This document shows positions 1 through 64,000 of a stretch of DNA of 64,000 nucleotides, in pieces. Source of the stretch: Geosiphon pyriformis uo1 (lineage: Eukaryota; Fungi; Glomeromycota); contig JAAOMT010000762.1 in assembly GCA_016748015.1 (NCBI GenBank), positions 671,401 to 735,400 of the forward strand, read 5' to 3'. The notes under the pieces are model-generated. The model made no database searches. It was not told the origin of the DNA and saw only the letters and a program-made list of their open reading frames with translations. The first letter of the stretch is position 1. Each line of letters begins with the position of its first letter. The position numbers and the translations under genes were made by a program.

Positions 1-1319
1 TATTGTAATATTTCAGAAATTTTGTTTAGTGTTCTACAATCGTTTCTAAAAACTTCTTTAATTTTTTTTACTACCATAAAAAGAATGATTTCTATTAACA
101 AATTGGAAAATCTCCCTAATTGTACATGTCTGATTAAATATTATATGATTATAGTGTAATTATAGAAAGTGGAAATTACTTATATTCTGTTATCATATTT
201 GTAAAAATAGGGACTATAAGGAGATATATATAGTAAAAGTAACTATAAGAAGATAATATTATATATAAATGGTTTTGGTTTTTAAAAAAATGTGATTATA
301 AGAAGATAGTGACTATAACCAAAAAGACTATAGAGAAAGTTTACTATACTGCTTTTAAAATTAATAATATATGATTTTTTAAGTTAATAGTTATATTTGT
401 TTTATTTTTTATTTTCTTAATTTTTATTGTTATCAATATTTTACTGTTATAATATTTGGTTTTTATAAAGTTTTAAATCTTGTTATTATAAAAATTAGTA
501 CTTTATATAAGTATTATTTTTGGTAAGAAACTTTTGAATATTATTACTATAACAAATATTAAAGTTTAAATTATTTGTTTAATAATTACAAGATGTTTTT
601 ACTTTTTTTTTTAAGTTATCTCCTAAATTTGTTGTTAACTTTAGGTTTTTTATTTTATTTTTTATTAATAATAAAACTTATATTATGACTTTTGTCTTTT
701 TGGCTTCTTTGATTGCTTTAACTGTTAATTTTGTTGTTCAATTCAAATTAAATTTTTTGAAATTTCAAGTCTTGAATTTGGTTGCTTTGATTAAATTTGT
801 TATTAAGTTTGTTGATTTTTTAATTAATTTAACTACTATTTTTTTAAATAATAATGTTAACAAAAATCTTTAAATGAAAAAATTTGCTTTTTATAAAGTA
901 TATTATTAATAATTTTTCTAATTTTTTGGTTAATATTTCTAAGAACATTGCTTGTTTTAAATTTAAAATTAATTTTGGTAAAATAAATTATAATAAAATA
1001 CTAGTTATTAAGTTTTTTAAGTAAGAATATTATTAAACATATATTTGTTTTGTAATATATGTCAAGTTTTAATATTAGAAGTTATATTAAGACAATTAAA
1101 TTGTTTTTTAATTAGTTTATTAATTAATTTATTTTTAATTTTAGACATTTGAATAGCATAATTAAAAAAATTAATAAATTAGATTTATTTTTAGCTTTTT
1201 TTGTTTCAATATAGTATTGCTTTGACTAGTTCAAGTAATTGGTTATATATAAAAAATGCATAATTTACATTTAGTTTAAATTACTTAATTTAATATATAA
1301 TATTAACTTCTTTATTAAC

Positions 1320-3838
1320 ATTATTAATCTTAAACTTCCACCTATTTTTGGTGATTTGTTTACATACTAAATTAAGTTTAAAACTAAAAAGTTTACCTAA
1401 ACCAACATTCACTAATACAACAAAATAATTTATATTAAAAAATTTATTTAAATAGTACACTTGTTAATTAAAAAATAAACTTTAAAGATCATTACCAAAT
1501 AAAACAAAGTCTATGTATTTTTTAATTCCTTTAAAGTTGAATCATATAAAAAGTTTATGCAACAAAAACTTATTAAAATAGTTAAACAAATTCATATTTA
1601 AAAATTTTCTAAAATTTGTACTATGACCAGAATTATTCTTATTAAAGTTATTATTTAATACTATAAATATATTACTATTTAAAGCTTTAACTACTATTAA
1701 ATTAATATTACAAAACTGGTTAATTTTTTTTCCAAAGTGGCTTTAATATATAGATCCAAAATAATACTAAAAAATAATTCTTAAACAGCAAACATATTAA
1801 CAATAATTGATTAGCAATTTTTAATATTTTGTACATATATTTAATAATATTATTATTAATTAATATAGCAATGTTAAAACCCAGATAATTAGAGTTTATA
1901 TTTGAAGTGAAAATCTTAATTTTTTTAAATCTGTTTATAATTCAAAGATGAATTTTACTTTTCAGTTTTGTTTTTGTAATAATAAATATCAAATTGTCTT
2001 TATTTATATGTCAACAAATAATGTTTTTTTGTTTAACTAAATTATTTATATCTTTGATATTACACATAGCTATTTTCTAAATAAACCCACTTATTGTAAT
2101 AAAAAATATGTTAAAAAATCTAAGTTAATATATAAAAGATTTAGCTTTGCCAAAACTAAATTAATAAATATCTTAAAAGTTATTAATTTTGATTTTAGAC
2201 TGTCTATGTTAATAGTTAAAACTTTAGAGCTATTTAGATTAAATAATGAAATTTTATTAACTGTCAAGAAAAAAGAGAAAAAGACACTTGTAAACTGTTT
2301 AAAATTATGCCTGAGTTTGATTTTAAATCAAAAGCCAAAGAATTTAATAAGACTTAAAAGAAAAAAAGAAAAACTAATAATACTAAGTCTATATTACTTA
2401 ATCTATACACAATACCAAACACTTAAGTAGCCAGCAATTTTAAAAAACACTTCAAAAAAGCCAAGTAAACACAAACAAAAAAGTTATTTAGCAAAGTAGA
2501 AAAAGCTTTATTAATACTTAGAAAACCAGAAAAAAAGAATCTAAAACCAAAACCAAAGTATATATTGTCAAAAATAAAAGTCATTAAAACTATCTGAGTC
2601 CATAACTTGTTACCAAAAGTGGCAGAGCAAAATATAAAAATGTTTTTCTTGGTATACAACTTGGCTAACTAAAAACAATTTTTATTAAACATAAACTTCT
2701 TAAATGTTTTCAAAAATAGAGAAGCAGAAACATTAAAAGTATTATATTTTAGAGCAAAATATCTAAAATATCTGTACTTTTTGTATTGCACCAAATCTAG
2801 TCTAGTCCAAAAAAGCTTTATATCATCCAAAATTGGCTCTATGTAATAAGCAAATTCTAAATTATTTTTAAACTCAAAACTAACTATTGTACAGTAAATC
2901 TTATTTTTAATTTTAAATAATTAATTAATAATACAAGTTTTTTTATCTATCTTTTTCAATAAAGTGCTTAAATTATAAGCTGTTGTTTTTATAAGCAAAG
3001 TAAACAAAAAAGCCTTAAATTAATTTTTAGACATCCAAACATTACAATCTTTTATAGTTCTAACCACATATATTGAATTTTTTCTGATTAAAAATAACTA
3101 TTTAGCTGTCAACTAATCTGTTCAAACTAATTCAGTAAACTTCATTATAGTCTTTTATTAAAGCTTAATTAATTGCAATTAGATTAACACAATTTAACCA
3201 AACTTAAATATTGTAGTGACAATTATTTCCTTTGACATGTTTATAAAAATTTCTTTGATTATCACAATTTGATCAGAATGTATTTTTTGTTTTTTAAGAT
3301 TATTGTTTACAATAATACCTTTTTTTCTGGTCAATAATATAGTCTTTTCTATGTTTTTTTTTAATGTAAATGTTAATCTAATAATTTTTTAAAATTAAAA
3401 GAACCAAAAAAAAGTTACTAATTATATTAGTACTTATTTTTTTGGCTTTAAGAATAATAATAATCAAACTCAAAAGAAATCTATTCTTAATACTATTTAT
3501 AATAATACTATTTTTATTACTATTAGACTTACTGTTTATATTTAAATATACACTATTTAGATCAGATTTGACCAATAATATATCTTTCTTATTATTAAAA
3601 TGCTTAATATTACTAAAAACAACTTTTTTTTTTAAAAAAAAGCCATTAACAAAATCATCAAAAGTCTCTTTAGGCATTTTTTTTTTAAATATACTATTAC
3701 TTGAAGCAGTTTTTAAGTTCACAACAAAAAAATTATTAAGTTAAAAAATATTAAAAAAGAACAACAAGAAAATAAAATATTTTTTTTTAAAATTATGCTC
3801 TTTGAGGAATTTGAAATATAAGAAAAAAAGAAGTTTTA
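1320..3838 (-). mobile_element. Heavily decayed non-LTR retrotransposon (LINE-4): 5'UTR, ORF1 and APE-endonuclease remnant
   Basis: By-eye alignment: 2600-2690 matches LINE-2 ORF1 (50880-50980); 1335-1420 matches the LINE-2 APE region (49610-49700); 3795-3838 resembles the reverse complement of the LINE-1 5' end. Boundaries approximate. Confidence 0.65.
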
Positions 3839-4369
3839 TTTAATATTTAAATAATAATATATGTTAATTAATAATAAAAATTATAAAAATAATTTCATGC
3901 TAATTAATAATTTAAATTTTTATTAGTAATCTAATTTTCTTTTTAAAACTAAATTTTATTAAAGTTTAAATACTATCTGTAATTAATCAGATAATAAACC
4001 AAAATTATTAAAAAAATTTAGTTTAAAAATTGTTAAATTTTTAGTTTTGTAAATTTTTTAATATATTGAATCTTTAAAAATTGTAAAATTGAATATTGTA
4101 AAATATTTTTACAAATGTAAAATAGATTATAGAATTTAAAAGTTGCTTTAATTGTGTAATAAGTATTTATTAGTCTGGATATTGTCTTAAATTTATTGTA
4201 AATTTGTTTTTAAATAGCTTTAGATATAAGATTTGTTGTTTTAAGTTTCAGTATTTTTTGTAAAACATTTTTCTAATAAAAAAATATTTATAAATTAAAA
4301 AGTATTTATTGTTTTGTTTGTTAAAATACTGTTAAAGTTTTTGTTAAATTGTAATATTTGGTAAAATAT

Positions 4370-5940
4370 TGTTATAAGTTAGAGTAACAAGCTAATAGAT
4401 AATAAAAAAAACAAAATTATAAGATAATAAAAATAATTAAAAAGAAAATTACAATAAAAGAGCAAATTAAATAAGTAAGAATTCAATATACTTAATTAAT
4501 TTTATAAAAATCACAATTGTAAATCTTTTCTGGAAATTTAAAAATAGAATATAGTCCATAATTGTTAACAAAATAATACTACTGCTATTATTTTATGTCT
4601 TAACTTGGCAATTCTTAGAATCAATAACAGTGTTACCAGTAGATTTTTAGCTATTAAATAACATGAAATTACTCTTATAATTCTCATTATTAATTAGCAC
4701 ATATTAATATTATTTTAAATTATTATTTATTATTTAATTAATAATCTGATTTGTACAATAGAAATTAGGATAATTAAATTATACAATACTTCGAACTATA
4801 TAACATTTAAGAATTTGCTGAAATTTGTAGAAATTTGCCAAAATAATAAATAGTTCACTGAAATAACTTGTAGTTTGTCAAAATATATTTTTAATTTGTC
4901 AAAATTATAGCAAAGAAAAAAGTTCAAGTTCAAAGATTAGTACTATAACAAGTTGTATAAAAAAAGAGCTTCTTTTTTCAAAAAAATATATCTTACTTTA
5001 GATTTATATTTTTTAGAATCATCTTTAAGAAATAAATATAAAAATATTCAAAAAACCAATCTTTTAATTATTTTTACTTGAAATTCTCCAAAACTCAACT
5101 AACATTTTAAAATTGATTAGCTACCAATTTTAGTGATCTATTAGTAACTTCAGGCCTAAATAGAAAACGATTCCCTTAACGAAATTCTATTTCTTTAATA
5201 TTTTTTTTATTTTTTTTTTATTTTCTTATTAGAATTATTAAGATAGCCTACAGACAAGATTCTTATAGAAAAGTTGACTTTCACAGCAAAGTAACTACAC
5301 ATTTTTAATAAGCTTTTAGACAAGCAATTTCTGAGAAAGAGTTGACTTTTACTACAAAGTAACTACATTAAATAACTAGTACAGAATTGATTATTTCACT
5401 TATAAGCTCAGCAGTTCAAATTATAGAAGATAATTTGAAGATAAATTCAGTTATCAGAGGTTTACTAGCTTCCAAAAAATGTGAATTAACAGCAAACAAA
5501 AATTAACAACATTTAAGAAAAGAGACCAAAAACCTCCAATAACAACAGATATTGTTGTGTTTTTTAATTATTTCTTTATTTAATAAATTACAAAAGCAAA
5601 TAATTACTTCTTAAGCTAATTTTAATAATACAAATTAAGAAAAAAAAAATTAAGATATGTAAATACCAACAAGTAATTTTTTATTCCAAGATATTCAGAT
5701 ACTTGAAAATAAAGAAAAAAAAATAAACAATATAAAAAAAAGTAATTAATAATGAGTTTTATTTGATTACTTTAATCATGTTCTTTTACAGTTAAGAGAC
5801 TTATTGCTTATATAATTATTAAAAATAGTCAACAACCAAATCAGTAACCAAGTCAATGATTAAATTAATAATTAGGTTAATAATCAAATTATTGATTAGA
5901 TTAATAGTTAAGTTATTATCTAAAAATAAACAGTAAATTT
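4370..5940 (-). repeat. Decayed A-family LTR, interrupted by a B-family solo LTR
   Basis: tgttataagttagagtaacaagctaat at 4370 matches the reverse complement of the A LTR 3' end; 5660-5930 matches the reverse complement of 10545-10830. The right boundary is uncertain. Confidence 0.7.
4631..5544 (+). repeat. Solo LTR, B-family
   Basis: TGTTACCAG...AATAACA termini, collinear with 16004-16979; 4-bp TSD ACAG at 4627-4630 and 5545-5548. Confidence 0.92.
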
Positions 5941-8304
5941 TTTTTTAAGATTTGTTTTAAGAGTTTTTATAAGTAAATTTTAAAATAACTTCTTATGTTT
6001 TTTTTATAAAGATAATAATTTCATGTTTTTGTTATTAAAATTGTAACAAATTTTTGTTTGAGTGTAATTAATATGTTTTTTAATAATAATTATAAATAAT
6101 TAAGAAGTATTTTTAAAATTAATATTAATTTTTGGAATATATATTAAATGTTTTTGAGAATTATTGTAAAAGCTAATTAAATATAAAAAAAATAAAATTA
6201 TTTTTGTTTTGTTTTTATTTTAGTGTATTTTAATTTATTTTTGTAAAATTGTTTTTAATAAGTATAAAACAAATATAAAAAATATTAATATTTAGATTAG
6301 AAGTTATTTAATAACAATTATTAATTCTAAATTTCAAAAAATATTTTTAGAGTTAATAAAAAGAATTATATACCAATTTATAAAATTAAAAATTCGAAAT
6401 TGGTTTAAAATAGTAGTGTTTAAGTTTGTTATTATGTACAACTTTTTTTAAAACTTTATTATCAAGTTTTAACTTATATAATCTATTTTTTAAAAATTTG
6501 TAAATGTAAAATAATTCATCTTATTTATGATTAAATTTTTTATTTCATTGTTTTTTAGTTATAATTCTGTATAAAAAAACTTTATTTTTAACTTTAAATT
6601 TATTGATAACAAATAGTAGTTTATTGTTATAATATTTTTTTATTGAACTTAAAAGTATTTTATATAAATAGCTACAATTTGTTATATTTTTTTCAGTATG
6701 CTTAAAAATATATAAGCTCTTTTTTGCAATGTTTCTTTAAAGTTTTTTTTGTAATTAATTGAACTGAATAAGACTTTACTATAAAATTAATTAGTAATAT
6801 TGCTGTTTTTTTATAGATTAAATTAAATAATATATGTTTTATTGTATTTTGTTTTAATATTCTATATATTATACTAAAAAAATAAAGATATTTTATTCTT
6901 ATTTAAAATTAATTAAAACTTTGGTTAATAATTTGTAAAGTATTCTGTTAAAATATTTTATAAATTTATTTGTTTATAAATAATAAAACAAAGATAAAAG
7001 TTTTTAACATTGAATTATTCACAAATTTTTTGTATTAAGTTGTTTACAAAATGTATTTTTTGATTATATAAAAATTTAATTGGACATTTGTGTTAATAAA
7101 TAATGTTTTTATAAATAAAATTTGTTATTAATTTTGTGTTTATTTGTTAAATTGTTCTTGTTTTGGCTATTTTATTAAATAATCTATTACAACTACAATA
7201 TATTAGTTTTTTTTTTAAATTTTAATAGGTAATAGTCTAACTAAATTAATATCAACTTAATTAAAAAATTGTTTAACTTTGATTAAATTCAAGAATTTTA
7301 TAAGACATTTTTCTTTTTTTTAATAACTATTACAATATTTTTTATTTAAAGCCAAAAATAATGTTTTAATATTTTTTGAATTGTGTTATTTTTTTAAAAT
7401 GTATTAATAAAAAATTTAAATAACTGTTATATAAAATTATTTTTTTTTATGTTTCTGAATTACTTTGAATAAGTTGTTTAAATTTTTGTAATTTTAATAG
7501 TAAATAATATTATTGTGTATAAAATATGGTTTTGCTTGATATTATAATTGTTGTTTTTTACTTGAAGACTAAGATTTTAATATTATAAGTATTTTTAAGT
7601 ATTGTTTAAGATTATTGTAATTTTCGAATTTATTGTTGTTTGTTTTATCAGTTTTTGTTTGTTGAATTGATTGAATTTCAGGTTTTAATTTTGCTTTATT
7701 CTAAAAAGACAATTAATATTTGTGTGTAATTTTTTTGGTTTGTAATATATAATATATTGGTAATTTGCAAAAAATTTGGTCTATTAAATTTGTTTAGTAT
7801 TTAATTTTAAATTTTTATTATGAAGTTATTTGAACTCAATATTATTAATAATAATATCGAATTTTTTAAGCTTGAAATATAAATTAAAGTAATAAAAAGC
7901 CCAATTATAACTGCTGTTTTCAACTTAGTAACAAAATATTTTTTTTTGCTGAAGATAAAATAACACTAAAAGCTATATATAAAACATTTATAGCTAGTTA
8001 AAATTTTTTGTTAAAATCAAAGTAATCTAAAATTAAAGCTATTATTAGCTTTTTTTTAAAAACATTAAAGATATTTTATTTTTTTGCTGTTTATTTGTAT
8101 TTGATGTTTTTGTTAATTAAATAGTTGAGAAGTTTGACAATTTCAGAAAATTTTTTGATAAATTTTTAATAGTAAAATATTAATTCTGTAAATTTTTTTA
8201 ATTTGGTATTTCAAAAAACTTTGAAATTTTTAACAATACTGATTTTTTTTAAATTAAGTTTAACTTTTTTTTTATTGACAATGTAATCTAAAAAACCAAA
8301 TTAG

Positions 8305-9382
8305 TATTATTTAAGTAAGAAAATAATTAAAAACTTATTTTAAAAAAACACAAAAACTATATAATAACATAAAAAAATGTGATAATATAAGATAATACAA
8401 AATAATATAAGATAACACAAAACAATATAAAATAATACAAAATAACATAAAATAATACAGAAAAATAAAAAATAATAAAAAATAATACAAATAACACATA
8501 AAAACATAAAATAACACAAAATAATTAGTAATAATATAAAATAATTAATTATAATATAAAAAAATAAAGCAATAACTAAAATAACAAGTAATAACTAACA
8601 ATAATAAGTAATTAAAAACAATCTTGTAAAACCAAAAAATATGTATAAAAATAAGTAGTTTTAGCAGATAAAACAAACAAATCAGATCAAAATTAGCTTA
8701 AATATTTTATATTATTTTTAGCTTTAGAAATTTTTTTCTTTTTTTTATCTTTAGAAATTTTTTTCTCTTTTTTATCTTTTATATTTCAAATTTACCAAAT
8801 AAAATATTATTGTTTAAATTCATAAACTCATAATTTTAATACTTTAATTGTCAAAATCTGATTAATTGTTTTTGCTTATCTTTGTTTTAGACCAGATATT
8901 ATTAACATAAATGTTTTTAGAATCTTAATAACTTAAACTAATTACAGTAATTAAATACTAATTATTTTTTATTTTATTTTATTTTATTTTATTTTATTTT
9001 ATTTTATGGAATAGCAACATTAGAAATTAACTATTTAAAAATAAACTTTGTAATAACCAATAAAAAAAAAGTTCTTCTTAAATTTGAATATTAACTTTAT
9101 CTTATTAGCTTACTAAAAAACAAAAAAATAACACCAGACTTTAGTAATTATATTTGCTAGCTCGAAAAAAAACACAACTACAATAAGACAACTAAAAAAA
9201 CAGTATTTCTATGTTTTATAACAAAAAAGCTTAATAGATAGAACTTTAAACAGAAAAACTTTTAAAAACTAATAATTGTCTTTAATATACAAACAATTTT
9301 AACTAAAAATTAATCTGCTTTTAATATTAAATTCACAAATGTCAAATATTATAATCATATCTTGTCAAGTTTACTTATAATA
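8305..9382 (+). repeat. 5' LTR of relic D
   Basis: Decayed match to the reverse complement of the C LTR and near-collinear with 44055-45057; contains ~10-nt ataa-type tandem repeats and (ATTTT)n at 8971-9006. Confidence 0.8.
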
Positions 9383-10469
9383 TTTAGTGCTTTTTGTAAG
9401 ATTATAAATTTATAAAGACAAAACATTCAGAAAACTTACAAAGTAATAACTATTAGAACAGTCAAAAAAAATTATTTACTATTTAAAAAAAGATTATATC
9501 AACACTTTTAAAAAGATCTAAAAATTCCAAAAGAAATATTTGTAGCCAAAAATAATTTTCTTTATTATGTACATACTAAGATTAATTATTATTTAAGTAA
9601 AACAGTAGATACTAAAAAACTTATTATTATACTTAATCTTAACTATTAAAAAAGCAATTATAGAAACTCTTTTTTTTTAACAATAAAATTAAGATATACA
9701 TATAAAATCATTATTTACAACTTAAAAAAAACCACAACACTAAAACTTCTTCTAAAAATCTGAGTTGAATACAAAAAACAATAGTCAACAACAGTTTAAG
9801 CAAAAAAACCATAACCTATTATTAGCAAAAAGTCAAGATTACTATTATTAACAATATTGTTATATTATCAAACACTCAAAAATAGAATACTACTTAATCA
9901 GTCTATTAAATTACAGTCTAAAACTCCAAAAACTTCGAAAAATTTTTATTTTTGAAATTTTAACAGAAATTTTTAAACTAAATTATAGAAAAAATATAGA
10001 ATCTTATTTGAAAATTTTATTTTTACAACAAACATTACTTTTCAAAATACTGTTATTTAAAAACAACAAATATTATAATTACTAGTCAAATTAACAACTA
10101 TCTCTTCAAAAAAAACATTATTATTTCAATCTATTATAATAAACAACAAAGAAAAACAACTAATATTAAGTTTAATTAAACAATCAAACATACTTCTGCC
10201 AATTTTTTTTTTATTAACAAACAATTAACTCTTTACTATTTTTGTTATAATTAATAGAAATATTGCCAGTTTAAAAAAATTTTTCAGTAAAAAAAAAATA
10301 CTTATACTTAGATTACAAAGACAAAAAAAACAATTATAGCAAATAATTAGAATAATATCAAAACAATAAAAGTTTTACTTTTTTTTATCAAAACAACAGA
10401 TTTATAATACCAAAGTTTTAATAAAAATTAACTAACTTTGTCATCTTTAAACTTGTTTTTTTATACTAT

Positions 10470-11184
10470 TGTTATGGTTGGAACTTATACTTCTTATTAA
10501 TTATTACATGTATTAGCCATTGATATCACATAAATTAGCTACTCTATTTTTAGAAAATAATCATTAACCTAATCATTGACTTGATCATTAACCTAATCAT
10601 TAACCTGATCATTAATCTAATTATTGACCAAGTTGTTGACCTGATTATTGACCACTTTTGACAACTATATAAGTAATGAATCTCTTAGCTGTAGAAATGC
10701 ATGAAGAAATTAAGGAAATAAAATAAATAAAATAACAACTTTCATCTCAATTTTTCTCTTATTGCTAATTTCTCTTTCCCTACTTTCAAGTATCTGAATA
10801 TCTTAAAGATAAAAGATTACTTGTTGGTTATTTTTTACCCTTTTTCTGAAACGTGTAATTGCAGCATTTGAAGATTATTGAATAAAACGTGACTGAAGAG
10901 TACATCTGATACCTAATATTGAATTCTAAGAGCACCAATATGAGGCATAGAATTGTACCAGGTATGATCATTTGTTGACAATATGGACTATTCCTCTATC
11001 TTCAGATTTCCCAGTTATCCTTGAAAAGAATAGCAACTGAGATATTTTATGAGACTGATTTTACACATTGAATTCATACTTATTCAATTTGCTCTTTGAA
11101 ATTGAATTCTCTTTGATTCTTTTCATCACCCTACAATCCTGTTTTCTCTTGCTATCCATTAGCTTGTTATTCCAATTCATAACA
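10470..11184 (+). repeat. 5' LTR of element A
   Basis: TGTTA...TAACA termini; direct repeat of 27429-28107; 12-bp tandem array at 10558-10655, TATA-like tatataa ~10667, aataaa ~10881. Confidence 0.95.
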
Positions 11185-11190
11185 TAAAAG

Positions 11191-11207
11191 TGGTGCTCCC
11201 TGTGAGG
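11191..11207 (+). promoter_or_regulatory. Primer-binding site of A (TGGTGCTCCCTGTGAGG)
   Basis: Starts with TGG 6 nt after the LTR; complementary to a tRNA 3' end ...CUCACAGGGAGCACCA. tRNA-Ile(UAU)-like from memory; identity unverified. Confidence 0.85.
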
Positions 11208-11236
11208 TTGTCAAAATCCACTCTGTTTTCTATTGT

Positions 11237-14200
11237 ATGAATGATTATTTATATTTGCCACAACAATCAGAAGAACACTTTGAAGCACACAACAAAAACG
11301 ATCTAGACTTTATTGAACTCAATTCTTTGCCCTCCTGCTTGATTTGCTTCCCCATTAAAGATCAATCCAGTAGACAATTCTAAGATTTTTGGAACTGGTT
11401 TCTGAACAAGCATTCAGCTGAAACTTATACAGCCTATACAACTTATTACTTTGATCAAGCTTATTTTGAAGACAACTTTGAAGAAAAAAACAACAGCATC
11501 AATTAACTTTTATACTCCACAACCTTTGAACAACAGCCCTCTGATTTCGAATATCTGAATCATCAAATCCACATTTGGATTGCTGCCCATCAAGCAACTG
11601 AAACTCCCTTTGAAACAGAAGAAGAAAGCTACTAAACTGCTCCTGTTTTTGACTTTTTATCAAGTGAATTAAACTTATCTATACAAACAGTTATCCCTGA
11701 ACCAATAGCTAATAACCCTATGCAAGCAAACATTCTGGCCACCCTCCAAGGTATACAAACTGCTCTAGGAAGAAGAAACAATATCCTACTACCACTATTT
11801 AGAGGTGATACACAAGATCCAATTGAATGGTTGAATGATTTTAAAAGAGCAGCTACTACAAATCAGTATGATAATGAATACAAGTTTCAAATTGTTGGTG
11901 GCTATTTTCAAGGCTTTCCTATTACTTGGTTCTTACAAGAAACTGATGCTAGTGCTTACCAAAAAATTATTAGATGGATACCAACAAATGCTGAAGAAGA
12001 AAATATCTCTTTCACAATCCAGTTTGAAACTAAATTTAGAACTTCCATCTTAATCTCAAAATGGCATATAAAATTAGAAAGACGAACTCAAGACTTTGGT
12101 GAAGTTGTGACTGAATATGCTAAAGCAATTAAAAAGCTAATCAAACATATAGACTCTGGCAGAAACTGGACTGAAGAACAAAAGATTCACTCCTTTACAA
12201 AAGGATTGAGAACTGATCTATTATATGCTCTCTGGTCTCTCTTGGCTCTCAAAAACAATCCCACAATGGATATGACCATTGAATTAGCTCAAAAAATTAA
12301 AGATAACCAAAGAATGCATTTGGGATTCACACTTTCAGTCTTTGTTCCTGCTTCTATTTTGGCTCTTGCTTCCCAAATGGCTGCTACCTCTTTTACTGTT
12401 CAGACTCAAGATCCCAATGAACAATTAATAGATAGACTTACAGCCAATCTTGCTTGGCTATTGGAACCCTTAGTCCAAACAGTCAGAGAAAATTAACAAC
12501 CACAAAGACTTAGATTTGAGCCATGCTTTAATCAGCCCTAACAGTCCTCTTATCAAAGACAGCAAAATTATGGCCCACCTGTGTGCTACTGTTGTGGATT
12601 AACTGGACACTTCTCAAGAGATTGCAACAATCCTCCCTTGCCCTCTCCAGTTTCCAGAAACAATAACAATCAAAACAACAGATCTATCAACAACAATACT
12701 CCTAATCAAAGATCTAATCATGCCAACATCAATTTTTTTGGAAAAGATCTCCTAGTAGAAGCCACAGTTTATCAGCCTTTAAACTAGTAGGTGCACCTCC
12801 AAAGGGTGAGAGTGCAAGCCAAACAGAAAAAAACCTCTTTTTTGCTTTTAACTTAACTGATGATGATCATAACATAGACAAATTAGCAATCAATATCTTA
12901 AAATCAACCAAAAAGAAGAAAAAAGCCAAGATTGATTTCATATTGGATCTCAATAAAGCTTCCACATCAACAGCTGATAACAATAAACCACTAAAAGCCA
13001 AAGTTTTCAAGAATTCTTCAAAGTTGGAACCTCCAGAAATAGTGCAAAAATCTGGTCTTTATTCCATTGTCAAAAATCTCATAGAAACTCCTGCACACAT
13101 TACCTTTGGCCAGTTAATAACTTATCCCCAATTCAGAAAAGACCTTTGCAAATCTTTGATTCTTAAGAAAAAACACCAAAAACCAACAAGTGTCCAAACC
13201 AAGCTGAACTTGCTGACAACAGCAATATTGCTCCTCTTATTTGTAAGACCCAAATGGCTGGTTACTTTATTGATCTAATTTTGGACAGTGGATTATCTGT
13301 TAGTGTCATTGCCAAATACTTCTTAAAAGCAATTGGCAGAAAGATTGATGAACCATCCACACGATTGATGACCAACATACATGGTGACAAGAAAAAAGAT
13401 TTGAACATAGCCAAAGCTGTTTCTGTCCAAATCAATGGCATTAGTATTGAAACTAACATGGAAGTATCTGAAGCAAAAGAATACACCATAATAGTTGACA
13501 ATAAATGGCTCAAGAAAGCAAAAGCCTTGCTTGATTATGAACTCTGTGAACTGACCATCAGATATGGTAAGAAACCTATTGTAGTTAAGTGTTGCCATTG
13601 GACAACTCCTCTAGTACCCAAACAAAGCCAAAAAGAAGAGCAATCAGATGAGTCAGATGATGAAGAAAGTGATAAAAAAAATGAACAAGAAGAATAAAAA
13701 GAAACTGCTGAACTTGCCTACACTATCTTTACTAGCAACAGCAAACCATTAGATAATGTCAAAGCAGATAAAAAAGGAATCATGGTAAATGGCAAGCTAA
13801 TCTGCTGGCTCTATTATGATATCCTTAGAAAAATCTTTGACCAAAAGTCTGGCAAGAAAGCCAAATACAGTTATTGGTGGCATAACTCTTGTGCCAGATG
13901 CTGGTACAATAAATTTTTGTATTCTCCCAGTAATGAATGCAAATCTTGCCTGATCTATTACAAAGATTGGGAACCAATCAGTTTGATACCCAGGGAAGAA
14001 ATAAAAGAAGTATAGAAGTCCTTTGAGAATGAACCACCTGAGATCCAATCACTTGTTGTAGAACAAAGAAAACCTTCTCCAGAAGAAAAAAAAGTAGATA
14101 TTGAAAACTTATTGGCTAGAAACAGTCCAGTTATCTCAAAAAAAGGTAATACCTCTGGACAAACCCATGTAATACAACACACCATCACAACCAAAGAAAC

Positions 14201-15470
14201 TTGCTCCATACATTTAAAGCTGTATTAATCCAATTGTTGTAATAATGAGTTTATCAAGAAAGAGATAAACAAAATGAAAGATCTTGGATTCATACAAAAA
14301 ACCAAGAGTGAATGGACTTTCCCAGTTGTAGTGGTATCTAAGAAAGGTGGAACTCTACACTTTTGTGTTGACTACCACCAATTAAATGCTATTATTATAA
14401 GAGACATGTACCTATTCCCCAAAATTGATGCAATACTAGACAAATTCAATAGTGCTGTTTTCTTTTCAATTATTGACTTAACTGCTGGATTCTGGCAAGT
14501 AGAGATGGATCCAGAAAGCAGAAAAAAAACTGTCTTTATCATCAAGTATGGCATCTATAAATTCACAATTATGCTTTTTAGTCTCACAAATGCTCCTCTC
14601 ACTTTTCAACGCTTAATGAACAAGATGTTTGAATCAGTAAAAAAAAACTTTGTTCTAGTTTACTTGGATGATATAATAGTATACTCAAAAACCTGGGATA
14701 AACACCTTGAACATTTGCAAAAGGTTTTTGACCTGCTCAGAAATGCTGGCCTTAAAATCAACCCAATCAAATCTTTCTTTGAACACCAATCCACCCAGTT
14801 CTTTGGTTATCTTATTACAAAAGATGGAATCTTCTCTGATCCAGCCAAAGTTAAAAAAGTTCAAAACATTAGACAATCAATGAATGTTCCTAAACTATGC
14901 TCTTTTCTTGGTTTGGCTTCTTACTATTGCAAATTCATTAAAGATTTCTCCAAAATTGCGCTTTCTCTCAACCAGCTATTCAGAAAAAATGTTAATTACC
15001 ACTGGGGTACACACCAGCAAAAAGCCTTTGAAATCCTAAAGAAAAAACTTGTTACTAAACCAATCTTTAAGCAATCTGATCTGGACCAATCTTTTATCCT
15101 TCACATTGATACATCTGGTTATGGACTTGGTACTGTACTTTCACAAAAAGATGAAGATAGCAGAAAACATGCTATTATATATGCCAGTAGATCTCTCATA
15201 CTAGTGGAAAAGAACTATTCAGTAACTAAACAAGAATGTTTAGTAATAGTTTGGACTACTAACTATTGGAACCAATATTTTCTTGGTGCCAAATTCCTGG
15301 TAATAACAGATCATCAAGTCTTGGTTTGGCTGCGCAATAAAAAAAATCTGGAACATAAATGGATAACTCACTGGATACTTCATCTGGATGAATTCAACTA
15401 TAATATTCAACACCACAAAGGAGCTAATCATCAAAACACCAACATTTTCTCTAAACTTACCATCCAATAA
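11237..15470 (+). pseudogene. gag-pol: Element A Gag-protease-RT-RNase H polyprotein (stops and frameshifts)
   Basis: Capsid (FRGDTQDPIEWL), CCHC knuckle CYCCGLTGHFSRDC, protease LILDSG, RT FCVDY/DLTAGFWQ/YLDD, RNase H DTSGYGLG/TDH. Confidence 0.95.
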
Positions 15471-16003
15471 CAGTACAATCTTTTAAACCAAACCAACTTA
15501 ATTATTAATAACTCCCTCATAAACAAATACAATAATGGACTTAGACAACTATTCTGTCTTAATGGAATTTTTGGATAAAGGACAATATTCACCAGACTAC
15601 ACTCGACAACAAAGAGAACATTTATGCAAACAATCAAATTTCTATTTGATCTACCAGAACCAGTTATACAAAAGAAACAGAAAAGATCTTGACTGCCTCC
15701 AAAAAGTCATAAGATTTGAAGAAAGAGAAATTGTAATCTACAATATGTATACTGATCCATTAGCTGGACATTTTGGAAAAACAAAAACAATCCAGAAAAC
15801 TTTAGCTCATTACTATTGGCCTATCTTAGAAAAAGACATTGCTGAATACATCAAAATCTGTGACATTTGCCAAAAAAGAGGCAAACCCAATTGCAAAAAA
15901 GATATCCATTCAATCTTTGTTGGTTAACTATTTGACAGAATTGGTATAAATATTGTTGGACCTTTAATAATAACTCCTAATAGCAACAGATACATTATTA
16001 CAG

Positions 16004-16979
16004 TGTTACCAGTGGAATTTTAACTATTAATTAGCATGAAATTATCTTCATAATTTTTATTATTAAGTAGCATATTATTATTATTTCGATTATCACTTAT
16101 TAATTAGCCAAATTATCAAATATTATTACTTAATCAATAATCCGATTTGTACTATAGAAATTAAGATAATCAAATTACACAATACCTTGAACCATTTAAT
16201 ATAGTCAAAATTTGCCGAAATTAATGAAAAAATTGCTGAAATAATTAATAATTCATAGAAATAACTTATAGTTTGCCGAAATATATCTTTAGTTCATCCA
16301 AATTGTAGAAAAAAGAAAAGTGTAAGTTCAAAGACTAATACTACAACAAGTTGTATAAAAAAAGAGCTTTTCTCTTCAAGAAAATGTATCCTTCTCATAT
16401 CTTACCATAGTATTTTACTTTGAATATCTTAATTGAAACAAATCACTTTTTTTTACAAAACCAAATAAAAATTAAAAATATTTGAAAACCAAATCCCTAA
16501 AATTATTACACTTGAAATTCTCTTAAAACACAACTAACATTTTAAAATTGATTAGTTATCAATTTCAATAAGCTGTTAGTGACTCCAGGCCTGAATAGAA
16601 AACGTTTTCCTTGATAAAATTCTATTTCTTTTATATTTCTTTTATTTTTATTTATTTATTTTATTGCAATCATTAAAGTAGCCTACAGACGAGATTCCTG
16701 TAGAAGAGTTGACTTTTACAGTAAAGTAATTACACATTTTTAGTAAGCTTCTAAATGAGCAATTCCTGGGAAAGAATTGACATTTACTACAATATAACTA
16801 CATAAAGTAACTGGCAAGAAATTGGCCATTCCATTCATAAGCCCAGCAGTTCAAATTATAGGAGATAATTTGAAGATAAATTCAGTTATTGGAGGTTCAA
16901 CTACTTATAAAAAACGTGAATTTACAACAAACAGACATTAACAACATTTAGGAAAAGAGACCAAAAACCTCTGGTAACA
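16004..16979 (+). repeat. 5' LTR of element B
   Basis: TGTTACCAG...CTGGTAACA inverted termini; direct repeat of 24943-25912. Confidence 0.96.
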
Positions 16980-16981
16980 TT

Positions 16982-17000
16982 TGGTGCTCTCCCATGGAAT
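16982..17000 (+). promoter_or_regulatory. Primer-binding site of B (TGGTGCTCTCCCATGGAAT)
   Basis: TGG starts 2 nt after the LTR; geometry matches the complement of a tRNA 3' end; differs from the A/C PBS. Confidence 0.8.
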
Positions 17001-17023
17001 AATACAGCAACAACAAATTCAAA

Positions 17024-20000
17024 GTGGTGACCACACTAGACATAGCAATTCTAGAGTATTATCAGTCAATTTACACCCACTGCAAACAAAGATTCAACAT
17101 CCCAGACGGAATTAAAGTTGTCAAGAAATCAGTATACCAATACATTGAAAACTGTATCAACAATTATCTTTTTAGAAACTACAACATTTCAGAAGTGAAA
17201 AGCAACCTCTACAATAATTTAGTGCACTATTCACAATTAGAAACAGAAAACCTGAACAGTGAAACACTTGCTACCTACTTTTAAGAACTTAATTTTAACA
17301 TTATTGAGTATTGTGAAAAAAAATACTCAGTACAGTTCAAATACTCTTTTGACTTTAAATCAGAAACTGAATCAAGCAACAAAGGCAAACAAAAAATAAA
17401 ACAATACTCAAAAACCACTCCAAACACTCCAATACTACCAAAGACAACTGCCAAACACTTGCAAACACCTAAACAAGAAACCAGTGTCAAATTACCACTT
17501 TCTATTATACCATTTCCAATTTCACTTATTCAACCACAAACACTAAGTTCACTACTTAACCATTTCTTCAGACCAGAAGACTTTCAGTTACTTAGGAATC
17601 CTATTCAATAGCAGGAACCAATATCAACAAGTACCAATATCATTGATTACTTACAGGAAATCGAAAGTAATTCTTCAGAAAACTTGGAAAGCAAAGAAAC
17701 TAAATCTGAACAAGAAGAAACTATAGAAAACAAAGAAGAAATGGCAACTGCTTATATTGCAAAGATTTCAGAATTTACTGGAGAAGATAATGATACCAGT
17801 CCTCAAGAATGGCTTGACAAAGTTCAAAAAGCAAAAGATGCAAATGGGTGGAATGCAGCAAGAATGCTCAAAGCAATCCCATACTTTCTCTAAAGAACTG
17901 CAGGAGAATGGTTTGAAAACTTAGAAGAACCATTTAAAGATTGGCAAGCATTCAAAAATACTTTTCTACAACAATTTACTGACAAAAACACCTCTATTAC
18001 TCTCAGAAACTGCTTTCATAATATCAAGCAAGAAATATCTAAAACTGTTATGACCTATTTTGGAAGATTCAACAAACTTCTCAGACGAATTTGACAATTG
18101 GAAACCAATAACTACTATTCTAATACTCAGATTTTGAACCAGTTTATAGCAGAGTTAAAAGATAAACTAATTAAAAAAGTCCACTCACATGCTCCAGCAG
18201 ACTTAGCAACTGCCATTAGACATACAAAGAGCTATGAAATGGCAATGAAAGAAGCAAATTACACCAAGCTTGTAAATCTTGCAATTGGAAAAACCAGCTC
18301 AGCAGCTAAAGAGAAAATAGACCAACTCACAAAGAAAGTTGAAAGCTATTTTACAAACCAACAACAACAGTAGTAACAACCACAAAGATATCAACCCCCA
18401 CAACAATGCAATTAAAACAACTTTGGATTACCATTTAACAACCAACTTCAAAATTGTCATTATTGTAGAATTTCAGGATATTGGAAATGAGATTGCAGGA
18501 AATTACAAAGAGACCAACAAAACAGGAGTAATCAATGTTACTCTTCACTACAACAATCTTATTACCAACCTCCACCACCAACTTATTACTCACCAAGACC
18601 ACAAAACTAAAACAATTACTATCAACCAGCTTTACAGCCAATGCAGCAACAATATTAGCAACCTTTACCAATTCAGCAATATCAGACACCACCCATTCAA
18701 CAATATCAAGTACCAGCCAGAAGATTGGTTCAACATGACCAATTCACACCCCAAAATCAATTTCAGAATAACAACAACAGAATCAATCTAAATAACCAGT
18801 TGGTTCTTCGAAATTCTGGTCAGCAAAGACCCAATTATTATCATACTCAACCCAGTTATCTTACAATGCCTGAAGGATCGAATTTTCAACAACCTGCACT
18901 TTCTGAAGGTAAAGCTGCAGCACCAAGACAAAATCCTTCCAACAATACAATCCCATCAGCCCAAATTGTTCAAAATGCCAACCTCTCAGATATATTTCCA
19001 TTCGAATTTGAAGCAAATGAATCACCATTCTTGCTCAGTAATGCAGCAGCTAATGAACAAAAAACTATTACTGCCATGTATACTGAAGCTACAGTAGAAG
19101 AAAAACCCATCTGACTAATTCTAAACAGTAGATTAGCTGGTAGTATTATCATCTACCAATTAATGCAACAGCTTTAAAAAACTGTTGACAGACCAGCCCA
19201 AACTGTAATTGTTACAGCAGATGGTATGAAAAAGACACCAGTAGGAGAAATTGACAATTTCCCATTTACCATTGATGAAATCACCATTTCAGTCAAAGTT
19301 TTAGTCATGAATGCACCCCAATACCAAGCTTTGGTCAGAAATGATTGGCTTCTTAAGGCCAATGCAAACTTAGATTGAGAAATTCAAGAACTAAAAATCT
19401 CATACCAAGAACAATACACCATAGTATCTGCTACTTGTAGTATTTTCAACAAACAATCAGAAAAAGCCCTAGTATTTGAATTTGAAGAGAAGAAGGAAAT
19501 GCCACTTACTGAAACCTACATGGCTCTTGGATTAACATCCAATTGGGCTGAGAAAACAGAACAAGAGATTTTTAAAGAATCAAGAGGATGGAAGAAAGTT
19601 AGATATTCTACTTCAGAACCACAAAAACAACCATCTTATATTCCACTTAAATGCAAAGATTGCAACAAGAAACTTTCATCAATGAGAGCATGTATTTCTC
19701 CAGAAGAGAAATATGAAACTCATACCTGCTACTTTTGCAAAGCATACCATAAAAAATGATTTGGATATCCTAAAAGGAGTGGAAAATGGAACAACACTTC
19801 TTGTCTTACATGTGGAAATATGCTACCAGAAGAATGCAACTGAATTAATGTTGCAATGAAAGGAGAAGTATGTGATCAGACCTGTCAATATGCTCTATCA
19901 ATTTCGGAAAAAGTCAGAAAAAAAGCATCATTTAATGCAATATACAACAGTGCTCTCAATAAACTCTACTACTACTCTCATAATGCTGAAATGATTTTTG

Positions 20001-22648
20001 ACTTAGCAATGACATTAATCAATAGAGCCACTCAAGAAGATGTCTGCCAAATGAAGGAAACTGAATACATTGAATATACTATGGAATTAGCTGGATTTGA
20101 TTATAAAAATGAAGTAGAAACCTACCACCAAATTGCAAGCCACACTTATTCAACCCAAGAAGCTCAAATTTAATAATTAGAACAAATGAACATTCAATTG
20201 TGTAAAGAATGTATCATGCTTTGTGATGACAAATAATGTCCAGAATGCTATGCTTTTAGTATTTTCTTACCCAATGAAAATGACCAGAAAGAAATCGAAT
20301 TTGAGAAACCTGAAACAAAGAAAAAAATCACAACAACACCAATCTATCTTACTCAAAACCAGCCTGCTATACAACTCAAATACTTTGATAATAATAGGCA
20401 AGTAATAAAACCAAAAAAAGGCTACGAAATTAATGCAGGATATAACCTCAGATATTCAGAAAAAGATACTTTGGTTCTCCAACCAAAATCTTTAACAAAA
20501 ATCAATCTTAAAATTGCTCTTGAAATTCCACCTGGAGCAATGGTTCAAATTGCATCCAGATTATTGTTGGCAAGCAAAGGAATCAATATTAGAGGAGGAG
20601 TTATAGATGCAGGATACATTGAAGATATTACCATCCTGTTGCAAAATGAAACAGACAAACCATTTAAGATTGAACATGCTGAAAAAATTGCTCAAGCAAT
20701 TTACCTACCCTTAATCAATATTTCGGGTTTACAATCAGTTAACAACAGAGAACAATTGGGAAAAAGTAAAAGAGAAATGCAAAATTTTGGTTCAACTAGA
20801 CAATTTACAGTTCCAGTAAACATAGCTTTTAATACACAAAATGAATCTTACCAGATTTTTCAACTTCCCCAACCAATTACTATTTCACCTTTTGGAGAAT
20901 ATCACGAAATTTACACTTGCTTAAAACTCACCACTACACAACAAATCTTTAAATCCAATAAACAAATTTGTTTGAAGCATGAAATCTCAATTCCAAACGT
21001 TTATATTCCCAAAGAAATAAAAAAATTTTGAGTTACATTCTACAACCCCAATAATTACCCTATTGTTTTATTAAACAAATTAGAGATTGGAATCATACAC
21101 AGCAATATTTTTCAAAATGAAAACTCTCAAATTGTCTCTAATTTCATCGAAATTGTAAGGCACACTCTATTCCCAAATCCAAATATCAGTCTCATTACTG
21201 AAAACTACCACCTTTTGGAAGAAAAACTCTCTCAAATCAATATGGGTTCCTTAGAACCTCAACAACAAAGACAATTGAAACAATTGATAGTTGAATTTGC
21301 AGATATATTTGCAAAAGACAACAATGACCTGGGAAAAATGGATATTGTTTAACATCAGATCTATACAGAAGATGCTCTACCAAAATGTCAACAAGCTTAC
21401 AGAGTGCCATCTGCCAGCCACCAATTCATTAGAGAAGAAGTTCAGAGAATGCTCAATAACGAATTGATTCAACCATCAAGAAATCCTTGGGCCTTACCAG
21501 TAGTCTTTGTCAAAAAAAAAAATGGAAAAATCAGATTTTGTGTTGACTATTGCCAATTGAACAGTATGACAATTGGAGATGTCTACTCTCTTCCAAGAAT
21601 TGATGACATGCTAGATGCTTTAGGAAAAGCCAAGTTCTTCTCAACTTTGGACTTGGAAAGTGAATACTGGCAAGTCGAAATAGACCCAAAAGACTGACCC
21701 AAAACAGCATTTACCACTCAGGAAGAAAACTATGAGTTCAATGTTATGCCTTTTGGACTCTGCAATGCACCAGCAACATTCCAGCAACTCATAAATGTTG
21801 TATATGAAGGACTCTTGTGGCAATCAGTAGTTGTCTATCTTGATAACATTGATGTATACTCACCAAGCTTTGAAGTCCATCTCATTCACTTATAAGAAGT
21901 TTTTCAACGATTACAGAAAGCAGGATTAAAGTTAAACATTAAGAAATGTCACTTTGGAAAAACAAGCTTAATCTTTCTTGGACACATTGTAAGCAAAGAT
22001 GAAGTCAAACCAAACTCTGTAACAATCAGTGCTGTCAAAAACTTTCAAACTCCCAAAAATACCACAGAGCTACAAGGATTTGTAGAATTAGCCTTCTACT
22101 ATTGGAAATTCATCAAAGGATTCTCAGAAATTGCCAAACCACTCAATTATCTTACCAACAAAAATGTGTCATACAAATGGGCAAAAGAACAACAGAAAGC
22201 TTTTGAAACTCTCAAAACAAGATTAACAACAGCCCCAGTTCTTGCTTATTCAGACTTCAACAAATGGTTCCAACTAGCCACTAATGCTTTACATATAGCA
22301 TTTGGTGCCATCCTATTACAATTGGATGAAAATGGCCAGGAACAAGTTATTGCCTATGTCAGTAGAACACTCAAGCCAACAGAACTCAAATATGACTTAA
22401 CTGAATTGGAAGCTGCTAGGGTTATTTGGGCTCTTAAACATTTTCAACAATATTTGAAGAATGAAAAAGAATTTGACATCATAACTGACAAAATTTGTCT
22501 CAAATGACTCAATAAAAAGAAAACTGAACAAAGTGCCAAACAGTCACAATAGAATAACTTCTTAGCAGACTACAAATATATTGTACACCACAAACCAGGA
22601 AAACTATACACTAATGTTAACAGCCTCTCAAAAATAAGACAATATTAA
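17024..22648 (+). pseudogene. gag-pol: Element B single-frame Gag-PR-Cys-rich-dUTPase-RT-RNase H polyprotein with many nonsense mutations
   Basis: ORF fragments at 17024, 17684, 18098, 18725, 19499, 19856, 20471, 21404 and 22166 share one frame. Capsid FTGEDNDTSPQEWL, decayed CCHC knuckle, protease, RT RFCVDY/LPRIDD, RNase H. Confidence 0.94.
20402..20797 (+). pseudogene. dut: dUTPase domain within element B pol
   Basis: All five trimeric dUTPase motifs, in decayed form: AGYNL, SRLLLA, GGVIDAGY, EKIAQAI, REMQNFGST. Confidence 0.92.
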
Positions 22649-22715
22649 TACTAACATCAACACCAACAAAACACCAACAAACTTAACAGCAGAACAAACA
22701 ACAAAATCAACAACA

Positions 22716-24100
22716 ATGGATCCAGAAAACTACAACAACATCAAAAACTATTTAGAGACTCTCACCATGCCAGAAAATTGGTCTCCAAGTGAAAAACATC
22801 GATTACAACACCAATCCAAACAATATTTTATACACCACAACAAAATTTATTACAAAAATCATAAAAACCCAAACCAACCACTCAGATTAGTACAGGAAAA
22901 TAAAAAAGAAACAATTCTATACAACATGTACACAGATTTTTCTTCAGCACACTTGGAAAGAGATAGAACAATTCAAAGAACTCTTGAACATTATTTTTGG
23001 CCTCACATGCAAAAAGACATTTGACAATATGTAGAATCTTGTGATAGTTGTCAAAAAAAAGGAGGAACTCACTCCACAGAACTTTAAATCCAATCAAAGT
23101 TGAACAATCTTTTAACAGAGTTGGAATTGATTTAATCGGACCATTATCTATTACAATCCAAGAAAATTACTATATTGCAATAGCAGTAGATTATTTTACC
23201 AAATGGCCTGAAGCCAGAGCCATCCAAAGAGCAAATGCAAAATCAGTAGCAAATTTCATCTATGAAGACATTATTTGTAGACATAGATGCCCAATTGAAC
23301 TTTTATCTGATCAAGGAACACATTTTGTAAACAACTTGATACAAGAAATTTGTGAACAGTTTAATGTCAAAAGACTTCTATCATTACCTTATTACCCTCA
23401 AACAAATGGACTTGTAGAACGTTTCAACAGAACATTGTGTGAATCTTTAGCTAAAGTCTCAACAGATTTTGAGCAAAAATGGGATATCTTTATTCCATCA
23501 GTGTTACTAGCATACAGAACACTAAAACAAGATACTATGAAACACATACCATTTGATCTTACTTATGGAAGGACAGCAACACTACCAATTAATTTCACAG
23601 TAGAAACATACTTAGTACAACCAATCAATGAAAAAAACTTTCAAGAAACACTCCAAAGAAGGGCCTATACTCTTCTTAGTACACTGGAAGGAAAAAAAAG
23701 GATAGCAGCAACTTACATTAAACATTTCCAAGCTCAACAAAAAGAAAGACATAACAACAAATTACCACCCATTATCAACGAATTTAAAGTTAGAAATAAA
23801 GTTCTCTTACACAGAACTAAGGCTGAAAAACAATGGAGTGGAAAATTTAAAAACAAATGAGATGGACCATTTTATATCTACGAAATTCTAGGCAATGGAT
23901 TATACAAGTTAAGACTTAATAACAAAATACTAGCAAAAGTTGCACATAGAGACAAATTGAAACACTATCATTCCAGAAACAATCCTAAACCATTAATTCT
24001 ACAAATTGGTACACATTTCTTTTTAATTAATCCTGAAAATATTCCCCAAAATTTAGAACCAATAATCATAATAGAACAACAACCAAACTTGAATACTTAA
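22716..24100 (+). pseudogene. int: Element B integrase, separate ORF
   Basis: Own ATG (MDPENY); VGIDLIGP, VDYFTKWPEA, SDQGTHF, PQTNGLVERFN, DGPF; ends NLEPIIIIEQQPNLNT*; no chromodomain. Confidence 0.94.
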
Positions 24101-24263
24101 TTCAACATAATTTTACAACAATTTTTATATAACCCACAAAACATAAATCAAAAATAGTATAATTACAAAGAAATATTTAAAACCCAAAAACAAAAAAAAA
24201 CCCTATACCCAAAAATAATTTTCTTTATTCTTTTCAAACTTTGTTATTAATTAGTCATTTTAT

Positions 24264-24908
24264 CATGATTATTTCCCGAAATATTCAACAAATATCCCAA
24301 AAATTAATATTAACTTTGAAAACACTTTCTAACTTGTCTATAATGATTAATGGAAGTCAAATTAAATACATTCAGAAAAAAACCACAGCCCCAATAGCAA
24401 ATCATTCACAGAACTATCACCCCTATAGAAGAAAAACAAGAAGCCACTCTGAAAATAGGTTACCAAGACTTTTGAAGCAAGCACTAAAAGAAAATTTTTT
24501 AATTGCCCCTATTGATATTCCACAATACAACAAAAACTTCTACTACTTCTCAATAAACAGAACAATGAACACACTCCTATCTATAAATACTTTCACATTG
24601 GAAAGACATTTTATGAACAAAAACTGGAACTTGAAGCAACCAACATCACTCCTGAGACTGTACAAAAACAAATTCACAATGAATTTAAGACAGCAGCTGG
24701 ACCAACAAACACTTGCTACAAACTTAGAGCAGCTTTTAGACTCTATGATTTGTTTAACACTTGCAAAAATGTCCTACAAAATCCAATACTGCAACCAATG
24801 AAAGTTTAATACATTGGCAAACTCACAGAACTGAAATTTCAACAATTTTCAGACCAAATCACTTCAATTATTCTGGACTATTATTTTGATATCACAGATA
24901 GTGCTTGA
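24264..24908 (+). pseudogene. Element B ORF3, accessory protein of unknown function
   Basis: The frame containing 24582 reads YKYFHIGKTFY...KLRAAFRLYDLFNTCKNVL...YIGKLTELKFQQF, homologous to element C ORF3. The supplied 24241 ORF is a different frame over this part. Start uncertain. Confidence 0.7.
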
Positions 24909-24942
24909 ATTTCGATGGAGCTCAGTCTTGAGGAGGAGATTA

Positions 24943-25912
24943 TGTTACCAGTAGAATTTTAGCTATTAATTAGCATGAAATTATCTTCATAATTTTTATT
25001 ATTAAGTAGCATATTATTATCATTTCGATTATCACTTATTAATTAGCCAAATTATCAAATATTATTACTCAATCAATAACCCGATTTGTACTATAGAAAT
25101 TAAGATGATCAAATTACACAATACCCTGAACCATTTAATATAGTTAAAATTTGCCGAAATTAATGGAAAAATCACCGAAATAATCAATAATTTGTAGAAA
25201 TAACTTGTAGTTTGCCAAAATGTATCTTTAGTTCACTCAAATTGTAAAAAAAAGAAAAGTGCAAAGACTAATACTATAACAAGTTGTATAAAAGAAGAGC
25301 TTTTTTCTTTAAGAAAATGTATCCTTCCCATATCTTATCATAGTATCTTATTTTGGATATCTTAATTGAAACAAATCACTTTTTTTTACAAAACCAAATA
25401 AAAATTAAAAATATTTAAAAACTAAATCCCCAAAATTATTACACTTGAAATTCCCTCAAAACACAACTAACGTTTTGAAATTGATTAGCTACCAATTTCA
25501 ATAAGCTGTTAGTAACTCCAGGCCTGGATAGAAAACGTTTCTTTTGATAAAATTCTATTTCTTTTATATTTCTTTTATATTTCTTTTCTTTTCTTATTGC
25601 AATCATTAGGGTAGCCTACAGACGAGATTCCTGTAGAAGAGTTGACTTTCACAGTAAAGTAACTACAAATTTTTAGTGAGCTTCCAGACAAGCAATTCCT
25701 GGAAAAAAGTTGACATTTACTACAACATAACTACATAAAGTAACTGGCAAGGAATTGGTCATTCCACTCATAAGCCCAGCAGTTCAAATTATAGGAGATA
25801 ATTTGAAGATAAATTCAGTTATTGGAGGTTCAACTACTTATAGAAAACGTGAATTTACAACAAACAGACATTAACAACATTTAAGAAAAGAGACCAAAAA
25901 CCTCCAGTAACA
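24943..25912 (+). repeat. 3' LTR of element B
   Basis: Direct repeat of the 5' LTR, preceded by the PPT and followed by the TSD. Confidence 0.96.
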
Positions 25913-26802
25913 ACAGCTACCAACTATCTCACAAAGTGGGTAGAAGCAAGAGCCACTCTAGACCAAACAGCAGTCTCAATAACCAATTTTATTTATGAAG
26001 ATATTATTTGCCATTATGGCTGCCCCAAAAAACTTTTATCTGATAAAGGAAGAGCTTTTCTTAGTACACTGGTTGAAAAACTCTGCAAGAAAATAGAAAT
26101 ACATCATAAACTTTTCTCCTCTTACCACCCTTAAACAAATAACCTAGTAGAATGTTTCAATAAAACACTATGTGAAACCTTAACCAAAACCAGTAAAGAA
26201 ACAAACCTATAGGACAAAGTACTGCTTTCAGCCTTGTTCACTTATAAAACTGTGAATCATGACATAACAAGTTATAAACCTTTTTACCTGCTCTATAGAA
26301 AAATGGCAACTTTACCAATAGAAACTGATATTAAGACAATACTCTTTAAAGAAATCACAATAGAGAATTACAAAGACATTTTGCAAAGAAAACTTGGTAC
26401 CATTCTTAACTCCTTGATAAAAGCACAAATAATTGCTTTTGAAAAGATAAAACAGTTTCAAGAAAAGCTTAAGAAAAAAAAAATCTATAAAACACTTTCT
26501 TTAAGTATTGGTAATTTGGTACTAGAATACCATTCAGACAGAGACAATATTTATGGTGATAAATTTTCTAGCCAGTGGAAAGGACTTTTTATAGTCAACA
26601 AAGTTTTGAACAATGGTTTTTATATTCTTCAAGATTAATCCAGAACAATCTTTAATGATTGTCCTGTTCATGGTACACGACTTAAGAAATATCATAAATA
26701 ACCTGATTGGTTGCCTGTTGTAGTAATACTGACTTAAATGATCAGCAAAAATCAAGTATAAATAAATACACCATTCCCAAAACAGAGGTATCTTCAATCA
26801 AC

Positions 26803-27459
26803 ATGAACAATTATTTTCTGAATCAAAACATTCAAAATGCCTTTTATACGCTTTATGAGTATTGGATCAAAAACTATTCAAATGCTACTCTGACTATTGG
26901 AAAACAAACCATCATAACTGATAATAATAAAACACATACTGTTATTAGACCAAAGAAAACTACTACTAAAAAAGAAAAAATTGGTAGCAAAATAGATAAG
27001 TATCTGTTAGAAAGCATAACAGCAATAATACTTGTATCTTCTATCACAATCAGAAAAACAATTAAAAAAATCTTGCTTATAGACAAAAACTTGTCATATG
27101 GAAGACAACTAGAACTCTATAGTCACTTTGGTGAAATCATAGAAGACATAAAGCTCATAAAGAAAACAACTTCTGAAATACAAGTGGAAATTTTGAGCAT
27201 TATACAATTAGATGTCCCAAAAGTTTTGACTATTGCAAGAAGAACCAAAATTTTTATACAAAGATTTGGTCTTTTGGATACAAAACTCATTTTGCCTCAA
27301 GTGCTATACACCTTATCCACAAAAAACTTCAACAAACTAGTTAGCTTTGAGTTAGATAAAACCCTTCTAATAGATTACACCATAAATAGCTTGATTTTGT
27401 CAGAGTTTAATCTTTTTAGAAAGGATAATATTACAGTTAGAACTTATACTTCTTATTAA
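26803..27459 (+). CDS. Element A ORF3, accessory protein of unknown function (still open, ~218 aa from this ATG)
   Basis: Uninterrupted ORF between integrase and the 3' LTR; pattern LYSHFG...ARRTKIFIQRFG...LYTLSTKNFNKL parallels ORF3 of B and C. Confidence 0.7.
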   Translation: MNNYFLNQNIQNAFYTLYEYWIKNYSNATLTIGKQTIITDNNKTHTVIRPKKTTTKKEKIGSKIDKYLLESITAIILVSSITIRKTIKKILLIDKNLSYGRQLELYSHFGEIIEDIKLIKKTTSEIQVEILSIIQLDVPKVLTIARRTKIFIQRFGLLDTKLILPQVLYTLSTKNFNKLVSFELDKTLLIDYTINSLILSEFNLFRKDNITVRTYTSY

Positions 27460-28107
27460 TTATTACATGTATTAGCCACTAATGTTACATAAATTAGCCA
27501 CTCTATTTTTAGAAAATGATTATTAACCTAATCATTGACCTGATCATTAACCTAATCATTGACCTGATTATTAACCACTTTTGACAACTATATAAGCAAT
27601 GAATCTCTTAGCTATAGAAATACATAAAGAAATCAAGGAAATAAAATAAATAAAATAACAACTTTCATCTTAATCTCTCTCTTATTGCTAATTTTCTTTT
27701 CCCTACTTTCAAGTATCTGAACATCTTAAAGATAAAAGATTACTTGTTGGTTATTTTCTACCCTTTTTCTAAAACATGTAATTGCAGCATTTAAAAATTA
27801 TTGAATAAAACATGACTGAAGAGTACATCTGATACCTGATATTGAATTCTAAGAGCACCAACGTGAGGCATAAAATTGTCCTAGGCATGATCATTTGTTG
27901 ACAGTATGGACTATCCCTCTACTTTCAGATTCCCCAGTTATCCTTGAAAAAAATAGCGACTAAGATATTTTATGAGACTGATCTTACACATTGAATCCAT
28001 ACTTATTTAATTCACTCTTTGAAGTTGAATTCCCTTTAATTCCTTTTATCACCCTACAATTTTGTTCTTCCTTGCTATCCATTAGCTTGTTACTCCAACT
28101 TGTAACA
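27429..28107 (+). repeat. 3' LTR of element A
   Basis: Direct repeat of 10470-11184 with fewer 12-bp units; start mutated to TATTAC; purine tract at 27417-27428. Confidence 0.94.
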
Positions 28108-29600
28108 CTATTTCTGTAATTTCAATATTTTAATCTAATTACAAAATTAATTTGGTATTATAAAACAAAAAAATTAGAAGATTATAATAACTTATTTCAA
28201 ATAATACAATTAGATCTTTTATAAAATTTAAATTATTAAATAAAGATTACTATATTTTAAACCAAATTTTAAATCAATTTATAAAAAAACTAAAAAGCAA
28301 TATTTTTTAATTTGTTAGATTTTACTATCTTAAAAGTTTACAAAATGCTGTAATATTAATTTGTAACTTTAAATTTGCTGAACAAGAGACTAATCACATC
28401 TAAGTCATTAATTTAATTATAAGTAAAATCTCTAATATTGATGCAAAGCTTACTTAATTAAGTAAGAAATTAACTCAGAAAATTAAAAAATTCTTTACAA
28501 AAAACTCTGAAACTTACCAGTTTTTATAACATTGAAAAAACAATAATAATATAAAGTATTAGTAACAACAGTAGCTCTAAAAACAAGATTTTTCTAATTG
28601 CTATTATTGTTAAAAACCTGGTTATATTATAAAAAATTATGCAAAAAATGGCAAACTAAAATTGTAAAAACTAATATTAGCAATAATCTAAATATTTACA
28701 ACTATTAAAATATTATTATCTTATTTTTTAATATTAATAATTTTAATATATATTATAGCCACAACTAAATTATTATCAATTTACTTAAGTAATAATATTA
28801 TTTCAACTTAAATATTAAGTTTTTTTAAACATTAATTCAAAATTTAAAGCTATTAATTATAACTAACAATAAAAAAATAATTCTAAAAACCAATTCCAAA
28901 TTTCAATAATACTAATTCAAAACATAAACTACAACAACTTATTATTATAAGTACTATTAATTAGATATCTAATTTAAACATCATATTTTGATCTTATTAA
29001 AATTCAGAATTTTGATAATACTATATTTTTTAAAAAAAAACTATAGCCAAAATCAACAATTTTTTTATTATTATTAAACAGATCATTTTTAATATGATTT
29101 TTTTAGTTACAATTACCAAAAACAAAATACTTAAAGTCATATTTTTATTTAATATTGACAGTTTTAATATTCCTAATCTCTTTAGTAAAGCTGCTATCAA
29201 CCAAAACAAATTAATTATAGCAATATATATAGATGTTATTATAAGACAAATAAATATTAAACTAATACTTAATAATAAATTAATTGGCAATATAATGACA
29301 AAACAGCTTATAGATTAATTAAATTGTTAAATAAATTATGTAACTATAACTAAAATTATTATAGTTAATAAAAATACAAAATTCTAATTAAAAAAATTAA
29401 CAATTTCTCTTTTAAATTAAATAAAATTATTAGTTTAACCAAAATTTTCATAATAAAAACAACTTAATACCAAGTTTTAATTAATAATAATTGGTTAATT
29501 AAGTCTTATATCATCTTTAATTAAAATACTTAAAAGCTTTAAATCTTATTTAATGGTTAATATATTCAAGTATTTACTAATTGTAAACATTTTAAGACAG

Positions 29601-30480
29601 TATTACTCATAAAAATTAGGAGTATTATAGTTAAAAGAATAGCCAATCAGAAGTAGTCATAATAACAAAAGAATTTTAGGATTTTTTTAAAAGAATTGCA
29701 GAATTTTAGAATTCCAAAATTCTTTTAAAAAAATTGCAGAATTCTAGGAATTTTGTATAATATAAATTATATATATATAGCAAGAATATTAAAAGCAGAA
29801 AAAGCAATTCCTGAAAAATTCAATAGAGTTTATATTAATTTAGCATCTTCTTTCTTATCTATTAATTAACTTTTACTTTATAAATAGTTACTATTAACCA
29901 AAGTGAATCCACCAAATTATTTAATAAACATACTTATTATTATCCAATTCATATTATTATTGTTTAATTGAGAATTTCTATCACTCATTTGTTATTAACA
30001 CTCTATGTTAATAATATCTAATATTTAATTACACTGAAACAATAGCTCTTGATTATGACTATTAACAAAATATTAATTTTTTATTTTTTTTTTATTTTTT
30101 TTTATTTTTTTTATTTTTTTTTGTTATGTTAACTTATTAACCAAGTTAAAAAATTAAGCACTAATTAATTAATGTTAAAAATAGTCTGGTAAAAAACTCA
30201 GAAATAAGAATATTGAATTTATAAATTAACAGATAGCTTACCAAAAGGGCATGACTGCCAGAATAAACTGGCCACCACACTAAAGAAAAAAATTTGATGG
30301 AATAATCATTCTAAAAGACTACTGAAAACAACTATTGAATCTTTATCTATTATATAAAAAACTCTAATCCAAAATCTTCAAATATTATCAACATCAATAT
30401 TATCTAACCATAGTCAGCTATTGAGTACCAAGTTATGGGTTTGTTATTTATTCTAATCACCTAAACAATTACCTGTAACA
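29601..30480 (+). repeat. Solo LTR, family F, inserted in the relic D protease region
   Basis: TATTAC(=TGTTAC)...TGTAACA termini; TSD ACAG/ACAA; D coding homology resumes at 30485. Strand is relative to the second copy only. Confidence 0.82.
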
Positions 30481-31127
30481 ACAATCATTTCAAATTAATC
30501 TCTAATTAAATTTAAAAAACTTATAATACAATTTATTTTAAAAACATATTAAATCTCTTAAATTGACAATTTTAACACCAAATTATTATTACTATCTACT
30601 TAAAAGAAAAAAAAAAAAAAAAAAGCTAAAAAAAACTCTAAACTGTAATTTTTGCTTATGTTCTACCAAATTAACACAATTAATTTTATTGTTTTTTTAA
30701 ATTAATTTGCATAGATTGTGAAAAAAAACTGGTTTAAAGTTCACAAACTTGTTCAAATTTAATGAAATTAAAAAAAATATAAATTGTATTATTTGTTTAT
30801 CAATCATTACTTTGTTTAATTATTATAATCAATTAAAGAGATATATAAAACTATACATATATAACAACTCTATTTTTTAACTTACTAAAATAAATTTATT
30901 ATTAGTATTATTCAATGTTATCAAAGATTCAAAATTCAAAATAATAAAATTTGATAATTTAAATAATTTAAATATTAATATATTTAGTAAACATAGTTTT
31001 TAAAGTAAAATATGAAACTATTTTAATAAGTTTGAGTAAACAAAAAAAAACAGCTAAATATATGATTTTAAAATGTGTGTATAAACTATTTTTTTATGAA
31101 ATTATAGATACTACTAAATCCTTATGG

Positions 31128-31930
31128 TGTTATAGGTAATTATTTGAGATGTTAATACCAATAATAAATCTGTAATTTGGTATTCAATAGCTGGTTATGT
31201 TAATAATATCTGAAGATTTTTTTTGTTAAGTTCTTTGTATAATAGACAGAAATTCAATGATTGTTTTAATATTCTTCCAAAAGCTTAGTCTATAAATATT
31301 TTTCTCAGTTTGATGGCCAGTTCCTTCTGATAAGCTATTCTTAATTTTCGGGTTTCTACTTTTGTTTCCAGGTCTTTTACCAGTTTTTTTTAATATCAAT
31401 AACTCCATGCATTAATCTTTTAATCAGTTAGTAAACAACAAGAAATGAAATAAAAAAAAAATAAAAAAAAAACAATAAAATTAGTATTCCATTAATAGTT
31501 ATAATTAAAAGCTATTAGTTTAGTGTGGTTAAGTATTAAATTCTATCAACATAAAGTATTGATAAAGTAGAAATAATTTTAATATGTCTTAATCAAATAA
31601 TAATAGCATAAATTTAAGTACTAATTGATATTTTATTGATATGTAATTTGATTCCACAGTAAGTCATAGAAATTACTTTTAAAGAAAAGAATATTGAATA
31701 ATTAATTGATTATGGGTATTGATTTTAAACTGGATTCTGTTTTTTTTTGCTTTTAATACTCTTACTATATATATATAATTACTGTTATATAAGATTCCTT
31801 GAATTCTTTTAATTTTTTTAACCAGAAATCTTGGAAATTCTGGAATTCTGGAATTTTTTTTTTACTATGTCTATCTTTAATTGGCTACTTTATATTCTTA
31901 TTAAAAATTTCTAAATTTCTATGAGTAATA
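31128..31930 (-). repeat. Second solo LTR of family F, opposite orientation
   Basis: Reverse complement is collinear with 29601-30480 over its length; TSD ATGG/ATAG. Confidence 0.82.
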
Positions 31931-32753
31931 ATAGTACTATTTAGAAACTTCTCACTAAACAGTATATGTTACAATAAAAAAATATTATAAAAAAAGACAA
32001 AATGTTCAGAAAAATTGCAATTTAATTGAAAAAATGGTTTAATAAGTAAGATTGCTATTTTTTTTATGATTTTTGGCTAATCTAACTAGAAAGCTATTTT
32101 AGCTTTCTGTAGTAATTGCTATTAATATTAATAATGAAAAACTTTGTAACATAATTATTATTTGGTTTATTAACTATCAGCAACTATTTTTTACAATGAA
32201 AAACTCCAAATTAATCAAAATATTCTAATATTTAAATCTTACTTCTTAATTTGTTTGTGCTAATATAATTAAAAATAAAGTCATAGAACTTTATGTCTTA
32301 AGTAGACAAAAATTAAGAATAAATACTATTTTTATTATAAAATATCTTTTTTTTTTACTTATACCTATAATGTAATAAGTATACTTAAATACTATTAAGT
32401 TCAAGATTTTTTTTATATTAGATCTTTAAATATTTTCTAATAATAAAGTCTTTGTTTGTATTATTACTCATTATATCAATAACAATTAGAACTTTTAATA
32501 AACAATAATTGATTTTGGATTAATAAGTAAATAATATAATAAAATAAATATTGTGAACAGATTTTTTAAAGTATTAAAAAATTATAAAATTATATCAAAA
32601 GTACAAAAAAAAAAACCTTTTTTCTCTTTTTTGTCCCAAATTCCTAAAAAAGAGTTTAAAGTTTTTTGAAAGAAGTTTTTTACAATTCAGTACAATAAAT
32701 CCAAACCCTTTATTCTTGACTACAAGGTCATTGTTGGCTGTAGTATTGCTGTT

Positions 32754-34542
32754 ATGAAAAAGGCTGCTAAAGTTTTTAGTTTTAGTAATGGCTTTAGACC
32801 TGTTCTTCCGAAAAAAAAGAGGAGGGATGGTGTTTTAGAAGATGGTTCTGGTAATATAAGTATTGATTTCAAGGTTCAAAATAGTCGCTTATAGGGTTCA
32901 GAGACTGGTAACACCACTAAGTCTGAGAGTATTGATATGGAAAAAGAATGCCTGATAGAAGAGACCAGTTTTGATTATGGTAAAGGTGGTGCTCTTGCTG
33001 AAAAAGATCTTAATCAGACACTTACTGGTTTAAAGGTTAAAACCAAAAAAACATTAGGCAAGCCATTGGGTAAAATAAATTTTTCATCAAGTAATGTTGA
33101 TGATGATGTTCTCTTGAATGCTCCATTGGAACTCCCTCTATTTCTCAAGAATCTGGTCAATGTTTCTGTTTGCAAATCTTTTGCTTTGGATATTGGATTG
33201 GACAAAGTGGGTGGAAAATCTTCTCAAGAAAAACTACAAGTAATCAGAAAGTTATTTTCAAGAATCAATAATTTTGGGGGACTTCTACCTCTTTAAAATT
33301 TACTGGGATCATCAGAGCAATGTTTACTTCTGAATTGAATATGGCACAGGCTTTAAAAAAGGCTGAAGAAGCAAAGATCTTGGTAAACACTAATCTTAAG
33401 AAATCATCTGAATGTTCAGATCAGGCTGTGGTGTTGAAAAAAATTCCAATTGAAACATCAACAGAGGCTGTGCACACTGTGCTATCTGAGTTTGAATTAA
33501 TTAAGTCGATCAAGATGCAGTTGGTGGAACTGTGACAAAAAGCAGTGGTTTAATTTGGATAAGTTGATCATGCTGATTTGGTCATGACAAAATAGTCTAT
33601 TTTGATTGAGAAAGATGCAGTTCGTGTTGCTAGATCTGGTGTGGACAAAGAATCATGGAATGTGTAAGATGTTTACAAAGCCCTTTTGTACACTTTGCCA
33701 ATGGGAACCAATGCACATGATATTTGGGATTATATTGCTTCAGTGGGTAGGAAAACTTGTGTAATTGACTGTTACTTGGTTTTTTATGCCTGAGCCAGGT
33801 GCACTACTGTTTGTTTTGATTTTGCTGAGTCATTAGATGCAGTCATAAAGACCATGACTGTTCTAAAAGAGGCCAATCTGCACTGATCCTGTCTTGTTTT
33901 AGCCAAGTGTGCTGGGTGTGGAAAATTGGACCACACATCAGTCTTGTTGGAGGAAAAAAGAATATTTCTTCTGGTGCTTCATTATGGAAAACTTTCTCAA
34001 ACTCAGATAAATTTAGGCTGGCTGCCATATATGCCAAACACTCAGCTTCAGTTGCTTGTTCTGTTTTTTTTGGTGGTGTCTCATGGGCACAAATTGCTGG
34101 TGGGTTTTCTTTCCCTTTTTTTCCTGGTCAGAATGTTTTGTTAAAAGCTGGCTCTTCTTCAGAGATGAAGCCTACTCCACTGGTGTCTTTGGAATTGAAT
34201 AATAGGTTTGCCACTCTTGAACACAGTTTCGCCAGTCTTACAGAGTGTATTGACATGTTGGCTAAAAGGTTGGACACACCTGAGCCAATGGTTTCCCAGC
34301 TTAGCCCTAGACATCAGCCATTGGTAACCCCTTTATCACAGAATTAAGGAGTAGATATAGTAATAAATGAGAGTTCAGATGTGGTCACTGGTGGTAAGAC
34401 TGTTGCAGGAGTAGTAGCTTTTGATTCTACTGTTATCTCAAAAATGGAGAAAACATTGAACAATCTTTCAATTACAGTTATGAGCCTTTCAGCTAAGTTG
34501 AACAATACTGGTTCAGTTTCTACCCCCTTTTTTTCTCAATGA
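32754..34542 (+). pseudogene. LINE-1 ORF1 (RRM-like region, zinc-knuckle remnant, coiled-coil C-terminus)
   Basis: Fragments at 32937, 33320 and 33907 are homologous to LINE-2 ORF1 (FALDI, AVVLKKIP, GGVSWAQ); CAGCGKLDH. Confidence 0.85.
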
Positions 34543-37500
34543 GTAATAAGATCTGGAAATTTGTGACTTGTAATGTTAAGGAAATGAACAATCCTGTTAA
34601 ACAGGATGATATTATTCATTGGCATAAGAATATGAACAATTTAGTTTCTATTTTTATGGAATCTAAGTTAAAAGAGAAGATTCACCCCTGGATTGTCAAC
34701 AAATTTGACAGTGTTTGAATATTTACTTTTGGTCTGGATTCTGGTTATCTGAGTGCTGGTGTTGTAATTGTTATGAATTTTTCTTTAGCTAAGCATGTAT
34801 GTAAGGTCTCTGAGGTGCCTGGCCGGCTCCTATTTATCAAATTACTTTTCAAGAATAAACTCTCTGTGTCAATTTTGGGGCTTTATGCTGGTGTTTCTTT
34901 GGCAGTCTGGTTTTCTCAAGCTGGTAAAATCAACTCTCTCATTGCAAAGACTGTTAATGAGTCTTCTTTTGTTGTTTTTGACAGTGACTTTAATAAAGAT
35001 GGGTCTCATAAATGTACTAGTTTTAAGAAATGCCTTGATCTGGAACTGGTTAATTTTTTGGTCAGTAATTTGGCTGCTTAAATGTCCACTTGGACAAATT
35101 CTAGAGGTGTTATGAAAACCATTGACTATGTATTTGTTTCTCCAAATCTGGTCAGTGTGATGGTTTGTCATGGCATTTTCAATGTTAGTGAACATTTTGA
35201 CACAGATCACCAGGCTGTTTCTGTGTCATTGAATTTGGGTGGACTTTTGGATATGCATTTGAATTCTCTTTACAGGCAAGCAAATAGAGATTGTTGAAAG
35301 TTTAACTTCAAAAATGCCAATGAAATGAAATAGTTGGAATTCAGAGATAATACAGCTGCTAATGCTTTCATGTTCTCGGATGCATTTAATCTTGCTATGA
35401 GGTTTTCAGATCTGGATGCAATGTAGGACATTGTTCACAAGATCATGGTTCTCTTAGCTAATGGTACATTTAAGAAGAAATGGTTCAAGGATTTTGATAG
35501 TGTTTTTACTAAGGAGTCTTCTAGATTTCATAAGCTGGAATTGCTGGTTTCTAAGATGGTTAGGGCTTCATGTTTGATTTCTAGTAATAATTTTATCTCA
35601 TTGTTGGGTACATAGGACAAGTTTGATTCTACTGGTGCATTGGCAGTGAAATCTTTTTTTCTTTCAGGTTCTAATTTTGATATTATTTGTTCTGTACTTG
35701 CCAAAGCAAGAAAATTATACCATTCATCCAAGTTGTTGGAATTCAAGTACACTGAAGAGTCTCATATCAAACAGACTATTGGTAAGAGAATAGAGAGTTT
35801 TGAGTTGAACAAAAATTATATTATCAGGAGTGTATTAGAGCATCTTTTTCATAAGGTGGTTTTGGATCATCTAGTTGTGGGTGATGAGTTGATTTTGAAG
35901 CCTAATCTGGTCAAATTTAAGATGGATGAGATTATGGAGGGATGGACCAAGAAACGTAGGATGGTGTCTGATTTCTCTGATAATTGGGTTTGCTAATATT
36001 AGTCTCCGAACTATGTTTTTAATGGTGTTTTTTCTGGTGTTATGTGTTTGATTGGTTTTGATAAGATGTCTGCAATCGTCAAAAATTTTCCTAATAAAAA
36101 GATGGCTGGCTTTTCTGGCATCTCAAATAAATTATAGAAATGTTGTACCAAATCAGTTTTAGATATGCTTCTGGTGCTTTTGAACTTTTGCTTAGTTGGT
36201 GAATCAGTTCCTGAACCTTGGAGAGAAGCTTGGGTTTTAATGATTTCTAAACCATATGAATGGGAGGGTGTTTTTATGAATACTTATTTTATTGCTCTGA
36301 TTGAAACAGCCTGTAAGATCTTTTTCAAGGTTCTTTTTGATAGGATTTTTTCGGCTTGTAGTGCTTTCAATGTTTTTCATGAGGATAACTTCTCCGTTTT
36401 GAAAGGTACAATAACACAGTCTCCTATTTTTGCTATTGGTTCTGTTGTTGAGGATGTCTTGAAAAAGAACAGAGAACTTTGGTTGGTTTTACAAGACATG
36501 CATAAGGCTTATAATTCAGTTGATTGGGAACATCTCAAAAGAAGTTTGGTCAGAATCAAGATGTGTGGCAGATTTATAAAATTTTTTGGCAGCATTGACA
36601 ATGGTCACATTAACAGGGTGATGACAGACTTCAGCCTGACTGATAAATATTGTGTTCATGATAGATTGGACCAAGGGGAAGTTTTCTCACTTTTTCTTTG
36701 GCACATATTTTATGATTTGCTTTTGTGTAAGGTCAAGAGGCAGAAAAGTGTGTGTAGTTACAGGTTGAATTCTTATTTTGTTTCCAGAACTGGCCGAGCA
36801 GATTCTTAGGCTGGTTTGACTTCTTTTTTTGCTGCCAGTACTTTTGTTGATGATACAATTTGGGTTGGTAGTAGCCAGGCTGCTACACAACATATTCTTG
36901 ATATTGCTAGTGAATTTTTCAGGTTTAATGACATTTCCATAAATAATGTTAAAATGGTGACCATTCTTATCAACTGTTGAGTAACAAACCTTTATCTAAC
37001 TATTAGTAGCTTTCCTATTTCCATTGCCAGAAGAGGTGAATCTCATTGTTATCTGGATATTTTTTTGTCAACTGAAGGTTTATCAAGGCCAAGCTTGGCT
37101 AAGACTCATTCAGATGTATGGTTTTTTGTTAATCTTGTTTTAAAGAAGGCAGTTTTGGATAAACAGTTTGTGTATTTAGTGTCTGCTGTTCTTTTCCTGA
37201 TTGTCTGTTATAGGATGCAGTTCAGTTATATTCCTCTTAATGTATGCAGTAAGTGAAATGCCCTAATTTGCAAGGGCTTGAAGTCTAAATCTGGTCTTCT
37301 GTGCAATTTTTCCAGTGATGTACTTCATTATTTTCTCTGTATGATTTAAAAACTTTTGAGCAAATTCAGGCTGAAAGCAAGTCAGCTTCTGTTGTTTTTT
37401 TTGCAAATTCTGTTGGAATTTTAGGTTAGTTGTTCTCTCATAGGTCTTATGATCTCCAGATTCTTAGTTAGCAGCCCTGCCATCTTTTGTAGTTTCCAGT

Positions 37501-39226
37501 TCATGTCAGGATCTATTCTTTAGATAATTTTTTGGCAGGAATAATCTGTATTTTTTCTGGATGTGATTTGTCTTTGGGTGATTTTCTGGCTGGTGCTTTT
37601 TGTTTTCATGGTGGTACTCCTATGTCCTTTGTTCTGGGTGATCATTATTTTTTTAAGTGTGTCTCTTCACTCTGTCGCTATGATATTGCTTTTGTGGAGC
37701 AACTATGTGACTAGAATAGAGATGTTTTTAGTTGGAAAACTTTCAAGAAATGGAAGCAGTTGGACCTATGCAGCCCTATTTCTGTCTGGTTTGAGCTTTC
37801 TGTTCATTTTCTCAATGGTGTGATGTCTCCTTCTGCTAGCCCACCATTTATGGACATTTATGCTTCTTCTGATATTCTTCAGTCTCATAAGTTTGAGATT
37901 ATTGGTAATAATTTGTTGTGTGTTGATGCTGCTCATCTTTTTGTGTTTACGGATGGATCTTTAAGTGGCTTGGGAACTCTTGATATGAAGGCTGGCACTG
38001 CTGCTTATTTTGAAGATATAGATTTGGGTTTGAGGGTGAGAGTGTCTGGCATGATTTTTTCTACAATGATAGAGTTGCAGGCAATTGTTTTGGCTCTTAA
38101 ATGTGTTCCTTCCTTTCATTCAGTCGATCTGTTTTCAGACAGCCAAACAGTCTTGGATGCATGCAAATCTGAGTTTTTTTTGTTTAGACCAGATTTCAAG
38201 AATCAGTGTTAAATAGAGCATTATCATATAGTGAATATTATTCATTGTAAAAATTTGGATGTCAATTGGGTTAAGATTAAAGGTCACTTAGATGTATTAG
38301 GCAATAAGCATGCTGATGCATTAGCTAAGTCTGTAGTATTATCTGGTTGGCACTTGCCCTATTTGGTTGGTGAAAAATTTTTGAGAGTTGGCAGTACTGT
38401 AGTTTTTGGCAATTCTAAGCATTTTGTTTGTGGTGTCTTCCAGTCTGTTCATCAAGTTTGTTGGGAGATTGGTTCTGGTTCTTGAGTTGTGGCAAGTATT
38501 TTCCATGCTGATATTGATTGGTCCAGATTATTGTTGGTTTGGCATCCAGATTTCCACCTGGCTGCTGGTTTTACTAGTGTGCAGACTGCTAGTTTCTGAT
38601 CTTATTTCATAAAAGCTTTGCATTGTTGGCTTCCAGTTGTTGTATGGAAGCACCTTTATAATAGGTGTTATTTTAGTGTATTGTGTTTGTTCTGTAGAGA
38701 TGTTGAGATCTCAAATCATGTTTTTTCTTGTTCATTTGATGCTACTGATCATGCTTGTTTGATAAACACTCATGTTTCTGCTTGAATGGCAAGTTCTGGG
38801 TTGTCTTGTTCTTCTTTGTGTGTTTATCAGTTGTTGTCTACTTGTGCTTCCAATGTGGCTGTTAGTGCAGCCTTGTGTAAAAGTTTTGTTTTCAATAATT
38901 GGTTCAGTGAGTCTGTTTCTGCTTTTAAGAATTTCAAGATAGTAAGTTTAAATATAGTGAATTTTGTGCATGGATTGTGTGTGACATTTCAGGAGGATAT
39001 TTGGCTGGTTCATGTTAAACACTGGGCTTTTATGGAAAAGAATAGGCTAATCCCATATAATGGCTCCATTTGTGTCTCTGTTTCTGGTTTTCCTTCGGTT
39101 TTATCAGCTGGCATTGTTAAATTGTTGGGTATTGTCAATGCACATGGTGTTGGTTTCAGATTCCATAAGTCTTATCAGTTTTTCTCAGGGATTGGTAACA
39201 TGGTTTCTGTTCATATAGATGTCTAG
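34539..39226 (+). pseudogene. LINE-1 ORF2: APE endonuclease, RT, RNase H, C-terminal Cys/His motif
   Basis: TCNVK, SDFN, TIDYVF, TDH (APE); QDMHKAYNSV, QGEVFS, FVDD (RT); VFTDGS, ELQAI, FSDSQ, KGH..GNKHAD (RNase H); CLFC..E..NHVFSC. Confidence 0.93.
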
Positions 39227-39431
39227 TGTCATTCTGATTGGCCTGAGTGGCTGGTTATATGTAGAAAATGCATGATTCACACCTAGTTTAGATCATTTGT
39301 ATGATATATAGTATTAGGTAGCATTTGGACTTCACTCAATAAATGTAAAAAAAAAAAAGTACATATGTATATTCTTACATAAATTTAGATTAGTTAATAG
39401 CCAATAATAAAATCAGCATACTATATAGCAT

Positions 39432-39770
39432 ATTAATATCATTTGAGACTTAGAATTACTACAGTGCTTATATCATTAAAAATTGTGTTTTCTCAATGTT
39501 GACTTAAATTGGTTTTTATTATTGTCTCAGAGCTGAATTTTTAACATTAGCATTATCTAAGATTCAGAGTTATTATAGTGCTTATATTATTAAAAATTAC
39601 ATTTTTTTAATATTGATTTAAGTTGGTTTTCATTATTACTTTAGAGCTGAATTTTTGGCATTAGTATTATCTAAAGCTTAAAGTTATTACAGTACTTATA
39701 TTATCAAAAACCATATTTTCTTAATATTAGCTTAAGTGGTTTTTATTATTGTTTCAAGCCAAATTTTTAG
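39432..39770. repeat. Tandem repeat, ~114-bp unit x3
   Basis: Homologous anchors at 39452, 39566 and 39680. Confidence 0.85.
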
Positions 39771-39869
39771 CCAAAAAGATTAAAAAAAATGTTTAAAAAA
39801 GAGTTATATTTACTTTTTTTTTATACAAATTTATCATTAATTTTATTAGTTATAATCTAATTTTTTTTA

Positions 39870-41586
39870 ACAGCTTCTTGTTATTATTCTTAATAATATT
39901 GTAAATAATAATATTTTCATAAAAGAGTTAGTAAAAAAATTAGAAAAAAAAAACATTCAATAGAACTTAAAAGATCTTCAATTTCAATGCTTTGATTATA
40001 TTTTAAACTTGATAATGCAAATAGCTTTAGATGAAATAAAAAATAATGTTTTTAAGATATTTGTTAAAAACCCAAACCAAATATATTTACCTGAAATTTT
40101 CCTAATATAAACTTTGTATAAATTAAAAATTAGAAAACTTAACTCAGTAATTCATACTTTGTTCTAATGTTTTAAGTTTCTTGAATATACCTGTAATGCA
40201 TATTAAATTAAATACCATAAATCAATTTTGGATTGTTCCATCCAGTAGAATTTTATTTATAATATAGTTAAAAATAAGTTATTTCTTAAATTAGCAAGTT
40301 GTTTATTTTTAGTTTCATATATTTTGAATACAAAAATTCTAACTGTAAATTTATAAGCATTAAACACTTTTACTAGCACTCATATTAATCTCTATTAATA
40401 TGTTATTTCACATAATTAGTGGACTGTTTTCAATAAAATTGCTAAATTTCTTGAACTATTTAAAAATATTATAGTTAAAATATCAGCTAATTTAAATAAT
40501 AATGTCTTTTTAATTATTTCTCTCTTTAATATTATTCTTAATCACATTAAAAACACAGTTAATAATAATAAATTTGATAAAGCATTATAATCTTAACTGT
40601 ATTTATTTAGTTATTTATTTAAAATATTTAAAATTAGATTTATTACTTATTGTAGTAATTAGAGCAGTAAGAGAAAAGTTGGTTGAATATTACTCTAAAA
40701 CAAATACAACTGTAATGTTCTGTACTCTATTAGATCCAAGAAAAAAATTCTATTATTTTACAAAAAAAGAATTTTTGAATGATAATATTAATAAAATAAA
40801 AGAATTGTAAATTATAAATTTATTTAAATGGTTTTATTTTTCAATTCTTACACAATAAATAAATCTTTAAAATGCATACTCTCTTTGAAATAGAGTACAT
40901 ATTGAATATTATACCAACATTAAATGATAGTTTTTTGTTGAATAGCAATTTTAATAATATTATAGCATTAATTATATAATCTATATTAAAGACAAACTTT
41001 AATAATAATAAGGAAAAAAAACTTAATAAAATTGATCATTATATTTCTGAAAAAATGGCCAATAAAGAAATAAATATAATAGTATAATAGAAGATATATT
41101 ACAAAAATTATTTATCTAAATTAAAATTTTATTAATAATTTAATATTTAAGTATATTAAACACAATTTTCTTATTTTGCATATATGGCTTGTAATTATTT
41201 GACAATTTAAAAATTATTTGTTGCTTCTGAATGCACTTTTTCTGCAGATGAGAATATAATTACAGATATGAGATCTTGTTTTATGCCTAAAACTATAAGA
41301 GCAGTACAGTGTTTTTGATCATAAATACAAAAACCATTAAAAGAAAAATTAAATAATAATATAGTATAATATAATGTTTTTAATAGTCAAATCTAAACAT
41401 GTTTATAAATTTCGAACTAAACTTGAACCAGATTTGTTGTATGTGTTCAAGTTTAGTTTAAATTCAGTAATTATAAGTTTGGTTCAATTTTGAGTTTAAA
41501 ATTTTGCCAAATTTTCTGTTTGAGTTTGGTTCAATTTGGTGGTTTGATTAAACTTAAACCAAACTAAACTGAACATTGGAATCTTA
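39870..41586 (+). mobile_element. Decayed hAT DNA transposon, 3' part: probably intron-containing transposase, subterminal repeats and candidate right TIR
   Basis: QCFDYILNLIMQ (CxxH motif), LDPRKK, and dimerisation domain FAYMACNYL..VASECTFSA..IITDMRSCFMPKTIRA (41165-41325). aaacttgaacc/gtttggttcaa repeats at 41390-41575; gaacattggaatctta terminus. Confidence 0.82.
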
Positions 41587-41634
41587 AACAGAAGCAAGTA
41601 ACTGTTTTCATTTTTTTAAGTTTTTAGTTTTTTT

Positions 41635-43010
41635 TTTTTTTTTTAACAAGTTTAACGAGTGTAGCCTAACTGCTATCTAGTACATAGAACCAAACTAAAA
41701 GACTTAAACTAAATACAGTTTATGCACTTTCTACATGTGGCTAGCCACTCAGGCCAGACAAGGCAACACTATACACCTATATCAACACTAGGACTACCAT
41801 CCAGACCAGAGAAAAAAAAGTAAGACCTACAACAGCCAAAGTTAACAGCAAAAGAGCCAGCAATGCCAAGCATCCTTACCACCTTATCGGGCAACAAAGA
41901 ACTCAAGCAACGAGACAAACCAGAAAACAAACCGTCATCCCCAACCAGACCAGTCTTCTCCATTCTCACCCTAAACGCTGACCTCGCCAACTAGGCTTTA
42001 GAGCAATATAGCTCAACTAAATGCCCAACAAAACCAACCACAGTACTGACAGCCTCCTTCTTACCATTCAAAATTCCTACCGCCTCTTCACACCACTCCC
42101 TTAGCACAAACCCTTTACACAGAACCAAATACAAACTAACATCTAAAAAACACTGACCAAGAGATTGCAAAACAGCAGAGGATGATGAACCATAAGAACC
42201 GATTACGAACAGCCAGTCCGAACATACTATGACCAAAACCTCCTTGTAAACCTCCACATTATGAGAACATGTGAAAACATGGTCAGATAATTCCATCTTA
42301 CAACATAATAAGCACAGCACACCAGGGTACAATTTATCATATAAACGTTTCCTAACTGCCACAGGAAGCTGTTGGTGTACAGTCTTCATCAGATATGTGC
42401 AAAGACTAGAAGACCTCCGATTAGTAAAACCAGCAAGCATATGTGAATTGGGATGCCACATTCTAACAGTAGCATCCCAATCCACAGTCTCAATTAGCAC
42501 ACCAAAAATCACATCACAGCCAGGTCCCGTCTTCTACCATGCACAGCAAACAGCTTTATACAAATCCCGAACAAAATGACAAGTATTGCCAGAGATTGGT
42601 GTATTCTCAGCAACCAAAAAGCACTCCTGGACACCAACAGGCAAAGATAAACAAGAAAAAACAGCATCACCAGCAGCAGCATTAGCCCTAATATTATTAA
42701 CAATCCCAGAATGCCCTTTGACCTTAACTCAATGTACAGAAAGATCCTTTTTGTGAACCAAATCAAAAATCTGGCATCTCTCCAACCAACAAAAGAAGCA
42801 GAAATCAGGCACGGACAATGACATCTCAGAAATGCACACATCAATAGCTGCTTGACTGTCAGCATGCACAATCATCATACAAGAGGATGGAACACACTTT
42901 AAAAACAAAGCAATGGCTTGCAGTTTGGCCATAGTAGAAGACAACATCCCATCAACCCTAATGCCAATATTCATATCAATAGCAAGAAAAAAGGCCACCG
43001 TACCACTGGC
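41635..43010 (-). mobile_element. 5'-truncated LINE-3 (RNase H, CCHC, 3'UTR, poly-A)
   Basis: ORFs 42729-42998, 41991-42512 and 41769-41990 are homologous to the ORF2 C-terminus; poly-T at 41628-41644; possible TSD TAGTTTTTTT (41625 / 43011). Confidence 0.9.
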
Positions 43011-44054
43011 TAGTTTTTTTGATTATTTTTTTTAAAGAGATAGTATTAAAAACACCAGATATAAAAATTATAGAAGAAAAAACCAGCTTGTTAACTAGTC
43101 TATTATTAAAAACTTTTGGGCTTTTGAAAAAAATAAAAACAATACTAAAACTAATTCAAGTATGTTTTTTTAAGAGAATTTTAACTGTTTTTACAACAAA
43201 AAAATTTTTCTGATTAAAACTTTGTAAAATATCAAAAAAAAGTACTAGTTACAGCTTTTTTATTTTTTGCTTTAGTTATAGTTATAAAATTAAGAAAACA
43301 AAAAGTTACAGAAATTTAAATTATAAAAATTAGATATATAAATACCAAAAAAAATAAGAAAAAAAAGCTCAAAACATTCTTAGCATAAACTTTTCAAAAA
43401 AATCATAAAATTTTTATAACAACTATTTAAATTAATTTAATAATTTACAATATTAATAGAAATTACAATTAATAAAAAAAATATAATATAAAAATACAAG
43501 CAAAAAAAGAGTGAATAAAAATTCAATTAAAATTAAACATTTTTAATTCTATAAAAAATTAAGAAAAAAAAAATATGTGTTTCTAAACAATAAAAAAAAT
43601 AAAAAAAAGCTTTAAATAACTTAATTATAGAATCTAATACTAAAAATAGATTCTTAAAATTTTCAAAATATGGAAAAAAAAACTTTTATTAATATACTGG
43701 TTTTTTAAAATTGGTAAAAAATTAAACTTATAAATACTATATATAAAAAATAATAAATAAATATTTAATAAAAAAGTTCTTAAATAAATAGAAAAATTTG
43801 TCAGAAAAAATAATTTAATACTCTACTATAAAGCAATATATTAACTATATTCAGTATTTAAGTATTTTTTAACTATATAATTAAACAATTTATTAAAGAC
43901 TATTATAATTAATAATATTAGACAAATAACAAATTTTTAGTTTAAAAATTTATAAAAAACAATATTTAACATAATAATTAAACATTATACCAAAAAAACA
44001 ATATTTAAAATATATATAATTTTGTAAAAACTCAATTTTAAAAGAAAAAAATAT

Positions 44055-45057
44055 TATTATTTAAATAAAAAATAATTAGAAATTCATTAAAAAAAACAAA
44101 AAAACTACATAATAATATGAAAAAAATATAATAATACAAGAAAACACAAAATAATACAAGATAATACAGAATAATATAAAATAATACAAAATAATATAAA
44201 ATAATTTAAGATAATACAAGATAATACACAATAATATAAAATAACACAAAATAATTAATAATAACATAAAATAACTAATTATAATATAAAAAAACAAAAC
44301 AATAGCTAGCAATAACAAGCAATTAAAAGCAATTTTATAGAACTAAAAAATATGTATAAAAATAAGTAATTTTAACAAATAAAATAATACAAACCAGACC
44401 AAAATTAGTTTAAATATTTTATATTTCTTTTTTTTATCTTTTATATTCCAAATTTATCAAATAAAATATTATTGTTTAAATTCACAAATTCATGATCTTA
44501 ATACTTTAATTATTAAAATTTGATTAATTGTTTTTGCTTATTTTTGTTTTAAACCAGATATTATTAATATAAATATTTTTAAAACTTTAATAATTTAAAT
44601 TAATTTTTTTTGATTATAGTAATTAACATGATATTAATTTTTATTTTCTTTATATTTTTATTTTTTTATTTTTTTTTGTAAAGTAATAATATTGAAAATT
44701 GATTGTTTAAAAATAAATTTTGTGATAACTTGGTAAAAATAAGAAGCTTTTTTTAAGTTTAAATATTAATTTTATTTTGTTAATTTATCAAAAAAACAAA
44801 AAAACAATACTAAATCTTAGTAATTATGCTTACTAACTTAAAAAAAACACAATTACAATAATATAACCAAAGAAATAACTTCTTTGTATCTTATAATAAA
44901 AAAGCTTAATAAGTAAAACTTTAAACAAAAAAACTTTTAAAGACTAATAATTGTCTTTTATACACAAACAATTTTAGTTGAAAATTAATCTGTTTTTAAT
45001 ATCAAATTTATGAACACCAAACATTATAACCATATTATATCAAGTTTATTCATAATA
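44055..45057 (+). repeat. 3' LTR of relic D
   Basis: Collinear with 8305-9382; preceded by ctcaattttaaaagaaaaaaata (decayed C-type PPT) and followed by CTAG. Confidence 0.82.
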
Positions 45058-45553
45058 CTAGTTTTTTTAAAATAATATTTTTTAATGTTTAATTTTAATT
45101 TTGCTTTTTATAATTATAAAAAAACTTTTTATAAATAAATTAAATAAGCTTTAAATAAAAACAAATAAATATTAATATTATTAAGATAAATAACTACTAA
45201 TTGCTAAAAAAGTTTAATATAAATAATATTTATAAGTTTTTAGAATATTGTTAATATATTATATAATTCAAAAGATATTACATTAAATTCATAATTTTTT
45301 TTGAATAATTTTTGAAATTTATTCTAATTTGTTAATATCTATTTTTTAAATTTAATGTTGAAAAATATTTTGATTTTTTAAAAGTATTTAACATATAATT
45401 AATTTGAAGTAATAAGTAAGTATCTTTAATTATAATATTATTTAGTTATTAATAAACAATACAAAAGCAGATTTTTTATTTTTTTTGATAAAAATTATTA
45501 TTAAAATCCTTAAACTTATTAATAATTAGATAAGTTTATTATTAAATATATAT
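45058..45553 (-). pseudogene. RT remnant of relic E; continues at 62416-62487 beyond LINE-2
   Basis: Reverse complement aligns with element B RT (21450-21965); 62418-62485 aligns with 21390-21455. Confidence 0.72.
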
Positions 45554-45687
45554 ATTTTTTTTTTATTATGTTTTATGAGTGAGGTCCAAACACTACCTAA
45601 AGCTATATATCAAAGAAATGACATAAACTAAGTGTGAATTATGCTCTTTCTACATGTGACCAGCCACTCAGGCTGATTAGGACAACA

Positions 45688-48600
45688 CTATACAGCTATA
45701 TGTACCAAAACAGAATTACCAACACCAGAAAAGAAAAAACATTGTTTATGAAAGCCAAAACGAATGCCAAGAGCTTCAGCCACACCAAGTAGCCTAATGA
45801 CGCCAGCCGAGAACCTAGAAGCTGAACCAGGGACCAAGACAAGAACTGAACTGTCAAGTGGGATGAGATTATTTTTTTCCATGAATGCATGATACTTAAC
45901 CCGAACCAACCAAATATCATTCCTAAAAGCAAAACTAAGGGAATGCACAAACTCAACAATATTCGAACTAGCAACCTTGTGAGATTTGAAAACAGAGACA
46001 GCTTCACAAAGCCACTCACTAAAAACAAACTCTTTAAAGAGAGCCATAAATACAGAGACATCAAAGGCACAAGAAAACAACAATTGCAGCACACAGGAAG
46101 AAGAGAAAGACAGACCAGAAAGCACTCTTCAAGATTTCAAACATGTATCCAGTATCTGAAAATGTGCAGAGTCATCAACCTTGCAAGAGAAAGCATGATC
46201 TGATGTCTTCACCTTACCACAATATAAGCACAATATACTGGAGTATCTTCTGTTATATAAGTGTTTACGAACAGCAACAGGTAGCCAGTGGTGCAATGCC
46301 TTCATGAAAAAACTGTGTGCATCTGCTGTGGGCTTGCTAGTGTGGCCAGCAGCCATGTGTGAATCAGGATGCCATACCAGTGAGGAGCAGGACCAATCAA
46401 CGTCTGCAAACAAACTGGCAGGCAGAAATTTAGAACCAGAACCAACCTCCCAGTGCGCATGACTAACAGAACAAAAAATATCGCAAACAAAATGCCTAGA
46501 ATTGCCAGAAACAGCCCCATTGTCTGCCAACAAGAAGCACGCATGTAATTGAGAAGGAAGGAACCAGCTCGAGTAAGAAGAAGCCCCAGCTATAGCATCA
46601 GCACATTCATTTCCAATCACACCAGAGTAATCTTTCACTTTGTGCCATTCAACCATTAAATTTTTGCCATGAATAATGTTTACAATATGCTGGCATTTGA
46701 CCCAACAATAATTGCGAAAATCCGGACGCACCAAACCCAATTCCAACTTGCAGGCATCCAGAGCAGCTTGACTATCAGAGAACAGACAAACAAAACTAGA
46801 ATGGGGGACACACTCCAGTGCCAGTGCAATAGCTTGCATTTCCGCCAAAGTAGAAGACAACAGACCCAAAACTTCAACACCCAAACCCAGATCAATGTCA
46901 CTGAAAAAAACTCCAGTCCTAGCCATGCAATTCTCAGTACCAAGGTTTGTTAGAGACCTATCCGTATAAACAGAAATGCTACTAGAAAAAACTTGGGAAA
47001 GCCGATCACGAACCAACACAAAGCCAGAAGAGGCAAGAATACTTTGAAGACTCACATCAACCAAAGCAGGAGAAGGGGCATGAGGAGAAGACGTACCAAA
47101 CAGGAACTCGACAGAAAGCATAAACCACTCAGGAGTCAGGCCATGGGGGTCCAACCTCTTCCACTGCTTGAATTTGTACCAGTCAAACACAGCACTATGA
47201 CGATCATGGAGTTGGTCAACAAAGGCAATGTCATATTGCCGGAGTGAAAGAAGGAACCTGACAAATCTAGACTCACCGAGAACAGTAGACATGGGTATCC
47301 CACCACAAAGCCGAAATGGACTATCAAAAAAACCACTCAAATATAAATTGCAATCGAGGAGAACACAAACAACCCCCACTAAGAAGTTATTCAAAGGGCT
47401 GACTCAAACATAAACAGAAACACTCAAAGAATGAACAGGGCACCAGCATGAAACTTGTAAGTCATGAGACCTGTGGGAGAATAGGCGACCCAGGATTCTC
47501 ACTGAGTTTGCAAAACAAATAAGGGAAGCAACTTTACTCTCCGATTGAATCTGGGCGAAAGATTTCAACCCATAGAATGAAGGGTAATGAATTGTGTCAC
47601 TAGGAAAATCAAGAGGTAATCCAAACTTGAATTTCAAGCCTCTGCAAATCAAAGCATCTCACTTATTACACACACTGACAGAAACAAAACTAAACTGAGT
47701 TCTATAACCAATGATGGGGTGGAAGACAGCTAACACTAAATATAGAAATTGTTTGTCTGATACAGCCTTTCTTAGAACCAAGTTGATAAAAAAACGAACA
47801 TCTGAATGTGCCTTTACCAGGCTGGACTTTGACAGTCCCTCAAATGACACAAAGATACCCAGATAATAATGTGATTCCCCTGATTTAACTATTAAAATAG
47901 GGGACCCACTGATGAAAAGAGAAGGTGCACTAGCACGGCTATTAATTGGAATAGCTATTGTCTTATCATTATTAATAGAAATATCATTGATGTGGAAAAA
48001 TTCACTAGCCACATCAAGAATGTGTTGAGTGGCAGTCTGATTGCTACCCATCTAGATCATATCATCCACAAAAGCACGAGCTGCGAAGAAAGACGACAAA
48101 CCAGCCTGAGACTCCACACAGCCTGTTTTAGCAACGAAATAAGAGTTTAACCTGTAACCATATACACTTTCCTGCCTTTTAACTTCGCACAAGAGAGAAT
48201 CATAAAATATACGCCAAAGAAAAGGTGAAAACACCTCCCTTTGGTCCAAGCCATCGTGTACATGATAACTATTCATCAACCCAAAATCAGTTATAACCCA
48301 GTTGGTGTGACCACCATGAATATTTCCAAAAAACTTAATAAACCTGTAGCACATTTTTATTTTAACCAAACTTTTCTTAAGATGATCCCAACCGACCAAG
48401 TTATATGCTTTTCGCATGTCTTGTAAAACCAGCCAGAGCTTCTGGTTTTTTTCAAGAGCATCCTCGATCACCAAACCAATCGCAAAAATGGAAGACTGAG
48501 TTGTAGTGTCTTTGAGAACTGAAAAATTGTCCCCACGAAGAACATTAAACTTGCTATATGCCAAAGAGATCTTATCAGAAAGAATCTTGGAAAAAATTTT

Positions 48601-50375
48601 TCAAGCCATCTCAATCAGAGCAATAGGACGAGTGTTTGTGAGCACGCCCTCCCATTCATAAGGTTTGGGAATCATTGACACCCAGGCTTCCTTCCAAGCA
48701 CCGGACACAGATTCATCACAAAAACAAGAATTAATGAGCACCAAGAGCATATCAAGAACAAATTTGTCACAGTGCTTCCAAAGTTCATTGGAGATGCCTG
48801 AGAGACCAGCAGTCTTCCCATCAGGTAGGTCAGAGACCATGCCAGACATCTCATCAAAACTAACACAGCTCATTACATCTGAAAAAGCACCATTAAACAT
48901 GTAATCCAAAGGCCAATATTGGCAAGACCAATCTCCCAGAATGTCAAGAACCACTCCATATTTACAAGTCCACCCCTCCATAATCTCATCCACTTTTTTT
49001 TTAACAGAATTAGGTTCCTAATACAGCTCATCACTAACGACCAAATGATCCAAAACCACTTTGTGGAAAGGCCTCTTCAAGACACTTCTAATAGTATGGC
49101 CCTTGTTAGATTCAAAGCTCTCTATCCTCTTATCAATAGCAGATCTGATTTGTGAATCTTTAGCACGTTTTGATTCTGACAACTTTGAGGCACAATAAGA
49201 CTTCCTGGCTTTGGACAGAGCTAAACGAATGTCATTAAAAGGAGACCTTGAGAGAAAAAGAGATCTCACTACAGCAGCACCAGCAGAATCAAGTGATTCC
49301 CAAGTATCAAGCAGTAATACAAACACCTCACAATCAACAGAACAGGAAGCCTTGACCAACTTGGACACCAAAAGTTCTAACTTATGGAACCTGGACAAAT
49401 GCTTAGTGAAAACGCTGTCATAACCTTTAAACCATTTTTTCCTGAAAACTTCACTCGCTGAAAAGCTCATTGTTTTCTGAACAACATCCCACATTGCATC
49501 CAAATCCAACAGTTTTCTGGCAGCCAAGAAATCATTAGAGAACATGGCAGCATTTACTGCCGTGGCCTTCCTGAATCTCAACCACAAGGCAATACCAGCA
49601 TCCTTAAAATTGTACTTCCAACGATCCCTATTGGCTTGCTTGTAAACAGAACACAAATGTGTATCCAAGAGACTACCTAAACCAATTGACGCAGAGATGG
49701 CATGATGGTCAGTATCAAAGAAATCAGACACATCTAAAACACCATGATCCACAATAGCATTGACCAAATTGGGAGACACAAAAAGATAATCAATTGTTTT
49801 TGTCACACTTCGGGAATTATTCCATGTTGGAACTTTTACAAACAGACTACTGACAAAAGAGTTGACCAGACCCAAGCTACCCATTTTCTGAAACTGGCAC
49901 TTCTATGCAAACCATTTTCATTGAAGTCACCACCTAAGACCACAAAGAATGATTCATTCACAGCATTAGCAATCAAAGCATTCACGTCATCGGCCTGAGA
50001 AAAGCACACTGAAGCCGACACATCAGCATACAGATCCAAAATAGAAACCGAGAGTTTATTCCTAAAAAGCAACTTGACAGAAATAAGATGACCAGAGACT
50101 TCAGAAACTTTGCACATGTGTTTGGCCAGAGAATTGTTTATAACAATCGCCACCCCAGAACCAAGATGACCAGAATTCAAACCAAAAATGAAAACCCAAA
50201 CACCATTGAATTTGCTAGCAATCTAAAGCCAAACCTTATCTTTTAACTTTGTCTCAGTAATAATTGAAACTAAATTGTTCTTATCTCTGTGCCAATGTAT
50301 AATGTCCTCTTGTTTTGCTGAATTGTTCATTCTCTTGACATTACACATGGCTATTTTCCATACTAAATCATTCAT
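45688..50375 (-). pseudogene. LINE-2 ORF2: APE-RT-RNase H-CCHC
   Basis: MNDLVWKIAMCNV, ETKL, GGDFNE, TIDYLF, TDHH; TRPIALIE, QDMRKAY, AFVDD; VYTDRS, AEMQAI, FSDSQ, GNECAD; CLYC...DHAFSC. Confidence 0.95.
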
Positions 50376-51359
50376 TGAGGTACAAAAGAGACCACAGAAC
50401 CCGAGCCAGCACATATCTGATCTAACTTCTCCAATACCGAACAAACCAAAGCTTTGAGAGCCACCAACTTTGACTCCAAGCAGCTCACTTTCGAAGTCAG
50501 AATTTTTGAACTACTCAAACCCAAACTTGAGGCACCAGAGGAAACCAAAGAAGGAGAAATAACCACAGAATCAGGTTCATCTAAAACCATATCCAAACCA
50601 AATTTCATATCAACCAAACCAGAGGCAACCAAGAGCTGAGAAGAGGAGGTGAGAGCCAAGAGCACTAGGCTTAAACTGTCAAGTTTGTCAATAATACCAG
50701 ACACCTTATCCATGAGAAGTTCCAAAAAGCGCTCCAAAGAAGTGAGACAAGTTTTCAAAATTGAACTAACAGGACCCGCAAGAGACGAGTGACCAACCAA
50801 ATCTGAGGTGTCAGGAGAAGAGCCAAAACCAGGACCAGAACCAAAGTGAGGACCATTAGACAAAGATGCTAGAGAGACAACCTGGGCCCATGACTTGCCG
50901 CGGAACGCAGCTGGTCTGAAAATAGGCACACTCTTTTTCACATATAGCTTGGCCAACTGGAGGCAATTCTCATTAGAGACAACCTTTTTAAATGACTTGG
51001 AAAGTTTAGGAGAATATGAGATCTCAGCATCACACTTCAGAACAGAATGACCAAGTTTCTCATACTGTTCACACTGAACCAGGTCCAATCTAGCCCAAGA
51101 AAGTTTCACCTCACCAAAAACAGACTTCATACGAAATGCAGACTCCAAATCTTCATCATTCTTAAAACAAACCACAGCACAATGAACCCTATTACCAGTG
51201 TCTAAGGATCAATTTATGACACAAGTTTTCTCACCAGCCCCTGCCAAAAGATTGCCAAAATCATAAGCCATTGTTCCCACTGGCAAAGTAAACAAAAGCA
51301 TCCTATACTGATCTCTAGATGCCCATGTCTTACGATCCTTCACAGCTTTGGCCACACAC

Positions 51360-52441
51360 TGTTATGGGTAAACTTGGTGGGTATGAGAAATGGTAACGTT
51401 TAGTGCTCTCAATTATTGATAATGCGTCTTCCGCGTAATTCTGTTGGCTTAGTCTTGATTATTAGTCTCTGAAGGTCTATTCCAGGATGTGAATTTTACC
51501 CATTAAGTTCTTTGGTTATAAGGCACAGAGTTTGTTTTTTGTCAATTGCAACGTTTTTTTGTAAATGTGAGCTTTCTTCTCCGAACTAACAAATGCAGTC
51601 ATTAGGGTCTGGCATTGTCTTTTCACCCTTCTGGTAAGCTAACAAGATAATGTTAATATCCAAAACTTAGGGGGAGCTTCCCTCTTTTACTAGGCTATCA
51701 CAAAATCTATTCCCAGACAGTCAATTTTACTATGTTGTCGCTCCACAAAAAATAAGACAGAAAAAGAAAGAAAAAAAAAAAGAAAAAAAAAGAAAAGAGA
51801 GAAAAAATAAATTAGTATCGTCAATCACCATGATTAAGAGCAATTGGTTCAAATTGTTAATAGGTTCGAGGTGATTATGCTAAGAGCATCTGTTCTAGAA
51901 TAGAGGTACAAGACAAGGGTTAATTCATGTAAATTTCATGAAGTTTGAGAACATAAATTTGTGATTCTGATTTTTTTTAATAATTGGTTTATTTCAGGAG
52001 ATAAAATAGGGAAGATAATAAAAGATAAAGGGGTATGGATATTTTAATTTCTGGTTTAGAGGTTCGTATCTATTTTTTTCTCTCTGTTTTTTCTTACTTC
52101 TACAACTACTTGCTTTTATACATTCTTTTGGTTTTACAGGATTGCTTTCAATTGTCTTGCTATTACTAGCTATTGCTTTGTTGTTTCTGTTATTGCTTCG
52201 TTTTTCTACGTTATTGCTAGTTATCCTATGTTATAACACGTTATCTGACGTTATTACATGTTATTCTGTGTTATCCTGCATTATAACACGTTATCCTATG
52301 TTATTGCACACTATTCTGTGTTATAACACGTTATCCAACATTATAATGCGTTATTCAACGTTATTGCGCATTATTCTGTATTATGTCACGTTTTGGTCAT
52401 GTTTCTTCATAACTTTGGATTGGTTTTCTACTCAGGTAACA
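51360..52441 (-). repeat. 3' LTR of element C
   Basis: TGTTA...TAACA termini; direct repeat of 60506-61599; ~10-bp gttat tandem array at 52200-52390. Confidence 0.96.
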
Positions 52442-52455
52442 TTATTCCTCTCTTT

Positions 52456-53195
52456 TTAAAATTGAGCTTCTGCGAAACCATATATATCTGTTATCGTGGC
52501 TTCATTCATGTAATGTTCGATTGTTGCCTTTAGTATTGCCTTTTGTAGGTCTTCAAACTGTTGATTGGTTATTCGTCCTATGCTGTTAACCGTTATGGTT
52601 TTCATAAATCCGTTCAATAGTATGTTTGGGCAATGTTGAAAGGTGGCGTATAGTTGGTATGCTGCTTTGTAATGTAGGGTCAAGTTGTTTTTCTCTACGA
52701 ATTTTTCTACTTGTTATATTGATTCTTTGTTGAATGTTTTCTGGCTGAAGTCTTCATATGGTGTTTTCAAGTCAAGCTGTTCTCCAATTTTGTAGAACCA
52801 ATAAGCTGGAGGAAGTTTTTCTTTCCATTTCTGGACATTGTCAGGTGTCCACTCCCCTGTTTCGGGGAGTTCGGTCCCACGAGCTAAAGCTTCTTTTATT
52901 TTTTCGAGCTCAGAAACCAAGTATCTTCTTTTGTAATCTTTTTCTCATTTTTTGCCTCCTTCTTTCCCCCCCCCCTCCCCACCCGAAGACAATTTTTCCT
53001 CCCACATTGTCTTTCGGGTAGTGAGTAGGGAAGGGAACGTTTAGTTCTAATTGAACTCTTGTTCTTCCCTCTCCTGCTCTTATCTTTGTACCATATCTTT
53101 TTTTTATCAATTGTTATTTCTATTTGAGATGTCAATTTTTGAATTGTTTCAAATAATTGTTTAGATAATTTTAAAATTTGATCTGAAAGGTCCAT
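52456..53195 (-). pseudogene. Element C ORF3, accessory protein of unknown function
   Basis: YWFYKIGEQL...HYKAAYQLYATFQHCPNIL...SIGRITNQQFEDL; stop codon abuts the PPT; the N-terminal part is frameshifted. Confidence 0.72.
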
Positions 53196-53275
53196 GTTAA
53201 AATTTTTATCGTTTCTTGCTGCTTTTCGGATGCTATATATATTTGAATTCCCCAATTTAATTTGCTGTCTATTGT

Positions 53276-54643
53276 CTACGTTTTGATGATGATGATTGGT
53301 TCCAGATCTTGTGGTATATCTTCTGGTCTGATTAATGAAATTTGTGTTCCTAGTTGAGGTACTGATGATGATGATTCCTGTTTTACATGATAAATTTTTA
53401 ACCGATTTCCATGTACTACTTTCTTTAAAATTCTGTCTTCCAATCGTAATTTGTAAGCTCCATTTCCTAATGCTTCATGTATGTGGAATGGACCATCCCA
53501 CTTTGGGTCAAACTTTCCATTCCACTGTTTCTCAGTTTTTGTATGATGTAACAGTACTTGGTCTCCAATCTTGAATTCCATTGGTTGTTCTGATAGGTGT
53601 TTATCATGTCTTTCTTTTTGTTGTTTTTGAGTATAACTAATATTGCCAGCTGCTGTTTTTCAATTGTTTTCCAACATTTCCATTAGCTGGTATGTTCTTT
53701 GGTGTAAGGTAGTCTCAAAATTCTCTTCATTGATTGTTTTTGTTGGGTATGACAGTATCACTCATTCAATCGGTAACATAGCTTTTCTTCTATAAACTAG
53801 TTTGAACGGTATGAACTGAGTCATATTTTGTTTCAATGTTTGGTATGCAAAGAGTACAGAAGGTATGAATAAATCCCATTCTTGTCTGTTTTCATGATTT
53901 ATTTTTGCTAGTGCTTCGCACAGTGTTCTGTTAAATTGTTCTACCAGTCCATTTGTTTGTGAGTGGTATGGTAACAATAAGGGTCTCTTTATTTCAAACC
54001 GTTGGCTTAGTTCTGTCAGCATATTATTAACAAAGTGTGTTCCCTGATTAAATAATAATTCTTTCAGACATTCATGTCGGCAAATTAGGTCTTGATGTAC
54101 AAATTCGGTGACTGTTTTGGCATCGGCCACTTGGATTGCTCTGGCTTCTGGCCATTTTGTAAAATAGTCTACAGCTACAGTGATATAGCAATTTCCTTGG
54201 AATGTAATTGAAAGAGATCCAACCAAATCGATCCTGATTTTATCAAATGGATTTCCAACTGGAATGGGTCGAAGTGGTTCTGTTGATCTTGCTCCTCTTC
54301 TTTGCTGGCATGCGTCACAATTGAGCACATATTCGAAAATGTCTTTGTGTATCATTGGCCAATAGTATAAGTTTAGTGTTCTTTTGAGGGTAGCGTCTTT
54401 GTTAAAGTGTCCTGTAGTCGGATCTGAGTGCACGCTATATAGTATAGTTTCTCTTTCACTGTCCATAATTAGTCATTGTAAATTGGAATGGTTTCAGCAT
54501 TCTTATTGATATAGTTGGTTGTTTTGAATAAAATAATTTTGGGCTTGTTTTTGTATAGTACTCTGTTCCTGTTGAAATAATATCTCCTTGAAACATAGTG
54601 TCGATAGGTACTAATGTAGTCATTGATAAGTGAGTGTGTCTAT
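53276..54643 (-). pseudogene. int: Element C integrase, separate ORF (start ATG mutated to ATA)
   Basis: HSDPTTGHF..CDACQ, VDYFTKWPEA, QTNGLVEQFN, WDGPF; ends DLEPIIIIKT*. Confidence 0.93.
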
Positions 54644-54653
54644 GGGTCTGGGA

Positions 54654-57600
54654 TTAGATTTGTGGCATCCTCGACAAACTGTCGGCATTGGTGTTCTTGG
54701 ATTCTTCCTTGTAATAGACTTTGAGTGAGAATTGTTGCAGATAAGTACTTCATCTCACATATTTTCTTTCTAGTTGTGGATTGTTGAGTAACTAAATAAG
54801 TCTTTTGTGGTCGGTATATAGGTCAAATAGTTAACTGAGGTAATGTTTTCAAGTCTGTATGGCCCAATAAATGGCGAGACATTCCAGATCTGTTGTGCTG
54901 TAATTCTTTTCTGCTGGGCTAGTGCTGTGACTAGTGTAGGCAACTGAATGTTCTCTATTGTCCAGTCTTATCTGTAATAAGACTGCTCCTAGAGCATTTT
55001 TCGAGGTGTCCGTAGTGACAATAAACTGTTTAGTGAAATCTGGGTAAATTAGAATTGGGGATGTGATCAATTGCTGCTTGAGATAGTCAAATGCTTTCTG
55101 TTGATCTTTTTTCCACAAGTACAGTACGTATTTGGACAACAATTGATGGAGTGGTTTTGCGATGTTCAAGAAATCTTTGACAAATCAACAATAATATCCT
55201 GCTAATCCTAGAAATCCTCATAATTTTCTGAGGTTAATTGGGGCTAGAAAATCCTTGACTTTTTGTACTTTATCTGGATCAGGTTTAACTCTGTCCTTGC
55301 CGATTACATGTCCTAGGAATTTTAATTCGGTTTTTCTAAAGAAGCACTTCTCGGAATTGAGTTTCAATTTGGCACTACAAAGGCATTTGAAGACTTGTTG
55401 CAGGTAGAGCAAATGATCTTTGAATGTTTCAGAGAACACGTTTGTATCATCTAGATAGACTACTACTGATTTTCAAAGGATTCCTTTGTATACTACATCC
55501 ATCAGGCATTGAAACGTGGCAGGAGCATTACAAAGTTCAAAAGGCATTACGTTAAACTCGAAGTTTCCGTCTCGAGTGGTAAATGCTGTTTTTCCTTTGT
55601 TTTTGGGGTCTATTTCAACTTGTCAGTAACCACTTGCTAAATCTAATGACAAGAACCATTTTTTTTTCTCTAGATTGTCCAGAATTTTCTGGATGAGGAG
55701 AGTGGAATAACTATCTCTTTGTGTGATGCTATTTAGTTTTTGATAATCTACACAAAATCGCACTTTTCCATTTTTCTTGGTGATCAAAACTACTGGTGAG
55801 AACCAAGGGCTTAACGATTCTTTAATTAGGCCATTATCAAGCATCTGTTGCACTTCTTGCTTAATTAGATTATCGCCAGATGGGAGTACGCGGTAAGCTC
55901 GTTGCTTAATTGGTCGAGTATCTCCTGTATCAATCTGATGCTTTATGATGTCGGTGCGTCCGAACTCATTTTTGCTAGCAAAGACATTGGCATACTGATT
56001 CAGAAGGACTTTGAGTTGTATTTGTTGCAGGGTACTTAAATTTCCTAAATTCAATTTATTGATCTCTTCTGGTGTGAACAAGTAACTTTCTTTTGGTAAA
56101 TTCTATACTTGTGAGGTAATGTCACAGAATAAAAATAATTGTGCAAAATCTGGAATGGACTGGGGTTTTTCAGGATTCTGACTATCTGCGGATATGAAAC
56201 TGACGAGAGTCCCTTCGGGGATTTCAATAACATCTTCTGTTGGGTTGTGGATGGGGATTTTGAAGTGTTTATGGACTTTGGCCAGTAGGTTTAGATTAGC
56301 AACATCAGCTAGAGAACAGATTTCAGGACTGGCTTCAAATAATAGGGCTTGATCTTGGATCTTTCAATTCACCTTGAGAATATATTATCGATATGGAGGA
56401 ATGGAGATGATAGTGTTGGTGTGGATAAATTCTATCTGGTCACTGTCTTCCTCCGTGAAATTAACTGGTACGTTTCCTCTTCCACTTGATCCAAACCTGT
56501 TGATTTTTTGGGCAGTGAAGCCTAACTCTTCTCGGGTTGTTACCAGAGTTAATTGGGGTATTTTGACTAGGGGTAGGAAGATAGCTTGGGCAATCTTTTC
56601 TTGTAATTCTATTTTATAGGATCTGTTCGAATTGTTCTATAGCATTACGATGATGTTTTCTGTGTAACTGGCATCAATGATTCCTCCTTTTATGTCAATT
56701 CTTTTCTTGGCTAGACTAGATTAAGAGGCAACTTGTACCATTGTACTAACAGGAATTTCTAACGCTATCTTAAAATCTATTTTTACAAGGGAATGTGGGA
56801 CTATAATAATGGGTGATTGTCTGGGGTATTGTAGGTTGAAACCAGCATTGGTGTCATGCACTCTTTTGGGACAGATTCTTTTTTCATTGTCACTGTACCA
56901 TTTTAGCTCTAGTTTTTTGGAGAGGTCAGGATACGCAAGATACTGTTCTGTTTCAGTATCCTCAGTTGGATCTTGAAATGACATGTCTTCGGTGATCAAT
57001 ACCTCTTCTTCGGGTTCAAGTAGTTCAGTAATTGGAAACAGTATTCTTGGAGATGGATTGAACATGAGATCACATTCATTGCAGTACTGAAAGTGACAGG
57101 GGATCAAACAGTGATCGCATAATTTGGTATTCAAATCGGCTAACTTTTGCTCCTGCTTCTCATGAGTTGGGGCCAATTCCTAATATTGGTTCTAAAATGC
57201 ATCTGGGTCATCTGTGAAGAAATCATCCTCGGGATAGTTGGGTCCAGTATATTCGGGCGTCCAAGGGTTGTCCTTAATTTTTCGTATTTCTTTGGTCATG
57301 GCACCTTCAGCCTTGGTGCTTGCCATTCTCCAGATTTGGTGGTCATCGTGTAGATAACCATCTAGCCTGTTGAGTGCTCATTTCCAAATGTCCTCGATGG
57401 GGGTTCACTTTTGTATCCAATTATTAATTAATATAGTGTATTCACAAGCCTTGTCACATGTTCCTCCTCTGCCAGGCACATCATTCCAGAGTCCTTCATC
57501 TGGCAGAATTTCGCCACATGCGAGGCACGACATGTGGTCCCACTTGTCTTGTCGTTTTGGTCGTCCAAATCTTTTCAGTAAACAAGGTCTGCAATAGTAT

Positions 57601-60443
57601 TTGGTAGTGGTGGGCCATTCTTCATTGTTCCTGATACATGCGCCCATAGTGGATAGTTTTTTCTCACAATTGACACATATTAGTCTTAAGAGTTGGTAAA
57701 ATAAGTTTCTTTGGTCTGAGATTACATATCCTAGTGATGATAATTGGGGTTCTTCTTCAGCTCTGTCTTTTTCTTTTTCTTCCCAAGTTGGTGGTGGGGG
57801 TAGTTCAGTTCGATAATCATCCACTCATGAAACCTGATAGGTCTCGATGGTTGGTGGCATTAATGTGTCTTTGAATTCAATAAAGGGTTTCTCGGTACAT
57901 TGGTTTTTAAAGTGTCCGCATGTAGCTGGAACTTGGGCATGCTGTCTGTTGAACGTAAGTTGAAATTCTTGGGTGTTCCAGTTAAGAGTAGCATTAACTT
58001 TTAACAATCAGTCATTTTCTATTAGAGCTTGATATTGAATAGCTTCCATGACGAGTACTTTGGTAGGGATTTGGATTCCATTAATCTCGAAGAGGAAGTT
58101 GTCAATTTCTCTTATCAGGATTTTTGTGTTCCCATCTGCTGTAATGATCCAGGTGGTAGCAGCACAGTCTACTCGGTGACCTAGTTGGTCCATGAGCTGC
58201 TTCGTGATTATGCTACTGGCTGATCCGCTATCCAGGATTAATTTAATGTCTATTTTTCCGACTCTGGCATCAGTGTATAGGGCTGTTATTGGTTTATCCT
58301 GATTGATGGCTGCTCCACTAAAAAGGCTATGTGTGTTCAAATTATCAATGTCAAAAAGAAATATGGCAGCTAGGGTGGTGTTTTTGGTAATAGTGGCTAG
58401 TGGGATATTGCTTTTTGTTTGCTTGGAAGGTTGGGAGATTCGTTCTATATTCCCCCCTTCCACAGATGTAGATTTATCAAAACCCTGGTCTTCCATAAGA
58501 TTGAGATAGGAAGCTTGATTCAGGTATCCAGTTGGTGTTGGTCAAGATTGGACAGGACCGCGAGGGATTGGTTGAGATGGTTCACTGTTGGTTTGCACCT
58601 GATTGTTGTTGGGATTCCTCCATCCCTGATTATAGTCTATAGCTCAAGATTTGGATGGGCTGTAAGGAAAAGTTTGATAGTGAGGGATTGCTTGTGTCAT
58701 TGGTGGTGGTTGATAATAATTCTGGGGCAGTAGTTGAATGTACGGGACTTGTTGTGCATATAGGGATGGTTGATTCTAAGGTATGGAATATTGGGGTACC
58801 ATGTTTTGTTAATATTTGGGTTGCTGGTATGAGTTTTCTTGATTTTGGTCCATGATCTTCCTTCTGCAGTCACGGGCAATATGTCCAGATTTCTGGCAGT
58901 AGTAGCAATTGTGGGGATTGGATCTCCAAGATTGTTGCTGTTGCTGACAGTTCTGTTGCTGTGGGTATCTGCTGTTGTTGTTATTTTCTCTCCGTTGGGG
59001 TGGTTGGTAAGTTCTTGTAGTTCCAGCTAAGAATTTCTCAATTTTCTGAGTTAGTTTTTTATTCAATTGGGTTATTTTTGTGTCGATGTCAGAGGTTCCG
59101 TTAATGGCTAAATTAACAGCTTGGGTATGATTCACTTCTTGTTCTGCAGACTCAAAATCGTGAGTGAAAGTGATGGTGTCTTGTAAACTGGTTGGATGGC
59201 AGGGTCTTATGGATCTTAGAATACTACTCCACAATTCTTTAATGAATTGATTAAGAACTTGCGCCGCGGTATAGTAGTCCCTTTCAATAGCTAATATTTG
59301 ATGCAGGATTTGATTGAATCGTCCGAGATAAGTAGTTACTGCTTTGTGATTTTTTTGTTTAATTATGCTGAATTGATTCTACAATCGAATTAACGTATTG
59401 GGGTCACAGAAGTATTGCAGAAATGTGAGTTTAAACTCAGTAAAAGAGATAGGCTTCTTTGCCAGGCTCTAGTACCACAAATTGGTGATTCCAGTCAGAA
59501 AAAACAGCAGTGCCTGAACTGTGTGGTCATTGTTCCAACCATTAGTGGTAATTGCTTTCTTGGCGTCCGCGATCTAAGAATATGCATTATCTTTTTCACC
59601 AGAGAATTTTTCCAATTTAGCAATATCCCAGTAAGCCATGATCTGGTTAATGGGTAGGGTGTTACTGGTTATGTTTAAAGGGATTGGTGTCTGTGTATTC
59701 GAGTGTTCTCCAGGTGCTAATGCTGGTTGCTTTCTTTTGTTACTTGAACCAATAGGTTGTAAGATAGCTGTTTCTTCTGTCAGGAAAGATGCTGATTCTG
59801 TTAGGTTTTGTGCTGGTGGCTGTTCCCAAGTTGACAGGTTTCCTTCTGTTTGACTGGCTGCTGGGGTAAGATTTCCAAACAGCAATCCGTATTCTCCTAG
59901 TGATTTGGTCCAACTGTGTTGATTCCAAGGGTGTGGATTTCCAGGAGTTTGTGGTGTTTCTGACTGAGTTTCCAAAGGTGAGTTGAATACAATTCTACTT
60001 TGAGGTGTCTGATGGTATGATGGAGTTGTTAGGAAAAGGACCCTTGGTTTTTTGTTGACCATGGACTTGGCTTGGGCAGTTATGGAGTTGTTGGATTTGT
60101 TTTCATATTCCTCAGGGTCAGATTCCACTGGTTGTTGTACTTGAGGGAATTGTTGTGTCACATAATATTTAATGTCTGTATCGATTATGCGCAGAGTTTC
60201 AGCGATTGCTCAGGTAGTCATGGCTGTTGAGTACCCTAGTAAGCTTTGATGAATTTGTTCTTTAAGTCTTCCTGTATCAGTTGTGCGGCCTAACAAGCAG
60301 TCAATTTTTGCGTTGATATAGTTACAAAAATCACTTTCTGTATAAGGGATTCCTGCTGGTATTCCTAGGTCTTTTTGAAAGTATTGAAATAATGCTTTTC
60401 CATATGAGGAGTGGTCTTTTCCTATTGTTCCAATAGTTGCCAC
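54654..60443 (-). pseudogene. gag-pol: Element C single-frame Gag-PR-Cys-rich-dUTPase-RT-RNase H polyprotein
   Basis: Fragments starting at 60443, 60161, 59234, 58496, 57176, 56081, 55439 and 55169 share one frame; CYYCQKSGHIARDC, LILDSGS, RFCVDY, DLASGY, YLDD, NADSLSR. Confidence 0.95.
56483..56882 (-). pseudogene. dut: dUTPase domain within element C pol
   Basis: NAGFNL, S*SSLA, GGIIDASY, EKIAQAI, NRFGSSG. Confidence 0.9.
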
Positions 60444-60487
60444 TTTTATGTATTTTTGGGGGTGCTCTGTCTCTGTGGATTTATAAT

Positions 60488-60503
60488 CTCACAGGGAGCA
60501 CCA
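60488..60503 (-). promoter_or_regulatory. Primer-binding site of C (TGGTGCTCCCTGTGAG)
   Basis: Lies 2 nt from the 5' LTR; identical over 16 nt to the PBS of element A. Confidence 0.9.
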
Positions 60504-60505
60504 AA

Positions 60506-60891
60506 TGTTATGGGTAAACTTGGTGGGTATGAGAAATAGTAACATTTGGTGCTCTTAATTATTGATGATGCATCTTCCGCATAATTCTGTTGGCTTAGTC
60601 TTGATTATCAGTCTCTGAAGGTCTATTCCTGAATGTGAATTTTACCCATTGAGTTTTTTGGTTATAAGGCACAGAGTTTGTTTTTCGTCGATTGCAATGT
60701 TTTTTCATAAATGTGAGCTTTCTTCTCCAAACTAATGAGCGCAGTTGTTAGGGTTTGGCATTGTCTTTTTGCCCTTCTGGTAAGCTAACAAGATAATGTT
60801 AATATCCAAAACTTAGGGGGAGCTTCCCTCTTTTACCAGGCTATCACAAAATCTATTCTCAAACAGTTGATTTTACTATGTTGCCACTCCA

Positions 60892-60945
<54 letters not shown>

Positions 60946-61599
60946 GAGAAAAGATAAATTAGTATTGTTAATCACTGTGATCAAAAGTGATTGGTTCAAA
61001 TTGTTAATAAGTTCGAGGCGATTATGCTAAGAGCATCTGTTCTAGAATGGAGGTATGAGACAAGGGTTAATTCACATAAATTTTATGAAGTTCGAGAACA
61101 TGAATTCATGATTCTGATTTCTTTTAATAATTGGTTTATTTCAGGAGATGAAATAGGAAAGATAATAAAGAATAAAGGGGTATGGATATTTTAATTTTTG
61201 GTCTAGAAATTCGTATCTATTTTTTTCTTTCTGTCTTTTCTCACTTCTACAACTACTTGCTTTTATACATTCTTTTGGTTTTACAGGATTGCTTTCAATT
61301 GTCTTGTTATCACTAGCTATTGCTTTGTTGTTTCTGTTATTGCTTCATTTTTCTATGTTATCGCTAGTTATCCTATGTTATAACACGTTATCTGATGTTA
61401 TTACATGTTATTCTGTGTTATCCTGCATTATAACATGTTATCCTATGTTATTGTATGCTATTCTGTGTTATCCTGCATTATAACATGTTATCTAATGTTA
61501 TAATGCGTTATCCAATATTATTGCGCGTTATTCTGTGGTATGTCACATTTTGGTTACATTTCTTCATAACTTTGGATCGGTTTTTCTACTCGGGTAACA
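60506..61599 (-). repeat. 5' LTR of element C
   Basis: Direct repeat of 51360-52441; TATAAAA on the minus strand near 61261-61267. Confidence 0.96.
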
Positions 61600-62487
61600 A
61601 TGCACAGAATCTTTCCCAATTAAGAATGACCACTTAGCTGCCAACTGATCTGTCTGACTTGATTCAGCAAACTCTACCACAACCTTCTGCCACAGCCCAA
61701 TGAGTTACAATCAGATTAACACCACTTGACCAAATTCGGACACTGCAGCGATGATCATTTCTTTTGGCATATTCATGGGAATTTTCTTGATGACTACGGC
61801 CCGATCTGAACAAACTCCTTGTCTTTTGAGATTGCTGTTTATGACGATCCCTTCTTTTTCAGCCAATAACACAGCTTTCCTCATGCTCTCCTCAGATGTA
61901 AACGTTGATCGAATGATCTTTTCAAATTTTGAGGAGGTAGTGGCCCCCCCAAAACCATTGATCTTTGAAAAAATCTTCCTAATTAATTGAGTTTTTGCCG
62001 TCGCCGATTTGCCTTCAACAGCTGAAAGATTGATATCCAAGGCAAAAAATTTTTTAACTGCCACCTCTACAGGAGTTTTGACAATTTTGGGATCAATCCA
62101 GATCTTATCCAAAGGAATCTTTTTCATAAGGGGGGGCAGAAGGGGCTTCACTTCTTCATCCATCTCAAAGTCAGGAAAACCAATAGGAGAACCAAAATTT
62201 GTACCAGTATTCACACATTTAGTCTTAAGAGTGTTAACAGCTGAGTCCAAGAAAGAACTATCAAAACCACCAGACATACTGACATCTTCATCATTACCAG
62301 AAAGGCTTTCTACATCGGAGTATATACTAGCACTAGAACCAGACTTCAAAGAAATATCTTTTTCATCACCAAAGTGTTTAATATTACCAAGAGAAAGCTT
62401 TTTTTATTTATTATTTTAAATATATATTAAACTTATTTTTTAATAAATTAATAATTAATAAATAGTATTTAATAGACTTATTATTAC

Positions 62488-62742
62488 TATTATTGAAGGT
62501 TTTTTTACTTTTTTTTGATATTTTTAATACTATTTTGTTGTTAATTCTACTATTTAATAGAAATTAGTAAATTTTTAATAGACTTATTCTTTTTTTAAAG
62601 TATTTTTTTATATTTTAGATTATATATATTATTAAACTTATAATAGAATGATTAATTCTATGCCAATTACTTTGTATAATTATTTTGTAGTAAAAATCAA
62701 CTTTTTTACAAAAAATCTTATTTGTAAGCTTTTTAATAATAT
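62488..62742 (-). repeat. Decayed B-family LTR fragment
   Basis: Aligns by eye to the reverse complement of the last ~300 bp of the B LTR. Confidence 0.55.
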
Positions 62743-63620
62743 TGTTATAAATAAACTTAGTAAAAATAATATTATAACTTTTGATATTTATAATTTAATA
62801 ATAAAAACTGATTAAACATTAATATAATAGTTTTTTTAATTAAATTAATTATTAATTTTTGAAAATTTTCTTGTCTAAAATTATATTTGTTGAGTTTTTT
62901 TTGTTATAAAACACAAAGTTTTGGTTTTTTTAATTGTGTTGTTCTTATTATATTATTTTTTAAGTTAGTAAATACAATTATTAAAGTTTGATATTATCTT
63001 TTTATCTTTTTAATAAGCTAATAAAATAAAGTTAATATTTAAATCTAGAGGAAGCTTTTTTTTTTACTAAGTTATTACAAAGTTTATTCAATATTACTGC
63101 TTTATAAAAAAAATAAAAAAACAAAAAAAAATAAAACAAAAATAAAATAAAAAAATAAAAGCAAAAAAAAAAGAAATTTGTATTATTAATTGCCATAATT
63201 AAAAGCAATTGGTCTTAATTATTAGAGTTTCAAAGCAGTTTATGTTAATAATATCTAATTTAGAAAAAAATAACAAAGAAAATTAATTTGATTTTGACAA
63301 ATCAGAATATTAGAATTATGTATAAATAATTTAAAATAAAAAAATTTATTAAATTGGTTTATGAATATATAAAATAAAGTTAATTAAAACTAAGATTAAA
63401 ATATGTAAAAAAAAGTAATTTTTGTCTGTTTTTCTTTTTTTATTTGCTAAAACTATTTGTTTTTATATATATTTTCTAATTTTATAAAATTGCTTTCAAT
63501 TACTTATTATTATTAGCTATTGTTCACTATTTTTATTATTACTTCATTTTTTTATACTATAATTTGTTATTTTATGCTATGACTAATTATTTTGTGTTAT
63601 TTCATATTATTGTATAATTA
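62743..63620 (-). repeat. Decayed C-family LTR
   Basis: tgttataaataaacttag start and 63040-63170 align with the C LTR (51360 and 51665-51860); right end unclear. Confidence 0.7.
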
Positions 63621-64000
63621 TAAAAAAATTTATATTAAAAAAAATAGTTTATAAAAAGATAAGATAAAAATAAAAAATGAACTTTTCTTATGACTACTCT
63701 TGACTTTTACTGTAAATAAAAAATTTATAAAAAAAAAAGCTTTTGTTATTTTTTAAAAATTTATATATAAACAAAAAAAATTAAATATTATTAAATTAAA
63801 TATTAAGATAATTAAAACAAAAATAAAAAACTTTTTTTTAAAATTATTTTATTAAAAAATTTAAGATATAAAAAGAATTTTTTTTTTTAAATATTAAAAC
63901 TAATTTTATAAAATTTAATTATAAATATGGTTTTTTACAAATTTAAAAAAGTATTAATTTTTTGTTATAGAATAATTTTTTTTTTTTTTATTTTTTAATT

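Follow-up and report, generated by a model that had tools for sequence, protein, structure and literature searches.

Nested elements and their gene order

The window analyzed here (64,000 nucleotides of Geosiphon pyriformis contig JAAOMT010000762.1) is AT-rich eukaryotic DNA occupied by nested LTR retrotransposons and LINE-like remnants. LTR elements make up 41.2% of the G. pyriformis genome, according to the accessible part of PMC11952901. The element proteins in the window match G. pyriformis. The elements are Gypsy LTR retrotransposons, having gag, protease, RT, RNase H, and integrase in the Ty3/Gypsy order between LTRs, together with a primer-binding site (PBS), a PPT, and a target duplication. 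Elements A, B, and C (Table 1) share 39% (A-B), 41% (A-C), and 49% (B-C) identity across RT-RNase H, and 37%, 36%, and 56%, respectively, across integrase. Target duplications are 4 bp long. Each PBS (11185-11210 in A, 16980-16997 in B, and 60505-60488 in C) starts with TGGTGCTC, which we take to resemble the 3' end of elongator methionine tRNA.

The paired LTRs differ at 65 of 679 sites in A, 72 of 970 in B, and 100 of 1082 in C, and nearly all differences are transitions (227 of 237 in total, 96%). A, B, and C are all dead copies. Decay of the LTRs is strong and deamination-like, and goes beyond CpG alone. Family-specific tandem arrays lie upstream of TATA-like sites, with 12-bp units in the A LTRs and 10-bp units in the C and D LTRs; Tandem Repeats Finder returned no U3 array in the B LTR. 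For the LTR pairs of A, B, and C, the contexts in whichever copy carried cytosine were CpA (104), CpT (64), CpG (32), and CpC (26; n = 226).

Two C-type LTRs, one at 8289-9406 and the other at 44039-45077, are 35.7 kb apart and 17% diverged. They may mark where element D begins and ends, with A, B, and the first LINE nested in between. The two LINE-like elements (34535-39366 on the plus strand and 45548-50379 on the minus strand) have opposite orientations and 67% identity over 4.9 kb, and give an RT match and a cellular-type RNase H match. A 114-bp unit is repeated three times in tandem at 39432-39773, after the first of them.

Table 1. Positions of element features within the window.
Feature	Position	Strand	Remarks
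Element A	10470-28107	+	target duplication CTAT
A 5' LTR	10470..11184	+	12-bp tandem array 10558-10629; TATA-like site at LTR position 197; 4-bp duplication CTAT
A gag-protease-RT-RNase H region	11636..15470	+	stop after RNase H
A integrase, separate +1-frame ORF	15535..26701	+	own ATG at 15535; 65 nt past RNase H stop (junction 15470-15535); interrupted by element B
A ORF3	26803..27459	+	open, 218 aa; 101 nt past integrase stop; last 31 nt within 3' LTR
A 3' LTR	27429..28107	+	12-bp array 27517-27576
Element B	16004-25912	+	inserted within A integrase; target duplication ACAG
B 5' LTR	16004..16979	+	target duplication ACAG
B dUTPase domain	20237..21031	+	between protease and RT; PF00692, E 5e-17
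B integrase, separate +1-frame ORF	22716..24100	+	own ATG; 68 nt past RNase H stop (junction 22648-22716)
B ORF3	24265..24962	+	frameshift near 24519; in-frame stops near 24807 and at 24906-24908
B 3' LTR	24943..25912	+	
Element C	51360-61599	-	
C 5' LTR	60506..61599	-	array 61353-61531
C integrase, separate +1-frame ORF	53276..54643	-	11 nt from RNase H stop (junction 54654-54643); H2C2, rve, SH3; no chromodomain match
C ORF3	52456..53195	-	frameshift in G run near 52970, one in-frame stop; ends just before PPT
C 3' LTR	51360..52441	-	10-bp-unit array 52220-52392
D ORF3 relic, C family	43390..44006	+	iE 1.2e-35
D 3' LTR, C type	44039..45077	+	10-bp array, 21 units
E ORF3 relic, C-terminal part, B family	3982..4394	-	
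E ORF3 relic, N-terminal part	5931..6161	-	E 1e-8; split off by ~1.5 kb of nested LTR sequence

In the usual Ty3/Gypsy layout, integrase is the C-terminal part of Pol. The window elements differ in that integrase is an ORF of its own in all three families. A reading of the bare sequence that preceded this analysis (the sequence-only reading) had proposed a separate int gene, and this is borne out in three of three families by a stop after RNase H followed by a +1-frame integrase with its own start. The start in C (position 54643) matches those of A and B, but reads ATA in the window copy. The split of integrase from Pol is a conserved layout, not decay. The same reading counted a dUTPase in the gene set, which holds for B and, by eye, for C; none was seen in the gag-protease-RT-RNase H region of A, where one 105-aa ORF was judged by reading alone. 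Between protease and dUTPase, C (~57250-57750, minus strand) and B (19600-20170, plus strand) have a cysteine-rich region with several CxxC pairs and only a weak LIM match (E 0.004), possibly an undescribed zinc-binding module.

The third open reading frame and its family

Downstream of integrase, each family carries a sense ORF (ORF3). The A copy is open, as had been read from the sequence, and belongs to a multicopy family of constant length. It differs from the family majority at 43 of 218 residues, 34 of which are within reach of one C>T or G>A change. For B and C, the ORFs start at 24265 and 53195, essentially as proposed (~24264 and 53195), but the window copies are broken, each by one frameshift and in-frame stops. 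Intact B-family ORF3s read through the PPT and ~20 nt into the 3' LTR; B ORF3 therefore extends to ~24962, beyond the premature stop at 24908 where it had been ended. A position between integrase and PPT, which had been claimed for every family, thus applies to C, whereas the ORF runs 31 nt into the 3' LTR in A and ~20 nt in B. Intact relatives encode 221-239 aa in the B family and 244 aa in the C family (P0006).

ORF3 queries matched 130 of 651 candidates for A, 130 of 143 for B, and 46 of 68 for C. All matches listed for A (at least 120), B (at least 120), and C (46) are from G. pyriformis, with identities of up to ~90%. Relics D and E do exist, but not as separate families: D ORF3 has 49.5% identity to the C-family protein P0006 over residues 122-230, and E ORF3 has 45-54% identity to B-family proteins. 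As D belongs to the C family and E to the B family, there are three families, not five. Many G. pyriformis gene models (P0063, P0314, P0315, P0323, P0341, and others) fuse ORF3 to unrelated nested transposon pieces, and P0063 joins part of a B ORF3 to part of an A ORF3. Such models are annotation artefacts from nested insertions. ORF3 matters for annotation, because hundreds of 'hypothetical proteins' of G. pyriformis are this retrotransposon gene.

The ORF3 proteins of B and C are homologous. Their profiles align with a probability of 95.9% in hhalign (E 5.3e-9, 101 columns), their global score has a z of 18.8 against 40 column shuffles, and the C profile scores a median of 29 bits on 120 B proteins compared with -0.9 on reversed ones. 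Identity between them is 25-27%, versus 56% for integrase, so that ORF3 diverges faster. A profile search against 1.84 billion representatives returned 72 matches. Ten were looked up: eight are from G. pyriformis, additional ORF3 types among them, and two are metagenome proteins (P0317 and P0322) that align to B over their full length at 26-30% identity. The C-terminal peptide of these two is the one that B encodes across the PPT/LTR border, and from this peptide we infer that they sit at an LTR. No host gene was present among the 24 of 72 matches examined, and pattern or tblastn scans of phages, plasmids, and viral, metagenome, and prokaryotic contigs returned no relatives. Full-length ORF3 frames are retained across lineages at 23-37% identity. 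Judged by these comparisons, B, C, the further Geosiphon variants, and the two metagenome proteins are one undescribed family of ~220-245 aa.

Constraint was assessed at the protein level with two B subfamilies, comprising 22 and 15 full-length proteins (alignment A2). Between the subfamilies, majority residues are kept at 89 of 108 positions in residues 93-200 and at 53 of 92 in residues 1-92 (Fisher P = 1.6e-4). Within subfamilies, by comparison, decay is spread evenly along ORF3 (0.88-0.90). Among the between-subfamily differences, 47 of 63 have a non-negative BLOSUM62 score. Conservation of the core between subfamilies combined with even decay within them is the pattern expected from selection during active replication. 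At the level of protein sequence, then, the C-terminal core of ORF3 is under constraint.

The place of A ORF3 is less firm. The sequence-only reading had drawn one motif through A, B, and C, and had proposed profile-profile comparison as a check; the B/C part is homologous, but A is not significantly linked to B or C in any test, so the three-way motif is unconfirmed. Comparison by hhalign gave E 0.24 for A versus B and 0.25 for A versus C. Against the deeper B/C profile, the A profile, which is shallow (Neff 1.3), gave E 0.16 (z 0.2) in one comparison and E 0.28 in another. HMM scores of A versus B/C fall inside the shuffled range, BLAST found no match at E ≤ 1 between P0174 and eight family representatives, and no family A protein is among the 24 of 72 profile-search matches examined. 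All of this favors an independently acquired, unrelated accessory gene, such that two different genes share one slot, as do the distance of A from the other elements (RT 39-41% to B and C, the most distant of the three) and the absence of any dUTPase seen in A. Bdelloid rotifer elements have captured ORF3s independently and repeatedly, as described in the accessible text of PMC5408684. We give an unrelated origin real weight, if short of an even chance. Against it stands the likeness of A to B ORF3 in size, position, PPT/LTR overlap, and the order of predicted elements (a hairpin, then helices). The best alignment of A to the deeper profile, non-significant as it is (E 0.16), is collinear over 174 columns from the N-terminus, and sets the last motif of A in a different register from that previously read. 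Top HMM matches of A are in register (mean 1.5 bits versus -0.4 reversed), and the shallowness of the A profile also counts against unrelatedness. Common descent, with A ORF3 as a fast-diverged member of the B/C family, is probable on balance. The earlier view of a helical, non-Env accessory protein kept across families thus stands for B, C, and further lineages, in which the protein is small, soluble, and mostly helical, but not for the membership of A.

Protein features and possible roles

ORF3 is basic: its pI is 8.8-9.7, a value raised in part by G>A decay that yields lysine, and nine of nine proteins have a basic cluster. It has no transmembrane stretch, as had been noted from the sequence (best 19-residue Kyte-Doolittle mean 0.44-1.47 in nine of nine proteins). 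Structure models of A and B rest on shallow alignments that predate the discovery of the distant relatives. Model quality is poor for A (mean pLDDT 39). For B (mean pLDDT 51), the model shows a hairpin near the N-terminus and a core of helices, and is confident only around residues 101-130, where the core helices reach pLDDT 82-89. In the predicted architecture, a helix and a beta-hairpin at the N-terminus lead through a basic linker to a core of three helices (B residues ~93-161). Foldseek with the B model found nothing at E ≤ 0.001 in PDB and viral libraries. VIA-align against 48,161 chains gave no Z ≥ 5 (best 4.4). For a model with pLDDT 51, these results are evidence neither of a new fold nor of a different one. 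A sequence search of the PDB returned a single unrelated row (E 0.07), and no family reaches its cut-off.

The closest domain lead is DUF1016_N (PF17761), the N-terminal domain of YhcG. In 11 of 104 B/C members, each of them from family B, it ranks above every other Pfam family (best E 0.0028). Its best score, 18.2 bits, lies below the Pfam cut-off of 32.8; it is absent from the C members scanned, from all 33 A members, and from all 11 more distant relatives. Ten PDC-S02 models of PADLOC match B residues ~90-160 in one register (best E 6.3e-5), mainly at profile positions ~27-110. The ten models represent YhcG (E. coli YhcG scores E 2e-131) and are not independent of one another; a CARF-HEPN model matches the same stretch equally well (21 of 104 members, best E 1.3e-5). 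The YhcG profile aligns to B without gaps over 57 columns, anchored by Y-x-x-I-G and R-x-Y-x-x-F, at E 0.18 (0.24 against the deeper profile), neither of which is significant. We suspect, with more doubt than confidence, that the B core could be related to the YhcG N-terminal domain. In the accessible text of PMC1189080, this domain is helical, has no defined function, and lies N-terminal to a predicted PD-(D/E)XK DNA nuclease. A literature search by listing returned nothing joining DUF1016 to ParB and nothing on the function of the DUF1016 N-terminal domain. ORF3 as a YhcG nuclease was rejected, as it has no C-terminal PD-(D/E)XK domain and ends at 220-245 aa.

Other leads are weaker. A likeness of the ORF3 motif to an HMG box was considered, but no Pfam or PDB sequence match supports it; in the structural comparison, one HMG row reached Z 3.6 (rmsd 3.2 over 60 residues), tied with unrelated helical rows. 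In Atlas, the B core falls close to unnamed clusters, mostly bacterial, at 0.93-0.94, with which it shares 143-156 features, and to DUF6192 at 0.90; these are leads only, and P0006 gave no usable match. In PHROGs, phrog_23683, which has no defined function and is not the YhcG family, was found in 9 of 27 members (best E 0.0019). An NCBIfam match to FtsQ in 12 of 27 members (E 0.003) was treated as noise.

Our leading, though tentative, reading is that ORF3 may be a nuclear, nucleic acid-binding regulator that acts on the LTR of its own element to sustain transcription. We place it ahead of the alternatives because ORF3 is small, basic, fast-evolving, and soluble, has a constrained helical core, and lies at the 3' end of the element. 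The ORF would be expressed from a subgenomic RNA or an internal promoter, and the protein would enter the nucleus by import, bind U3 repeats upstream of the TATA-like site, and there activate the LTR or protect it from silencing. The LTR arrays are natural candidate sites, with the qualification that B has no array and that host factors are equally possible binders. Contigs from sequencing runs contained transition-rich DNA variants only, with no usable splice joint. A precedent is GENE23 of the maize element Grande, a nuclear protein according to the available text of PMC7264820. An extended version, in which an early-diverging fungal lineage of LTR retrotransposons took up a helical DNA-binding domain of the YhcG type from bacteria and employs it to activate its own LTR specifically or to counter silencing, with co-divergence of the protein and the family-specific U3 repeats, within a complex-retrovirus-like set (a gag-pro-dut-RT-RNase H frame, a separate integrase, and a U3-overlapping third gene), would be a long shot.

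Other roles can be weighed against regulation of the LTR. ORF3 might act on RNA instead, in the export, splicing, or translation of downstream cistrons, chiefly the separate integrase, in analogy to Rev or the caulimovirus translational transactivator. Integrase lies behind the RNase H stop, in the +1 frame and with its own start, in all three families, so a special route for its expression is needed; the basic character of ORF3 suits such a helper, as do a pyrimidine tract and AG preceding the ATG of B and a branch-like CTGAC and CAG preceding that of A. However, the C spacer has no pyrimidine tract, TATA-like words occur in the A and C spacers instead, no known RNA-binding family was matched among the Pfam matches listed, and a spliced or reinitiated integrase message requires no element-coded aid. 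We therefore regard an RNA helper as unlikely. An integrase or particle cofactor, for instance a targeting adaptor replacing the missing chromodomain, would explain why ORF3 is always downstream of the integrase gene, and would suit integrases that end in an SH3 module (SH3_Tf2-1 match in C only) without a chromodomain match. The faster divergence of ORF3 than of integrase also speaks for it. Yet there is no sequence sign of a chromatin-reader fold, and the slot beside int is the usual site of any extra ORF in the accessible text of PMC7264820; we consider this role decidedly unlikely.

The env position and sense orientation would fit an envelope-like infectivity protein, but no hydrophobic stretch exceeds 1.47 in nine of nine proteins and no Env family is among the Pfam matches listed, which largely refutes this reading and leaves it scarcely credible. 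ORF3 might finally lack a function, being either filler or a piece of host sequence carried along passively, as every window copy sits in a dead, hypermutated element. Region-specific constraint between the B subfamilies, retention of full-length frames at 23-37% identity, and the lack of a host gene in the 24 of 72 profile-search matches examined make this very improbable. Should ORF3 bind the LTR of its element, a fungal retrotransposon would encode its own regulator, several cognate ORF3/LTR pairs would be at hand for tests of specificity, and such binding could help to explain a burst despite heavy C>T decay.

Comparison with known systems

Retroviral Tas and Nef are likewise small accessory proteins of the 3' region, and the overlap of ORF3 with U3 resembles nef and the foamy bel region. 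The sequence-only reading had likened ORF3 to foamy virus Tas and VANDAL VANC; no such family is among the Pfam matches listed at E ≤ 1 (25 of 42 families in one scan), and no sequence similarity of ORF3 to GENE23, Tas, or Nef was found. GENE23 is also a small accessory protein in the 3' region and nuclear, but it is antisense (PMC7264820, accessible text). The likeness to the YhcG N-terminal domain (PF17761; PDC-S02) consists of repeated weak matches to the B core in one register; it is sub-threshold and confined to family B, and ORF3 differs from YhcG in having no nuclease domain. Chromoviruses have a chromodomain at the integrase C-terminus, whereas the scan of the window gave SH3_Tf2-1 in C only and nothing of the kind in the pieces of A and B that it covered; the integrase ends of A and B were judged by reading.

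The closest counterparts are other LTR retrotransposons. The aORF-3S or 'env-like' genes of plant and insect elements share the position and sense orientation of ORF3, occur in most copies of a family, and have no cellular homologue found, according to the accessible part of PMC7264820. ORF3 qualifies as such a gene: it reads in the sense direction, occupies the interval from pol to the 3' LTR, and is retained in many copies. Unlike aORF-3S, it is fungal, has no transmembrane stretch, overlaps the PPT and U3 (in A and B), and accompanies a separate integrase ORF. Bdelloid rotifer elements likewise bear a dUTPase and a non-Env ORF3, some of 210-230 aa; in the text available from PMC5408684, their ORF3s are Env, transmembrane, coiled-coil, GDSL esterase, or DEDDy exonuclease proteins, none of which is matched by the ORF3 described here.

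A literature search of listings and abstracts that included the accessible parts of 10.1101/2021.03.30.436303 and 10.64898/2026.05.21.726589, with most subscription papers, the G. pyriformis genome paper, and repeat libraries outside its range, returned no description of the ORF3 family or of its combination with a split integrase. The sequence-only reading had put forward an undescribed system. Because extra sense ORFs after pol are already in print, including in dUTPase-bearing elements (PMC7264820 and PMC5408684, as far as their accessible text goes), we regard the protein family as new but the layout as a known one, and not as an undescribed kind of system. The ORF3 genes form a real accessory family, hitherto undescribed, at a position known to hold such genes; membership is proven for B and C and unproven for A, and the function is putative. 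Relative to the known elements, two things are new: the family of ORF3 proteins, and its occurrence together with an integrase encoded in an ORF of its own.
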